From Gammaproteobacteria bacterium (GTDB lineage: Bacteria > Pseudomonadota > Gammaproteobacteria > Pseudomonadales > Porticoccaceae), in contig JBKHWK010000001.1 in assembly GCA_046566625.1 (NCBI GenBank), positions 245 to 64,244 on the forward strand: DNA of 64,000 nucleotides, in the 5' to 3' direction. Position 1 is the stretch's first letter. Every line of letters begins with the position of its first letter. Below are positions 1 through 64,000 of this stretch, piece after piece. Made by a program: the position numbers and the translations under genes. The notes beneath the pieces were generated by a model that saw nothing but the letters and a program-made list of their open reading frames with translations, was not told the DNA's origin and did not search any database.

Positions 1-899
1 GGGCCAATCTCCGTGCCGGCGACGAGATCGTCCTCACTGAAATGGAACATCACGCCAACATCGTGCCCTGGCAGATGGTGGCGGCGGCGACCGGCGCGCG
101 CATTCGCGTGGTGCCCGTGACCGACGCGGGCGAGCTGGATATGGAGGCGTTCCGCAATCTACTGGGCGAGCGCACTCGCCTGGTCGCGGTGACCCAGGTG
201 TCCAACACGCTGGGTACCATCAATCCGGTGGCGGAGATCGTACGTCTGGCCCATGCCGCCGGTGCGCTCGCGCTGATCGACGGCGCCCAGGCCGTGAGTC
301 ATTTCCCGGCGAACGTGCGCGCACTGGGCGCGGATTTTTATGTGTTCTCCGGACACAAGCTGTTTGGCCCCACTGGCATCGGTGTGCTCTACGCGCGGCG
401 TGAACTGCTCGACGCCATGCCGCCCTGGCAGGGCGGTGGTCAGATGATCGAGAAAGTCTCGTTCGCCGGCACCACCTATACGGAAGCGCCGTGGAAATTC
501 GAGGCCGGCACACCGAATATCGCCGGTGCGATCGGCATGGGCGCGGCCCTCGATTGGCTCGGAACCCTGGATCGCGGCGCAGCGCAGGCCCACGAAGACG
601 CACTGTTCGCTCGCCTGGACGCCGCGCTTGCCGCCATGCCGGGCGTGCGGCGGATCGGCACGGCAAAGTCGCGGGTGTCGGTTGCCTCGTTTTTGGTGGC
701 AGGTGCCCACCCCACGGATGTGGGCCATCTGCTCGATCAGCAGGGCATCGCGGTGCGCGCCGGCCACCATTGCACCATGCCGCTGATGGCGCGCCTGGGA
801 ATTCCCGGCACGGTGCGCGCGTCGGTCGCGTTCTACAACACGGCGGCCGAGATCGATCGCTTTGTTGCGGCGCTGGAAAAAGTAAAAACCTTTGTTTAG
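1..899 (+). CDS. sufS: Cysteine desulfurase, SufS/CsdA type (5' end outside window)
   Basis: Frame 3 is open from the window edge. It reads GDEIVLTEMEHHANIVPWQ, FSGHKLFGPTGIGVLY (PLP-lysine region) and RAGHHCTMPLM (active-site Cys loop). sufA/sufT/sufE-like genes follow. Confidence 0.85.
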   Translation, partial: ANLRAGDEIVLTEMEHHANIVPWQMVAAATGARIRVVPVTDAGELDMEAFRNLLGERTRLVAVTQVSNTLGTINPVAEIVRLAHAAGALALIDGAQAVSHFPANVRALGADFYVFSGHKLFGPTGIGVLYARRELLDAMPPWQGGGQMIEKVSFAGTTYTEAPWKFEAGTPNIAGAIGMGAALDWLGTLDRGAAQAHEDALFARLDAALAAMPGVRRIGTAKSRVSVASFLVAGAHPTDVGHLLDQQGIAVRAGHHCTMPLMARLGIPGTVRASVAFYNTAAEIDRFVAALEKVKTFV

Positions 900-923
900 C
901 AAGCTGCTATTGGAGAAGTCGCC

Positions 924-1283
924 ATGTCAGTCCAAACGTTTGAGCCGACCGCCGAGCACGCGGATGTGCGGATGACGCCGTCCGCCGCCGGTCATGTGCG
1001 CCGCCAGCTCGACCGCGCCGGCGCCCATGCGGTGCGCGTCAGCGTCAACCGCAGCGGCTGCTCCGGCTACATGTATCAGATCGACTATGTCACCGAGCCG
1101 CGCGCGGAAGATCGCGAATACAAAGTCGCCGAGAATCTTTCCGTGTTTGTCGATACCGAGGCGCTGCCCCTGGTGCAGGGCACCGAGATCGATCTGGTCG
1201 TCGAAGGTCTGAATTCCACCCTCAAATTCCGCAACCCCAATGCGCAGATGGAATGCGGCTGCGGCGAATCGTTCGGAGTCTGA
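924..1283 (+). CDS. sufA: A-type Fe-S cluster carrier (HesB/IscA/SufA family)
   Basis: 119 aa. Has Cys in RSGCSGY and the C-terminal CGCGESF motif typical of A-type carriers. Sits inside a suf context. Confidence 0.75.
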   Translation: MSVQTFEPTAEHADVRMTPSAAGHVRRQLDRAGAHAVRVSVNRSGCSGYMYQIDYVTEPRAEDREYKVAENLSVFVDTEALPLVQGTEIDLVVEGLNSTLKFRNPNAQMECGCGESFGV

Positions 1284-1286
1284 CGG

Positions 1287-1811
1287 ATGGAACGCCGCAT
1301 GGTGGTAGTGCAGCGGGACTGTCCCGCGCGGCTGGTGCCTGCGGGTACCCGCATCACCATTCCCAAGGACACCTTCGTCGGCATCACCCAGGCGCTCGGC
1401 GGCAGCTACACGGTGAATGTGGGCGGCAACCTAGCGCGGGTGGATGGCACCGATGCCGACGCGCTCGGGCTGGAAGCAGTCGAGTTCACGTTTGCGCCGA
1501 GCGATTCCGATCAGGTGAGCGAAGACAATGTGTGGGAAGCGTTGCGCTCGATCTACGATCCGGAGATTCCGGTCAACATCGTCGATCTCGGTTTGATCTA
1601 CGCCTGCACCCTGTCTGGCAACCGCGTCGACATCACCATGACATTGACCGCGCCGGGCTGTGGCATGGGGCCGGTACTGGTGGACGATGTCAAATATCGC
1701 GTCGGCAAGGTTCCCAATGTGAAGCAGGTGGAAGTGGCGCTGGTGTTCGACCCGCCCTGGAGCCGCGCGCACATGTCGGAAGCGGCGCAACTGGAACTGG
1801 GCGTCTACTGA
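1287..1811 (+). CDS. sufT: SufT-like Fe-S assembly protein (DUF59/MIP18 domain)
   Basis: 174 aa. DUF59 signature YDPEIPVNIVDLGLIY and TLTAPGCGMG. Its stop overlaps the sufE start (ATGA at 1809-1813). Confidence 0.7.
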   Translation: MERRMVVVQRDCPARLVPAGTRITIPKDTFVGITQALGGSYTVNVGGNLARVDGTDADALGLEAVEFTFAPSDSDQVSEDNVWEALRSIYDPEIPVNIVDLGLIYACTLSGNRVDITMTLTAPGCGMGPVLVDDVKYRVGKVPNVKQVEVALVFDPPWSRAHMSEAAQLELGVY

Positions 1812-2278
1812 TGGACGGCGGGGTCGATTACACCGCCGTGTTCGAGCAGGTGCCCTTCGGCCGCACCATCGACGCCGAGGAAATCGCCGAATCGCTCGCC
1901 TTCTTCGACGACTGGGAAGACCGCTACCGCTACCTCATCGATCTCGGCAAGGAATTGCCGCCGATGCCGGAAGACCTCAAAACCGACGATCGCTACATCC
2001 ACGGCTGCCAGAGCCAGGTGTGGATCGAGCACCGCCTCGACCCCGCCACGGGAACACTGCAATTCATCGTGGATTCCGACGCCCTGATCGTCCGCGGCCT
2101 CGCGGCCATCGTCCTCGCCGCCTTCAACAACCGCACCCCCGCCGAAATCCGCGCCTTCGACATCGAAGCCTTTTTCGCGCGCATCGACCTGCTGCGCCAT
2201 ATCTCGCCCACCCGGGGCAACGGGCTGCGGGCGATGGTGGGGAAAATCCGAAAACTCGCGGAAGTCGCAGCGGGTTAA
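1811..2278 (+). CDS. sufE: Cysteine desulfuration protein SufE
   Basis: This is the C-terminal 155 aa of track ORF 1253..2278. It begins MDGGVDYTAVFEQ and contains WEDRYRYLIDLGKELP and HGCQSQVWIE (SufE active-site Cys). The upstream part of that ORF overlaps sufT in another frame. Confidence 0.85.
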   Translation: MDGGVDYTAVFEQVPFGRTIDAEEIAESLAFFDDWEDRYRYLIDLGKELPPMPEDLKTDDRYIHGCQSQVWIEHRLDPATGTLQFIVDSDALIVRGLAAIVLAAFNNRTPAEIRAFDIEAFFARIDLLRHISPTRGNGLRAMVGKIRKLAEVAAG

Positions 2279-2395
2279 AGGGTCGGGCAGGATGGGTTTC
2301 TCAACGCTTCCTTAGCCCGCAAGGGCATAACCCGACGACTTGATTTCACTTGAGCGGGAGCGACGACACACACCTTTTGCAGAGGTGTGACAAGC

Positions 2396-3193
2396 TCACT
2401 GCAGCAGAAAATCGTTCACCATGAACATCAGAATTTCAACGGCGATCAGCCAGATGATGATCCATTCCAGCGTGGCAGAGTGCTTGTGTTTTTGCTCATC
2501 TGCCAGCATCTCAAACAGTTCGTGCACGGTTTCGAGCCGGATAGACAGCACTTGGGTGCGGTTGCGGATTTCCAGATAGTTCGCCGCATGCTGGTAGACC
2601 GGTTCCAGCTCCGGGTATTCCCAGAAAAATTCCGGTGTGTCCAGCAGGTCGTAGCGCATGATGATGTCGCTTTTGGTGAGGAACAGGCGGCCACGAATTT
2701 TTGCCAGTTCGCGGCGGGAGAGGTTGGTCTTGCCGGTTTCCGCCAGCGTGCGCGGAATCTGCGCGGTGGATCGCATGGTGCGCGCCACCAGCACCTCGAA
2801 TGTCGACAGTTTGATCGATTGCGCCAGCGCATGGGAGACAGCCAGCAGATGCAGCGGGCTGGTGTCAGTCAGATAGAAATGGTCGCGCTGAATACGAAAC
2901 TGCTCGGAACTGGAAGAAAACTGGAAGCGCTCGGTTTCCGCTTCGGCGTAGGGATTGGTGTGGTATTTCTGCAAACGCTTCAGCAGGGCTTCCCGCTCAT
3001 CGCTGGACCACTGCCAGGTAATCACCACGCCATAGGCAAACACGAAGGCAAAGCCTTCGTCCCGCTCGATATGCAGCGTATCGCGGAACAGGGTGGCACG
3101 CTCTGCTTCCATCAGGTCGCGGCTCAGCTCACTGAACTGAAAGCTCTCGGCGACCGCGATGGCAAAACACTCATGGGGCGCGGCGGATGTCAT
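2396..3193 (-). CDS. RMD1/DUF155 family protein with C-terminal TM helix
   Basis: 265 aa. Family resemblance to DUF155 (RMD1/Sif2-like) proteins from memory. Hydrophobic C-terminus WIIIWLIAVEILMFMV. Confidence 0.55.
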   Translation of the reverse strand: MTSAAPHECFAIAVAESFQFSELSRDLMEAERATLFRDTLHIERDEGFAFVFAYGVVITWQWSSDEREALLKRLQKYHTNPYAEAETERFQFSSSSEQFRIQRDHFYLTDTSPLHLLAVSHALAQSIKLSTFEVLVARTMRSTAQIPRTLAETGKTNLSRRELAKIRGRLFLTKSDIIMRYDLLDTPEFFWEYPELEPVYQHAANYLEIRNRTQVLSIRLETVHELFEMLADEQKHKHSATLEWIIIWLIAVEILMFMVNDFLLQ

Positions 3194-3504
3194 GACGGAT
3201 CACCTGACGCTGTCACCAGCATCAGCTTGATGCAGTGGGTGGCGTGGGGAGTGGCTGCTGCGTGCAATGCAACAGCGACTGTCATCATGATATTGCCGAA
3301 ACTGATCAAATCGTCCATCAGAATTGTGTGCCTGTGCTGATGATCTTAAGCAGCTGGGTATTGGCCGGTTGGGAAGTTCCTACAATAAACGCGGGGATCA
3401 GGGCTACGAGGCCGAAACGTCCCTTCATGGGGTAGCGATGGTTCAATTGCGGTGAGTGCTGCCCTTCGAAACACGATAGCGAATTTGAGTTTTCGCCCAA
3501 TTCA

Positions 3505-5217
3505 TCATTTGAGCCCCATGGCTGCCTTGACCTGCGGCTTGAGAATCTTGCCGTTGGCATTGCGCGGCAGGGGTTCGTCCACGATGTCGATGCGCTCCGG
3601 CACCTTGAAGGCCGCGATTCGCTCGGCGACGTGGGCGCGCAGGGCGGCGGCGTTTGCGGTAGCGCCCGCGCGCAACTGCACCATGGCCCCCACGCGCTCG
3701 CCGAGGATGGGGTCAGGCATGCCCACCACCGCCACATCCAGCACATCCGGGTGGGTGTGCAGTGCGTTTTCGACTTCGATGCAGTAGATGTTCTCGCCGC
3801 CGCGCAGCAGCATGTCCTTGGCGCGATCGACCACGAACAGCGAGCCTTCGCCATCCACATAACCCAGATCGCCGGTGCGTAACCAGTCATCCACCAGCGC
3901 CTTGGCGGTAGCTTCGGGATTGCGCCAATAGCCCTTGAATACCTGTGGGCCGCGGATCCAGATTTCGCCGGTCTCACCCATCGGTAGTTCCGCGCTGCCA
4001 TCCCGGTCCATGATCCGGATCTGCGATACCGGTGCCGGTACGCCCGCGCTGGCGGGCTTGGCCAGATAGTCCTCGGCCACATTCACCGTGGCGACGCCGG
4101 AAGTTTCGGTGAGGCCATAGCCGTTGCTGGCCGATGCATTCGGGAACACGCTCTTGATGCGGCGCGCGAGTTCCGGCGATGGTGGCGCGCCCCCGAACAG
4201 CACGGCCATCACCGAGGAGGTGTCGTGCTGCCTGAAGATAGGTGATTCGATCACCTGCAGCGGCATCGATGGCACGCCGCCAAAGGAGTTCAGCCGCTCG
4301 CGCTCGATCAGCCGGATCGCGTCTTCCGGATTCCAGCGATGCATGAACACCAGCTTCGAACCCTGGAGGGAGCTGCCGATCAACATGGCGATCGAACCCG
4401 TGACATGAAACAGCGGTACGCTGATGAGCTGGCCCATCTGCTGTACCGGCGGCTGGGGTGTGCGGCCGTAGCGGAATTCGGTGCGCGCGCGCAGATAGAC
4501 GCCGGTGACCTGATTCGAGCAGATGTTGCGGTGGGTGAGCAGGGCGCCCTTGGGTTTCCCGGTGGTGCCCGAGGTGTAGTAGATCGCGGCGTCGTCCTCG
4601 GGATCCAGTGTGCAGGGCGGCAGTTCTGTGGGATAGGGTTCGGCGAGCACGTCGTGCCAGGCGTGAACCGACGCTGGCAGCGCGTCGGGACCGCGCACGA
4701 CGACGGTGGCGGCGAGGTCCGTCAGCCCGGACAGATGGGGTTCGAGGCTCGCCAGACGTTCGGCGTCCACTACCAGCAGGCGGCTGCCCGAGTCGGCCAG
4801 CGCATAGGCGAGTTCGCCGCCGGTCAGCCAGGCGTTGAGCGGTACGATGACAGCGCCGATCGCCACGCTGGCCCAGAACACCATCGGCCATTCGGGATAG
4901 TTGCGCATCGCCAGCGCCACGCGATCGCCTTTGCGGATGCCGAAGCCGGTCGTCATGGCGTGGGCGAACGCGGCAACCTGGCGGTGGTGCTCGGCGTAGG
5001 TATGGCGCTCACCTTCGTACACCAGATAATCGCGTTCCGCGAACTGCGCCGTGTGCGCAAACACCGCGCGCAGATGCGGAAAGCTCTGGCGCCAGCACGG
5101 GGTATCGATGCCCCGGATGCGAAGCGTCTCCACGGCAAACGGTGAATCGGGCGCTGTCGTCAGCCGCTGATCCAGCAACGGATAGGGGATGGGGGTAGCG
5201 GCTGCGGTCTCGTTCAT
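3505..5217 (-). CDS. AMP-dependent acyl-CoA synthetase/ligase (fatty-acid-CoA ligase family)
   Basis: 570 aa. AMP-binding motif YYTSGTTGKPKGA, plus GYGLTETS and a C-terminal NANGKILK. Confidence 0.85.
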   Translation of the reverse strand: MNETAAATPIPYPLLDQRLTTAPDSPFAVETLRIRGIDTPCWRQSFPHLRAVFAHTAQFAERDYLVYEGERHTYAEHHRQVAAFAHAMTTGFGIRKGDRVALAMRNYPEWPMVFWASVAIGAVIVPLNAWLTGGELAYALADSGSRLLVVDAERLASLEPHLSGLTDLAATVVVRGPDALPASVHAWHDVLAEPYPTELPPCTLDPEDDAAIYYTSGTTGKPKGALLTHRNICSNQVTGVYLRARTEFRYGRTPQPPVQQMGQLISVPLFHVTGSIAMLIGSSLQGSKLVFMHRWNPEDAIRLIERERLNSFGGVPSMPLQVIESPIFRQHDTSSVMAVLFGGAPPSPELARRIKSVFPNASASNGYGLTETSGVATVNVAEDYLAKPASAGVPAPVSQIRIMDRDGSAELPMGETGEIWIRGPQVFKGYWRNPEATAKALVDDWLRTGDLGYVDGEGSLFVVDRAKDMLLRGGENIYCIEVENALHTHPDVLDVAVVGMPDPILGERVGAMVQLRAGATANAAALRAHVAERIAAFKVPERIDIVDEPLPRNANGKILKPQVKAAMGLK

Positions 5218-5306
5218 GGGGGCGTCTCGTGCAGATCGACAGGATTTTCCTCAAGAGTAACCGGTATCGTTGACGAATTGGACCCTGGCGCCGCGCCGCC
5301 CTGGGC

Positions 5307-8078
5307 TCAGGGCAGCGCAGCGATCCGCTCGCGTTGCGTGGATAGTCGGCTCAGGGCGTCGGCTGCCGCCGCCGCCTTCTCGCGCTCCTGGGCCACCACG
5401 TCCGGCGGCGCATTGGCGACAAAGCTGGCGTTGCCGAGTTTGCCGTTCAACCGCTGGATCTCCTGCGTGCTTTTGGCGATTTCGCGGTCGAGCCTTGCGA
5501 GTTCCGCGTCCTTGTCGATCAAACCGGCCAGCGGCACATGGAGTTCCATGGCGCCGGCGAGCACCGTTGCCGCTGCCGGAGGTTCGTCGCCCGGCTCCAG
5601 CCAGACCATGTCGTCGAGATTGGCGAGCCGCGCCAGATAGCTGCGATTGGCGTCCAGCCGGACATGGTCGGCGGACTCACCGTGGCGGAAATAGAGCGGC
5701 AGTTTGCGTCCCGGCGCGATGTTCATTTCGCCGCGAATGGTGCGCACGCCGAGAATCACCTGCTGGATCCAGGCGATGTCTGCCTCCGCCTCCGCGTCGA
5801 TGCGGTCCGTCCGTGGCACCGGGTAGGCTTGCAGCATGATGGTGTCGCCGGCCTTGCCTGCGAGTGTTTTCACCCGCTGCCAGATTTCCTCGGTGATGAA
5901 TGGCATGAACGGGTGGGCGAGACGCAGCGTTGTTTCGAGCACTCGCACCAGCGTGCGGCGGGTGCCGGTTTTCAGGGCCTGGGGTGCGGCCTCGTCCCAG
6001 AGCACGGGTTTGGAGAGCTCCAGATACCAGTCGCAATAGTCGGACCAGACAAACTCGTAGAGCGCCTGCGAGGCGAGATCGAAACGGAAGCTGTCGAGCG
6101 GAGCGATCACCGCCTGCTCGGCGCGCTGCAGGCGGCTGATGATCCAGCGGTCCGCGCGGGACAGTTCGTAGTTTTCGTGCCCGTCCTGGGCGCAGTCCTC
6201 GCCTTCGGTGTTCATCAGCACATAGCGGGTCGCGTTCCAGATCTTGTTGCAGAAGTTGCGGAAGCCTTCGATGCGACCGACGTCGAAGCGGACGTCGCGC
6301 CCGGTGCTGGCGAGCGAGTAATAGGTGTAGCGCAGGGCATCGGTGCCGTGCGCGGCGATGCCGTCCGGAAATTCCTTGCGCGTCTGGCGGGCGATTTTCT
6401 CCGCATCCTTGGGACGCATCAGACCGCTGGTACGTTTGGCCACCAGTTCTTCCAGACCGATGCCGTCGATGAGATCGATGGGGTCCAGCACATTGCCCTT
6501 GGATTTCGACATCTTCTGGCCCTGGCCGTCGCGCACCAGGCCGTGGACGTAGATGGTGTGGAAGGGCACCTCATCGGTGAACTCCAGGGTCAGCATGATC
6601 ATGCGGGCGACCCAGAAGAAGATGATGTCGAAGCCGGTGACCAGCACGTCGGTGGGATGAAACTTCGCAAGTTCCGCAGTTGGCTCCGGCCAGCCGAGGG
6701 TGCCGAAGGTCCACAGCCCGGAGGAGAACCAGGTGTCGAGTACGTCCTCGTCCTGGCGCAAGGGCACTGCGGCATCGATGCCGTGCTGCGCGCGCACCTC
6801 GGCTTCCGAACGGCCCACAAAGACCTTGCCTGCGGGATCGTACCAGGCCGGAATCCGGTGCCCCCACCACAGCTGGCGGCTGATGCACCAGTCCTGAATG
6901 TCGCGCATCCAAGAGAAATACATGTTCTCGTACTGCTTTGGCACGAAGCGGATGGCGCCGCTTTCGATCGCGTCGATGGCGCGCGGCGCCAGTTGTTTGG
7001 CGTCCACATACCACTGCTCGGTGAGCCAGGGTTCGATCACCACGCCCGAGCGATCGCCGCGCGGCACCTTGAGGCGGTGGTCCTCGATTTTCTCCACTAG
7101 CCCCAGGGCGTCGAGGTCGGCCACCACGCGCTGGCGGGCTTCGAAGCGGTCGAGGCCCCGATAGGCGGGTGGGACGTTGCCGTTCAGACGCGCATCGGCT
7201 TCCAGGATATTGATCAGGGGCAGTTGGTGACGCAGGCCCAGGGCATGGTCATTGAAGTCATGGGCGGGGGTGATCTTTACACAGCCGCTGCCGAAGGCCG
7301 GGTCTACATAGTCGTCTGCGATGATCGGAATTTCCCGATCCACCAGCGGCAGCAGGATGCTTTTGCCCACCAGGTGGCGATAGCGTTCGTCTTCCGGATG
7401 CACGGCGACCGCCGTATCGCCCAGCATGGTCTCGGGGCGGGTGGTGGCGACGGTGAGGTGGCCGGAACCGTCCGCCAGCGGGTAACGGAAGTGCCAGAGG
7501 TGGCCGGCTTCCTCTTCGCTCACCACTTCGAGATCGGAGATCGCGGTGTGCAATTGCGGGTCCCAGTTCACCAGGCGCTGACCGCGGTAGATCAGACCTT
7601 TCTCGTGCAGGCGCACAAAGGCTTCGCGCACCGCGCGCGAGAAGCCCTCGTCCATGGTGAAGCGTTCCCGCGACCAGTCGGTGGAGGCGCCCAGGCGCCG
7701 CAACTGGCGGGTGATGGTGCCGCCGGATTCCGCCTTCCAACGCCACACGCGGTCGATGAAGGCATCCCGGCCCAGATCGTGGCGACTAAGGCCCTCGGCT
7801 TCGAGTTGCCGCTCCACCACCATCTGGGTAGCGATGCCGGCGTGGTCGGTGCCTACCTGCCACAAGGTGTTGCGGCCCTGCATGCGGCGCAAGCGGATCA
7901 GGGCGTCCATGATGGCGTCCTGAAAACCGTGGCCCATGTGCAGGCTGCCGGTGACATTGGGTGGCGGGATCATGATGCAGTAGGGCGCGCCCGTGCCTTG
8001 CGGCTGGAAGTGGCTCTGTTGTTCCCAGAGCTGATACCAGTGTTGCTCGATGGCGCCGGGCTGATAAGTCTTGTCCAT
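5307..8078 (-). CDS. valS: Valine--tRNA ligase
   Basis: Class I aaRS motifs [13 protein letters not shown] (HIGH) and KMSKSKGN (KMSKS), with a C-terminal coiled coil. Start moved to [15 protein letters not shown] (Met16 of the track ORF). Confidence 0.95.
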
Positions 8079-8247
8079 AACGCGGGATGGTTCTCGTGGT
8101 GGCGGGTGGCGCAGGGCCGGCAAGTTGAATTTCAGACATCAAGATCGGTAGTTGACGCTGAGTAGCCGAGACCGTCAACTTGCGGTTGAGAGTCGAGGCC
8201 GGGAACTGAGACTGAGCGTTGAAACCGAGAATTGAAACTGAGCATCG

Positions 8248-8285
8248 AGGTAGAGAATTCAGGTAGAGAATTCAGGTAGAGAATT
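8248..8285. repeat. 13-bp tandem repeat AGGTAGAGAATTC, about 2.9 copies
   Basis: Read directly: units at 8248-8260 and 8261-8273, partial unit at 8274-8285. Each full unit carries a GAATTC site. Low-GC and lies upstream of valS. Confidence 0.9.
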
Positions 8286-8484
8286 ATAGGGGTTGGTCGG
8301 GCTCCGGATCGTCGGGTGGCAATGACGTTTCGGTGGGCGGTGGTGCGGGCGGTTCCAGGACCTCGGTGACAACGGGTATTCCCACCACCTCGGTGAGAAT
8401 GGGTATTTCCAGCACCGAAAAATCGACTTGCGCCGGATCCGGCGCAGGATCGTCTTCCGAATCGTCCGGTTTGCGCCCGTTCAT
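8284..8484 (-). CDS. Hypothetical small acidic proline-rich protein (66 aa)
   Basis: The ATG overlaps the holC stop (ATGA at 8484-8481), which suggests translational coupling. No family recognised; low-complexity D/E/P-rich sequence. Confidence 0.4.
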   Translation of the reverse strand: MNGRKPDDSEDDPAPDPAQVDFSVLEIPILTEVVGIPVVTEVLEPPAPPPTETSLPPDDPEPDQPL

Positions 8485-8924
8485 GACGCCAGGGCGCGCG
8501 CCGGCGCACCGAGTTTGTGGTGCTCAATCGCGTAGCCGCGATCGCGGTAGAAACGATAGCGCTCGCGCATCTGTTCCCGCTGCAGCGGATTTTCGGCGTC
8601 GACGAATTCCGCCAGGCGCTCGAAGCGGCTGAACCAGTCCGGCGCCCCCACGGCCAGGTTGATCAGCAGGCCGTGGTGATGGCCCGGATCGCCGCCCTGG
8701 TTCAGGGTTACGGGCGTGGCCGGATCGGGCGCGCGGCCATGGGGGATGAAAGCGGTGGGGGCGTGGCTCCAGAGTAGGACGTCGAGCTGCTCGATGGCAG
8801 CGGCATCGGGGCAGTGGATGAGGGTGTCGAGGCCTTGCGCCATCGCCTTGGCAGCCAGCTGGCAGCACAGGCCGAGCTGGGCATCGGTGCCGCCGGCGAT
8901 CTCGTAGAAGCTGATCCGGGTCAC
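8481..8924 (-). CDS. holC: DNA polymerase III subunit chi
   Basis: 147 aa from the GTG at 8924, which overlaps the pepA stop (GTGA). Chi-like N-terminus VTRISFYEI and the conserved pepA-holC-valS synteny. Confidence 0.85.
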   Translation of the reverse strand: MTRISFYEIAGGTDAQLGLCCQLAAKAMAQGLDTLIHCPDAAAIEQLDVLLWSHAPTAFIPHGRAPDPATPVTLNQGGDPGHHHGLLINLAVGAPDWFSRFERLAEFVDAENPLQREQMRERYRFYRDRGYAIEHHKLGAPARALAS

Positions 8925-10423
8925 GCCTGCCTCGCGGCGCCGATACGGCCGAGCAGGTATTCCATCAACAGCGGGATGGGGCGGCCGGTGGCGCCTTTCG
9001 GGCCCGAGTTCCAAGCGGTGCCGGCGATATCCAGGTGCGCCCAGGTGTAGTCCTTGGTGAAACGCGCCAGAAAGCAGCCGGCGGTGATGCTGCCGGCTTC
9101 GGGTCCGCCGATGTTGGCCATGTCCGCGAAGTTGCTCTTGAGTTGCTCGTCGTACTCTTGCCACAGCGGCAGCCGCCAGGCGCGGTCGCCGGAGGCCTCA
9201 CCCGCTGCCAGCAGCTCCGCCGCCAGGGTGTCGTTGGGGCTGAACAGGCCGCTCGCCTGCTTGCCGAGCGCCACTACACAGGCGCCGGTGAGGGTGGCGA
9301 TGTCGATCACCACCGCCGGCTTGTAGCGGGCCGCGTAGGTGAGGGCGTCGCACAGGATCAGCCGGCCTTCGGCGTCGGTGTTGAGAATTTCGATGGTCTT
9401 GCCCGACATGGACGTGATCACGTCCCCGGGTTTGGTGGCGGCGCCACTGGGCAGGTTTTCCACCGCGGGAATGAGGCACACCAGGTGCAGGGGCAGGGCG
9501 GCGGCCGCCACCGCTTCCATGACGCCGAGGACGCTCGCGGCACCGCACATGTCGTACTTCATTTCGTCCATCTTGGCGCCGGGCTTGAGGCTGATGCCGC
9601 CGGAATCGAAGGTCACGCCCTTGCCCACCAGTACCACCGGCGCCTGCGCAGCCGCACCGCGATATTCGAGCGCGATCAGGTACGCCGGCTGCACGGTGCC
9701 CGCGGTGACGGAAAGCAGCGCGCCCATTTTCAGTTTGGTCATCTGCTTTTCGTCGAGCACCCGGACGCTGACGCCGGGATGGCGTTTGCCCAGTTCGCGG
9801 GCCTGTTCGGCCAGGTAGCCGGGAGTGCACACATTGCCGGGCAGGTCGCCTAGGCGGCGCGCGCTGTTGATGCCCTTGCCGATGGCGGCGCCGAGTTCAA
9901 GCCCTGCGGTGAGCGCACGCACCTGACTGCGTTCCTCGCACACCAGGGTGAGCCGCGCGAGTTTTCCGCGTTTGCCGTTGTCATCGACGGGTCGAAATTT
10001 GTAACCCGCCTCGCAAAACAGGCGGGCCGTCTGGCGCCCGAACGCAGTCGGCTCCCGCTCGCCCCGCAGATCCGCCACCAGCAAGGCAGCGCTCTTGGCC
10101 GGCGTGCCCAGCACGGCGCGGGCGGCAGCCGTGATCAGCGTGAGAACTGCGCGGGGCATGAGAGGTTCTTTGCCGGTACCGATCAGCAACAACCGCTCTG
10201 CCGTCAGCCCCGTGGGCCGATGCAGCAGCAGCGTTGCACCCAGGGAGCCGGCAAAGTCGCCGGTCTCCACCAGCGCCCTGATCTGGCCGCCCGTGGCGGC
10301 ATCGATCGCGGCGGCGGCAGCCGGTAGCGGCAGCTTGCCCGGTACCGGGACGATGAGGCAGTCGGTTTTGAACGCGATGGCGCTGCCCGCGCGGACGCTG
10401 AATTCCAGGGCGAGGTCTGGCAC
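8921..10423 (-). CDS. pepA: Leucyl aminopeptidase (M17)
   Basis: 500 aa. M17 motifs VGKGVTFDSGGISLKP and NTDAEGRLILCDAL. Confidence 0.95.
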   Translation of the reverse strand: MPDLALEFSVRAGSAIAFKTDCLIVPVPGKLPLPAAAAAIDAATGGQIRALVETGDFAGSLGATLLLHRPTGLTAERLLLIGTGKEPLMPRAVLTLITAAARAVLGTPAKSAALLVADLRGEREPTAFGRQTARLFCEAGYKFRPVDDNGKRGKLARLTLVCEERSQVRALTAGLELGAAIGKGINSARRLGDLPGNVCTPGYLAEQARELGKRHPGVSVRVLDEKQMTKLKMGALLSVTAGTVQPAYLIALEYRGAAAQAPVVLVGKGVTFDSGGISLKPGAKMDEMKYDMCGAASVLGVMEAVAAAALPLHLVCLIPAVENLPSGAATKPGDVITSMSGKTIEILNTDAEGRLILCDALTYAARYKPAVVIDIATLTGACVVALGKQASGLFSPNDTLAAELLAAGEASGDRAWRLPLWQEYDEQLKSNFADMANIGGPEAGSITAGCFLARFTKDYTWAHLDIAGTAWNSGPKGATGRPIPLLMEYLLGRIGAARQA

Positions 10424-10537
10424 GGGGGCTCCAGAGACAAGTGCGAATGAATGCCGGATAATCGAACGACAGTGTAAGCCATGCCTCCGACGGCACCAAC
10501 CGACCCTGTCCTCCGACGAGAGCCCGCCCCGCTACCC

Positions 10538-11641
10538 GTGATCATCTTTCGCTATCTCGCCCGGGATCTACTCGTCACCACGGTCGCCGTGGCCACCGTC
10601 CTGCTGCTGGTGGTGATGAGCAGCCGCTTCGTGCAGTACATGGCCGACGCCGCCGAGGGCAAGATCGATCCCAATGTGATCTTCGCCATCATGGGATACC
10701 GGATGCCGGCTTTTCTCGAGCTTATTCTACCGTTGGCCTTCTTTCTCGCCGTGCTGCTGTCCTACGGCAGGCTGTACCAGGACAGCGAGATGACCGTGTT
10801 GCACGCCTGTGGCATCAGCCAACTGCGGATTGCGGGTTATACCCTCGCCGTGGCGATGATGGTCGCGGCCTTCGTGGCCTGGCTGAGTTTGTCGTTGGGC
10901 CCCGAGGGCATGGCGCGTGCCGAGGTGTTGGTCGACGCACAGAAAGCCCGGGGCGAGTTCGATGCCATGGAGGGCGGCAAGTTTTACCCGCTGCACGGCG
11001 GCAAGGGCGTGAGCTACACCGAAGAGGTGCTTCCAGGTGGCCACATGAACCAGGTGTTTCTGGTCGAGGGCGGGGCCGACGCGGAGGGTAAGCCGAGCAT
11101 GGTGATCGTGGTGGCCGAGCGCGGCGAGCCCAAACGCTCCGCGGACGGCCAGGCCAGCTATCTGGTGCTGACAAACGGGCACCGCTACCAGGGTGTCCCG
11201 GGTCAGGCCGATTTCGATGTGACCCAATTCGAGGAATACGGCCAGCGTCTCGCCAGACCCGCGCCGCGCAACCGGCCGGGCTGGAGCGATTCCATACCCA
11301 CGAGCGCGTTGCTGGGATCCGCCAATCCCAAACACGTCGCCGCTTTGCAGTGGCGCTATTCCACCGCGTTACTGGTGCTGGTGGTGACCTTGATGGCGCT
11401 GCCTCTGAGCCGCACCGATCCCCGCAAGGGCCGCTATGCCCGCATCCTGCCGGCGGTGTTTCTCTACATCATCTACCTCATGAGCCTCAATGCTGCGCGC
11501 GGCGCGGTGGAGGCCGGTGCGCTGGCGCCAGCCCTTGGTCTGTGGTGGATTCACCTGCTGTTTCTCGGTATCGGCGTGGCACTGGTGCTGTGGTGGATGG
11601 GCTGGCGGCCCGAACGCCTGCGCGCCTGGAGGCGTGCCTGA
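10538..11641 (+). CDS. lptF: LPS export ABC transporter permease LptF
   Basis: YjgP/YjgQ family, divergent from pepA as in many gammaproteobacteria. The GTG start gives VIIFRYLARDLL, matching the usual LptF N-terminus. The track ORF starts at 10481. Confidence 0.85.
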   Translation: MIIFRYLARDLLVTTVAVATVLLLVVMSSRFVQYMADAAEGKIDPNVIFAIMGYRMPAFLELILPLAFFLAVLLSYGRLYQDSEMTVLHACGISQLRIAGYTLAVAMMVAAFVAWLSLSLGPEGMARAEVLVDAQKARGEFDAMEGGKFYPLHGGKGVSYTEEVLPGGHMNQVFLVEGGADAEGKPSMVIVVAERGEPKRSADGQASYLVLTNGHRYQGVPGQADFDVTQFEEYGQRLARPAPRNRPGWSDSIPTSALLGSANPKHVAALQWRYSTALLVLVVTLMALPLSRTDPRKGRYARILPAVFLYIIYLMSLNAARGAVEAGALAPALGLWWIHLLFLGIGVALVLWWMGWRPERLRAWRRA

Positions 11642-12702
11642 TGCAGCAGCTATCCCGCTACACCGGTCGCACGGTGCTCGGCGCCATCGCGGTCGCGCTG
11701 CTGGTATTGCTGGCGCTCAACGCCATTGCGGCGCTGGTGGACGGGCTGCGTGACTTGCAGCACAGCTTTGACTTCCCGGAACTCCTCCTCTACGTGCTCG
11801 CGACAATCCCGGCGCGGGGCTACGACAGCCTGCCGTTTGCAGTGCTGATCGGGGCCATAGTCGGGCTCGGTAGTCTGGCGGGCAACAGTGAGCTGGTTGT
11901 CATGCGTAGCGCGGGAGTATCGCTGCTGCGGATCGCGTGGTTTGCCGCGCGCCCGGTACTGCTGGTGATTCTCGCTGGCAGTCTGGTCGGCGAATTCGTG
12001 GTGCCCCAAACCGATCAGTGGGCGGAGAGTCGCAAGCTGGCGCTGCGCGGCGATCCGGAGACATTCTCGGCGCGCAGCGGCGTGTGGAATCGCGAGGGCG
12101 ACGAGTTCATGCACTTCAACGCCATCTATTCCGGTGGCCGTCTGGCCGGGGTCGCGCGCTATCGCTTCGACGCGCAGCGCCGCCTGCGGGAAGCGAGCTT
12201 CGCGGCCCGTGCCCGCTACCTCGGCGATCACTGGGTGGAAGAGGATGGCGTGATCACGCGTCTGGGCGACACTGCCATCGAGACCGACCACTTCGCCAGC
12301 CGCCGCTGGGACAGCGACCTCTCCCCGGACCTGCTCACTCTGACGCTGATGGCGCCGGAAGCCTTGCCGGTGCGCCAATTAGGGAGCTACGCCGATTACC
12401 TGGAACGCCAGGGGCTCCAGGCCGGCGCCTATCAGCTCGCCTTCTGGTCCAAGGTGCTGCAACCGGTGATGATTTTCAGTCTGCTGCTGGTTGCCGTGTC
12501 CTTCGTGTTCGGCCCGCTGCGGGAATCCACCACGGGATTCCGGGTGTTTTCCGGCGTGCTGGTCGGCGTAGTGTTCCAGACCAGCCTGAAATTGCTCGGA
12601 CCCTCGAGCCTGGTATTCGGGTTTTCACCCTTGTGGGCGGTGCTGGCGCCGATCCTGGCCTGCCTGGCGGTGGGGCTGGTGTTGCTGCGCCGGGCGGCCT
12701 AG
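11641..12702 (+). CDS. lptG: LPS export ABC transporter permease LptG
   Basis: The ATG at 11641 overlaps the lptF stop (TGATG). N-terminus MQQLSRYTGRTVLGAI. YjgP/YjgQ family and paired with lptF. Confidence 0.9.
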   Translation: MQQLSRYTGRTVLGAIAVALLVLLALNAIAALVDGLRDLQHSFDFPELLLYVLATIPARGYDSLPFAVLIGAIVGLGSLAGNSELVVMRSAGVSLLRIAWFAARPVLLVILAGSLVGEFVVPQTDQWAESRKLALRGDPETFSARSGVWNREGDEFMHFNAIYSGGRLAGVARYRFDAQRRLREASFAARARYLGDHWVEEDGVITRLGDTAIETDHFASRRWDSDLSPDLLTLTLMAPEALPVRQLGSYADYLERQGLQAGAYQLAFWSKVLQPVMIFSLLLVAVSFVFGPLRESTTGFRVFSGVLVGVVFQTSLKLLGPSSLVFGFSPLWAVLAPILACLAVGLVLLRRAA

Positions 12703-12832
12703 CCGGTCGCCGACAGCGGACGACCGCAGAATGTTCTGCATAGCCGATTCCGTTCATGGTCCGCCAAACTCACCTCCAACGAAATCGGACAGTTACCGTT
12801 CGTCCTGCGCGTGTTGAAGGGCTTGTGTATCC

Positions 12833-13336
12833 CTACCGAGGCTTCGGCAGCACCACCAGGCGCGTCCCGCTGCCGAGATCGTGCAGACAATCCCCCGAGC
12901 GGCTCCACAGGCACCAGAGATAGCCCAGCACCGAAACCAGCGAGAACGGCGCCAGCAGGCAGCGCAGCCAGGCTTGTCGCCAGGTGGGCGGGCTGCCATC
13001 GGGCTGTTGCAGGCGCAGCCGCCAGGTTTTCATGCCCAGCGTCTGGCCTGCCCGGCGCCAGCACCAGATGTAATACAGCGACAGGAACAGCCACAGCCCT
13101 GCCAGGCCCAAGCCGCCCAGGGGGTGGGCCTCATGCGCGCCGAAAACTTGCACCTGAACCGTCAAGATAATCCCGACGTATACAAAAGCCAGCGCAATCA
13201 GCAGCAGGCCGTCGTAGACCAGCGCAGCGAGGCGGCGCCAGAGCGGGGCCGCCGGCAATGCAGCATGGTGACCGTTTACGGCGGTGGAAGCGGGCTCTGC
13301 CGACACGGGGCGCGACTGCATTTTGAGGGGTGGCAA
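12833..13336 (-). CDS. RDD family membrane protein
   Basis: 167 aa. WRRLAALVYDGLLLIAL, multiple TM segments and a C-terminal HDLGSGTRLV, which is the typical RDD layout. Confidence 0.7.
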   Translation of the reverse strand: MPPLKMQSRPVSAEPASTAVNGHHAALPAAPLWRRLAALVYDGLLLIALAFVYVGIILTVQVQVFGAHEAHPLGGLGLAGLWLFLSLYYIWCWRRAGQTLGMKTWRLRLQQPDGSPPTWRQAWLRCLLAPFSLVSVLGYLWCLWSRSGDCLHDLGSGTRLVVLPKPR

Positions 13337-13675
13337 TGATAGCGCAGGCAGTCTCGGTTGCCATGAGCGGACGCCTGGTGGCAGCAGGTGATTCTTGCAC
13401 GCCTGCTTATCTCCAGAGTGGGCTGTGAGTTCCTGCTGTGGAGCCAGCCTCGGCGGCCCCGCAAGCCCACGCGTACGGTATCCTGCTCCAGGATGGGGCC
13501 ATCAAACCGTTTCGGTAACCTGGATGGCGTTGCAACTTTTGGCAACCCCGTGAATCATAACCGCGACCCCTGCCTGTAAGAGGGCAGCCGGTTCGGCGAC
13601 CAACACAGCGCCAACAACCCGGAGCCAGCAACCTGGCACCAACTACTTGGCACCAACAACCAAAGGATACCCATC

Positions 13676-14038
13676 ATGACAACACAAGCGAAAAAACCCG
13701 TTGCTGCGGCCGTCGGTGCTGCTTTCCTCGCGTCGGTCGCCCTGGCGCCCCTGGCGCAGGCAGCTGAAAATCCGTTTCAGGCCAACAGTCTCAGTGGTGG
13801 CTACACCCTCGCCGAAAAGACCATGACCGAGGGCAAGTGCGGTGAGGGCAAGTGCGGCGAAAGCATGAAGAAAGCGGACGAGGGCAAGTGCGGTGAGGGC
13901 AAGTGCGGTGAAGCTATGAAGAAAGCGCACGAGGGTAAGTGCGGTGAGGGCAAGTGCGGAGCCAGCAAGGCAGCGCCCAGCGCTGAGGCGGCAGTCGAGG
14001 CAGCAGGTGAGGCAGCAGGCTCGGCTACCAAGCCCTGA
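13676..14038 (+). CDS. hvfA: Secreted cysteine-repeat precursor protein, HvfA-like (six EGKCG motifs)
   Basis: 120 aa. Sec-type signal peptide ending LAQA/AEN. Then three units of [11 protein letters not shown](S/A)MKKA(D/H), the last truncated. All six Cys of the protein lie in EGKCG. AAGGA RBS at 13662-13666. DUF692 and DUF2063 genes follow directly. Confidence 0.8.
13829..13960 (+). repeat. 51-bp tandem coding repeat (2.6 units) with nested 15-bp EGKCG sub-repeat
   Basis: Unit 1 is 13829-13879, unit 2 is 13880-13930, and a partial unit 3 is 13931-13960. Units 1 and 2 differ at 5 of 51 positions by direct comparison. Confidence 0.9.
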
Positions 14039-14055
14039 GTCCTGAAGAGTCCGCC

Positions 14056-14901
14056 GTGATCCCGCTTGCGGGTGCCGGTCTGGGGCTGCGGCGGACCCTG
14101 CTGGGTCCGCTGTCGTCCCGTACTGCTGCTGACGTGCAGTTTCTGGAGGTTGCGCCCGAGAACTGGATTCGTGTCGGCGGCCGCCTCGGACGGCAGTTGG
14201 CGGAATACACCGAGCGCTTTCCCTTCGTCTGTCACGGCTTGTCCCTGTCCCTGGGTTCCGCCGATCCGCTCGACCGGGATCTGCTCGCCGGGATCAAGGG
14301 ATTTCTCCAGCGCCATCGTGTCCTCTGCTACTCGGAGCACCTGAGCTACTGTAGCGATCAGGGCCATCTCTACGATTTGCTGCCGATGCCCTTCACCGCG
14401 GAAGCCGTGCGGCATGTGGCGGCCCGTATCCGGCAGGTACAGGATGTTCTCGAACGCCGCATCGCGATCGAAAATGTTTCCTACTACGCCGCGCCGCTCG
14501 CGGATATGAGCGAGATCGAGTTTCTCAACGCGGTATTGACGGAAGCGGATTGCGATCTGCTGCTGGACGTCAACAATGTCTATGTCAACAGCGTCAATCA
14601 CGGTTATGACGCGGAAGCGTTCCTGGCGCGGATTCCCGGCGCTCGCATCGCCTATGGTCATATCGCGGGCCATTTTGTGGAAGCCGAAGATCTGCTCGTG
14701 GATACCCACGGCGCCGATGTGAACGATCCGGTATGGACGCTGCTGCAATCGGCCTATCGGCGCTTTGGGGTTTTTCCGACACTGCTCGAGCGCGATTTCA
14801 ATCTGCCAACGGTGGAGCTGCTCCTGGCGGAAGTCGCCAAAATCGGCGCGATCCAGGCGGAGGCTTTGGCCGTACGGCGCCCTGCGGTGGCAACGGCATG
14901 A
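14056..14901 (+). CDS. hvfB: DUF692 / MNIO-family (MbnB-like) multinuclear non-heme iron oxidative enzyme, HvfB-like
   Basis: 281 aa, GTG start 17 nt after hvfA. Blocks [33 protein letters not shown] and [15 protein letters not shown] are typical of the DUF692 TIM-barrel family. Confidence 0.85.
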
Positions 14902-15686
14902 ACGGTAGCGTGCCGGAGTTTCAGCGCGTGCAGCGCCGGTTTGCCGCGCACCTGCGCGATCCTGATCGCAATCCGGCGCCCGGCGGTGTCGAACCGCGCC
15001 GCCTGCGGATTTACCGGGATCTCGTGTTCAACAACATCGCCGGTTTTATCCGCAGTGGCTTCCCGGTGCTGTGCGATATCCTGGGGCCGGCGCGCACGAA
15101 CGCGCTGGTACGGGATTTCATCGTCCGACATCGCGCGGAATCGCCCTATTTTCTCGATATCGGCCACGAATTCATCGCGTATCTTCAGAACGAATACGAA
15201 GCTGCCGCGGGCGATCCCGATTTCCTGCTGGAGCTGGCGCATTACGAGTGGGTGGAGCTGGCGCTGGAGGTGGCGGAGATCGACTATCCGGTGACCGGAG
15301 TCGATCCTGGCGGCGACTTGTTGTCGGGGTGGCCGCTGGTGTCGCCGTTGGCGTGGAGCCTCTCTTACCGCTATCCCGTGCATCGGTTGGGGCAGACGTA
15401 CCAGCCGGGCGCGCCGCCGGCGCAACCCACCTTTCTGGTGGTCTACCGCAATCGTGACGACGAGGTGAAATTCCTGGAAGCCAATGCGGTGACCGCCCGC
15501 CTGCTCGACCTGCTGCAGCCAGCATCGGGGACGCCCGTTCGCACCGGTGCCGACGTGTTGCGGCAGATTGCCCGTGAGTTGGGGCGGGATGATGTCGATA
15601 CCCTGGTCGCGGCCGGTACTCAGCTTCTTGAAGAATTGCGCGTGCTGGACATCGTTGCCGGCGCTGCCACTGTTGGCAGGCCGTAG
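14898..15686 (+). CDS. hvfC: DUF2063 (MbnC-like) RiPP maturation partner protein, HvfC-like
   Basis: The ATG at 14898 overlaps the hvfB stop (ATGA). N-terminus [13 protein letters not shown]...[13 protein letters not shown] is typical of DUF2063 proteins that pair with DUF692. Confidence 0.8.
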
Positions 15687-15688
15687 CC

Positions 15689-15704
15689 GTTTTTCAACAA
15701 GCTG
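15689..15704. repeat. Solo copy of the 16-bp terminal inverted repeat GTTTTTCAACAAGCTG of the MITE-like family
   Basis: Exact match to the right end of the elements at 26090-26105 and 57036-57051. Lies 3 nt after the hvfC stop. Confidence 0.85.
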
Positions 15705-15738
15705 TGCCTGAAGGTCTGTAAACGGACGGAGCGCGAGG

Positions 15739-16425
15739 TTATCGCGACTCAGGGTCCATGCGGGCCACCATCTCGCGCCAGTGTTCCAGCTGCCCGGGAT
15801 GCCCCGTCTCGATTTGCTCGTTGCGGGTGCGGGACAGCCACAGCGCCTCGGTGTTGAAGCTGTACACAGGACGCAGATCGGCGCGTTCGCTGGCCGGCTT
15901 GATGAGACGGTTGAGGTTGTCGAGGATCAGTGGCTGGGCATCCGGCGTCGAGTAATAGGCCAGCACCATGTGGGCCTGATTGAGCGTCAGCGACTTGACG
16001 TAGGTTATGCGCAGTTTGGCGGTATCCATGCCCATCGCTTTTAGCGTGAAGTACTTGGCGATGGAGAAATCCTCGCAATCGCCGGCGTCGCGCACGATGA
16101 ATTCCTTCGGCGTCGCCCAGTAATCCGCGACGCCGTAGAGCTCCTCGTCGGACAGGAAGCGGGCACCGTTGAAGAACTCGTTCACCTGACGCAATTTCTC
16201 CGCTTCATCCAGATTTTGACCGTTGGCGATAATGTCTCGCCAGAGTTGCAGTCGCGCCTCGGCGCCCTGCGCATGCCAGGCGTTAAATTGCGTCGATTCG
16301 TTCCAGTCCGCCAGCGCCGGTTCCGCGCTGGTGGTATTTCCCAGCAGAATGCCACTGCACACCCACAGCGCACAGCGCCATCGTTTGGCGCCGGCGGTCA
16401 GCATCGAAAGGGAAGTTTTGCCCAT
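15739..16425 (-). CDS. lapG: Periplasmic transglutaminase-like cysteine protease (BTLCP/peptidase C93), LapG-like
   Basis: Catalytic Cys motif GDCEDFSIAKYF, with downstream HMVLAYY and LILDN (Cys-His-Asp). Signal-peptide-like N-terminus. Adjacent to a LapD-like gene. Start uncertain: Met at 16425 or 16404; the track ORF starts at 16470. Confidence 0.8.
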   Translation of the reverse strand: MGKTSLSMLTAGAKRWRCALWVCSGILLGNTTSAEPALADWNESTQFNAWHAQGAEARLQLWRDIIANGQNLDEAEKLRQVNEFFNGARFLSDEELYGVADYWATPKEFIVRDAGDCEDFSIAKYFTLKAMGMDTAKLRITYVKSLTLNQAHMVLAYYSTPDAQPLILDNLNRLIKPASERADLRPVYSFNTEALWLSRTRNEQIETGHPGQLEHWREMVARMDPESR

Positions 16426-16547
16426 GCGCGGGATGCTAGCATCGCGCGACAGTTGCGCCGCTCGTGTCACTGTCGAACTGTGACGGGACGCGCATTTGGC
16501 AATGTTTCACACGTTTGGCTAGACTGCGGCGATCTCCCTGGGCAGGT

Positions 16548-18506
16548 ATGCGCGTGACACTCTTTCGCCAGTTGGTATTGGCTGTACTGACCCTGACCCT
16601 GCTGTTGTATGGCGTCAATAGCGTGATCAGTCTCTCCAATACACGCGCTCTGGTAGCGCAGCAGATGGCGGTTCACGCCCAAGACGCGGCGACGTCCATC
16701 GCGCTGGCATTGTCTCAGGGGGACGTAGCCGCCGATCCGACGCTGCAGGAAGTACTGTTTAACGCCATTTCCGACGGTGGGTATTACCAGCGTATCCAGT
16801 TCCGGGGACCCAAGGACGATATTCGGTTGGTGAGGGAGTTTCCGGCAGGCGACCTCAGCGTGCCGGACTGGTTTGTCGCACTGATGGCGCTGCCCGAACA
16901 TACCGGTCGTGCCGAAGTGTCGAACGGCTGGAACCGTCTCGGCGAGATCGTGGTGGTCAGCAACCCGGGACAGACCTATCGCCAGTTATGGCAGTTGGCG
17001 TGGGAGCAGCTGCTGTGGTTCACCGTGGCCGCGATCCTGTTTTGCGGGCTCGGCATCCTGGGCTTGCTCTGGTTGTTGCGGCCACTGCGGCGCATCGAGG
17101 CTCAGGCGGATGCCATTCGCGAACAGCGCTTCGTGGTCCAGGAGGTGCTGCCGCGGGCGCGCGAGCTGCGTTCCGTGGTCGATGCCATGAATCGCATGGC
17201 GCAGGGCCTGAAGCAACTGTTTGCGAGCCAGGCTGGCATGATCGCGGATCTGCGGCGTACGGCCGCGGTTGACCCGGTGACGGGGTTGGCCAATCGCGCA
17301 GACTTTGACGCGCGGATGAAGGCCCTCGTTGGCGACGACATGGAAGCGCGGCGGGGGATGCTGGCCATCATCGCGCTGGATGACCTGGGCCGGATCAATG
17401 CTCTGGCCGGCCGTACCGAGGGCAATGCCTTGCTGACGGCGATAGGCCATGGTTTGCAGGAAGGACTGGCGGAATATTCCGGAGCTCTGGTGGCGCGTCG
17501 GCAGGGCGCGGAATTCGCGGTCTTTGTGGCTGATCTGGATGCCCGGGAGGCGGGTGTTGCGGCCTTGCATGCGCTGCGCAGCGCGGAAGCCATAGCCTTC
17601 CCACATCGGGAAAAGCTGCCGCTACGGTTTCGCATGGGCTACAGCTACAGTCCGGCAATCGACCGTGAAACCGATTTGCTGGGAGAAGCGGATCAGGCGT
17701 TGCGCCAGGTTGCGCCTGGGGCGGTGCCCAATTACCTTCGCCACGGCGCCCTGGATACCGGCGCCATTCCGCTGGTATCACGGCCGAACTTCGACTGGAT
17801 CGATCTGATCGAGCGTTTGCTGGAGCAGCGTTCTCTCGAACTCCTGTATCAGCCCACCGTGAGTGTGCCTGGGCGCAATCCGATCGGCTGTGAGGTCTAC
17901 AGCCGGATGCGGCCCGAGGCGGAGGCGCACGCCATCGCGGCGGGGGTGCTGCTGCCGATGGTGGAGCGGGTAGGGCGTGCGCCCGTCTATGATCGCCTGG
18001 TACTGGAACTGCTGGCAGCGCGCACCGACCTCGAGTCACCCATGTACGCGGTGAATCTCAGCATCCCCTCGGTTCAGTCTGCCGGTTTTCGCAGTTGGCT
18101 TGGCGAGTTTCTGGCGGTCAACCGGGCGCTCGCCAACCGCCTGGTATTCGAGGTGCCGGAGCGGGCACTGGCCATCGCGGAAGGTGCGACGCGAGATTTT
18201 CAGCGCCTGGTGGGAGACCACGGCTGTGGCCTTGCGCTCGATCACTTTGGGTTGGAGTCAGCCAATTTCGCCTATCTGGGCAGTCTGCCCCTGGCCCACG
18301 TCAAGGTCCACCGAAGCATCACGCGCGATATCGATCAGCACCGCGATAATCAGTTTTACCTGAAGTTCATGGCTGAGCTGATGCGTGCCCGGGAGATTCC
18401 CTTGCTGGTCGAGGGCATCGAGCAGGAAGCCGAGTGGAACATCTGCGCGGAACTTGGCGTCGATGCCGGCCAGGGATTTTTACTGGGCCGTCCCGAACCC
18501 CGCTGA
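16548..18506 (+). CDS. lapD: LapD-like inner-membrane c-di-GMP receptor (LapD/MoxY periplasmic domain-HAMP-degenerate GGDEF-degenerate EAL)
   Basis: 652 aa from MRVTLFRQLVLAV. Two TM helices flank a periplasmic domain containing SNGWNRLGEIVVV. The GGDEF position reads RQGAEF. The EAL position reads GCEVYSRM after LLYQP. This matches the LapD architecture. Confidence 0.8.
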   Translation: MRVTLFRQLVLAVLTLTLLLYGVNSVISLSNTRALVAQQMAVHAQDAATSIALALSQGDVAADPTLQEVLFNAISDGGYYQRIQFRGPKDDIRLVREFPAGDLSVPDWFVALMALPEHTGRAEVSNGWNRLGEIVVVSNPGQTYRQLWQLAWEQLLWFTVAAILFCGLGILGLLWLLRPLRRIEAQADAIREQRFVVQEVLPRARELRSVVDAMNRMAQGLKQLFASQAGMIADLRRTAAVDPVTGLANRADFDARMKALVGDDMEARRGMLAIIALDDLGRINALAGRTEGNALLTAIGHGLQEGLAEYSGALVARRQGAEFAVFVADLDAREAGVAALHALRSAEAIAFPHREKLPLRFRMGYSYSPAIDRETDLLGEADQALRQVAPGAVPNYLRHGALDTGAIPLVSRPNFDWIDLIERLLEQRSLELLYQPTVSVPGRNPIGCEVYSRMRPEAEAHAIAAGVLLPMVERVGRAPVYDRLVLELLAARTDLESPMYAVNLSIPSVQSAGFRSWLGEFLAVNRALANRLVFEVPERALAIAEGATRDFQRLVGDHGCGLALDHFGLESANFAYLGSLPLAHVKVHRSITRDIDQHRDNQFYLKFMAELMRAREIPLLVEGIEQEAEWNICAELGVDAGQGFLLGRPEPR

Positions 18507-18557
18507 CGGCGGGGCGGCGGTTTATAATCCGCGCCCCTGAAATTCGGACGCAGCCCC

Positions 18558-20072
18558 ATGACGGTTCGTACCCGCGTCGCACCCTCGCCCACCGGCGATC
18601 CCCATGTAGGCACCGCCTACATCGCGCTCTTCAATTATTGCTTCGCGCGCCGCCACGGCGGGCAGTTCATTCTGCGCATCGAGGACACGGACCGCGCGCG
18701 CAGTACCGCAGCATCGGAAACCATGATCCTGGACGCTCTGCGCTGGCTGGGTCTGCGCTGGGACGAAGGCCCGGATGTGGGCGGCCCGCACGGTCCGTAT
18801 CGGCAGAGTGAGCGCGGCGACATCTACCGAGGCTATGCCGAACAGCTTGTGGACCAGGGCGATGCCTTTCTCTGCTTCGCCACTCCGGATGAGCTGGACG
18901 AGATGCGCCGCGCGCAGCTTGCTCGTGGCGAGACGCCGAAATATGACGGTCGCGGGCTTCATCTGACCGCTGGGGAAATCCAGGCACGCCTCGCGCGGGG
19001 CGAACCCCATGTCGTCCGCATGAAGGTCCCGCCTGATGGTGTGTGCCGCCTGCATGATCGGCTGCGCGGGGAAATCGAGATCGCCTGGTCGCAGGTCGAC
19101 ATGCAGGTGTTGCTGAAAGCCGATGGCCTGCCCACCTATCATCTTGCCAATGTGGTGGACGATCACCTGATGGGCATCACCCATGTCATTCGCGGCGAGG
19201 AGTGGATCAATTCGGCTCCCAAGCACCAACTGCTATACCGATACTTTGGCTGGCAGATGCCGGAGCTGTGTCACCTGCCGCTGCTGCGCAATCCCGATCA
19301 GAGCAAGCTCAGCAAACGCAAGAATCCCACCAGCATCAACTACTATCGGGCGATGGGTTACCTGCCGGAAGCCCTGCTCAATTATCTCGGGCGCATGGGC
19401 TGGGCCATGCCGGACGAAGCCGAGAAGTTCAGGCTGGACGAAATGCTCGCGCACTTCGATCTCGACAGGGTGCATTTGGGCGGTCCCGTCTTCGATACCG
19501 CGAAGCTCGACTGGCTGAACGGGCGCTGGATTCGGGAAGACCTCGACGACGCGGCCTTCGCGGATCGCGTTGCGGCCTGGGCGCTGAACCGCAATCACCT
19601 CGAACGCGTGGTGCCGCTCATCAAGGATCGGGTGGAGAAATTCAGTGATATCGCGCCCATCGCCGGTTTTCTGTTATCCGGGTTGCCCGTCCTCGGCGCC
19701 GATGCGTTCACACACAAGACGCTCAGCGCCGATGACTGCGCCCGCATCCTGCAATTTTCCGCCTGGACGCTCGAAGTGCTCAGCGACTGGCGGCGTGATC
19801 CGATTTATCAGGCGTTGAATGAACTGGCGGTAGCGACGGGCTACAAGCTGCGCGATTTCACCGCCCCATTGTACGTCGCGATCGCTGGCGCAACTTCGGC
19901 GCCGCCGCTGTTCGACAGCATGGTAATCCTGGGTCCGGATCTGGTGCGCGCCCGTTTGCGCGCAGCGCTGGCTCATGTGGGTGGCCCGTCGAAAAAGCAG
20001 CTCAAGCAGTGGCAGCAGGACTTTACCGCGCTCCGGAATGCGCGTGGGGATAGCCCAGCAATAGAGGATTGA
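18558..20072 (+). CDS. gltX: Glutamate--tRNA ligase
   Basis: 504 aa. [16 protein letters not shown] (HIGH-type) and KLSKRK (KMSKS-type). Confidence 0.95.
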
Positions 20073-20135
20073 TGCTTGTCGTGCGATTTGGGAGCCGCCG
20101 GCAACGCCGTGCTGTCGCCCACCCCGCGACTCAAG

Positions 20136-20165
20136 TTGACACCCCTCAGGGCGCTTGCCTAGAAT
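20136..20165 (+). promoter_or_regulatory. Sigma-70-type promoter for tRNA-Ala
   Basis: TTGACA (20136-20141), an 18-nt spacer, then TAGAAT (20160-20165). A GC-rich discriminator follows, about 47 nt upstream of the tRNA. Confidence 0.6.
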
Positions 20166-20212
20166 GCCGCTCCTCGCGCGCCGGTGGCGTTGTTTTACTA
20201 GAGGCTTTTTTT

Positions 20213-20288
<76 letters not shown>

Positions 20289-20299
20289 ATCGCGGCAAA

Positions 20300-20334
20300 G
20301 CGCTCCCGAACCATCGGGGGCGCTTTTTCTTTTT
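20300..20334 (+). terminator. Rho-independent terminator after tRNA-Ala
   Basis: Stem GCGCTCCCGA / TCGGGGGCGC (one G:U pair), loop ACCA, then TTTTTCTTTTT. Confidence 0.7.
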
Positions 20335-20550
20335 GCAGCGTTGGGTTTTCATGGTGTATTCACATTGCCGCGGTGTCTCGCGCAACGTGGGCGTCAGGTG
20401 TTTCGGTCCGGCCGCACGGGTAAGTGCCATGAATGCGCGCGCTACAGCGGCAAAGTTTTGCGCGAGCTGGCCGAATGTCCAGGAACCCCTGGACTTGGCT
20501 TGTGCGGCCCAGATGCCGTCGCTACCATGGAAAAATTTCGCGGAGCCCCA

Positions 20551-21429
20551 ATGATTATCGGCAGCATCGTTGCCTTGGTTACCCCCATGTTGCCGGAGAC
20601 CGAGGCGATAGATTACCCGGCACTGCGGCGATTGGTGGACTGGCATCAGGCAGCCGGGACGGCCGCGATTGTCGCCGTTGGTACCACAGGTGAATCACCG
20701 ACTTTGTCCGTGGAGGAACATCTGCGGGTCATCGAGGTCTGCGTTGAGCAAGCGGCTGGGCGCTTGCCCATCATTGCGGGGACCGGGGCCAACAGCACCT
20801 CCGAGGCGATAGATCTGACGGCGGGCGCGCGTGAACGCGGCGCGGATGCGTGTCTGCTGGTTACGCCCTATTACAACAAGCCGACGCAGGAAGGTCTGTA
20901 TCTGCATCACCGGGCGATAGCCGAGGCGGTGGATATTGCCCAGGTTCTCTACAATGTTCCGGGCCGGACGGGTTGCGACATGCTGCCGGACACCGTGGTA
21001 AGGCTGGCGCAGATTCCCAATATCGTTGGTATCAAGGAGGCTACCGGAGATCTCGAGCGCGCCCGCGATCTGGTCGCCCGTTGTCCGGAGGACTTCGCGG
21101 TGTATTCCGGTGACGACGCCACCGCCATGGATCTGATGCTGCTGGGCGGCAAGGGCAATATCGGCGTCACCGCCAATGTGGCGCCGGCGCAGATGCGCGA
21201 TCTCTGTGATGCAGCACTGGCCGGTGATCGGGTACGGGCGGAGGCGATCAATGACCGGCTTCTCGCGCTGCACTGGGCGCTGTTTCTGGAATCGAATCCG
21301 ATCCCGGTGAAGTGGGCGGTTGCCGAACTGGGGTTGATGGCGGATGTTATCCGGCTGCCGTTGACGCCACTCTCTCCCGGCCTGCACGCGCGGGTTAGGG
21401 AAGCGATGCACAGCGCTGGACTGCTTTAA
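20551..21429 (+). CDS. dapA: 4-hydroxy-tetrahydrodipicolinate synthase
   Basis: 292 aa from [17 protein letters not shown] sits 6 nt upstream. Blocks VGTTGES and YNVPGRTG. dapA-bamC synteny. Confidence 0.95.
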
Positions 21430-21527
21430 CAGCTTGTGTGGTCGAAGGTTGTGGCGCGGGCCGTGACCGAAGCGGAGATGATGCCAATCCGGCAGAATGT
21501 TTCGGGAAGGATGTCCCGTACGAGGTG

Positions 21528-22574
21528 ATGCTGATGAAACGATTCGGGGTAGTGCTTTGCTTCGCGCTGACGCTTTCTGGGTGCGGAATGTTCGCCGATG
21601 ACGGGCTGTTTCGTAACCGCGGCGACGACTATCTCGCCGCCCGGGAGCATCCGGTTATCCGCGTGCCCGATGGCCTGGATGGCCAGGCACTCGGAGAGCT
21701 GTATACCATTCCGGCAGTTGCAGAGCCGCTGATCCCAGACGCGAATAACGACATCCCTCGGCCGCAGCCGTTGGGAACCTCCCTGCTTGAAGAAGAAATC
21801 AAGGTTCAGTCGCTCGGCGACAAACGCTGGATATGGATCAATCGTGCGCCGGCGGAGGTATGGCCGCGGGTGCGCAATACGTTGAACACCAACGATGTCG
21901 CGGTCGCTCGCGCCGAAGCGGCGGACGGTGTGATCGAGACGGTGTGGGTTGAGTTCGACGATGACCCCGGCAATCTTCACCGCTACCGCCTGCGGATGGA
22001 GCAGGGTATGCAGACCGATACCACCGAGGTTTCCATCAGCCACGCGGTGATGCCGAAAGGTGGCACGGTGGTGCCGCCGTGGCCGGAATCTTCGCTCGCC
22101 GATGAGCGCGAGCGCACCATGGCGGATTTCATTGCCAGCGGTTTGGCCGGCAATGCCGGAGGAGGCCAGGTATCGCTGTTGGCGCAATCCATCGGTAGTG
22201 GCGCCAAGGTGGAAGTGGTGGCTGCGGCGGACGCCGCGCCCTATCTTCTGCTCAAATCGGGATACGACCGCTCCTGGGCGTCGGTCGCCCAGTCGGTTTC
22301 GCGCGACGAGTTTGTACTGATAGACCAGGATCGCACCCGCGGACTGTTCTATGTCACCCTCAAGGAAGATGTCGAGCAGGAAAAACCGGGATTTTTTGCG
22401 CGGATGCTGGGTGCCGGCAAAAGTGATCGAGGAGCGCCGCTCGCCGCGAATTACCGGATCGAGCTGCAGAACACTGACCAGGGTGTCCAGGTGCGGATCA
22501 ATGGTGAGAAGGATCCTCTGGAACGCACCCGGATGCTCGAATTGCTAAAGCGGATCCGCGCCAACCTCGCCTGA
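21528..22574 (+). CDS. bamC: Outer membrane protein assembly factor BamC (NlpB) lipoprotein
   Basis: Lipobox LTLSGC after MLMKRFGVVLCFA. Conserved position downstream of dapA. Confidence 0.8.
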   Translation: MLMKRFGVVLCFALTLSGCGMFADDGLFRNRGDDYLAAREHPVIRVPDGLDGQALGELYTIPAVAEPLIPDANNDIPRPQPLGTSLLEEEIKVQSLGDKRWIWINRAPAEVWPRVRNTLNTNDVAVARAEAADGVIETVWVEFDDDPGNLHRYRLRMEQGMQTDTTEVSISHAVMPKGGTVVPPWPESSLADERERTMADFIASGLAGNAGGGQVSLLAQSIGSGAKVEVVAAADAAPYLLLKSGYDRSWASVAQSVSRDEFVLIDQDRTRGLFYVTLKEDVEQEKPGFFARMLGAGKSDRGAPLAANYRIELQNTDQGVQVRINGEKDPLERTRMLELLKRIRANLA

Positions 22575-22581
22575 CACTCCG

Positions 22582-23340
22582 ATGCGGTTTGCTTCCCTGG
22601 GTAGCGGAAGCCGCGGCAATGCCGCGCTCGTGGAGGCCGGTGGCACCTGCGTGATGGTCGATTGCGGGTTTTCGATGCGCGAGGCCTGCCGGCGTCTTGC
22701 CGTGCTGGGCCGTGTTCCCGCCGATCTCACCGCCATCCTCGTCACCCACGAGCACGGGGACCATGTGGACGGCGTGCTGCCGTTGGCGCGCCGTTTTGGC
22801 ATTCCGGTGTGGATGACGGCGGGCACTGCGCGCGCGGTGGGCGTCGGTTCCGATGATCCGGTGCGGGTGATTGCCAGCGGTGCTCGGATGGAATTGGCTG
22901 GCATCGAGGTGGAGGCCGTCGCCGTTCCCCACGATGCGCGCGAACCCGTTCAGTACATCTTCACGGTGGCGAATCTAAAACTGGGCATCCTGACGGACCT
23001 GGGCAGCGTCACTCCCCATGTCGTGGGGCGCTATCGACACTGCCGGGGATTACTGCTCGAAGCCAATCATGATTTTGCACTGCTGGCGGACGGACCCTAT
23101 CCGGACGCCCTCAAGCGCCGCGTGGGTGGCGACTGGGGTCATCTCAGCAACGCGCAGGCGGCGCAACTATTGCAGCGGCTCGGCGGCGATGTGCTGCGCA
23201 CGCTCGTTGTGGGGCATATCAGTCGGCAGAACAACAGCCTGGAGTTGGTACAACAGGCGCTGGCGCCAGTGACCGGGCATCTTGATCAGGTACTTTACGC
23301 CAGCCAGGACGAAGGTTTCAGTTGGCAGGAACTGGGTTGA
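22582..23340 (+). CDS. MBL-fold metallo-hydrolase
   Basis: 252 aa. THEHGDH metal-binding motif. This position between bamC and purC is conserved in related genomes. Confidence 0.8.
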   Translation: MRFASLGSGSRGNAALVEAGGTCVMVDCGFSMREACRRLAVLGRVPADLTAILVTHEHGDHVDGVLPLARRFGIPVWMTAGTARAVGVGSDDPVRVIASGARMELAGIEVEAVAVPHDAREPVQYIFTVANLKLGILTDLGSVTPHVVGRYRHCRGLLLEANHDFALLADGPYPDALKRRVGGDWGHLSNAQAAQLLQRLGGDVLRTLVVGHISRQNNSLELVQQALAPVTGHLDQVLYASQDEGFSWQELG

Positions 23341-23367
23341 TCCACCTAGCCGAGAGGGGTGAATAGT

Positions 23368-24081
23368 ATGGAAAAACGCGAGGAGCTTTATCGCGGTAAG
23401 GCCAAGTCGGTCTTTGCGACCGACGATCCTGAACTTCTGGTGATGTTGTTTCGCGACGATACCTCGGCCTTTGACGGCAAGAAGCGCGAGCAGCTTGAGC
23501 GCAAAGGATCGGTGAACAACCGGTTCAATGCGTTCGTGATGGAGAAGCTTGCGGCGGCCGGGGTTCCCACCCACTTTGTGCGTCGGCTGGATGATCGCCA
23601 GACGCTGGTAAAACGCTTGGCGATGCTGCCGTTGGAGTGCGTGGTGCGCAATCTGGCTGCCGGCAGCCTGTGCCGTCGTTATGGGATCGAGGAAGGACGG
23701 GTGCTCAGCCCGCCGACATTCGAATTCTTCCTCAAAAGCGATCCGCTTGGCGATCCCATGGTGAACGAGTACCACATCCATAGTCTGGGGTGGGCAGAGG
23801 CCTGGCAAGTGGAGCGCATGAAGGAGCTTACGTTTCGTATCAACGACATCCTCACACCCTTGTTCCTTGCCGGCGGCATGGTGCTGGTGGACTACAAATT
23901 GGAGTTTGGGGTGATGGATGGCGCGCTGTTGCTCGGCGATGAGGTGACGCCTGATGGTTGCCGGGTATGGGATCGGGACACGCGGGAAAAACTGGATAAG
24001 GATCGATTCCGTCAGGATCTGGGTCGAGTGGTGGAATCCTACGAATTGATTGGCGAACGTCTGGGGCTGAGGTTTGACTGA
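23368..24081 (+). CDS. purC: Phosphoribosylaminoimidazole-succinocarboxamide synthase
   Basis: [16 protein letters not shown] matches the canonical PurC N-terminus. [11 protein letters not shown] upstream. The track ORF begins at GTG 23359. Confidence 0.95.
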
Positions 24082-24219
24082 TCAGGTTGGCCAGCCCGTG
24101 ACCTATCCCTGGATGACGCGAGATGAGCCATGTTCGGGCATTCAGGCGCTCATTCTGGTGCGCAGGGACAATCACCGCGCCCCGCCCCCGGTCACGCGGG
24201 CGGGGAGGTCACGGGTTTG

Positions 24220-24431
24220 TTTTCCACAGTTGGCGAAGAGTCATTAGCGCCGTTTTACGAAAGCGACGCAACCCTTTGATTTTTATTTACAGAATATATA
24301 ACCCATTGATTTTTATTAAAATTTAAATTTGGTGAAAAAATAATCATTCTGTAGGAAGGCCGCTAGGCGCAAGGTTTCCGGCGGTCTTTATTATCCTTAT
24401 CAACAAAGTTATCCACAGAAATTGTGGGTAA
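24220..24431. promoter_or_regulatory. AT-rich island with DnaA-box-like and IHF-consensus motifs (function unknown)
   Basis: DnaA-box-like: TTTTCCACA 24220-24228, TTATCCACA 24409-24417, and TTACCCACA on the minus strand 24423-24431. An 18-bp direct repeat (A)ACCC(T/A)TTGATTTTTATT sits at 24270-24287 and 24300-24317. Each copy contains a minus-strand WATCAANNNNTTR match (24269-24281 and 24299-24311). Confidence 0.3.
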
Positions 24432-24462
24432 CTGAAACCGCGCTTTCCAAGCCGGGTAACGG

Positions 24463-24897
24463 CTACTTCAAACAATGCGCCGGCAGTACAACAACAACGC
24501 CGCGAGCCGTCAAGGCACTCCCCGCAGAGCAATTGAGACCAGGATTTGCGCTCAGGTCGAGCTGCGCCAGCGAAGGCAGGGACAGCAGGGGTTCGACCGT
24601 GGTTATGCGGTTGTCCGCCAGATTCACTATTTCCAGCGATCCGAAAATCTCGAGCCCTCCGAGATCGACAATGCCGGCATGGGTGCACACCAAACGGGTG
24701 AGCTGACGTCCGGCAGTAATTTGGTTGTCGTGAATGGTCTGGGCGACACAGTCGCGTAGCGCCAGGTCGTCGATACGATAGCTCGCGAAGAGCTGTGGTG
24801 GGCTGTGGAGCGGCTGATCGTTGAGCGTGACCTCATAACGGTTGCACCCCGCCGCCAGGAGAAGCGGCCCCAGCGAAAAAAACAGCAGTCGTCGCAT
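24463..24897 (-). CDS. Small leucine-rich-repeat lipoprotein
   Basis: 144 aa. Lipobox LLAAGC. LRR units such as LEIVNLADNRITTVEPLLSLPSLAQLDLSANP. Confidence 0.65.
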   Translation of the reverse strand: MRRLLFFSLGPLLLAAGCNRYEVTLNDQPLHSPPQLFASYRIDDLALRDCVAQTIHDNQITAGRQLTRLVCTHAGIVDLGGLEIFGSLEIVNLADNRITTVEPLLSLPSLAQLDLSANPGLNCSAGSALTARGVVVVLPAHCLK

Positions 24898-25112
24898 CGC
24901 CCGGACCTCTCAAATTGTGATGTGCATTCTAGCGGCTGCCGGCCTTGAAAGGCTAGGATCAATGATCTGCGCGGGATTAGCGTGCCGTGTCTGTGCTGGC
25001 GCAGCGGCCGAGTCGATTGGCTACGCGCGCGGCACCATCCCAACCCTGTTCTGGAGGCTCGGAATGCAGCGGTTAACGGTCTGCCACGCTTCGCTTTTTA
25101 ACACGGTACGTT

Positions 25113-25955
25113 ATGTCAGGTGACCTGTTGGCAGACGCGCATGCAATGGCGTGTCCAGGTCCGCTGGTGGCCGTCGCGACCGATCATCTCAATGTGGCAG
25201 CCGGCAGGGACCTGGCTCGGCGCTTGGCGTTGACGTTTCTTGATCCCGGGGTCGCCGCCCCGAACATAACGCCTTTTATTCTGAGCCTCAGCGGCGACGG
25301 CCTCGCGCTGTTGAGCTCCGAAGACCGTTTCGGGGCCATCGCGTGTGATTTCACCGGCGGCCGCATGCGGCACCGGCATCATCATGGCGGTGGAGTGGGC
25401 CAGGCGATTGCCCGTGCGGTGGGCCTCAAGCACACCTCTCAACTGCTGATCGCGGATCTCACGGCAGGCTTGGGTGAGGACGCCTTCGTGCTGGCAGGGC
25501 TGGGCGCCCGGGTGGTCATGGTCGAACGACATCCGGTGGTCGCCGCCCTGCTCGAAGATGGCTTGCGGCGCGCCCGTCAGGAGGCCCAGAACGCGGATAT
25601 CCTGGCTGCGGTTGAGCGCCTGTCGTTGGTCACTGCGGACGCCCGGGAATGGTTGGTGGCGACCGATCCGCTCGACGTGATCTATCTTGATCCGATGTTT
25701 CCGGAGCGACACAAGAGTGCCCTGGTGCGCAAGGAAATGCAGGTCTTACAGCGCTTGGTCGGTGCGGATGCCGATTGCGACGAGCTGCTGGGGCTGGCGC
25801 TTGAGCGGGCACGGTATCGGGTGGTCGTAAAGCGGGCGCGCCACGCGCCGCCTCTTGCCGGGCGAGAGCCAACTTTTTGCGTCGCTGGCAAAACGACACG
25901 CTTCGATGTGTATGCGCTGCGCAAGCTACAGGGAGCCTCTGCTCAATCAGACTGA
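25113..25955 (+). CDS. rsmJ: 16S rRNA (guanine1516-N2)-methyltransferase RsmJ-like SAM-dependent methyltransferase
   Basis: DLTAGLGEDAFVLAGLGARVVMVERHP and VIYLDPMFPERHKSALVRKEM resemble the RsmJ (DUF548) family. Confidence 0.75.
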   Translation: MSGDLLADAHAMACPGPLVAVATDHLNVAAGRDLARRLALTFLDPGVAAPNITPFILSLSGDGLALLSSEDRFGAIACDFTGGRMRHRHHHGGGVGQAIARAVGLKHTSQLLIADLTAGLGEDAFVLAGLGARVVMVERHPVVAALLEDGLRRARQEAQNADILAAVERLSLVTADAREWLVATDPLDVIYLDPMFPERHKSALVRKEMQVLQRLVGADADCDELLGLALERARYRVVVKRARHAPPLAGREPTFCVAGKTTRFDVYALRKLQGASAQSD

Positions 25956-25980
25956 GTTTGATTGGGTGATCATGGTCCCG

Positions 25981-26105
25981 GTCGCGAGGGGGCCAGCTGC
26001 GAGGCGCACGGCGCGCAGCGACCGAGACATATCAAATAGATAGGCGAGGGATCGAGCACCGCGCAACGAAGCAGATGGCTGCCGCAGCAGTTTTTCAACA
26101 AGCTG
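25981..26105. repeat. MITE-like imperfect-palindrome element, copy A (left end missing or degenerate)
   Basis: The core GTCGCGAGGGGGCCAGCTGCGAGGCGCACGGCGCGCAGCGACCGAGA... through the right TIR GTTTTTCAACAAGCTG (26090-26105) is nearly identical to copy C. Begins 26 nt after the rsmJ stop. Confidence 0.85.
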
Positions 26106-26110
26106 CTAAA

Positions 26111-26968
26111 ATGGCCACCCCATCTCTGGCGGATGGGCGTCCCAAAAGTGGCACCATGGCAATTGATCCGCCCGCAGCTTTCTTCGAATCCGCGCCCTGG
26201 CTGAATGGACCTTCTGCGCTCGATGCGGATTGGTCCGATGTCGTGGATGCGGTTTACTGCATATCGCTGCAGACCCGACCCGACCGCATGGCGGCGGCAA
26301 ATGCCGAAATCAACCGGGTCGGACTGGCGCCGTTGACCACTTTTTACCGGCCACTCCCACATCCGGAACGGCCTGTTCAAGGGATCTGGGAAAGCCACCG
26401 CGCCGTGGCCCGTCACGCGCTGGAACGTGGCTTGCGGCGCGTACTGATTCTTGAGGACGACATTCGCTTCAGCCGGCCGCCGACCGCTGCCCGCCGTGCC
26501 CGGCTTGCTGCACAACTGGCTGGCTTGCCGGCAGACTGGAACATCTTCTTTCTTGGCCACTGGCCGTTCCGGGCAAGATTCGTTGCGCGCGATCTGGTGC
26601 AAGTGGAATCCGCCTGCGCGCACGCCTACATTGCCAGCGAACGTGTGCTGCGGTGGCTCGCCGAGCGGCCATTCGGTTTCGACGGTGTGGCATTGCGCCG
26701 GGGTGCCGGCAAGGGCATCGACTCCGCATATTCGGTGTTGCCGGACTGCTTCGCGGTGTTTCCGATGCTGGTGGTGCAGGGCGCAAGCCCGAGCGACCAC
26801 TTTGCCCATCTGCGCAACAAGGGAGGCCGCAAGTTGCATCACCGGCTGATGCGCTGGGTACCCGCCGAGCGGTTTTACGCCTTCGGAATGCGCGCGGCGG
26901 AAGTCGCGGCAGTGGCGCGGGCGTTACCCAGTTTCTTCCGGGCGCTGCTGGTGCGACCCAAGCGCTGA
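26111..26968 (+). CDS. Glycosyltransferase family 25-like protein (LPS/LOS biosynthesis type)
   Basis: VYCISLQTRPDRM, ILEDDIRF and AHAYIASERVLRWL resemble GT25. Start uncertain. Track start 26075 lies inside the repeat element, so ATG 26111 is preferred. Confidence 0.5.
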   Translation: MATPSLADGRPKSGTMAIDPPAAFFESAPWLNGPSALDADWSDVVDAVYCISLQTRPDRMAAANAEINRVGLAPLTTFYRPLPHPERPVQGIWESHRAVARHALERGLRRVLILEDDIRFSRPPTAARRARLAAQLAGLPADWNIFFLGHWPFRARFVARDLVQVESACAHAYIASERVLRWLAERPFGFDGVALRRGAGKGIDSAYSVLPDCFAVFPMLVVQGASPSDHFAHLRNKGGRKLHHRLMRWVPAERFYAFGMRAAEVAAVARALPSFFRALLVRPKR

Positions 26969-26985
26969 GGACCCCTCCCGCGCGA

Positions 26986-28122
26986 CTATCGCGGCGGAAG
27001 CAGCAAGCGTTCGAGCAAATCCCGATAGATTCCGGACAATAACTCCAGATCGGCGATCGTTACCTGCTCGTCGACCTTGTGGATGCTGGCGTTGATCACG
27101 CCGAGCTCCACCACCTGGGTGCCGAGGGGAGCGATGAAGCGGCCGTCGGAAGTCCCGCCGCCAGTCGACAACTCGGTGCGCGTTCCCGTCCGGTCGTGGA
27201 TCGCACCGACAACCGCGTTCACCAGATCGCCAGTGGGCGTCAAAAAGGGTTCGCCGCTGAGCTGCCAGTCGAGATCGTAGTTGAGCCCGTGGCGGTCCAG
27301 AATCGCCTCGGTGCGGGTCTGCAATTGCGCCGCGGTGACGGCGGTGGAAAACCGGAAATTGAACAGCGCTCGCAGTTCGCCCGGGATGACGTTGGTGACC
27401 CCTTCGCCGGCCGCTAGGTTTGAAATCTGGAAGCTGGTGGGCGGGAAGTAGGCATTGCCCCGGTCCCAGATTTCCACCGCGAGGTCTGCGAGCGCCGGTG
27501 CGGCGCGATGGATGGGATTGTCGGCGCGCTCGGGGTAGGCGACGTGGCCCTGGACGCCGTGCACCCGCAGGGTGCCGTTGAGGGAGCCGCGGCGACCGTT
27601 GCGGATGACGTCGCCCAGCGCCGTGCTGCTGGAAGGCTCGCCCACCAGGCACCAGTCAGGGCGCGTGCCCTGCTCGCGCAGCCAGTTCACTACCCGGACG
27701 GTACCATCGTGAGCCGGACCTTCTTCATCGCTGGTGAGCAGAAAACCGATGCGGCCGGGATGGTGCGGATGAGCGGCGACAAAGGCCTCGACCGCGGTGA
27801 CCATGGCGGCGAGCGCGCCCTTCATGTCTGCGGCGCCGCGACCGTAGAGGACACCATTCTCAATGTGTGGCACGAAGGGCGGATGGCGCCAAGCGTGGTC
27901 CGGGCCGGACGGCACCACATCCGTATGGCCGGCGAAGCAGAACAGCGGACCCTCGCTGCCGCGCACCGCCCAGAGATTGCTGACGTCGCCAAAGGGCAGG
28001 GGCGTCAGCGCAAACCCGGCAGCGGCCAGACGCGCGCCCAAAAGATCGAGGCAGCCGGCGTCGGCGGGCGTGACCGAGGGGCAGCGAATCAGGTCGCAGG
28101 CGAGCGCCAAGGTGGGTGACAT
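26986..28122 (-). CDS. dapE: Succinyl-diaminopimelate desuccinylase
   Basis: M20 family. [24 protein letters not shown] aligns to the DapE N-terminus. GHTDVVP and SDEEGPA motifs. Two further in-frame ATGs lie upstream, at 28131 and 28140. Confidence 0.9.
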
Positions 28123-28182
28123 GGGGCGCATGGGGCTCATGGGGTTGATGGGTATGTTAAAGGGGGCCGTCTCGATAGGCGG

Positions 28183-29217
28183 TCAGTTGTGGCTGTGCAA
28201 CGCTTCGTTCAGCGCCACCGCGGTCTGGTTGGTCAGGCACTCGACAGCCCCGGTCACCGAGTTGCGGCGAAACAGCAGATCCGAGCGGCCGGCGAGATCG
28301 CGGGCCTTGGCGGTGCCGGCCGGTTGCTGGCGGTCGTCCAGCAGTGACACCTTGGTGCCCGCAGTGACATAGAGCCCAGCCTCCACGGTGCAGCGGTCGC
28401 CCAGCGGGATACCGATGCCGGCGTTGGCGCCGATCAGGCATTCGCGGCCCACCGAGATCACCAGGTTGCCGCCGCCGGACAAGGTGCCCATGGTGGAGCT
28501 GCTGCCGCCGAGATCCGATCCGGCGCCGACGAACACGCCGGCGGAGATCCGCCCCTCGACCATGTTCGGTCCCTCGGTACCGGCGTTGAAATTGATGAAA
28601 CCTTCGTGCATCACCGTGGTGCCTTCGCCGAGATAGGCGCCCAGGCGCACCCGCGCGGTGTCGGCGATGCGGACACCGCTTGGCACCACGTAGTCCACCA
28701 GGCGGGGAAATTTATCGACGCTGTGTACGGTCAGCGCCCGATCCTGCAAGCGCGCACGCCATTGCTGTTGCGCCAGTTCGGCCAGATCGATCGCCCCCTC
28801 GCTGGTCCAGGCGACGTTGGGCAGGCGCCCGAAGATGCCGGACAGGTCAGTGGCGTGGGGGCGCACCAGGCGGTGCGACAGAAAATGCAGCTTCAAATAG
28901 GCTTCCGGCACCGAGGCGGGTGCGGCATTGGTCGCCAGCAGCGTGATCACTGGGGTCCGGGATGCGGCTTTCAGTTGGGCGGCCTGTTCGGCCAGCGCGG
29001 ATTCACCGGCGGCATCGAACACATTGCTGAGCCGCGTCAGCATGGGGATGTCCGCCTGAATCGCGGCGTTGCCACCCTCATAGTTGATCGCGCGCGCAAC
29101 GGCCGAGGTGAGCGCCACCGACGGATTGACGAGCGGATGGGGATAGAAGATTTCGAGCCAGTCGCCGCCGGCATTTTGGGTGCCGATGCCGAGGCCCAGG
29201 CCATAGAATTCCGCCAT
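28183..29217 (-). CDS. dapD: 2,3,4,5-tetrahydropyridine-2,6-dicarboxylate N-succinyltransferase (long form)
   Basis: 344 aa. Hexapeptide-repeat C-terminal half. The length and the neighbouring dapE/dapC match the Pseudomonas-type DapD. Confidence 0.85.
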   Translation of the reverse strand: MAEFYGLGLGIGTQNAGGDWLEIFYPHPLVNPSVALTSAVARAINYEGGNAAIQADIPMLTRLSNVFDAAGESALAEQAAQLKAASRTPVITLLATNAAPASVPEAYLKLHFLSHRLVRPHATDLSGIFGRLPNVAWTSEGAIDLAELAQQQWRARLQDRALTVHSVDKFPRLVDYVVPSGVRIADTARVRLGAYLGEGTTVMHEGFINFNAGTEGPNMVEGRISAGVFVGAGSDLGGSSSTMGTLSGGGNLVISVGRECLIGANAGIGIPLGDRCTVEAGLYVTAGTKVSLLDDRQQPAGTAKARDLAGRSDLLFRRNSVTGAVECLTNQTAVALNEALHSHN

Positions 29218-29242
29218 TGAGATTCTCCTGTGATCGCCCCGC

Positions 29243-29626
29243 TCAGGCGGAGCGGAAGATATGTGCGTAGGTTTCGGGACTGAAGCCGAGATAAATGCGC
29301 CCCGCCTGTTCCAGCACCGGACGTCGGATCAGGGTCGGGTGGGCAAGCAGCAGCTCCGCTGCGGTAGTTGCCGAGATCCCATCCCGGATTTTCGCATCCA
29401 GTTGCCGCCAGGTGGTCCCGCGCCGGTTGATGAGCTCTTCCCAGCCCAGTTCGACCAACCAGGGTTCCACTCGCGCGAGCTCCAGCCCTTGGCTGCGGAA
29501 ATCGTGGAAGCGATGGGCGATCCCCTGGTCGTCGAGCCAGCGTCGTGCCTTGGTGACCGTATCGCAGTTGCGGATGCCGTAAACAACAGGGGTGCCGCAA
29601 ACAACAGGGGTCACGCGCGAACTCAT
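29243..29626 (-). CDS. ArsC/Spx-family reductase (YffB-like)
   Basis: YGIRNCDTVTKARRWLDDQGI...HDFR is typical of the family. The N-terminus carries an in-frame 6-aa duplication. Start uncertain: ATG 29626, or TTG 29632 in the track. Confidence 0.75.
   Translation of the reverse strand: MSSRVTPVVCGTPVVYGIRNCDTVTKARRWLDDQGIAHRFHDFRSQGLELARVEPWLVELGWEELINRRGTTWRQLDAKIRDGISATTAAELLLAHPTLIRRPVLEQAGRIYLGFSPETYAHIFRSA
29576..29611. repeat. 18-bp in-frame tandem duplication (GCCG[T/C]AAACAACAGGGGT x2)
   Basis: Units 29576-29593 and 29594-29611 differ at one base. They encode TPVVCG-TPVVYG at the N-terminus of the ArsC-family protein. Confidence 0.9.
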
Positions 29627-29695
29627 CGACAAAAAGCGGCGGCCAGAATAGCAAATTCGATTGCCTGCGACAGCGGCCGCACCTGGGCCCGAGGC

Positions 29696-30349
29696 TCAGG
29701 CTTTGCGGGTTAGGAGCGGGTGTTTCCGGCGTGGATAACAGGTGCGGCAGATGTCGCAGCGGGTGCCGTCGCAACCGCGCGCGCTACAGTGCTCGCGGCC
29801 GTAATAAATGATTTGCAGGTGGAGATCGCGCCAGGACTCCTGTGGGAACAACTGCTTCAGATCGCGCTCGGTGCGTGCCACGTTGCTGCCGTCACTCAGG
29901 CCCCAGCGCTGCGCCAGGCGATGGATGTGCGTATCGACCGGAAACGCGGGATGCCCGAAGGCCTGGGACATCACCACGCTCGCGGTCTTGTGGCCGACGC
30001 CCGGCAGGCGTTCGAGGGCCGCGCAGCACTCGGGTACCGCGCCGTCGTGTTCCGTCACCAGGATGTGCGCCAGTTGCACGATCGCTTTGGCTTTTTGCGG
30101 CGCGAGGCCGCAGGTCCGGATCAGTTCGTGAACTTCTGCCACGGCGAGTGCCGCCATTTGTGCTGGCGTGTCGGCGCGTGCGAACAGTGCCGGCGTCACC
30201 TTGTTGACCCGGGCATCGGTGCACTGGGCCGACAGCAGCACCGCGATCAGCAGGGTAAAGGGATCGCGGTGATCGAGCGGAATCGGCGGGTTCGGGTACA
30301 GCTCCTGCAGGCGGGCGGCGATATAGCGCGCCCGTTCGATCTTGCGCAT
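29696..30349 (-). CDS. nth: Endonuclease III
   Basis: 217 aa. HhH-GPD region LPGVGHKTA and a C-terminal 4Fe-4S Cys cluster CSARGCDGTRCDICRTC. Its start shares one nucleotide with the dapC stop. Confidence 0.9.
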   Translation of the reverse strand: MRKIERARYIAARLQELYPNPPIPLDHRDPFTLLIAVLLSAQCTDARVNKVTPALFARADTPAQMAALAVAEVHELIRTCGLAPQKAKAIVQLAHILVTEHDGAVPECCAALERLPGVGHKTASVVMSQAFGHPAFPVDTHIHRLAQRWGLSDGSNVARTERDLKQLFPQESWRDLHLQIIYYGREHCSARGCDGTRCDICRTCYPRRKHPLLTRKA

Positions 30350-31545
30350 CAGCCGCTGGCCAGCAGGTGCCGGATGCGGATTGCCGCTTCACGACACTGC
30401 GCCAGCGGAGCTACCAGCGCGATGCGCACGCGGTGTTCACCGGGATTCACTCCGTCCGCGCCGGTGCGCGCGAGATAGCGGCCAGGCACCACGGTAACGT
30501 GCTGCTCGGCCAGCAGGCGGCGGGTGAAGGTCTCGTCGTCGATCGGCGTGCGCGGCCAGAGATAGAAACCGGCGTCGGGTCGCGCGACATCGAGATGCGC
30601 ACCGAGAATTTCCAGCACAGCGTCGAATTTCTCGCGATACAGCCGGCGGTTCTCCCGCACATGGGCTTCGTCGGCCCAGGCGGCGGCGCTCGCCAGTTGG
30701 GAGGGCAGCGACATGGCACAGCCGTGGTAGGTACGGTAGCGCAGGAACTGTTCGAGGATGTTCGCATCGCCCGCCACAAAGCCCGAGCGCAGTCCGGGCA
30801 GATTGGAGCGCTTGGACAGACTGTGAAATACCACGCAGCGGCGGAAGTCGTCGCGACCCAGTTCCGCGCAGGCCTGCAACAGACCCGGCGGCGGCCGATT
30901 CTCATCGCCATAGATTTCGGAGTAGCACTCGTCGCTGGCGATGATGAAGTCGTGTTCGTCGGCGAGCGCGAGGAGCTTTTTCAGGGTTGCGATGTTTGTG
31001 ACCGCGCCGGTCGGATTGCCGGGCGAGCAGATATAGAGCAATTGACAGCGTCGCCAGATCGCAGCCGGGACCGCGTCGTAATCCGGCGCGAGCCCGGTGG
31101 CGGCGGTGCAGGGCAGCAAGTGGGTGGTCGCACCGGCCAGCAACGCCGCGCCTTCGTAGATCTGGTAGAACGGATTGGGCATTACCACCAGGGCATCCGC
31201 GGTCGGGTCGATCACGCACTGGGCGAAGGCGAACAATGCTTCACGGGTGCCGTTGACCGGCAGCACTTCGCGCTCCGGATCGGGCGCCGCGTTGAGCGCG
31301 AAGCGGCGCTGGAGCCAGGTGCCGATGCCGGTGCGTAGTTCGGCGCAGCCCCGGGTGGCGGGGTAGGCCGCCAGTTGTTCCAGACTGTCGGCCAGCACCT
31401 GGCGGACGAAGGCAGGCGCAGCATGTTTGGGTTCACCCACCGACAGATCGATGGCGGCGAGCTCCCGCGGTGGGGTGACGCCGGCGAGCAGGTGCCGCAG
31501 TTTTTCGAATGGATAGGGCTGGAGCTGGCGCAGATGGGGATTCAT
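30349..31545 (-). CDS. dapC: Succinyldiaminopimelate transaminase (class I/II aminotransferase)
   Basis: 398 aa from MNPHLRQLQPYPFEKL. PLP-Lys region SLSKRSNLPGLRSG. Sits immediately downstream of glnD, as in Pseudomonas. Confidence 0.8.
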   Translation of the reverse strand: MNPHLRQLQPYPFEKLRHLLAGVTPPRELAAIDLSVGEPKHAAPAFVRQVLADSLEQLAAYPATRGCAELRTGIGTWLQRRFALNAAPDPEREVLPVNGTREALFAFAQCVIDPTADALVVMPNPFYQIYEGAALLAGATTHLLPCTAATGLAPDYDAVPAAIWRRCQLLYICSPGNPTGAVTNIATLKKLLALADEHDFIIASDECYSEIYGDENRPPPGLLQACAELGRDDFRRCVVFHSLSKRSNLPGLRSGFVAGDANILEQFLRYRTYHGCAMSLPSQLASAAAWADEAHVRENRRLYREKFDAVLEILGAHLDVARPDAGFYLWPRTPIDDETFTRRLLAEQHVTVVPGRYLARTGADGVNPGEHRVRIALVAPLAQCREAAIRIRHLLASG

Positions 31546-31576
31546 CGTTGAACCTGATAATGGACGAAACCGGAAG

Positions 31577-34288
31577 TCAGTCGCGCAGCGGCATTTCGCG
31601 CAGCACGTCGGTGGCGGCGATCTCCTCGCGATTGCGCTGATCCAGCTCGGCGCAGATCCGTGCGCGCAGTTGTTCGCAGAGATCCTGATCGCACAGCGGG
31701 AGGCCATCCGCCCGGGTGACGTAAAAACTGTCCTCGACCCGTTCGCCCAGGGTGGCGATCTTGGCGCTGTGCACGCTGAGCCGGCACTCCAGAAAAATCC
31801 GGCCCAGGTGCGCCAGCAGGCCGGGGCGATCGGGAGTCAGTACCATGATGCGGGTCTGGCCGTGCTCGTCGTTGTTGATGAAGGCGGCGGTTCCCGTGGT
31901 CAGCTGCTTGAGCTGGCGCGACACCCGGCGATTGGGCTTGGGCAGCGTATCCATGGGCTCGGTGAGGATGTCCCGCAGCGCGCGCGTGACCTGCCGGACC
32001 CGTTGGGTGTTGTCGGCAAAAGCCTGGCCGCTGTCGTCGAGGGCGTAGAACAGGTTCAGCGTGCGCCCTTCGCCCGGCGCATAGAGGCGCGCATCGACCA
32101 CGTTGAGGTTGAGCAGATCGAGGGCGGCGGCAATTTTCGAGAACACATTGTCGATACCGCTCGTATAAACGAACACGCGGGTCGCCGTGGCATCTTCGAC
32201 ACCGGCGTTTTCGAGATAGATGATGGGGTTTTTGCCTTCCTGTTCCCACACCTGTCGGGTGCAGCGGCTGATGGCCGAGGCTTTTTCCTTGAGAAAGAAA
32301 TCGTCGCTGATCGCACCCCAGATTGCGCGGCAGCGGGCTTCGGGAATGCCCTCGGCCGCGAGCAGTTCCAGTGCTTCGGTGCGCGAACTCTCGATCCATT
32401 CGAGACGATTGACCGGGTTTTCCAGCCCGCGCGCCAGGGCGTCGCGGGTGGCGAGATAGAGCTGCCGCATCAGCGCGCCTTTCCACTGATTCCACAGGGT
32501 CGGGTTGGTGGCATTCATGTCCGCCACCGTAAGCGTGAACAGATAATCGAGATGAATCTGGTCGCCCATCAGGCGCGCAAAGCGGTGGATCACATCTGGG
32601 TCGTCGATATCCTCGCGCTGCGAGGTGGCGGACATCAGCAGATGGTGTTCCACCAGCCAGGTGACCAGCCGTACTTCCTGCTCGCTGAAGTCGTGCCGGC
32701 GCGCGAACAGGGCCGCGTCGGTGGCGCCCAGCTGGGAGTGGTCGCCACCGCGGCCCTTGGCGATATCGTGGTAGAGCCCGGCGATAAAGAGCAGCTCCGG
32801 CTTGGGCAGGTTTTTGCACACATGGGAGGCGACCGGAAAGCGTTCGGCCTCGCTCTGATTGGCCAGGCGGCGCATGTTGCGGACCACCTGGATGGTGTGG
32901 GCGTCCACCGGATAGACGTGAAACAGGTCGTGCTGCATCTGGCCGACGATACGGCCGAACTCGGGCAGGTAGGCGCCCAGGATTCCATAGCGCGTCATGC
33001 GCTGCAGCTGGTTCGATAGGTTGCCCTTGCATTCGAGCAGGCGCACGAACAACGCGTGGTTGCGGGGATCGTCGCGGAACGCGGCGTCGATGCGCCATTG
33101 ATTGCCGAGAATCTGGCGGATGGTGGTCGAGCGCAAATCCAGGATCTCGGGGTCTTCGCCGAGCAGCACGAAGACTTCGAGCAGTGCCGAGGGTTCGCGT
33201 TCGAACACGTCCGGGGCGGTGGTTTCGAGGTGGTCGTTGCGAATCTGGAAGCGGTCGTTCAGCCGGGTTATGCGGGCCCCACGGCCGCTGTGGAGGATTT
33301 CTTCATCCAGGTATTGCAGCAGCATGTCGTTGAGGCGCCGCACCGTCATGACCGTGCGGTAGTAGCGCTGCATGAACTGCTCGACCGCGAGGCTCTGGGG
33401 AGTGTCCCGGTAACCGAACTGCTCCGCCAGACGGCGCTGGTGATCGAAGTACAGGCATTCCTCGGCGCGCCCCGCCAGCAGGTGCAGCCCGTAGCGCACC
33501 CGCCAGAGAAACTCCTCGCTTTCGCGCAGCTGCGCGAATTCCTCGCGGGTCAGCAGATCGCCGTTGGCGAGCGTCTCCAGCGAGGTAATGCCGAAGTGCC
33601 GACGGGCGATCCAGTGGATGGTCTGGATGTCGCGCAGGCCGCCCGGGGCTTCCTTGATGTTGGGTTCGAGGTTGTATTCGGTGTTGCCGTGGCGTTCGTG
33701 GCGCTCGCGCTGTTCGTCGCGCTTGGCGCGAAAGAAACGATGCGAGGGCCAGATTTTGTCAGGACCGGTTTTCGCCAGCATGGTCCGCTCCAGGACTCCG
33801 TTACCGGCGATCGTGCGGGTTTCCATCAGGTTGGTAGCCACCGTGATGTCGGCGCGCGCCACCCGGATGCAGTCGCCCAGGGTGCGCGCGCTGTGGCCTA
33901 TTTTGAACTGCAAGTCCCAGAGCGCGGCGAGAAATCCGGCAATGTTGTCGCGGTAGCGGTCGAGCCGGCGGCGCCCGGTCAGGATCAGCAGATCGATATC
34001 GGAGTGCGGGTGGAGTTCGCCGCGCCCATAGCCGCCGACCGCTATCAGCGCGATGTCATCGTCCCAGCTGAAGCGTCCCCAGACGGCGGCAACCACGCGG
34101 TCCATGAAGGCCGCTCTTTCGGCCACCAGCAGACGCACGGGTTCGCCGCCGCGGTAGCGCAGATCGAGCGACTCGCAGGCTTCCTGGACTGCCTTCCGGC
34201 AGGTCGGAAGGGATGCAGCGTGATCCAGACGCGCCGCCAGATCGGCGGTTACCGGTGAGCAGTCGAGACCGGGTTGACGCTGTGGCAT
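31577..34288 (-). CDS. glnD: [Protein-PII] uridylyltransferase/uridylyl-removing enzyme
   Basis: 903 aa from Met46 of the track ORF. Has a nucleotidyltransferase domain (GGYGRGELHPHSDIDLL), an HD domain and two C-terminal ACT domains. map-glnD synteny. Confidence 0.95.
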   Translation of the reverse strand: MPQRQPGLDCSPVTADLAARLDHAASLPTCRKAVQEACESLDLRYRGGEPVRLLVAERAAFMDRVVAAVWGRFSWDDDIALIAVGGYGRGELHPHSDIDLLILTGRRRLDRYRDNIAGFLAALWDLQFKIGHSARTLGDCIRVARADITVATNLMETRTIAGNGVLERTMLAKTGPDKIWPSHRFFRAKRDEQRERHERHGNTEYNLEPNIKEAPGGLRDIQTIHWIARRHFGITSLETLANGDLLTREEFAQLRESEEFLWRVRYGLHLLAGRAEECLYFDHQRRLAEQFGYRDTPQSLAVEQFMQRYYRTVMTVRRLNDMLLQYLDEEILHSGRGARITRLNDRFQIRNDHLETTAPDVFEREPSALLEVFVLLGEDPEILDLRSTTIRQILGNQWRIDAAFRDDPRNHALFVRLLECKGNLSNQLQRMTRYGILGAYLPEFGRIVGQMQHDLFHVYPVDAHTIQVVRNMRRLANQSEAERFPVASHVCKNLPKPELLFIAGLYHDIAKGRGGDHSQLGATDAALFARRHDFSEQEVRLVTWLVEHHLLMSATSQREDIDDPDVIHRFARLMGDQIHLDYLFTLTVADMNATNPTLWNQWKGALMRQLYLATRDALARGLENPVNRLEWIESSRTEALELLAAEGIPEARCRAIWGAISDDFFLKEKASAISRCTRQVWEQEGKNPIIYLENAGVEDATATRVFVYTSGIDNVFSKIAAALDLLNLNVVDARLYAPGEGRTLNLFYALDDSGQAFADNTQRVRQVTRALRDILTEPMDTLPKPNRRVSRQLKQLTTGTAAFINNDEHGQTRIMVLTPDRPGLLAHLGRIFLECRLSVHSAKIATLGERVEDSFYVTRADGLPLCDQDLCEQLRARICAELDQRNREEIAATDVLREMPLRD

Positions 34289-34304
34289 GAGGGCAGTAAC
34301 CGGG

Positions 34305-35078
34305 TTAGCGGAAGGTTTCGTCAGCGCGCGCGGTAAGGACTTCTGCTCCGGTTGCGGTGACGGCGATGGTATGTTCCCACTGGGCTGACAGGCGCCCGTC
34401 GCGGGTTTCCACGGTCCAGCCATCGGGCTTGAGCCGGGTGTGGTGCTTGCCGGCGTTGATCATGGGCTCGATGGTAAAGACCATGCCTTCCTCCAGCACC
34501 AGACCCGTACCCGGCTGACCATAGTGCAGAACCTGGGGGTCTTCGTGGAACTGCCGCCCGATGCCGTGGCCGCAGTACTCGCGCACGACGGAATAATAAT
34601 GGCTCTCCGCGTACTGCTGGATGACGTGACCGATGTCGCCCAACCGGCAACCGGGGCGCACCAGAGCGATGGCCCGATACAGGCACTCCCGGGCTATGCG
34701 CATCAGGCGTTCGGCGTGCTCGGGCACCTTGCCGATGCCGAACATCATGCTGGTGTCGCCATGAAAACCGTCCTTGATGACGGTGATGTCCATGTTGATG
34801 ATGTCGCCGCTCTTGAGCGCGCGCTGGGCCGATGGAATGCCGTGACACACCACCTGGTTGATCGACGTGCAGATGGATTTGGGAAAGCCGCGGTAATTCA
34901 GTGGCGCCGGGACGACGTGCTGGACGTTGACCATGTAGTCATGGCAGATGCGATCCAGTTCGGCTGTTGTGACGCCCGCCTCCACATGGGGTGCGATCAT
35001 TTCCAGCACCTCCGCCGCGAGGCGCCCGGCAACGCGCATCTGTTCGATTTCCGCCGGAGTTTTGATGCTGACGGCCAT
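34305..35078 (-). CDS. map: Type I methionine aminopeptidase
   Basis: 257 aa from MAVSIKTPAEIEQMRVAG. Blocks VCHGIP, DIINMDITV and GHGIG. Confidence 0.95.
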   Translation of the reverse strand: MAVSIKTPAEIEQMRVAGRLAAEVLEMIAPHVEAGVTTAELDRICHDYMVNVQHVVPAPLNYRGFPKSICTSINQVVCHGIPSAQRALKSGDIINMDITVIKDGFHGDTSMMFGIGKVPEHAERLMRIARECLYRAIALVRPGCRLGDIGHVIQQYAESHYYSVVREYCGHGIGRQFHEDPQVLHYGQPGTGLVLEEGMVFTIEPMINAGKHHTRLKPDGWTVETRDGRLSAQWEHTIAVTATGAEVLTARADETFR

Positions 35079-35186
35079 GGTCTGGACGTGGTCTGGGGAG
35101 GTCGGCAGTGTACCCGATGTCCCCTGTCGTGGTCGCTGTGACGTTAAGGGTCTGGTCACCCTTTACGCCACTTCGCCCCCTGTTTG

Positions 35187-35312
35187 TGGTATAAAGCCGA
35201 CCGCCGCTACGGCGGCAATCAACGCGCACTGTGCGCTAACGCCACACACATACCGGCACGTCGTCCTGGGTGCCCTGCGGGGTTGGACGATGGGGTATGT
35301 GGAGGTCCAACC
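35187..35312 (+). promoter_or_regulatory. Putative rpsB promoter/structured leader
   Basis: Extended -10-like TGGTATAAA at 35187-35195. An 8-bp-stem hairpin GGTTGGAC...GTCCAACC at 35281-35312 ends just upstream of the AGAGGA RBS. Confidence 0.35.
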
Positions 35313-35330
35313 CAAACCAGAGGAAAAACC

Positions 35331-36092
35331 ATGACCACTGTCAGCATGCGAGACATGTTGCAGGCGGGTGTCCACTTTGGCCACCAGACCCGCTACTGGA
35401 ATCCCAAGATGCGCCCTTTCATCTTCGGTGCCCGCAACAAAATACACATCATCAATCTCGAACACACGGTGCCTGCCTTCAATGGCGCTCTGGAGCAGGT
35501 GCGCCAGATCGCCGCGCGCGGCAACAAAATCGTTTTTGTCGGCACCAAGCGCGCCGCGCAAAATCTGATCAAGGAGCAGGCCGAGCGTTGTGGCATGCCC
35601 TATGTCAGTCACCGCTGGCTGGGCGGCATGCTTACCAACTACAAAACGATTCGCACCTCGATTCGGCGTTACCGCGAGCTGGAACAGCAACGCGACGACG
35701 GCACCTTCGACAAGCTCACCAAGAAAGAGGCACTCAACCGTACGCGCATGATGGAGAAGCTTGAGCGCTCCATCGGCGGCATCAAGGACATGGGTGGTTT
35801 GCCGGACGCGCTGTTCGTGATTGACGTCGACCACGAGCGCATCGCGGTCCAGGAGGCCAACAAGCTGGGCATCCCGGTGATCGGCGTGGTGGACACCAAC
35901 AGCGACCCGGATGGGGTTGATGTGGTGATTCCCGGCAACGACGATGCCATCCGCGCAATCAAGCTTTATGCCGAAGCGATGGCCAATGCGGTATTGCTGG
36001 GTCGGGCGGTGGCCTCTCCTGGTGGGGCGCGGGACGAATTCGTCGAAGTGATTGAGCCCGGCCTGGTCGAGTCCGGGGCGGTCGACAGCTGA
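35331..36092 (+). CDS. rpsB: 30S ribosomal protein S2
   Basis: [27 protein letters not shown] is the canonical S2 N-terminus. Confidence 0.97.
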
Positions 36093-36103
36093 GCGAAGCG
36101 TCA

Positions 36104-36141
36104 ACCCCCGCAGTCGGGGTTGGGGCCTTGGCCCCTTTATG
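36104..36141 (+). terminator. Two tandem hairpins after rpsB (possible attenuator/terminator)
   Basis: AACCCC-7 nt-GGGGTT (36104-36122), then GGGGCC-TT-GGCCCC followed by TTTAT (36123-36141). Confidence 0.4.
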
Positions 36142-36282
36142 ATTCGCTTTGCTTTGCCACGGGTTGGGCGGAGTTTGGGTGGCATCACCTGATCGGAGCG
36201 AGCGGTTGATGCCGCACTGCCGCCGGCCCGAATTCGATCCAGATTACGACTAAATTCCCTGCGGGGATATGGAGACGATACC

Positions 36283-37149
36283 ATGACGACAATCAGCGCA
36301 GCGCTGGTGAAAGACCTTCGTGAACGCACCGGACTTCCCATGATGGAGTGCAAGAAAGCGCTTCAGGAGGCTGCTGGCGACATCGAAGCTGCGATTGAAA
36401 ATCTACGCAAATCGAGTGGCATGAAGGCCGCGAAGAAAGCCAGTCGTACGGCGGCGGACGGTGTAGTCACCGCGCGGATAGCGGCGGACGGCAGCTATGG
36501 CGTGCTGGTAGAGGTGAATTCGGAAACCGATTTCGTGGCGCGCGATGAGAATTTTCTCGGTTTTGTCGCTCGCGTGGCAGATCGGGTATTCGCCGAGCGG
36601 TCCGAGGATGTCGCAGCGATCATGATGGGTGAGCTGGAAGACGCACGCCAGGCGCTGGTGCAGAAAATCGGTGAAAACATCGGCGCGCGGCGCGCTCGGG
36701 TGCTGGAGGCAGCGGTGGTGGGTGACTATGTCCACAGCAACAACCGCATTGGCGTTCTGGTTGCACTCAGCGGTGGTTCGCGCGAACTGGCCCGTGACAT
36801 TGCCATGCATGTGGCAGCGGTCAACCCGCAGGTAGCCAAGCCCGAACAGATGCCGGCTGACCTGATCGCCAAGGAGCGCGAAATTTACGCCGCCCAGGCG
36901 CGCGAGAGCGGCAAGCCGGAAGAGATCGTGCAGAAAATGATCGCCGGGCGCGTGAACAAATTTCTGGCGGAATCCAGCCTGGTTGAGCAACCCTTTGTAA
37001 AGGATCCGGAATTGACGGTCGGCAAGCTGCTGAAAAACGCGGGTGCCGATATCGTGGGCTTCGTGCGGTATGAGGTGGGTGAGGGTATTCAGGTGGAGAC
37101 CACCGATTTCGCCGCCGAAGTGGCCGCCCAGGTGCAGGCTTCGCGCTGA
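36283..37149 (+). CDS. tsf: Elongation factor Ts
   Basis: [24 protein letters not shown] (UBA-like N-terminus). rpsB-tsf synteny. Confidence 0.97.
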
Positions 37150-37183
37150 ACCGCCGCGGCCCTGACGGTCCCGAGCCAGCTTT

Positions 37184-37921
37184 GTGAGTACAGCATCCGG
37201 CAATCCCAGGTACGGTCGTATCCTGCTCAAGCTCAGTGGCGAAGAGTTGGTCGGCGACGCAGAATTCGGGCTGGATCCCGAAGTGCTTGACCGCACCGCG
37301 CGCGAGGTTGCGCAGTTGGTCGCGATCGGCGTGCAGGTGGGTCTGGTGCCGGGTGGCGGTAACCTGTTTCGCGGCGCCGCCCTGGCGGCGGCGGGGATGG
37401 ACCGGGTTACGGGCGACCACATGGGCATGCTCGCGACCCTGATGAACGCGCTTGCGCTGCGTGACGCGCTCGAACGCTGTGGCGTGTCGGCGCGGGTCAT
37501 GTCGGCGCTCGCCATGCCCGGCGTCGTGGAACACTATGAGCGGCGCCAGGCGATCGGTTATCTGGCGGCGGGTGAAGTAGTGCTGTTTGCCGCAGGCACC
37601 GGCAACCCGTTTTTCACCACGGACTCGGCGGCCTGTCTCCGCGCCATCGAAGTGGACGCCGATGTGGTACTGAAGGCGACCAAGGTGGATGGCGTCTACT
37701 CCGCGGATCCCGTGCGGGATCCCCAGGCCCGGTTCTATGGGCACCTTAGCTATGACCAGGTGCTGGACCGCAAGCTGGGCGTCATGGATCTTACGGCCAT
37801 CTGCCTGTGCCGGGATAATCGGATGCCGGTGCGGGTGTTCCGGATGTCGAAGCCGGGCGCTTTGTTGCGGATCGCACTGGGTGGCAGTGACGGCACCCTG
37901 ATCGGGGAGAGTGAAGAGTGA
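37184..37921 (+). CDS. pyrH: UMP kinase
   Basis: [21 protein letters not shown] and the [13 protein letters not shown] motif. Confidence 0.95.
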
Positions 37922-38475
37922 TCGAGGAACTGAAGACCGACGCCAATGAGCGGATGGAAAAGACGCTGGAAGCCCTGACCACTACCCTGGGAAGGCTGCG
38001 CACCGGGCGTGCGCACCCCGGGATTCTCGAGGGTGTCATGGTCGACTATTACGGCAACTCGACGCCGTTGCGGCAGGTCGCGAACGTCACCGTCGCGGAT
38101 GCCCGGATGCTGTCGATCACACCCTGGGAGAAGCAGATGGTGCGTGATATCGAGCGCGCCATCATCAATTCCGGACTGGGCCTCAACCCGGTAACCGCCG
38201 GCGATGTCATCCGCGTCCCGATGCCGGCGCTCACCGAAGAGACCCGGAAGGGTCTTATCCGGCAGGCAAAGGCTGAAGCCGAACAAACCCGGGTATCGGT
38301 GCGTAATATCCGGCGCGATGTGCTGGCCGATATCCGCGAGTTGTTGAAAGCCAAGGAGATCGGTGAGGACGACGAACGCCGGGCCCACGAAGACATCCAG
38401 CGGATAACGGATCGCCATATCGCCAAGGTTGATCAGCTGGTAGTCGAAAAAGAAAAAGATCTGATGGAAGTCTGA
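37918..38475 (+). CDS. frr: Ribosome recycling factor
   Basis: 185 aa. The GTG start overlaps the pyrH stop. [11 protein letters not shown] and a TEETRK-type sequence. Confidence 0.95.
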
Positions 38476-38482
38476 CCCGCGG

Positions 38483-39262
38483 GTGAAAGCCATGACAGAG
38501 GCTGAAGTCCAGGGCCCGAACGGCCACCCGCTGCGGCATGTGGCGATCATCATGGATGGCAACGGCCGCTGGGCCAACGCTCGCGGTCTCCACGGCATCA
38601 GCGGCCATCGCGCCGGCGTAGAGCGGGTCCGCGATGTGCTGGACAGTTGTCACGCCCATGGCGTGGCGACCATCACGCTGTTCGCCTTCAGCAGTGAGAA
38701 CTGGCAGCGTCCGGCCGAGGAGGTCAGTGGCCTCATGGCGCTGTTTGCCAATTACCTCAGAAGAGAGCAGCGCGAGCTGGTGCGTCGGGATGTGCGGCTG
38801 CGCGTCGTGGGCTCGCGCGAGCGCTTCAGTGCCCGCCTTGTTCGTCGTATTGAGCGGGTGGAGGCGGCGACCGCCGGCGGTCGTTTGCAGCTCAACCTGG
38901 CCGTTGATTACGGCGGTCGCTGGGATATCGCCCGCGCGGCGCGGACACTGGCGGAGCAGGTGCACGCGGGAGAATTGTCACCCGCCGATATCGACGAGGC
39001 CGCGGTCGAACGCCGTCTCTGCCTTGCCGATGCTTCGTCACCCGATCTGTGCATCCGCACGGCCGGCGAGCAGCGACTGAGTAATTTTCTGCTGTGGCAG
39101 CTCGCCTACAGCGAACTTTATTTCGCCGACTGCTACTGGCCCGATTTCGATAGCGAGCACTTCAACCGAGCGGTGGCCGAATACCATCGCCGGCTGCGCC
39201 GTTTCGGGCGCGCGGCCAGCCAGATGCAGGCGGTGGAGACCAAGTGCTCAAGCAGCGGGTAA
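38483..39262 (+). CDS. uppS: Ditrans,polycis-undecaprenyl-diphosphate synthase
   Basis: HVAIIMDGNGRWA, FAFSSENWQRP and RLSNFLLWQLAYSELYF. Confidence 0.95.
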   Translation: MKAMTEAEVQGPNGHPLRHVAIIMDGNGRWANARGLHGISGHRAGVERVRDVLDSCHAHGVATITLFAFSSENWQRPAEEVSGLMALFANYLRREQRELVRRDVRLRVVGSRERFSARLVRRIERVEAATAGGRLQLNLAVDYGGRWDIARAARTLAEQVHAGELSPADIDEAAVERRLCLADASSPDLCIRTAGEQRLSNFLLWQLAYSELYFADCYWPDFDSEHFNRAVAEYHRRLRRFGRAASQMQAVETKCSSSG

Positions 39263-40071
39263 TCACCGGCCTCGTTCTCATCATCGCTTTTGCGGGATCA
39301 CTGCTTTTGTTGCCGGCGATGGCCTTCGTTGCGGTCATCGGTGTACTGATTTTGCTGGGGGCATGGGAGTGGGGTCGCCTGGCGGGTCTTGAGTCGCTGA
39401 CGCAGCAATTGCTGTACGTCGCCGTTGTTGCGGCCGCCATGGCAGCCCATCACTGGGGCGCCGTGGGGTCGCCGATAGCATTACTGGTGATCGCGGCGGG
39501 TTGGTGGCTGCTCATGCTGTTCTGGGTGCTCGATTACCCCCACAGCGCGCGCCGGTGGGATCACCGCCCGGTGGTTTTGCTGATGGGGCTGATGGTGTTG
39601 CTGCCGGCCTGGATCGCACTTTACTGGCTGCTCGGCCGTCTGCATGGCGCCGGCTGGTTAGCACTGGTGGTGGGACTGGTCGCCAGTGCCGATATCGGCG
39701 CGTTTTTCGGTGGCCGCGCCATCGGCCGCCATCGCCTGGCGCCGGCCGTCAGCCCCGGCAAGACGTGGGAAGGCGTGGTGTGCGGCTTGTTGCTGGCGCT
39801 GCTGGTTGGCGCGGCGGCGGCTCAGTGGCTCGGCGTCACGGGCCATGACTGGTTCGGGTGGCTGGCGTTGATGGCAGTCACCAGCTTTGCCGGGGTGCTG
39901 GGGGATCTGGGGGAGAGCATGATCAAGCGCGCCCGCGGAGTGAAGGACAGTGGGTCGATATTGCCCGGCCATGGCGGCGTGCTGGATCGCGTGGATAGCC
40001 TGACAGCCGCGTTACCGATATTTGTCCTCGGTTTGGCAATACTGGGTTTTACCCGGGCAGTGCCCGGTTGA
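39244..40071 (+). CDS. cdsA: Phosphatidate cytidylyltransferase
   Basis: The GTG start gives [14 protein letters not shown]-terminal signature [28 protein letters not shown]. Confidence 0.95.
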
Positions 40072-40088
40072 GTACAGGTCAGGTAGCG

Positions 40089-41258
40089 ATGCAGGGTGTC
40101 TCCATTTTGGGCTCGACGGGTTCCGTCGGCGCCAGCGCACTGGATGTGATCGCGCGCCATCCCGAGCGCTTTCGGGTCATCGCATTGAGCGGCTATCAGC
40201 GACTCGATGTGCTGGCGGATCAGTGCCGACGATTCCTCCCCGAGTTGGTCGCGGTGCCCACTGCGGCGGCAGCGCACCAGTTGCGCGCGCTGGTGCCGGC
40301 GGCGACCCGTATCGCGGTGGGCGCTGAAGGCCTGGACGCCGTTGCCGGGCACGCTCGCGCCGACATCGTGATCGCTGCTATCGTCGGCGCCGCGGGATTG
40401 TTACCGACCCTGGTCGCTGCGCGCGCGGGCAAGCGCCTGTTGCTGGCCAACAAGGAAGCGCTCGTAATGGCTGGGCGCCTGTTCATGGCCGAGGTCGCGC
40501 GCGGTGGCGCCACCCTGGTGCCGCTGGATAGCGAGCACAATGCGATTTTTCAGTGTCTTCCGCCGACCGGCGTTGACCCGCGCGGCGTGCGGCGCCTGAT
40601 CCTGTCGGCGTCCGGGGGTCCGTTTCGCACCGCGCCGCTCGAAGCGCTTGAGGTAGCGACGCCGGAGCAGGCCTGCGCCCACCCGAACTGGCGTATGGGT
40701 CGCAAGATCTCCGTTGACTCCGCCACCATGATGAACAAGGGACTGGAGCTGATCGAAGCTTGCTGGTTGTTTGGAGTGGGGCCAGAGCGGATCGAGATTC
40801 TTATCCATCCCCAGAGTATTGTGCATTCGCTGGTAGAGTACGCCGACGGCTCGGTGCTGGCGCAATTGGGTAACCCGGATATGCGTACGCCCATTGCGCA
40901 CGCGCTGGGCTGGCCAGAGCGGATTGAGTCCGGCGTTGCACGCCTCGATCTCACCGCCGTGGCGCAGCTGCAATTTTCCGCGCCGGACCCGCAGCGCTTT
41001 CCTTGTCTGCGCCTGGCGCATGCGGCGGCCGTCGCCATGGGCGATACACCGGCCGCGCTTAACGCCGCCAATGAAGAAGCGGTAGCCGCCTTCCTCGCCG
41101 GGAAATTGGGGTTCACGCAGATCGCCGCTGTCGTGGACCAGGTGATGCAGCGCTGGTGTGGGGTGGAACCGGACTGCATCGATGCGGTCTTGGGCAGTGA
41201 CGCCCGCGCTCGCGAACAAGCACGCGGGTTTATCGAACGCTATGTAGCCGGGAGTTGA
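40089..41258 (+). CDS. dxr: 1-deoxy-D-xylulose 5-phosphate reductoisomerase
   Basis: [20 protein letters not shown] aligns to the Dxr N-terminus. LANKEALV and [10 protein letters not shown]. The track ORF begins at TTG 40068. Confidence 0.95.
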
Positions 41259-41261
41259 CGG

Positions 41262-42614
41262 GTGGCAGTGGTGCAGCAGGTGTTTTATTTTTTCCTCGTG
41301 TTGGGGGTGTTGATCACCTTCCACGAGTTCGGCCATTTCTGGGTGGCGCGTCGTTGCGGTATCCGGGTCTTGCGGTTTTCGATCGGTTTCGGCCCGGCTC
41401 TGGTGCGCTGGCATGATCGCAGCGGCACCGAGTTCGTGGTCGCCGCGCTACCCTTGGGCGGCTACGTCAAGATGCTGGACGAGCGCGAGGGCGATGTCGC
41501 GGAGAGCGATCGCGATCAGGCGTTCAACCGCAAATCGGTGGGACAACGCTTCGCCACGGTCGCCGCCGGACCACTTGCCAATTTTATTCTTGCGGTGGCG
41601 GCGTACTGGGTCGTGTTCGTACTCGGCGTCCAGGGCATCGCGCCGGTGGTGGCCGAGGTGAAGCCGGGCTCGGTCGCCGCCGTCGCCGGCCTCGCGGCGG
41701 GTGAAGAGATTCTGGCGGTGGACGGTGCGGCGACGCCGACCGTGCAGGCCTTGAGTGAGATGCTGGTGCGTCGTATGGGCGACAGCGGAGCCATCCGCTT
41801 CCGGGTTGTTACCCGCGGCGCCACGGACGAGCGCGAGGTCACCGCCCAGCTTACAAATTGGGATCTCGATCCCGTCGCACCCGACCCTATCGGCGATATC
41901 GGCATAGAGCTGTATCGCCCGCCAATCCCGGCCGTGGTGGCGACTGTGGAGTCCGGGAGCCCGGCCGCCCAGGCAGGCCTACAAGCCGGTGATCGCATCC
42001 TGACGGCAGATGACATCGCCATCGCCGACTGGCCGCAGTGGGTCGAGTATGTGCGGGCGCGTCCCGGACAGGCCATTGCGTTGGTGGTTGAGCGGGCCGG
42101 CGCGTACCCGAAACTGAGCGTGACGCCGAAGCAGGTCACCTCAGGGAGCGAGACGTTCGGTCAGGTGGGCATGGCGGTTGCCGGTGTCGAATGGCCAGAG
42201 GAATATCGACGCGAGCAGCGTTACGGTCCAGTGGCAGCCTTTGCCCGGAGCGTTACCACGGTCTGGGACACCGCTGAGATGATCCTCGGGTCGGTTGGCA
42301 AGATGATCGCTGGCGATATCTCGGTACGGCACTTGAGCGGACCCATCACCATTGCTAAAGTGGCCGGCGCTTCGGCGCAGTATGGTTTGGTGCCCCTGCT
42401 GCAATTCATGGCGCTACTCAGCGTCAGCTTGGGGGTGCTCAATTTGCTGCCAATTCCGGTACTGGACGGCGGACACCTCGCGTATTACATGCTGGAGGCC
42501 GTGCGGGGGCGACCGCTCTCGGAGCGCATACAAGAGGCCGGGTACCGTATCGGCCTCTCCCTGGTGATAGGTTTGATGCTGTTGGCTTTATATAATGACG
42601 TTTCGCGATTTTGA
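41262..42614 (+). CDS. rseP: RIP zinc metalloprotease RseP
   Basis: HEFGHFWVAR (HExxH), two PDZ-like regions and a C-terminal NLLPIPVLDGGH. Confidence 0.95.
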   Translation: MAVVQQVFYFFLVLGVLITFHEFGHFWVARRCGIRVLRFSIGFGPALVRWHDRSGTEFVVAALPLGGYVKMLDEREGDVAESDRDQAFNRKSVGQRFATVAAGPLANFILAVAAYWVVFVLGVQGIAPVVAEVKPGSVAAVAGLAAGEEILAVDGAATPTVQALSEMLVRRMGDSGAIRFRVVTRGATDEREVTAQLTNWDLDPVAPDPIGDIGIELYRPPIPAVVATVESGSPAAQAGLQAGDRILTADDIAIADWPQWVEYVRARPGQAIALVVERAGAYPKLSVTPKQVTSGSETFGQVGMAVAGVEWPEEYRREQRYGPVAAFARSVTTVWDTAEMILGSVGKMIAGDISVRHLSGPITIAKVAGASAQYGLVPLLQFMALLSVSLGVLNLLPIPVLDGGHLAYYMLEAVRGRPLSERIQEAGYRIGLSLVIGLMLLALYNDVSRF

Positions 42615-42632
42615 CTGCGATCCGCCCGGCGG

Positions 42633-45047
42633 GTGCTCTCCGTCTTCACACTTCCTGAACCTGTACTTTCGTACCCGGAGTTGTTTGCCATCAAACCACA
42701 ACTGAGGCGTAGCCTGGCCAGGATCCGCCGCCGCGCGAATGCGCTCTGCGTGTCGCTGCTGCTGGTCCCCGGACTGACCTTTGCCGCGGCGTTCCAGGTA
42801 GAGGATGTGCGTATCGAGGGCTTGCAGCGGGTTTCTGCGGGCACCGTATTCGCCGCCCTGCCGGTCAGTGCCGGCGACCTGATCGATGACGCGGGAATAG
42901 GCGCTGCGGTGCAAACCCTGTTTCGAACCGGATACTTCGAAGACATACGAATTGTGCGCGATGGCGATGTGCTGGTCGTGCGGGTGGTGGAGCGTCCTGC
43001 CATTGCCGAAATCAAAATCGACGGCAACAAATCCATCGAAACCGACCAGCTGCTGAAAGCGCTGCGTGACGCCGGTCTGGCGGAGGGGCAGATTTTCAAG
43101 AAGACCGTGCTGGAAGGGATGGGGCAGGAGTTGCGGCGTCAATATGTCGCGCAGGGACGTTATGGAGCCGGGGTCAATGCCGAAGCGCATGATCTGCCCC
43201 GCAACCGGGTGCGCATCGACCTCAGCATTTCCGAGGGCAACGTAGCGACGATCAAGCACATCAATATCGTGGGTAACCACAGTTTTGATGAGGCCGACCT
43301 GCTCAAGATGTTCGAGCTCAAGACAACCGGCTGGTTCTCCTGGTTGAGCAGCGACGACAAGTATTCCCGCGAAAAACTTTCCGGTGACCTCGAGCGCCTG
43401 GAGAGCTGGTATCGCGATCGTGGGTATCTGCGCTTTGCGATCACTTCAACCCAGGTGTCAATCAGCCCGCAGAAGGATGCTGTATTCATCGCCGTCAACA
43501 TCTCCGAAGGCGATGTCTACAAAGTGGGGGACGTGGAGCTCAGCGGAGAGCTGATGCTGCCGGAGGAAGACCTCCGGCAACTGATTGTGATGAAGAAGGA
43601 CGCTGTCTTTTCGCAGGCACTGATGACGGCGACCAGCGAGCTGCTGTCCAAGCGACTGGGTACCGAGGGCTACACTTTTGCGAAAGTGGAGGGTTTCCCC
43701 GAGGTTGATGAGAACGATAAAACCGCCAAGGTGACGTTCGTCGTTACGCCTGGCGACCGCGCTTACGTTCGGCGCGTGGAGTTTCGCGGCAATACCAAGA
43801 CGGCCGACGAAGTTCTGCGTCGGGAGATGCGGCAGATGGAAGGTGCCTCGGCATCGACCGACCTGATCGACCACTCGAAGGTCCGTCTTGAGCGGTTGGG
43901 TATTTTCAAGAAGGTGGACATCGAAACGCGCGAGGTCCCCGGCACCAGCGATCAGGTTGATGTGTTTTATACCGTGGAAGAGCAACCGTCCGGCAGCATT
44001 GGCGCGAGTATCGGTCTCGCCCAGGGGGCCGGCATCATTCTCGGCGCCAACATCCAGGAAAATAATTTCCTGGGGTCTGGGAACACGGCTGGCTTCGGCA
44101 TCAGTACCAGCGAATACCGCAAAATGGCGTCGCTCAATTACGCCGACCCCTATTTCACCAAGGATGGCATCAGTGCCGGCTACTCCCTGGCGGTGACCCA
44201 GACCGACTATGGGGAGTTAAACCTGACTTCCTATTCCACGGATAGCTATACCGCCAATACCAATTTCAGTTATCCCTATTCAGATACCGGGCGCATCGGC
44301 CTGGGATTTGGCGTGGAATCCCTTACATTGAAGCCAGGCGTTTTTTCCACCTTCGAGCTTCTCAATTTCATCCAGGACAATGGTGATCAGTTCGATATGC
44401 TGACCACCAACTTCAACTGGAGCGAATCGGACTTGAATCGTGGCCAGCTGCCTACCCGGGGCTCATCGAACCGAATCCGGTTCGAATTGACGGTCCCGGG
44501 CAGCGATCTGGAGTTTTTCCGGCTCACCTATACCGGGCACTACTATCGTCCGTTATCGGGTGATTTGACGTTCCATGTGCGACAAGAGCTGGGTTACGGC
44601 GACGGCTACGGCGATACGGAAGACCTGCCGTTTTTCAAGAATTACTTCGGTGGCGGATTCGACTCGGTGCGCGGGATCAAGCGCAATACCCTGGGGCCGG
44701 AGGATACTCCGATATTTCCAACACTCACTCGATCCAATGCTTTGGGCGGCAACGTCGATATCAATGGCAGCGCCGAAGTGCTGTTTCCGGCTCCCTTCCT
44801 GAAGGATCGTCGCAATATCCAGCTTGCGCTGTTTCTGGATGCTGGCAACATCTTCGCCACCAATTGTGGCAGCGGGCAGGTGGATTGTGGGTCGCCAAAC
44901 ATTGGCGACTTGCGCTATTCAACCGGGTTGAGCGGTATCTGGCTGAGTGGTTTTGGTCCGATCCAGTTGAGTTTGGCGAAGCTACTCAATGGTGAGTCGA
45001 CTGACGAAGAGGAGTTTTTCCAGTTTTCTTTTGGGCAGACTTTCTAG
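42633..45047 (+). CDS. bamA: Outer membrane protein assembly factor BamA
   Basis: POTRA repeats begin at FQVEDVRIEGLQRVSAGTVF. C-terminal Omp85 barrel ends in F. Start uncertain: the GTG at 42633 leaves an unusually long N-terminal leader. Confidence 0.93.
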   Translation: MLSVFTLPEPVLSYPELFAIKPQLRRSLARIRRRANALCVSLLLVPGLTFAAAFQVEDVRIEGLQRVSAGTVFAALPVSAGDLIDDAGIGAAVQTLFRTGYFEDIRIVRDGDVLVVRVVERPAIAEIKIDGNKSIETDQLLKALRDAGLAEGQIFKKTVLEGMGQELRRQYVAQGRYGAGVNAEAHDLPRNRVRIDLSISEGNVATIKHINIVGNHSFDEADLLKMFELKTTGWFSWLSSDDKYSREKLSGDLERLESWYRDRGYLRFAITSTQVSISPQKDAVFIAVNISEGDVYKVGDVELSGELMLPEEDLRQLIVMKKDAVFSQALMTATSELLSKRLGTEGYTFAKVEGFPEVDENDKTAKVTFVVTPGDRAYVRRVEFRGNTKTADEVLRREMRQMEGASASTDLIDHSKVRLERLGIFKKVDIETREVPGTSDQVDVFYTVEEQPSGSIGASIGLAQGAGIILGANIQENNFLGSGNTAGFGISTSEYRKMASLNYADPYFTKDGISAGYSLAVTQTDYGELNLTSYSTDSYTANTNFSYPYSDTGRIGLGFGVESLTLKPGVFSTFELLNFIQDNGDQFDMLTTNFNWSESDLNRGQLPTRGSSNRIRFELTVPGSDLEFFRLTYTGHYYRPLSGDLTFHVRQELGYGDGYGDTEDLPFFKNYFGGGFDSVRGIKRNTLGPEDTPIFPTLTRSNALGGNVDINGSAEVLFPAPFLKDRRNIQLALFLDAGNIFATNCGSGQVDCGSPNIGDLRYSTGLSGIWLSGFGPIQLSLAKLLNGESTDEEEFFQFSFGQTF

Positions 45048-45189
45048 CGGCTTGTTGAAAAAAAGAGGTCGCGAGGCGGTCAAATGCGATGCGCACGGCG
45101 CGCAGCGACCGAGACCTATCAGATGTAGGCGGGGGAGCGAGCCCCGCGCTTGGAAGCGGATGACTGCCACAGCAGTTTTCAGCAAGCTG
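45048..45189. repeat. MITE-like imperfect-palindrome element, copy B (diverged)
   Basis: Starts 1 nt after the bamA stop. Left end CGGCTTGTTGAAAAAA and right end GTTTTCAGCAAGCTG. The core shares GCGCACGGCGCGCAGCGACCGAGA with copies A and C. Confidence 0.8.
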
Positions 45190-45297
45190 CCAGGTCCCGG
45201 ATGGCCCCGCGGCGGCAGCCAGAACCAGTGCCTGGACGCCCACTTTGGGAATGTTTTAGTGATCGTGGCAGTTTAATCACCTAGATAGGGGGATGTT

Positions 45298-45810
45298 GTG
45301 AGAAGAGTTTTTGTGGGGTCCATGCTTGCCTTGGCGTTTTTTGCGTTGCCTGCAGCGGCGGTCGATAAAATTGCGGTGGTTGATATTCAGCGGGTTATTT
45401 TTACGTCCGATGTGGCCAAAGCCCGGCAGAAGGAGCTCCAGGCGGCATCTGAATTCGTCAGCCTGCAAGCGAAATATGACAGTATCTCCGCTGACGTGAA
45501 GGCCTTGCAGAAGAAAATCGAAGCCGAGCGCGATACCATGTCCCAGGAGCAGGCGACCGAAAATCAAAAGAAAATGGAATACCTGCGGGCGGATTACGAA
45601 CTGGTAGAACGCAAGTTGCGGGCTGAGGTGCAACAGTTGCAGGGCAAGATCATGGAAGAGTTGCAGCCCAAGGTTCAGGCCGCGCTAAAAGAACTGGTGG
45701 AAGCTGAGGGCGTCACGCTGTTGTTGCAGCGCGAGGCGGTGATTGTGGCCGATCCCGCGCTTGACGTGACCGGCAAGCTGCTCGAGCGGCTCAACGCCAA
45801 GACTAACTAA
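45298..45810 (+). CDS. skp: Periplasmic chaperone Skp (OmpH family)
   Basis: 170 aa. Signal peptide, then a coiled-coil-rich sequence. bamA-skp-lpxD synteny. Confidence 0.9.
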   Translation: MRRVFVGSMLALAFFALPAAAVDKIAVVDIQRVIFTSDVAKARQKELQAASEFVSLQAKYDSISADVKALQKKIEAERDTMSQEQATENQKKMEYLRADYELVERKLRAEVQQLQGKIMEELQPKVQAALKELVEAEGVTLLLQREAVIVADPALDVTGKLLERLNAKTN

Positions 45811-46842
45811 GTGGCAGGAAGCGGCCGGACCCTTGGCGAGATCGCCGCGCACATAGGCGCCACCGTGCGTGGCGATCCGACACTCAGGGTTTACAGCTTA
45901 AATACGTTGAAAGATGCGTCCGCAGGCGAATTGAGCTTTTTCGCTAACAGCGCGTACCGCGAACAGCTGGCGCAGACGCGTGCTGCCGCAGTTATTCTGA
46001 CGGCCGCTGACGTGGATGATTTTCCCGGCTCGGCGCTGATCGTTCGCGACGCCTATGTCGCCTACGCCCGCGCCACTGCATTGTTTGTTGCAACTCCGCG
46101 GGCAGAATCCGGCGTGCATCCCAGTGCGGTCGTTCATCCCACGGCGAAAGTCGCCGGGTGCGCCGCAATCGGTCCTCATGTGACGATCGATGCCGGTGCA
46201 GTGATCGGTGAGCGCGTGGTGCTCGGCCCGGGCACCAGTGTGGGTGCGGGTTCTGTTCTCGGCCCCGATTGCCGCATCGCCGCGAACGTCACCATCTATC
46301 ACGATGTCCGCATCGGGGAGCGTGTGGTGATCCACAGTGGCGCGGTATTGGGTGCCGACGGTTTTGGTTTTGCCAACGACGGCGGTCGCTGGGTCAAGAT
46401 TCATCAGCTGGGCGGTGTCGTCATCGGTGACGGTGTGGAGATTGGCGCCTGCACCACCATCGATCGAGGTGCGCTGGGTGACACGGTCATCGAGGCGGGC
46501 GTCATTCTCGATAACCATGTCCAGATCGCTCATAACGTGCGCTTGGGCGAGAACACCGCGATGGCCGCTTATGCAGCGATTGCCGGCAGTACCACAGTGG
46601 GCAAGAACTGCGTGTTCGCCGGCCAATCCGGCGCCGTCGGGCATGTGAGCATTTGTGACAATGTCATCGCTCATGCGCGTTGTACCTTGTCAAAATCCAT
46701 TACCCGGCCCGGCGCTTATTCCGCGGATCTGTTGATGGACGAGACCCCGCAGTGGCGGCGCAACGCGGCACGATTTCGGCATCTGGACGAGATGGCGCGA
46801 CGGCTCAAGAAATTGGAAAACAAGATCGGTGACGAATCGTGA
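45811..46842 (+). CDS. lpxD: UDP-3-O-acylglucosamine N-acyltransferase
   Basis: 343 aa with extensive hexapeptide repeats. Synteny supports the call. Confidence 0.95.
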
Positions 46843-46864
46843 ACCCATTCTCCAGGCGCCTGAC

Positions 46865-47308
46865 ATGAGATCCTTGTCGATCGAAGACATTCAACGTTTG
46901 CTGCCACACCGCTACCCGATGCTGCTGATCGACAGGGTAGTGGAACTGGAAATTGGCAAACGCATTCTGGCGTACAAAAACATCACGATTAACGAGCAGG
47001 TATTCACCGGCCATTTTCCGGCCAAGCCCATATTTCCAGGCGTTCTCATCATCGAGGCAATGGCGCAGGCGGCCGGTGTGCTGGGGTTCGTGACCGTCGA
47101 CCGGCAGCCCGGCGATGAGCGTCTTTATTTGTTCGCCGGTGTCGACGGGGTGCGATTCAAGCGTCCGGTAGTGCCGGGAGATCGAATGATGTTGACGGCG
47201 GAGATCGATACCCACAAGCGCAATATCTGGCGCTTCAACTGTAGCGCCAGCGTCGACGAAAAGCTGGTATGCGAGGCCAACATTCTGTGCGCACTCGAAG
47301 CGCCCTGA
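46865..47308 (+). CDS. fabZ: 3-hydroxyacyl-ACP dehydratase FabZ
   Basis: [14 protein letters not shown] and [22 protein letters not shown]. The track ORF starts at 46829. Confidence 0.95.
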
Positions 47309-47318
47309 GCAAGATTCC

Positions 47319-48089
47319 ATGATCGATCCCCAGGCAAAGATAGATCCCAAGGCGAGACTTGGCCGCAATGTGACCATCGGCCCCTGGACCTACGTCGGGC
47401 CGGACGTCGAGATCGGCGATGACACCGTCATACATTCCCACGTGGTGCTCAAGGGTCCGACGTGTATCGGACGCGATAATGTCATCTACCAGTTCGCGAC
47501 GGTGGGGGAGGACACGCCGGATTTGAAGTACCGGGGCGAACCGACCCGGCTGATCATCGGGGACAACAACCGTATCCGCGAGGGCGTCACCATCCACCGT
47601 GGCACCGTGCAGGATCTGGGCGAGACCCGCATTGGCAGCCACAACCTGATCATGGCGTATGTTCACATCGGGCATGACTGTGTGATCGGGGACCACGTCA
47701 TCATGGTCAACAACGCCTCCCTTGCTGGCCATGTGCGGGTCGATGACTGGGCGTTCCTGTCGGGCTTTACCCTGCTGCACCAGTATGTGCAGGTCGGTGC
47801 ACATGCCTTCCTGGGCGCTGCGGGCTTTCTCAATCAGGATCTGCCTGCCTATGTCATGGCAGTCGGCTATCCGGCGACGCCACGGACCATCAACAAGGTG
47901 GGACTGGCGCGGCGCGGCTTTTCGCCGGCGCAGATCCGGCTGCTGCAGGGGGCTTATCGCACCCTTTACCGCCGTGGCCTGAAGCTGGAAGAGGCGCTGA
48001 CGGCCCTGGATGCCACGCCGGACCCCGATGGGGTGCTCGCGCCGTTGCTCCAGTCGATTCGACGTTCCCAGCGCGGCATCATCCGCTGA
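47319..48089 (+). CDS. lpxA: Acyl-ACP--UDP-N-acetylglucosamine O-acyltransferase
   Basis: 256 aa. MIDPQAKIDP followed by hexapeptide repeats. Synteny supports the call. Confidence 0.95.
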   Translation: MIDPQAKIDPKARLGRNVTIGPWTYVGPDVEIGDDTVIHSHVVLKGPTCIGRDNVIYQFATVGEDTPDLKYRGEPTRLIIGDNNRIREGVTIHRGTVQDLGETRIGSHNLIMAYVHIGHDCVIGDHVIMVNNASLAGHVRVDDWAFLSGFTLLHQYVQVGAHAFLGAAGFLNQDLPAYVMAVGYPATPRTINKVGLARRGFSPAQIRLLQGAYRTLYRRGLKLEEALTALDATPDPDGVLAPLLQSIRRSQRGIIR

Positions 48090-48112
48090 ACCCGGTGCCC
48101 GCCGGTCCTTGC

Positions 48113-49270
48113 ATGGATCCCCTCACAGGCCGCCCTTACATAGGAATCGTAGCGGGCGAGGTTTCCGGCGATCTCCTGGGCGCTGGGCTGATACGGGCGC
48201 TGCGCCAGCGCTATCCCGAGGCAGAATTTGCCGGCATTGGCGGCGACGCCATGGCGGCGGAGGGCTTTCACAGCCTGTACCCTCTCGAGCGGCTGGCGGT
48301 GATGGGTTTCGTGGAGCCGCTCAAACGCCTGTCAGAACTGCTGCGTATCCGGCGCGGACTCGCGCGCCACTTTTGTGAACGCCGGCCCGCGCTGTTTGTC
48401 GGGATCGATGCGCCCGATTTCAATCTGGGCCTGGAGCTCAGGTTGCGTCGCGCCGGGATCCGGACCGCCCACTATGTGAGCCCCTCGGTATGGGCCTGGC
48501 GTCAGGGCCGCATCCGCAAGATCGCCCGTGCTGTCGACCACATGCTGGTGCTGTTTCCCTTCGAAGCCGAGTTCTACCGTCGTCACGGTGTACCCGTAAC
48601 CTGGGTGGGTCACCCGCTCGCCGACGAGTTGCCGCTGGAGCCCGATACTGCGGGCGCGCGGCGACTGCTGGCTCTGCCGGAAGATGCGCCAGTACTGGCG
48701 GTATTACCCGGTAGCCGCGGCAGTGAAGTCGCCCTGCTGGGGCCGCTGTTTCTCGACACCCTGGCTGCTTGCCGGGAGAATGTGCCCGGACTGCGCTGTG
48801 TATTGCCGGCCGCCAATGCCACGCGTCGGGCGCAGATCGATGCGCTGCTGGCCGCGCACCCCGGATTACCGGTCCAGGTGCTGGACGGCCAGTCCCATAT
48901 CGCGATGGCGGCGGCCGACGTCGTGCTGCTCGCCTCCGGAACCAGTGCGCTTGAGGCCATGTTGCTCAAAAAGCCCATGGTGGTGGCGTACCGCACGGGT
49001 CGCTTCACCCACGCCGTGGCATCCCGTCTCGTGAAACTCAAGCATGTATCCCTGCCCAATTTGCTGGCCGGTCGCGAACTGGTGCCCGAATTGCTTCAGG
49101 ATCGCGCGCAAGTGGGGGCAATCACCGCAGAGGTGCTGCGCGGTCTCGGTGAAACTCGGGAGCGCGCGGGGCTGATCGCCGAGTTTCGCAGGTTGCATGA
49201 ACAACTGCGCCGCGGCGCCAGTGAGCGTGCGGCCGGCGCCCTGGCTGCACTGATCGACTCGACACCATGA
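48113..49270 (+). CDS. lpxB: Lipid-A-disaccharide synthase
   Basis: [21 protein letters not shown] aligns to the LpxB N-terminus. The track ORF starts at GTG 48095. Confidence 0.95.
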
Positions 49271-49863
49271 CTGCGGGGCCGAGTTATGGCGGTGTACCCC
49301 TTGCCGGTGTCGACGAGGTCGGCCGTGGTTGTCTGGCGGGCGACGTGCTGGCGGCGGCGGTCATCCTGGATCCCGCGCGACCGATCACCGGCCTCGCCGA
49401 CTCCAAGGTGCTCAGTGCCGCGCGACGCGAAGCCCTTTATGGGGAGGTCATCGCCAAGGCGAGTGCCTGGGCGGTAGGGCGGGCGAGCGTCGCTGAAATC
49501 GATACGCACAACATTCTGCAGGCGACGCTGCTGGCCATGCAGCGCGCGGTGGCAGCGCTAGTCCCGCCACCCGGCTTTGTGGTGGTGGATGGCAACCGGC
49601 TGCCGGACTGGCAATATCCATCCGAAGCCATTGTTCGGGGCGACGCGCGGGTTCCCTGTATCAGCGCGGCCGCCATTGTTGCCAAGGTCACCCGGGATCG
49701 GGAAATGGTTGCGCTGGACCGGCTGTATCCCTGCTATGGCTTTGCCCGCCACAAGGGCTACGGCACCCGCGAGCATCGTGATGCGCTCGCCCGTGACGGC
49801 CCCTGTTCCTGGCATCGGCTGTCGTTTGGTCCGGTGCGGCGGGCGGCATCGGCACGCCGTTAA
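49267..49863 (+). CDS. rnhB: Ribonuclease HII
   Basis: [20 protein letters not shown] and KGYGT motifs. Start overlaps the lpxB stop. Confidence 0.95.
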
Positions 49864-49955
49864 ATGGGGAAACAGGGATTCGCGTTGCGTGCGTGCCACA
49901 TGTGCCGGATAATCCCGGCATAGCCCAAAGCCCCCAGATGCAGCCCGGAAGCTCC

Positions 49956-51032
49956 ATGGTTTACGCCGAAATCACCGGATGGGGACGCTGTTTACCTCCA
50001 GCCATCCTGTCCAATCGTGATATCGAAACGATCATGGACACGTCGGATGAGTGGATCGTCAGCCGCAGCGGTATCCGGGAGCGTCGCATCAGCCACGTGA
50101 CGGGGGCCGAGTTGGGTGTGGTCGCCGGAGCCCGCGCACTGGCAGCCGCGGGTATCGCCGCGATCGACGTGGACATGATCGTCTACGCCACCAGCTCCCC
50201 CGACGAACTGGTGCCCAATACCGCCTCTATAGTTCAGAACCGACTCGGGGCCACGCACGCTGGGGTAGTGGACCTCAATGCGGCGTGCAGCGGCTTTGTC
50301 TACGGCTTCAATATGGTTTCCGACATGATCCGTGCCGGCAGTATCCGCACGGCTCTGGTCATCGGTTCGGAGCGCCTGAGCTCGCTGATGAACTGGTCGC
50401 GGCGCGAGTCGGCGATCCTGTTTGGCGATGGCGCCGGAGCTTTCGTGCTGCAGGCGTCAGCGCACGAAAGCGGATTTTTTGCCGGTAAGCTCGGTTGTGT
50501 GCCCGGTACCCGCGAGCTGCTCGCGATCCCCGATTTCGGCCTGGATGCCATCGCGCAGCACCGGCCGCTCGATATCTCCATCGACTTCAGCGGGCGTGAA
50601 ATTTTCAAACATGCCGTCAAGGGCATGGGCGATGCCTGCGAGGCGGTATTGGCCCAGGGCGGAGTCCGGTTGCCTGAGCTCGATCTGGTGGTGCCCCACC
50701 AGGCCAATCTCCGCATCGTGGAAGCGGTAGTGCGACGCTTGGGCGTGAGCCCGGACAAGGTGGTGCTGACGTTGGAGAAATACGCTAACACGTCCACCAG
50801 TTCGATTCCCATCGCCCTTTGCGAAGCCCTGGAAGATGGCCGCGTCAAACCCGGTATGACCATCCTGTTCACGGCTTTTGGTGCCGGTCTGACCTGGGCC
50901 GCGAGTTTGCTCCGCTGGGGTCAGCGCGTGACGCCGCTCGGTACCTCCGACCTCGAACTGCCGCCGTGCGACAAGACCGGTCTCGAGCTCACCCGGGCTG
51001 CCATCGCGCGGCGGGCGCGGCAGGGCACCTGA
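49956..51032 (+). CDS. Beta-ketoacyl-ACP synthase III family protein (FabH-like)
   Basis: NAACSGFVYG (active-site Cys), VPHQANLRI (His) and YANTSTSSIP (Asn). Has a roughly 40-aa C-terminal extension. Inserted between rnhB and dnaE. Confidence 0.85.
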   Translation: MVYAEITGWGRCLPPAILSNRDIETIMDTSDEWIVSRSGIRERRISHVTGAELGVVAGARALAAAGIAAIDVDMIVYATSSPDELVPNTASIVQNRLGATHAGVVDLNAACSGFVYGFNMVSDMIRAGSIRTALVIGSERLSSLMNWSRRESAILFGDGAGAFVLQASAHESGFFAGKLGCVPGTRELLAIPDFGLDAIAQHRPLDISIDFSGREIFKHAVKGMGDACEAVLAQGGVRLPELDLVVPHQANLRIVEAVVRRLGVSPDKVVLTLEKYANTSTSSIPIALCEALEDGRVKPGMTILFTAFGAGLTWAASLLRWGQRVTPLGTSDLELPPCDKTGLELTRAAIARRARQGT

Positions 51033-51039
51033 CCTGCGG

Positions 51040-54000
51040 ATGGCCGTTTCCGAACCGCAATTCATCCACCTCAGCGTCCACAGCGAATATTCACTGGTGG
51101 ACGGTCTGGTCCGCATCGACGAGCTGGTCGAGCGTACTGTCGAACTGGGGATGCCGGCGGTCGCGCTGACCGACGTCTGCAATTTTTTTGCGCTGGTGAA
51201 ATTCTATGAAGCCGCCCAGCGCCGGGGTCTCAAGCCCATCTGCGGCGCCGAGTTCACCCTGGCCGACGCCAATGGTGCCGCGCCGGCGCGACTCACCCTG
51301 CTGGTGCAAAATGAAATCGGGTATCGCAACCTCACGCGCCTCATGTCGCGCGGTTATCTGGAAGGTCAGGTCCAGGGTCGGCCGACCTTGCGCCGGGACT
51401 GGATCAGGGCCGCGAGCGAAGGCCTGATCGCGCTCTCCGGAGGCCGCTTCGGCGACGTGGGGCAGGCGCTGCTCAGCCGGCGCGAGGACGCCGCAACCCT
51501 GTTGCAGGGCTGGCTGAAGGATTTTCCCGATCGCTACTATCTCGAACTGCATCGCACCGGCCGCCCCGACGAGGACGAGTATCTGCATCGCGCCGTGGCC
51601 CTGGCCGCCGAGCACGACTGCCCCGTGGTGGCCACCAACGATGTGCGTTTTCTCGCGCCCGACCAGTTCGATGCCCACGAGGCGCGGGTGTGCATCAACG
51701 AGAGCCGTACCCTCACAGATCCGCGCCGCGAGCGCCGCTACAGCGACCGGCAGTATTTGCGCTCGCCCGCCGAGATGGCAGAACTGTTCGACGACCTGCC
51801 CGAGGCGCTCGCCAACAGCGTCGAGATCGCGCGGCGCTGCAATCTGGAACTGCGGCTGGATCAGGTGCGCCTGCCGGAGTACCCGGTGCCGGCCGGCATG
51901 TCGGCTGCCGAGTTTTTTCGCCGGGTATCCGCCGACGGGCTGGAGCGGCGCCTGGCAGTGCTGCTGGATCCCGCGCACCCCGATTACCAGGAGCAGCGTG
52001 CGACCTACAGCGCGCGGCTGGAATTCGAGATCGGCATCATCGAACAGATGGGGTTCGCGGGTTACTTCCTGATCGTGATGGACTTCATCCGCTGGGCCAA
52101 GGCCAACGACATTCCCGTGGGTCCGGGACGCGGCTCCGGCGCCGGCTCGCTGGTGGCCTATGCGCTCGAGATCACCGATCTCGACCCGCTTGCCTACGAC
52201 CTGCTGTTCGAGCGTTTCCTCAATCCCGAGCGGGTGTCGATGCCCGATTTCGACATCGACTTTTGCATGGACAACCGCGACCGCGTGATCGCCTATGTGG
52301 CGGATCGCTATGGCCGCGAGGCGGTGTCCCAGATCATCACCTTCGGCACCATGGCGGCCAAGGCGGTGGTGCGCGATGTGGCTCGTGTGCAGGGCAAGTC
52401 GTACGGTCTCGCCGACAAGCTCTCGAAAATGATTCCCAACGAACTGGGCATCACGCTGGAAAAGGCACGTGAACAGGAAGAAGTGCTGCGCGATTTTCTG
52501 GCCGGCGATGACGAGGCCCAGGAGATCTGGGACATGGCACTCCAGCTCGAAGGTCTTACGCGCAACGCCGGCAAACATGCGGGCGGCGTGGTCATCGCGC
52601 CCGGCGCCATCACCGATTTCGCGCCGCTCTATTGCGATGCCGCCGGCGAAGGTCTGGTGACCCAGTTCGACAAGGACGATGTCGAGCGCGTGGGTCTGGT
52701 GAAGTTCGACTTCCTCGGTCTGCGCACCCTGACCATCATCGACTGGGCGGTACGCAACGCCAATCGCGAACGGGCGCGTACCGGCGAGGCGCCGATCGTG
52801 ATCGCCGCGATTCCCCTCGACGATCCGGCGACCTATGTTTTGTTGCAAAAGGCGCGCACCACGGCGGTGTTTCAGCTCGAATCGCGCGGCATCCGCGAAC
52901 TTATCCTGCGCCTCAAGCCGAGCCGCTTCGAGGATATCGTGGCGCTGGTGGCCCTGTTTCGGCCAGGCCCGTTGCAGTCGGGCATGGTGGACGATTTTAT
53001 CGACCGCAAGCACGGCCGGCAGCCGGTGGCTTATCCGCACCCGAAATACCAGCATTCCGCGCTCAAGCCGGTGCTCGAACCCACCTACGGTATCATCCTG
53101 TATCAGGAACAGGTGATGCAGATCGCGCAGGTGCTGGGCGGTTACTCCCTCGGCGAAGCCGACCTGCTGCGTCGCGCCATGGGCAAAAAGAAAGCCGAGG
53201 AAATGGCCGAGCAGCGCGCGATCTTTCGCGCGGGCGCCATCGCCAACGGCATCGCTGCGGAGCTCGCGGAAAACATCTTCGACCTGATGGAGAAATTTGC
53301 CGGCTACGGCTTCAACAAATCACACTCGGCGGCCTATGCGCTGCTCGCGTATCAGACGGCCTGGCTCAAGGCCCATTATCCGGCGGCTTTCATGGCGGCG
53401 GTGCTGTCCGCCGATATGCAGAACACCGATAAGGTGGTTACGCTCATCGACGAATGCCGGGCGCTGGCGCTCGAGGTCGTGCCGCCGGATGTCAACGCCG
53501 GGCTCTATCAGTTCTCGGTCGCCACGGATGGCTGCGTCATCTACGGACTCGGTGCGATCAAGGGTCTCGGGCAGGGGCCGGTGGATGCCATCATCGCGGC
53601 TCGCGAAGCCGGTGGACCCTTTCTTGACCTGTTCGATTTTTGTGCCCGTGTCGATTCCCGCCGGCTCAACAAACGCGCGCTCGACGCGCTCATTCGCGCC
53701 GGCGCCATGGACACCCTGGGTCCGGAGCAGGATGCGTTCGGGACCGTCGCCGAAATCGGTTATCGCCGTGCGGTGCTGTTTGCGGCCACGGATGAGGCGG
53801 TGCGTCTGGCGGAACAGCAGGCCCGCAATCTGGATGCCGGCATCGGCGATTTGTTCGGTGGCGTACCCACACAGCGGGCGACGCGGCGGGGCTATGCGTC
53901 CTACGCGACCGTGCCGGGATTCGGTGTGGCCGAGCGTCTGCGCGGCGAGAAGGAGACGCTCGGACTCTACCTGACCGGGCACCCCCTCGACGAATACGCC

Positions 54001-54561
54001 GACGAACTGGAGCGCCTGGCCCCGCTGCGCATTGCCGCGCTGCGTGCCGGGCGCGAAGCCCAGCGTCTGGTGGGGTTGGTGGTCGGTACCCGCAGCATGA
54101 AAACCCGGCGTGGCGACACCATGTGCTTCATCACCTTGGACGACCGCAGCGGTCGCATCGAGGTGGCGGTGTTTGCCGATCTGTACCGCGAGCATCGGGA
54201 AAAACTGGCTCGCGATGCCATTCTCGTCGTCGAGGGCCAGGTCAGCGAAGACGACTACAGCGGCGGGCTCAAGATGCGTGCCGATAGCGTCAAAACTCTG
54301 GCCGAGGCGCGCGGCGCCGCGCTGAAAAGCCTGGTGCTGGAATTGCGCGGCGACCGCATCGGCCCCGCTGGGGCAACACAGTTGGCCGATATTCTCGCGC
54401 CCTACCGGCGGGGTAGTTGCCCGCTGCGGCTGCGCTATCGCTGCGCCGACGCCGTGGGCGAGATTGCGCTGCCACCGGATTGGGCACTGAATCCTGCGGA
54501 TGAACTCCTTCACCGGCTGAGGGATAATTTCGGTCGGGACAGCCTGCAACTCAACTACTGA
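51040..54561 (+). CDS. dnaE: DNA polymerase III subunit alpha
   Basis: 1173 aa. PHP domain N-terminus [15 protein letters not shown], palm motif PDFDIDF, and an OB fold near the C-terminus. Confidence 0.97.
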
Positions 54562-54601
54562 TACCGCCGTCCGCTGCGGCGGAGGGCCACTGGATTTTCC
54601 A

Positions 54602-55552
54602 ATGAATCTCGATTATCTGGATTTCGAACAACCCATTGCCGTACTGGAAGCCAAGATTGAAGAGCTCCAGCTCGTCAGCGACGACAACGCGCTCAACATC
54701 GCCGCCGAGATCACCACGCTGCGGGAAAAATCTCGCAAGCTGACCGAGAGCATCTACAGCAATCTATCGTCCTGGCAGGTGGTGCAGATCGCTCGTCACC
54801 CGTTGCGCCCCTACGCCAGCGATTACATTCCGCTGCTCTTCACCGAGTTCGATGAGCTCCACGGTGACCGTCACTTTGGCGATGATCGGGCGATCATCGG
54901 CGGTGTGGCGCGCATCGATGATCGGCCCGTGGTGGTCATTGCCGAGGAAAAAGGGCGCGGCATCACCGAAAAAATCCGGAGCAACTTCGGCATGCCCAAA
55001 CCCGAGGGATACCGCAAGGCGCTGCGCCTGATGGAGCTTGCCGAACGTTTCTCGCTGCCGGTGCTCACCCTCATCGACACGCCCGGCGCGTACCCGGGCA
55101 TCGATTCCGAAGAGCGCGGCATCAGCCAGGCCATCGCCCAGAACCTGGCGGTAATGTCGCGGCTGCGCACCCCGGTCATTTGCACGGTGATTGGCGAGGG
55201 CAGCTCCGGTGGCGCTATTGCCATCGGCGTCGGCGACTGGCTGAACATGCTGCAATACTCGACCTATTTCGTGATCTCTCCGGAAGGTTGCGCCAACATC
55301 ATCTGGAAAACCGCCGAGAAGGCGCCGCTTGCCGCCGAAGCCATGGGGGTCACTTCCAAGGTGCTGGAGGAGTTGGGTATCGTCGATGAGACCATCCCCG
55401 AACCCCTGGGGGGCGCGCATCGCGACCTCGGCACCATGGCGACGACCCTGCGCACTCGTCTTGCCGCCCAGCTCGACCGCCTGTGCGCGGAACCGGTCGA
55501 CACGCTGGTGGAACGGCGCTTCCAGCGCCTGATGTCTTACGGCAACCCCTGA
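54602..55552 (+). CDS. accA: Acetyl-CoA carboxylase carboxyltransferase subunit alpha
   Basis: [22 protein letters not shown] and [18 protein letters not shown]. Confidence 0.96.
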
Positions 55553-55574
55553 TGCGTCTATTGATGCTGGGGCC

Positions 55575-56906
55575 GTGGTGACGGATCTCGACGGCGTTCT
55601 CACCGCAGCCCTGGCATCGCGACCCGCGACCCGCATTCTTATCGCTTACAGCGGCGGCATGGATTCCCACGCCCTGTTGCACCTGTTGTGGCGCCGGCGG
55701 GGCCCGGAGTCGCTGCTTGCGGTGCACGTCAATCACGGATTGTCGCCGCAGGCCAGTCACTGGGAAACCCACTGCCGGCGCACATGCGACGCGCTGGGCA
55801 TCGCCTGCCACTCCGAACAGGTGACCGTGGCTCCAGGTCCGCATGGCCTTGAGGCCAGCGCCAGAGACGCGCGTTACGGGGTGTTCAAGCGCAAGCTGGA
55901 GCACGGCGACCTGCTGGTATTGGGTCATCATGCCGATGATCTGGCAGAAACCCTGTTGTACCGGCTGCTGCGGAGCGGTGTTCCCGCAGGCATGCCGGTC
56001 GCGCGACCGCTCGGCCGCGGTTGGCTGCTGCGCCCTTTGCTCGGAGTGCCGCGTGGGTCGCTGCGCGACTATGCGCAGCGCCATCACCTCGACTGGATCG
56101 AAGACGAAAGCAATGCGCGCCTCGATTTTGATCGCAATTATCTGCGCCATCGCGTGTTGCCCGTAATGACCGCGCGCTGGCCGGACGCCGTGGCGCGGCT
56201 GCAGCGGGTCGCCGACCAGAGCCGGGTGGCAGCGGAACTGGGGCAGGATCTGGCTGCTATCGATCTGGCGGGTCTTGATGAACGCCCCGAACGCGTCGGG
56301 CGCAGCCTGAGCCTGGCCGGACTGGCCAAGCTGGCGACGCACCGACAACGCAATCTGCTGCGCCACTGGCAACTCCCGGAGGCGACCGGCGAGGAACCCG
56401 GCGCCCGTGTTCTCGACGCCCTGTTTCGCGACCTGATCGGCGCCGCTCCCGACGCCGCCCCGTTGGTGGAATGGTCGGGCGGACAGTGGCGGCGCTTTCG
56501 CAATCGACTGTATCTGTTGCCGCCTCATTGGGGTGCCGCGCCGTCTCGCGACCGGGGTCCTTGGCCCTGGTCACCGGAAATGCCGCTCGAACTGCCGGAT
56601 GGGGCTCATTTCAGCGCCCAGCCGGCGCTTGGCCTGGGGCTGCGTGTTACCTTGCCGGGTGCCCGCCTCAGCGTTCGTTATCGATCGGGCGGGGAGCGCG
56701 TCCATCCCCAGGGGCGTGGCGCCTCCAATACGCTTAAAAGGGTGCTTCAGGAGCAGGCTCTTGAGCCTTGGCTGCGGGATCGAGTGCCGTTGATCGAGCG
56801 CGACGGGGAACTGGTTGCGGTAGGCGATTTGTTTGTCTGTCGACCCGTCGCGGCCGGGGTCGGCGAATCTGGCTGGCTGCCGGAATGGCGTTGTCCGGCG
56901 CTTTAG
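55575..56906 (+). CDS. tilS: tRNA(Ile)-lysidine synthase
   Basis: PP-loop SGGMDS. dnaE-accA-tilS synteny. Confidence 0.92.
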   Translation: MVTDLDGVLTAALASRPATRILIAYSGGMDSHALLHLLWRRRGPESLLAVHVNHGLSPQASHWETHCRRTCDALGIACHSEQVTVAPGPHGLEASARDARYGVFKRKLEHGDLLVLGHHADDLAETLLYRLLRSGVPAGMPVARPLGRGWLLRPLLGVPRGSLRDYAQRHHLDWIEDESNARLDFDRNYLRHRVLPVMTARWPDAVARLQRVADQSRVAAELGQDLAAIDLAGLDERPERVGRSLSLAGLAKLATHRQRNLLRHWQLPEATGEEPGARVLDALFRDLIGAAPDAAPLVEWSGGQWRRFRNRLYLLPPHWGAAPSRDRGPWPWSPEMPLELPDGAHFSAQPALGLGLRVTLPGARLSVRYRSGGERVHPQGRGASNTLKRVLQEQALEPWLRDRVPLIERDGELVAVGDLFVCRPVAAGVGESGWLPEWRCPAL

Positions 56907-56910
56907 CTGA

Positions 56911-57051
56911 CAGCTTGTTGAAAAACGTCGCGAGGGGGCCAGCTGCGAGGCGCACGGCGCGCAGCGACCGAGATATATCGGGTAGATAGGCGAGGGAGCG
57001 AGCACCGCGCAACGAAGCAGATGGCTGCCGCAGCAGTTTTTCAACAAGCTG
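56911..57051. repeat. MITE-like imperfect-palindrome element, copy C (complete, 141 bp)
   Basis: Perfect 16-bp terminal inverted repeats CAGCTTGTTGAAAAAC (56911-56926) and GTTTTTCAACAAGCTG (57036-57051). Starts 5 nt after the tilS stop. No ORF of its own. Confidence 0.9.
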
Positions 57052-57159
57052 AAAAAAATACTCAAAGACAGTGTGTTACCGTTGGAAATTGAGGCGAATT
57101 TGAGGATACTGGGCGGGTAGAGGCGTGACTGCCCCGCCTCACCCAATTCGAGGACGATC

Positions 57160-58026
57160 ATGAACCGCTACTCTGTGCGCGCAACCTTCCGCAGCCTGCT
57201 GGCGGCGACCCTGGCACTCGGCGTCCTGGCAGCCGGGAGCGCGCAGGCGGCGGGCAAGCCGAAGGCACCGCAAATCCAGTCGCGCTCGGCATTGGTGATG
57301 CGCGCCGATACCGGCGAGGTGCTCTACCAGAAAAATGCCCAACAAGCCGTGCCCATTGCCTCCATCACCAAACTCATGACCGCCATGGTCGTGCTCGATG
57401 CCAAGCAGTCGCTGGACCAAACCATCCAGATCACCAAGGCGGATGTTGATCGCCTGCGCGGCAGCAGCTCGCGACTTGCCGTGGGCACGGTCCTGACGCG
57501 CCGCCAGGCATTCACGCTGGCATTGATGTCGTCCGAAAACCGCGCTGCCTCGGCGTTACTGCGCAATTATCCGGGCGGCAAAGCCGCTGGCGTGGCGGCG
57601 ATGAATCGCAAGGCCAAGGCGCTGGGTATGACGCATACGCGTTTCGTGGAGGCAACCGGACTGTCCGGAGACAACCGCTCAACGCCGTCGGATCTGGCGC
57701 GCATGGTCAAGGCGGCGAGTCGGTACCCCCATATTCGCGATTTTTCAACGAGGCGCGAGCTGACCGTCAAGGTGGGCCGCTACCCGACCCTCTATCGCAA
57801 CACCAATCCGCTGGTGCGCAACCGGTCGTGGGACATCGACATCACCAAGACCGGGTACCTCAGCGAGGCCGGGCGCTGCCTGGTGATGCAAACCACCATC
57901 ACCGGCAAGCCGGTGGTCATGGTGCTGATGAACTCCTCGGGGACTCTTACGCGGGTCGGTGATGCCGGCCGCATTCGGCGCTGGATGGAAACAACGCGGC
58001 CCGCGCAGATCGCTGCCCGGCGCTGA
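57160..58026 (+). CDS. pbpG: D-alanyl-D-alanine endopeptidase (PBP7/PbpG-type, peptidase S11)
   Basis: Signal peptide, then the SxxK (ASITKLM), SxN (SSEN) and KTG (ITKTGY) motifs. Confidence 0.88.
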   Translation: MNRYSVRATFRSLLAATLALGVLAAGSAQAAGKPKAPQIQSRSALVMRADTGEVLYQKNAQQAVPIASITKLMTAMVVLDAKQSLDQTIQITKADVDRLRGSSSRLAVGTVLTRRQAFTLALMSSENRAASALLRNYPGGKAAGVAAMNRKAKALGMTHTRFVEATGLSGDNRSTPSDLARMVKAASRYPHIRDFSTRRELTVKVGRYPTLYRNTNPLVRNRSWDIDITKTGYLSEAGRCLVMQTTITGKPVVMVLMNSSGTLTRVGDAGRIRRWMETTRPAQIAARR

Positions 58027-58225
58027 AATTGCGCGATAAGCGCCCCTAAACAACGGGTTCGCGGCAAGGAGCTTGCTCGATTTTCGTGAACTCCAGCCAT
58101 CGGGAAATTCCGTTTTCTCAAGCGCGGCCGCATTCGCGGACCCGCTGCGTTGGTTTTGCCATGGTCTGCCAGCGTCGCGTAATCTGCGGGCTTGGCGGTA
58201 TGTCCACGGCGGAGGGGTGAGATTA

Positions 58226-59743
58226 GTGGCGGTAGCGCATTTCGACGTATTGATCATCGGCGCTGGCATTTCCGGGATCGGCGCCGCCTTTCATCTGCAG
58301 CGCGACTGCCCGACCAAAAGCTACGCCATACTTGAGAGCCGCAACGCCTTGGGGGGGACCTGGGACCTGTTTCGCTACCCGGGGATTCGCTCCGATTCCG
58401 ATATGTATACCCTGGGCTACTCCTTCAAGCCCTGGAAGGAACAGAAAGCCATTGCCGACGGACCTGCCATCCTCAGGTATCTGGAAGAAACCGCCGACGA
58501 AAATCACATCCGGGAAAAAATCCGTTTCCAGCACCAGGTGCGCAGCGCTGCATGGTCGACGGAAACCGCTTGCTGGACCGTGCAGGCTGAGCGTGGGGAA
58601 GCCCGGGAGCCCGTCACTTACACCTGCAATTTTCTGTTTCTGTGCGGAGGTTATTACCGCTACGCGGCGGGCTACACGCCGGATTTTCCGGGAATCGACC
58701 GCTTTCCGGGACGGGTGATTCACCCGCAGCACTGGCCCGACGACGTCGATTACCGCGACAAAAAGGTGGTGGTGATCGGCAGTGGTGCCACCGCCGTGAC
58801 GCTGGTGCCGGAGCTGGCGAAAACGGCCGCGCACGTCACCATGCTGCAACGCTCGCCCACCTACATGCTGTCGCGCCCGTCCGAGGATGCCCTGGCCAAC
58901 CGGCTGCGCCGGATACTGCCGGCGCAGCTCGCCTACGACCTCATCCGCTGGCGCAATGTGCTTCTTACCCTGTTTGTTTTCAGCCGCTCCAAAAAAAGCC
59001 CGGAGCGCATGAAGCGTTACCTCATCAACCAGGTGCGCAAGCGCCTCGGGCCTGACTACGATGTCGCAACGCACTTCACGCCATCCTACGGCCCCTGGGA
59101 TCAGCGTCTGTGTCTGGTGCCGGACGATGATTTCTTTGACGCCATAAAAAGCGGCAGCGCGTCCGTCGTGACCGACCACATCGACACCTTCCTCCCCGAG
59201 GGTATCCGGTTGAAATCCGGGCAGGTGCTTGCGGCGGACATGGTGATTACCGCAACCGGGCTGGCGCTGGAGGTGTTCAACGGTGTCGCGGTGAGTGTCG
59301 ACGGCAAAGCCGTCGTGCCGGGCGAAACCTTCATGTACCGGGGCATGATGTACAACGACGTGCCCAACCTCGCCACCACCTTCGGCTACACCAACGCTTC
59401 CTGGACGTTGCGCGCCGATCTCACCAGCACCTATGTGTGCCGGCTGCTGAACCACATGGAAAAGACCGCGACGCGCCAGTGTACGCCGCGTTTGCGCGAC
59501 CCCACCATGGAGGAAACCGCCTGGTTCAATCTGTCGTCCGGCTATGTGCGCCGCGCCGCCGGCAAGCTGCCAAAACAGGGTGACAAGGATCCGTGGTTTG
59601 CCCCGCAGAACTACCTGCGCGATCTCAAAAACCTGAGGTTTTGCGCGGTCGACGACGGTGCCATGGAGTTCAGCAATCCGCCACGCCCAGACTTGGCCCC
59701 AGAACTCCCGGCCGCGCGGACAGTTGGGCAACGATCGGCCTGA
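58226..59743 (+). CDS. Flavin-dependent Baeyer-Villiger-type monooxygenase (FAD/NADPH-binding)
   Basis: GxGxxG motifs IIGAGISG and VIGSGATA. BVMO fingerprint FPGRVIHPQHW (FxGxxxHxxxW). A GTG start after GGAGG is preferred. The track ORF starts at 58073. Confidence 0.85.
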   Translation: MAVAHFDVLIIGAGISGIGAAFHLQRDCPTKSYAILESRNALGGTWDLFRYPGIRSDSDMYTLGYSFKPWKEQKAIADGPAILRYLEETADENHIREKIRFQHQVRSAAWSTETACWTVQAERGEAREPVTYTCNFLFLCGGYYRYAAGYTPDFPGIDRFPGRVIHPQHWPDDVDYRDKKVVVIGSGATAVTLVPELAKTAAHVTMLQRSPTYMLSRPSEDALANRLRRILPAQLAYDLIRWRNVLLTLFVFSRSKKSPERMKRYLINQVRKRLGPDYDVATHFTPSYGPWDQRLCLVPDDDFFDAIKSGSASVVTDHIDTFLPEGIRLKSGQVLAADMVITATGLALEVFNGVAVSVDGKAVVPGETFMYRGMMYNDVPNLATTFGYTNASWTLRADLTSTYVCRLLNHMEKTATRQCTPRLRDPTMEETAWFNLSSGYVRRAAGKLPKQGDKDPWFAPQNYLRDLKNLRFCAVDDGAMEFSNPPRPDLAPELPAARTVGQRSA

Positions 59744-59899
59744 GCGAGCCCTTGATAAGTCCCGTCGACTCAACCTTTCCGTGCTGGGCAGCTATTCCGC
59801 CAACGAGGTAGAGCACCAGTTGGCCCACGAAGATGCGATGTCTGTTTTTAGCAGTAAATGGCGCATTTCTGCGCATAGGATCAACAGCAGGGAAGTTGC

Positions 59900-59928
59900 A
59901 AAAAACGGGGCTCAGGGCCCCGTTTTTT
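59900..59928. terminator. Bidirectional rho-independent terminator between the convergent BVMO and SDR genes
   Basis: AAAAAACGGGGC-TCAGG-GCCCCGTTTTTT: a perfect 12-bp stem including the A- and T-tracts. Confidence 0.75.
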
Positions 59929-59938
59929 GTGTGTGCTG

Positions 59939-60787
59939 TCAGGTCATGCTCGGCAGTCCGGTATGCGCTGTGAGTCCGCCGTCGATGATGTAGGCGGCGC
60001 CAGTGATGAAGGATGCTTCATCCGAGGCCAGAAACAACACCAGATTGGCGATTTCGCCGGGCTGGCCCAGACGGCCGATTGGGTGCGCGCCGGCCATCCG
60101 CGTACGTAGTTTCTCGCGGGTTTCATCGGACAGCTTGGGCAGGCCGGCAGGGCTGCCCGCCACCGACATGTGGGGTGTCGCCGCGCCGCTGCCGGTTAGC
60201 GCCTGGATCGCCGGTGTGTCGATGGCGCCCGGGCAAACGCAGTTCATGCGGACGCCCCTGGCCGCGTACTCGATGGCCGCGGAGCGGGTGAAGTTGATCA
60301 CGGCGGCCTTGCCGGCGTTGTAGGCGGACATGCCGTAGTCGCCCCTGGTGCCGGAAATGGACGCCGTGTTGACGATGGCGCCGCCGCCCTGGGCGATCAT
60401 GATGGGCAGGGCGTATTTGGTGGCCAGGAAGGGTGCCGTCACATTCACCGCCAGGGTGCGGTTCCAGCCTTCCAGGCTGAGGTTGGTGACGGAGCCCACC
60501 TCCGCCGCCGTGGCGTTATTGTGGAGGATGTCGAGGCGGCCGAACGTCTGCACGGCGTGCCGGATCATGCCCTGCACGGCTTCCGGGTCCGTGACATCGG
60601 CGACGAAATGGGTCGCCTCGCCGCCGCGCTCGCGCAGTGCTGCGGCGACACGTTTGGCGCTGTCGCCGTTGATGTCCACTACCACCACCTTGGCGCCTTC
60701 CTCCTGAAAGCGCAGTGCGGTGGCCTCGCCAATCCCTGAACCGCCACCCGTTATCAAAGCCACTTTACCGGCTACTCGTCCAGCCAT
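59939..60787 (-). CDS. SDR-family oxidoreductase (short-chain dehydrogenase)
   Basis: TGGGSGIG cofactor motif, and catalytic S...YNAGK (YxxxK). Confidence 0.9.
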   Translation of the reverse strand: MAGRVAGKVALITGGGSGIGEATALRFQEEGAKVVVVDINGDSAKRVAAALRERGGEATHFVADVTDPEAVQGMIRHAVQTFGRLDILHNNATAAEVGSVTNLSLEGWNRTLAVNVTAPFLATKYALPIMIAQGGGAIVNTASISGTRGDYGMSAYNAGKAAVINFTRSAAIEYAARGVRMNCVCPGAIDTPAIQALTGSGAATPHMSVAGSPAGLPKLSDETREKLRTRMAGAHPIGRLGQPGEIANLVLFLASDEASFITGAAYIIDGGLTAHTGLPSMT

Positions 60788-60831
60788 GATTCTTTCTCCT
60801 TATTCTAGAAGCGATAGGTCGCGTATTTTTA

Positions 60832-61743
60832 TCAAGCCGTATGCTGAGCCAGGAACTGGCCGATACGCGCGATGGCCTCGCGCCCCTCGGGCACCATGGG
60901 TGCGAACAGATGCCAGACATGGACCATCTCGGGCCAGACCTCAAGCGTCACATCGACGCCCGCCGCCTTGGCGTTGGCGGCCGTTCGGGTGGCGTCGTCG
61001 AGCAGGGTTTCGAGATCACCGACCTGGATCAGCAGTGGTGGCAGGCCTTTCATGTCTGCATACAGCGGCGAGGCGGTGGGCTGGCGCGGATCGGCGTCGC
61101 CCAGATAGATCCTGGCCATGCCGAACAGCCCGCCGGGTTCGACCATGGGATCGACATCGACCTTGGTGCGCATGGATTCGCCGGTGCCTTCGAGATCCGT
61201 CCAGGGCGAGATGGGTACGGCCGCACCGGGCAGCGGAGTGCCGGCGTCGCGCAACGCCACCAGGGTCGCAAGTGTCAGACCGCCGCCGGCGGAATCACCG
61301 GCGATGCTGATCTTGCCGGGTTTGTAACCCTGCGCCAGCAGCCAGCCGTAGGCCTTGGTGGCGTCCTCGACCGCCGCCGGGTAGCGGTGTTCCGGCGCCA
61401 GCCGGTAGTCGAGGGCGAGCGCACGGCAGTTGGCGGCGCGCGACAGCGCCGCGATCAGCCCCATGTGCGTCTGGATCGAGCCGATCACATAACCGCCGCC
61501 GTGCAGATACAACAGCACCCGGTCCTGATCCACACCCGGCGCGCAGACCCATGCGCCGGGAACGCCATCGACATCCACCGTCTGGACCTCGGTATCCGCC
61601 GGCGGGGTGGCGAAGTTCTTGGTCGCCTGCACGAAGTTGTCGCGCATCTTGCCGACCTTGTCCTTCATCTTTTCGTAGTCGGACGGGCCGGGATAGTTTT
61701 TCCACAACAGTTCGAGCAGTTTCTTGCTTTCCGGACTGGCCAT
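60832..61743 (-). CDS. Alpha/beta hydrolase, hormone-sensitive-lipase (family IV) esterase, paralogue 1
   Basis: HGGGY oxyanion motif, GDSAGG nucleophile elbow, and a C-terminal HVWH. Confidence 0.88.
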   Translation of the reverse strand: MASPESKKLLELLWKNYPGPSDYEKMKDKVGKMRDNFVQATKNFATPPADTEVQTVDVDGVPGAWVCAPGVDQDRVLLYLHGGGYVIGSIQTHMGLIAALSRAANCRALALDYRLAPEHRYPAAVEDATKAYGWLLAQGYKPGKISIAGDSAGGGLTLATLVALRDAGTPLPGAAVPISPWTDLEGTGESMRTKVDVDPMVEPGGLFGMARIYLGDADPRQPTASPLYADMKGLPPLLIQVGDLETLLDDATRTAANAKAAGVDVTLEVWPEMVHVWHLFAPMVPEGREAIARIGQFLAQHTA

Positions 61744-61778
61744 GACGCGGTTCCTTGATGGGTTTATTGGTTATGGGA

Positions 61779-62672
61779 TCAAGCCTGAAAGCGCCCCTGC
61801 AGCCAGCCGCCGATCTGTTCGACCGCGCGTTGGCCTTCGTCGAGCATGGGCGCGAAGGCGTGCCAGACGTGGAACAGTGCGGGCTCGTCGACCAGATCGA
61901 CTTTCACGCCGACTTTGCGGGCGTTGGTTGCCACCGTGATGGCGTCGTCGTAGAGAATCTCGCGCCCGCCCACATGGATCAGCAGTGGCGGCAGGCCGGT
62001 GAGATCGGCGAACACGGGCGAGGCCAGGGGATGCTTGGCGTCGGTGCCCTTCAGGTATTCACCGGCGAGCCGGAACAGGCCATCCGGCTTCACCATGGGA
62101 TCGCTGGCGGCGCGCGCGGTCACCGCACCGGCATCACCGGTCAGGTCGGCCCAGGGCGAAATCAGCACACCGCCGGCGGGCAGCGGCAGGCCCAGATCGC
62201 GCAGGTTCACCAGCGTGGCCAGCGTCAGACCGCCGCCCGCGGAATCGCCGGCAATGGCGATGCGGCCGGGCGCAAAGCCTTGGGCCAGCAGCCAGCGGTA
62301 GGCCTTGGTGGCGTCGTCCACGGCGGCGGGAAAGGCATGTTCGGGGGCAAGCCGGTACTCGATGCCGAGCGTGCGGGCGCCGGAATGACGCGAGACGTTC
62401 TGCATCAGGTAGCGGTGGCTGGTGATGGAGCCAATCGCATAGCCGCCGCCGTGCAGATAGAGCACCGCGCAGTCCGCACGCGCACTCGGCGCGGCCAGCC
62501 ATTCGCCGGGAATGCCGTCGACATCGACTGGGGTCAGGGTCACATCCGCCGGCACCTTGAAACGGGCGCCGCCCTCATCGAGATTGCGGCGCTCTTCCGC
62601 GATGGTCACGGTGCCCAACGGCGGTTGGCGTTCGAAAATCTTCAGCAGTTTGTCGAGTTGTTGTTGTGACAT
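61779..62672 (-). CDS. Alpha/beta hydrolase, family IV esterase, paralogue 2
   Basis: HGGGY and GDSAGG. Shares long blocks with paralogue 1: YRLAPEH, DDATKAY.WLLAQG, IAGDSAGGGLTLATLV and GLPPLLI. Confidence 0.88.
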   Translation of the reverse strand: MSQQQLDKLLKIFERQPPLGTVTIAEERRNLDEGGARFKVPADVTLTPVDVDGIPGEWLAAPSARADCAVLYLHGGGYAIGSITSHRYLMQNVSRHSGARTLGIEYRLAPEHAFPAAVDDATKAYRWLLAQGFAPGRIAIAGDSAGGGLTLATLVNLRDLGLPLPAGGVLISPWADLTGDAGAVTARAASDPMVKPDGLFRLAGEYLKGTDAKHPLASPVFADLTGLPPLLIHVGGREILYDDAITVATNARKVGVKVDLVDEPALFHVWHAFAPMLDEGQRAVEQIGGWLQGRFQA

Positions 62673-62732
62673 GAATCCCCCGGTGGTGTTGTCTGTTGGA
62701 AGTGATAAGAAAACGTTTCGCCGCAGTCTGGC

Positions 62733-63674
62733 TCAGGCATGGAACGCTTTGCGCAGTGCTGCCGCGGCCTGATCGAGAAACTGGCGACCTTCATCGATGG
62801 CCTCCGCCATCGACACAAAGCCGTGGATCTGGTTCCGGTAGCAGATGTATTCCACTGGCACGCCGGCGGCGGTGAGCTTGTCGGCGTATTCGGCGCCTTC
62901 ATCGCGCAGGGGATCGAAGCCCGCAGTCATCACCAGCGCCGGCGCCAGGCCCGCGAAATTGCTGGCGAGCAGCGGAGAGGCGAGGGTGTTGTCCCAGTCC
63001 TCGGGCTTGCGCAGATATTGATTGAAAAACCAGGTCATGGCGGTTGCGGTGAGGAAATAGCCCTCGCCGCAGTCGCGATAAGACGCGGTGTTCGCGCCCA
63101 TCCGGGTGACGGGATAGATCAGCAGTTGCAGGGCAATGGGTGGCCCCTTGCGGTCGCGGGTCATCTGGCTCACCACCGCGGAGAGATTGCCGCCGGCGCT
63201 GTCGCCGCCCACCGCGATGCGGCTGCCATCCGCACCGATCTGACCGGCATTGGCCGCGGCCCACTCCAGCACCGCGTAGCAGTCGAGCGGCGCGGCGGGG
63301 AAGGGGTGCTCGGGGGCGAGCCGGTAGTCCGGCACCAGCACGATGCAGTCGGCCTTCGCCGCGTAGTAGCAGGCTTCGGGCTTGTGGGTCTCGGGACTGC
63401 CGATCACCCAGCCGCCACCGTGGTAGTAGATCAGGATCGGTCGGGGTCCGGTCGTTGGGGTGTCGGGGGTGATGACCAGGGTGCGGATTGCGCCGCCCGG
63501 TCCGGGAATCTGTACTTCGCGGATGGACTTCGGTGTGGGCGCCTTGATGCCCACCATCTCGGTGAGGGCGGCGAAACCGGCGCGGCTTTCGGCAACGGTG
63601 CCTTCACCGAGCGCGGGGGCATTGCTGTTCGCCGTCATTTCGAGAAGTTTTGCGGCCTGGGCGTCGAGGGACAT
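62733..63674 (-). CDS. Alpha/beta hydrolase, family IV esterase, paralogue 3 (more divergent)
   Basis: YHGGGWVIGS, GGDSAGGNL, DPLRDEG and HGF (Ser-Asp-His). Confidence 0.88.
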   Translation of the reverse strand: MSLDAQAAKLLEMTANSNAPALGEGTVAESRAGFAALTEMVGIKAPTPKSIREVQIPGPGGAIRTLVITPDTPTTGPRPILIYYHGGGWVIGSPETHKPEACYYAAKADCIVLVPDYRLAPEHPFPAAPLDCYAVLEWAAANAGQIGADGSRIAVGGDSAGGNLSAVVSQMTRDRKGPPIALQLLIYPVTRMGANTASYRDCGEGYFLTATAMTWFFNQYLRKPEDWDNTLASPLLASNFAGLAPALVMTAGFDPLRDEGAEYADKLTAAGVPVEYICYRNQIHGFVSMAEAIDEGRQFLDQAAAALRKAFHA

Positions 63675-63686
63675 GTTGGTCTCCGG

Positions 63687-64000
63687 TTATGGTTGCTGGC
63701 TTGGATTGGCACCCAACTTCGGCGCGCCGGCATGGCTCATTTCCATCATGAGTGTTGCCATGGCCTGACCTGCTTGTTGTCGGTAGAAGTTTGCCTCAGC
63801 TTCCACCGGCGGGATATACCCGATCGAGCCGAGCAGTCGCTGATGGTTGAACCAGTGAACCCATTGCAGGGTGGCCAGCTCAACGGCCTCACGGTTCTTC
63901 CAGGGCCGCCGATGAATCAGCTCTGCCTTGTACAGCCCATTGATGGTTTCGGCTAACGCGTTGTCATAGCTGTGCCCTTTGCTGCCCACAGAGGGCTCGA
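63687..64000 (-). mobile_element. IS3-family insertion sequence: C-terminal part of the transposase (rve/integrase core); continues beyond the window
   Basis: The reading frame is open to the window edge. GSKGHSYDNALAETINGLYKAELIHRRPW...EAVELATLQWVHWFNHQRL is typical of the IS3-family OrfB C-terminus. A possible element end TGACCTGC begins at 63766. Confidence 0.8.

Follow-up and report, generated by a model that had tools for sequence, protein, structure and literature searches.

The three-gene cassette at positions 13676-15686 of the window (the whole stretch of 64,000 nt that was analysed) is best read as a resident chromosomal hvfABC operon of the EGKCG branch of MNIO-modified peptides, whose precursor would be modified, exported and loaded with Cu(I) and whose transcription is probably under the control of an ECF-type promoter. 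We give this reading a probability of about 85%. The gene structure, family membership, catalytic and specificity motifs, synteny and promoter conservation are directly established. By its profile matches, the cassette is an ordinary member of the very common HvfABC family (oxazolin/Buf_EGKCG/captophorin, Lys-Cys group) and not a new system. The family already has thousands of known members, curated models and relatives of solved structure, and three of its examples have been characterised biochemically, including a minimal three-gene cluster. The locus carries little weight as a discovery; it is useful for what it shows about an outdated database label, variation in the Cys repeats and a shared promoter motif.

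The cassette consists of three co-directional genes (Table 1). The coordinates agree with the tight packing reported in the preliminary description: hvfA and hvfB are separated by 17 nt (14039-14055), and the TGA of hvfB (14899-14901) is overlapped by the ATG of hvfC (14898-14900) in an ATGA arrangement. The deposited proteins MFP5413402.1 and MFP5413403.1 are identical to the products of hvfB and hvfC, respectively. Beyond the two immediate neighbours, the genes farther out are those for LptF/LptG on one side and for a LapD-like protein and GltX on the other. Profile scans of the open reading frames found no copper gene in the window, and no gene for DoxX, a sigma factor, an anti-sigma factor or a copper regulator adjoins the cassette, as had been noted earlier, or occurs among the 20 further window ORFs scanned. 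The source organism is an environmental, Porticoccaceae-like bacterium represented by a wastewater MAG.

Table 1. Features of the hvfABC cassette and its surroundings (window coordinates)
Feature	Position	Strand	Details
RDD gene	12833-13336	-	upstream neighbour of the cassette
Candidate hvfABC promoter	13532-13559	+	-35-like GCAACTT (13532-13538), 16-nt spacer, -10-like TCATA (13555-13559)
Putative hvfA 5' leader	13566-13675	+	CA-rich; conserved across relatives; transcription start inferred
hvfA (precursor)	13676-14038	+	120 aa, ATG start; Shine-Dalgarno AAGGA at 13663-13667
hvfA codons 1-29, predicted Sec-type signal peptide	13676-13762	+	sequence features, family alignment; predicted cleavage after AQA
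hvfA codons 30-51, conserved N-terminal region	13763-13828	+	family alignment
hvfA codons 52-95, core of three motif pairs with six target Cys	13829-13960	+	17-residue repeats
hvfA codons 96-120 and stop, Ala/Glu-rich tail	13961-14038	+	lineage-specific; family alignment
hvfB, predicted cytoplasmic multinuclear non-heme iron oxidase (MNIO, TIM barrel)	14056-14901	+	281 aa, GTG start; profiles, motifs, 3BWW match
hvfC, DUF2063 + RRE-type partner (PME-type 1)	14898-15686	+	262 aa, ATG start; profiles, 3DEE match
Solo terminal repeat GTTTTTCAACAAGCTG of a 141-nt MITE-like palindromic element	15689-15704	+	not part of the hvf system
LapG-like BTLCP protease gene	15739-16470	-	downstream neighbour; Pfam match, below NCBIfam LapG cutoff

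The precursor HvfA contains six Cys residues (55, 60, 72, 77, 89 and 94), each in the fourth position of an EGKCG motif (the motifs begin at residues 52, 57, 69, 74, 86 and 91), bearing out the claim that every Cys lies in such a motif. The core is encoded by a 51-nt (17-residue) tandem repeat with 2.6 copies and 93% matches (TRF score 227). At the N-terminus, K6 and K7 are followed by a hydrophobic stretch (residues 9-26) and A-Q-A (residues 27-29); the proposed Sec-type signal with cleavage at AQA/AEN is plausible as judged by eye, and in E. coli the HvfA of H. influenzae is a substrate of signal peptidase I (PMC11252979). An alignment of 24 family members showed that P33, F34, G42 and Y43 are invariant, and residues 30-51 are probably the docking region for the recognition domain of HvfC. 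The Ala/Glu-rich tail, whose coding region holds a 12-nt tandem repeat, is shared with the closest relatives only and is missing from most family members in the alignment. AlphaFold2 predicted a disordered precursor with no fold except the signal helix (mean pLDDT 47.6). The protein passes the KCGExKCG_twice model NF050137 (74 bits, cutoff 19.5), falls below the strict equivalog model for HvfA of the H. influenzae type (NF050188, 56.7 bits, cutoff 95) and does not match Pfam DUF2282; by these scores it is a member of the HvfA family and not the H. influenzae equivalog. Its alignment with a family of 5878 or more proteins, some of which NCBI has already named HvfA family, spans the full length. 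Close relatives carry 4, 6 or 7 Cys residues, suggesting that metal capacity is easily tuned through repeat slippage.

Profile-HMM searches also identified the two modification proteins as previously named, HvfB as a DUF692 protein (PF05114, 1.4e-104, positions 1-262 of 263) and HvfC as a DUF2063 protein (PF09836, 6.8e-26; PF22106, 3.6e-30). At the level of curated families, HvfB scored 433.3 bits with the HvfB model NF003818 (cutoff 360) and HvfC scored 302.7 bits with the HvfC model NF050145 (cutoff 142), and the structural matches were the diiron structure 3BWW for HvfB (E 1.8e-78) and 3DEE for HvfC (E 1.1e-9). HvfB stayed below the BufB-type model NF050167 (269 bits, cutoff 310) and far below the MbnB equivalog model TIGR04159 (41.7 bits, cutoff 325). 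Its metal-ligand motifs CHGLS (59), SEHLS (93), IENVS (138), LDVNN (170), HIAGH (202) and VDTHG (215) align with those of 3BWW and MbnB in a comparison made at the motif level, not the structural one, as does LERDF (244), and GLRR (10) is present as well. In GLRR and LERDF, R12-R13 and D247-F248, respectively, are the counterparts of FonB R15/R16 and D249/F250, which serve as the gate, the specificity determinants for EGKCG substrates and the catalytic base (PMC12668002). By analogy with its homologues, HvfC would be needed for both HvfB activity and substrate recognition. With the curated cutoffs of the HvfB, HvfC and HvfA-domain models passed, the earlier reading of the locus as a DUF692/DUF2063 cassette with an HvfA-type precursor stands as far as the family is concerned; the chemistry it assigned is out of date, and its picture of the cassette as unusual and acquired is not supported.

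For the chemistry, the export of the modified peptide, the binding of copper and the sigma factor involved, we extrapolate from homologues. HvfA would be synthesised in the cytoplasm as a flexible precursor and bound by HvfC, a DUF2063 protein with an RRE-type domain, probably via the conserved NPF...GY region of HvfA, with HvfC also activating HvfB. HvfB, as an iron-dependent TIM-barrel oxidase, would then use O2 to remove four electrons from each of the six EGKCG cysteines, with an expected 5-thiooxazole at every site and a mass loss of 4 Da per Cys, or approximately 24 Da in total. The modified peptide would be exported through Sec with removal of the signal peptide after Ala29, and the product of approximately 91 residues would bind Cu(I) in the periplasm, where it may buffer copper or oxidative stress. 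The expected heterocycle differs from the oxazolone/thioamide named in the preliminary description, which is out of date: the product of HvfBC has been reassigned from oxazolone/thioamide to 5-thiooxazole (PMC12668002; bioRxiv 10.64898/2026.07.17.739211), bufferins were thiooxazole-bearing from their first description (PMC12452194), and HvfA, FonA and NgoA each show a loss of 4 Da per Cys, absorbance at 302-305 nm, 5-thiooxazole and Cu binding (PMC11252979; PMC12668002; bioRxiv 10.64898/2026.07.17.739211). That HvfBC of the window nevertheless converts each Cys to an oxazolone/thioamide pair, in the manner of MbnBC on methanobactin, is very improbable. H. influenzae HvfA was first assigned this product (PMC11252979), the assignment survives in the names of NCBIfam models, and the two products are isomeric with an equal mass change; but the reassignment of oxazolin came from two groups, the original authors among them (PMC12668002; bioRxiv 10.64898/2026.07.17.739211), HvfB fits its own family model and not that of MbnB, and it carries the RR and DF determinants that mark the Lys-Cys group of thiooxazole-forming enzymes. 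The oxazolone/thioamide label on HvfABC genes in databases is outdated.

On the strength of the family models and the homologues, the cassette very probably yields a periplasmic, modified Cu(I)-binding peptide, which supports in outline what had been proposed from the first look at the locus. Its main role might lie elsewhere than in copper buffering, as a ligand of another thiophilic metal or as a scavenger of HOCl or other oxidants in the envelope within an ECF oxidative-stress regulon, and we regard this as unlikely. The H. influenzae cluster is induced by HOCl via RpoE2 (PMC7907618), some bufferin fusions lie in mercury loci (PMC12452194), the window is devoid of copper genes, and the promoter resembles an ECF site rather than CueR- or CopR-type sites. 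Against this, all of the characterised relatives (oxazolin, fontiphorin, gonophorin and bufferins) bind Cu, and bufferins protect from copper stress (PMC11252979; PMC12668002; PMC11626156).

We then turn to the candidate promoter, in which the block GTTGCAACT(T/A)T...AATCATA is kept in 7 lineages while the spacer and the upstream sequence diverge. It is the sole strict match in the window, both strands considered. Upstream of 11 of 13 hvfA genes stands the motif G[TC]AAC-N18-TCN[AT], whose background is 5.75e-5 per nt; it was not present before hvfA of L013 and L056, nor before three of the four sigma genes inspected. In a Porticoccaceae locus that combines an ECF sigma factor and a ZAS anti-sigma factor with hvfA and hvfX, GCAACTA-N16-TCATT precedes the sigma gene. 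By this pattern of conservation, the promoter-like block travels with hvfA across unrelated contexts, which is one modest new point of this work. The geometry agrees with that of the Neisseria promoter, with a GTAAG/GCAAC-type -35 element and TCTAA/TCATA beginning 23 nt from the first base of the -35 (PMC2893595; PMC12668002). The hvf clusters of H. influenzae and Neisseria are under ECF control (PMC7907618; PMC2893595), and because the controlling ECF sigma gene of H. influenzae is unlinked to the hvf cluster (PMC7907618), the missing adjacent regulator is no anomaly here. Transcription would probably start from the candidate promoter, which resembles the targets of ECF sigma factors under ZAS control; the gene for such a factor would lie elsewhere in the genome. 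A look-up along the accession series of the source MAG revealed no ECF sigma gene, and a search of the window for other sigmaE-like promoters as an internal control (bamA, skp, rseP and others) found none.

An alternative reading of the block is a weak sigma-70 promoter, TTGCAA-N17-AATCAT, dependent on an activator. Eight of 12 consensus positions agree, A2 and T6 of the -10 hexamer among them, the spacer is 17 nt long, and the conservation spans both readings; yet the match is below the threshold of the sigma-70 scan, which returned no plus-strand promoter upstream of hvfA. Moreover, the conservation runs past the hexamer over CTT(T), as expected of a GGAACTT-type -35, and GYAAC-N18-TCNW recurs at hvfA genes that have GTAACA as the -35 and lack TTG. 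Together with the precedents for ECF control, these features make the sigma-70 reading rather unlikely. A sigma-54 reading of TGGCAC/TTGCA was rejected by eye for its wrong spacing and non-conserved GG. Returning to the ECF reading, we tentatively propose, at somewhat less than even odds, that a portable promoter GYAAC-N18-TCNW (GCAACTT-N16-TCATA in the window) accompanies hvfA genes of Porticoccaceae, Halieaceae, Alcanivoracaceae and Spongiibacteraceae, and that the sigma factor recognising it is of the ECF type under ZAS control, an orthologue of Neisseria sigmaE and H. influenzae RpoE2. If true, three-gene cassettes without a regulator and DoxX would belong, through control in trans, to a thiol-oxidative or envelope-stress regulon; a second locus with sigma, anti-sigma, hvfA and hvfX genes at another place in the genome might use this hvfBC for maturation of its precursor; and the shared motif would contribute to explaining the regulation of orphan cassettes. 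The putative leader contains a conserved TGTAAG (13575-13580) and a direct repeat TGGCACCAAC (13634-13643 and 13648-13657). A hairpin at 13571-13588 was discarded as not conserved in relatives, and Rfam gave no match to the leader or the cassette except one sub-threshold chance hit.

The genomic context of relatives, taken from the cluster members of the window HvfB and HvfC, showed that the cassette occupies the same site beside lapG-lapD-gltX in four related lineages (L001, L086, L088 and L094), with proteins 84-92% identical. Where GltX identity is 60-65%, HvfB from the same genomes shows 58-66%, so that the divergence of HvfB tracks that of GltX. The G+C content of the cassette (0.59-0.66) is within that of its flanks (0.58-0.71), with GC3 likewise not anomalous. 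In five further families the cassette is likewise found upstream of gltX. Across families its contexts include hrpA-mlaA, MMPL-PDH and RDD-lapG, indicating from synteny that it has relocated over long timescales. No comparable clean empty RDD-lapG junction was found when species-representative genomes were anchored on GltX; in the nearest Porticoccaceae, the position upstream of lapG is taken by an adhesin gene, or the contig ends there. By these comparisons the cassette is resident in the lineage and not recently acquired, contrary to its earlier description as a small acquired module.

A repeat end does adjoin hvfC as previously noticed, although 2 nt and not 3 nt after the stop codon, and a longer 25-nt similarity (15680-15704) overlaps that codon. 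Its 16-mer occurs five times in the window at ≤2 mismatches (0.02 expected). As a terminator it was rejected for lack of a stable fold (z = 0.25), and the terminator scan found none after hvfC. At the corresponding site, the 141-nt MITE-like element is missing from L001, present in diverged form in L086 and complete in L088, indicating that it came and went independently; by this distribution, the repeat end belongs to an independent MITE-like element separate from the cassette. It is quite improbable, then, that the cassette arrived recently as a mobile module, carried in by this repeat or together with it. The cassette is compact and self-contained with its own promoter, its contexts differ across families, the repeat abuts it, and a defence island adjoins hvfA in L094; but there is a single repeat end with no flanking pair, integrase or nearby tRNA, and the shared site, the unremarkable composition, the parallel divergence of HvfB and GltX and the recurrence upstream of gltX all speak for residence.

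Among known systems, one of the closest to the resident hvfABC operon is fonABC (fontiphorin) of Fontimonas thermophila, a minimal captophorin cluster of three genes without DoxX and regulator, with the same combination of EGKCG-repeat precursor, MNIO and DUF2063/RRE partner and with the RR and DF determinants shared by the window HvfB (PMC12668002). The precursors are similar in size, with FonA peptides numbered to residue 124; by the published description of fonABC, FonA has seven modified Cys compared with six Cys in the window precursor (PMC12668002), which has an additional Ala/Glu tail. Since fonABC also lacks HvfX/DoxX, this protein is not a defining component (PMC12668002). Adjacent DoxX was absent at every hvfABC locus inspected in relatives, and the same layout was found in several related families. 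With these precedents and the unlinked sigma gene of H. influenzae, the lack of DoxX and a regulator is not the unusual feature that it had first been taken to be.

The oxazolin system of nontypeable Haemophilus influenzae, hvfABC-hvfX, likewise has a precursor with a Sec signal and three motif pairs, giving six target Cys (PMC11252979; bioRxiv 10.64898/2026.07.17.739211). The equivalog models for its HvfB and HvfC are passed by the window proteins, and 3BWW, to which the window MNIO is close, is 72% identical to H. influenzae HvfB. In contrast, the window locus has no adjacent HvfX/DoxX, its precursor is longer (120 aa compared with 95 aa) and lacks the N-terminal Cys38/Cys43 disulfide pair, and its host is an environmental wastewater bacterium rather than a pathogen. 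The Neisseria sigmaE operon NMB2140-2145/ngoABC (gonophorin) has the same types of enzyme and partner, but its sigma, anti-sigma and doxX genes lie within the operon, whereas none is near the window cassette (PMC2893595; PMC12668002). Clusters with EGKCG-repeat precursors (Buf_EGKCG/oxazolin) are reported to combine the four core genes in various ways (PMC12452194). The description of the type 1 precursor fits that of the window exactly and without substantive difference (PMC12452194); the window precursor is toward the short end of the range of 31-506 aa (PMC12452194) and is predicted to be disordered, not a beta-helix. Bufferins Buf1/Buf2 (BufABC) combine a BufB-type MNIO with a DUF2282 or 6/12-Cys precursor, neither of which is found at the window locus. 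Methanobactin MbnABC is alike in that an MNIO oxidises Cys of a ribosomal peptide to form Cu(I) ligands. It differs in its MbnB-type enzyme, its MbnC partner in place of DUF2063 and its short leader/core precursor MbnA without a Sec signal; its product is an oxazolone/thioamide for copper acquisition, whereas a different heterocycle and a buffering role are expected for the window system.

Curated profiles settle the family membership of the cassette. HvfB passed the cutoff of PF05114 (E = 1.4e-104) and scored 433 bits against the HvfB equivalog NF003818 (cutoff 360), while HvfC passed both PF09836 (E = 6.8e-26) and PF22106 (E = 3.6e-30) and reached 303 bits against the HvfC equivalog NF050145 (cutoff 142), confirming by profile HMM the DUF692 and DUF2063 identities that a preliminary description had given to the second and third genes. 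Among solved structures, HvfB has a match in the diiron DUF692 protein 3BWW (E = 1.8e-78) and HvfC in NGO1945 (3DEE). The full set of MNIO ligand motifs was found in HvfB, together with R12-R13 and D247-F248, which correspond in FonB to the gate for EGKCG substrates and the catalytic base (PMC12668002). HvfB failed the equivalog models of both MbnB (41.7 bits, cutoff 325) and BufB (269 bits, cutoff 310), which rules out a methanobactin or bufferin identity and places the cassette in the EGKCG branch. The precursor behaved differently with the two HvfA-type models, passing the HvfA-family domain NF050137 (74 bits, cutoff 19.5) but not the strict equivalog NF050188 (56.7 bits, cutoff 95). A search with it returned at least 5878 relatives, some of which NCBI already names "HvfA family ... 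RiPP metallophore".

The coordinates, intergenic gap and overlap of the three-gene layout described earlier were all reproduced. Sequences identical to the hvfB and hvfC products are deposited as MFP5413402.1 and MFP5413403.1, whose source is a 64-kb contig from a MAG labelled "Gammaproteobacteria bacterium"; near relatives are labelled Porticoccaceae and originate mostly from wastewater. The exact precursor was absent from a 15-billion-protein collection that contains HvfB and HvfC of the same contig, and its gene may be uncalled, or differently called, in the public record.

Features of the window and of loci in related genomes (L numbers)
Feature	Position	Size	Remarks
Candidate hvfA promoter	13532-13559		GCAACTT-N16-TCATA; form of sigmaE-type ECF promoters
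hvfA leader	13600-13675		CA-rich, conserved
Leader direct repeat	13634-13643, 13648-13657		TGGCACCAAC
hvfA	13676-14038	120 aa	
hvfB	14056-14901	281 aa	GTG start; 17-nt gap from hvfA
hvfC	14898-15686	262 aa	ATGA overlap with hvfB
Element end, after hvfC	15689-15704		
LapG-like/LapD-like pair	15739-18506		under NCBIfam equivalog cutoffs
tRNA gene	20213-20285		directly after gltX
Element copy	25981-26111		
t44 RNA	35225-35311		upstream of rpsB; 75.9 bits
Element copy	45033-45124 (-)		
Element, full copy	56911-57051	141 nt	fold -70.6 kcal/mol, z = -6.2
FMO-like monooxygenase, short-chain dehydrogenase, three tandem Abhydrolase_3 paralogues, integrase-core (rve) fragment	58073-63989		fragment at window end
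hvfA of relatives, varying EGKCG number	L001:9648-9992, L086:4776-5141, L088:4799-5131, also L089-L092		79-91% identical
Repeat-rich ORF, related Porticoccaceae	L008:66-1928, L010:2-1522		large; upstream of lapG; contigs end there
ECF sigma, ZAS anti-sigma, hvfA, HvfX/DoxX	L093:6893-9166		Porticoccaceae
Same arrangement	L099:4001-6180		Porticoccaceae
hvfA-hvfX, sigma/anti-sigma pair	L101:1889-5481		Halieaceae
Putative defence island	L094:1-7650		directly upstream of hvfA promoter block

Each of the six cysteines of HvfA (residues 55, 60, 72, 77, 89 and 94) takes the fourth position in an EGKCG motif, as had been noticed before, and a 51-nt tandem repeat (2.6 copies, 93% matches) makes up the core. 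The N-terminus, with K6 and K7, a hydrophobic stretch at residues 9-26 and AQA at 27-29, reads as a Sec signal from these features and the family alignment. In that 24-member alignment, the signal peptide is followed by an invariant NPF...GY region and then by EGKCG pairs, usually four; HvfA of the window has three pairs and an Ala/Glu tail, which is found only in its closest relatives. The AlphaFold2 model of the unmodified precursor is disordered (pLDDT 47.6). The number of cysteines is four in L001 and L089-L092, six in the window and L088, and seven in L086, which suggests that EGKCG units are gained and lost rapidly among close relatives, as could happen by slippage in the 15/51-nt repeats.

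Nothing suggests that the cassette was recently acquired. Three related assemblies (L001, L086 and L088) share the order lptF-lptG-RDD-hvfABC-lapG-lapD-gltX-dapA-bamC with the window, and L094, which has a type I restriction system plus a ubiquitin-like island instead of lptFG-RDD, keeps hvfABC-lapG-lapD-gltX. The cassette is also found a few kb upstream of gltX in five genomes that are more distantly related (Zhongshania, Spongiibacter, Alloalcanivorax and one MAG each of Halieaceae and Pseudomonadales), between hrpA and mlaA where the flanks are readable, and DoxX was not found at the locus in any of the five. Identity to these genomes is 58-66% for HvfB versus 60-65% for GltX, and the G+C content of the cassette is inside the range of its flanks. 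The repeat end after hvfC is a terminus of an intergenic, MITE-like palindrome of 141 nt, for which Rfam has no family, with 16-nt perfect inverted repeats at its ends (CAGCTTGTTGAAAAAC / GTTTTTCAACAAGCTG); every copy in the window is directly 3' of a stop codon. Its state in the hvfC-lapG interval varies: L001 lacks it, L086 has a diverged version and L088 a full-length copy, so it came and went independently of the cassette. In L096, a further Porticoccaceae lineage, hvfABC is flanked by an MMPL gene on one side and by pyruvate dehydrogenase genes on the other, so the cassette relocates as a unit over long timescales. The L094 island, which looks like a defence island, comprises type I restriction-modification genes, a ThiF/E2/Multi_ubiq (ubiquitin-like) set and a DUF6290 gene. 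No adhesin gene is beside the LapG-like/LapD-like pair in the window.

The promoter block is the single point that goes beyond re-annotation. Among five lineages of the window's clade (the window, L001, L086, L088 and L090), upstream conservation begins sharply at GTTGCAACT(T/A)T and continues, after a variable spacer, with (G/C)AATCATA and TGTAAG; L094 and L096 share the block despite unrelated upstream DNA. The candidate promoter in the block is the sole strict match in the window when both strands are scanned. A sigma-70 promoter, TTGCAA-N17-AATCAT, is possible instead and matches at 8 of 12 positions, but it falls below the threshold of a sigma-70 scan, in which no site upstream of hvfA passes. 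Returning to the ECF-type promoter, a relaxed motif, G[TC]AAC-N18-TCN[AT], precedes 11 of the 13 hvfA genes examined (about five or six independent promoter lineages) at a distance of up to 250 nt, against a measured background of 5.75e-5 per nt, or ~0.014 per region; it is not upstream of hvfA in L013 and L056. In L093, where the four genes in a row are all NCBIfam-confirmed, GCAACTA-N16-TCATT precedes the sigma gene and GTAACAA-N16-TCCAT precedes hvfA. In L101, hvfA-hvfX precede the sigma/anti-sigma pair by a short distance. No MNIO or HvfC adjoins the L093 and L099 loci or is nearby in L101, and the precursors of all three would have to be matured by hvfBC encoded elsewhere. The DoxX-hvf cluster of H. 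influenzae is strictly RpoE2-dependent, at a locus separate from rpoE2 (PMC7907618), and the equivalent Neisseria operon has the sigmaE promoter GTMAGBWTT-N12-13-CGTCTAAH, with TCTAA 23-24 nt from the first G (PMC2893595); TCATA in the window starts 23 nt from the G of GCAACTT. An ECF sigma gene of the window's MAG, looked for by accession series, was not found. We put ECF sigma control of the hvfA promoter at about even odds. In the leader downstream, L088 and L090 lack one copy of the direct repeat, and CCAACAACCAAAGGA is kept even in the distant L096.

The genes, motifs, operon-like packing and conserved promoter block are seen directly at the locus. By analogy with characterised homologues, HvfC would dock the precursor and enable the mixed-valent diiron state of HvfB, which with O2 would convert each EGKCG Cys to a 5-thiooxazole in the cytoplasm; the product would be exported by Sec and trimmed by signal peptidase I, and the periplasmic peptide would bind Cu(I). 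The six EGKCG cysteines of H. influenzae HvfA are modified by HvfB and HvfC jointly, giving -4 Da per Cys, absorbance at 302 nm and copper binding, and the product was originally named oxazolone/thioamide (PMC11252979). Two groups have since reassigned it as 5-thiooxazole (PMC12668002; bioRxiv 10.64898/2026.07.17.739211).

The cassette is thus a further example of a well-known family. The preliminary description was right about the kind of system, but its oxazolone/thioamide chemistry is superseded by this reassignment, its reading of an acquired module is not supported, and the layout that it called unusual is already documented. About 2,000 Buf_EGKCG/oxazolin precursors have been described, 2,583 complete genomes carry one, and their clusters mix four core genes "in various combinations" (PMC12452194). 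The characterised fonABC cluster of Fontimonas thermophila, a three-gene cluster with no DoxX, has the same architecture as the cassette in the window (PMC12668002).
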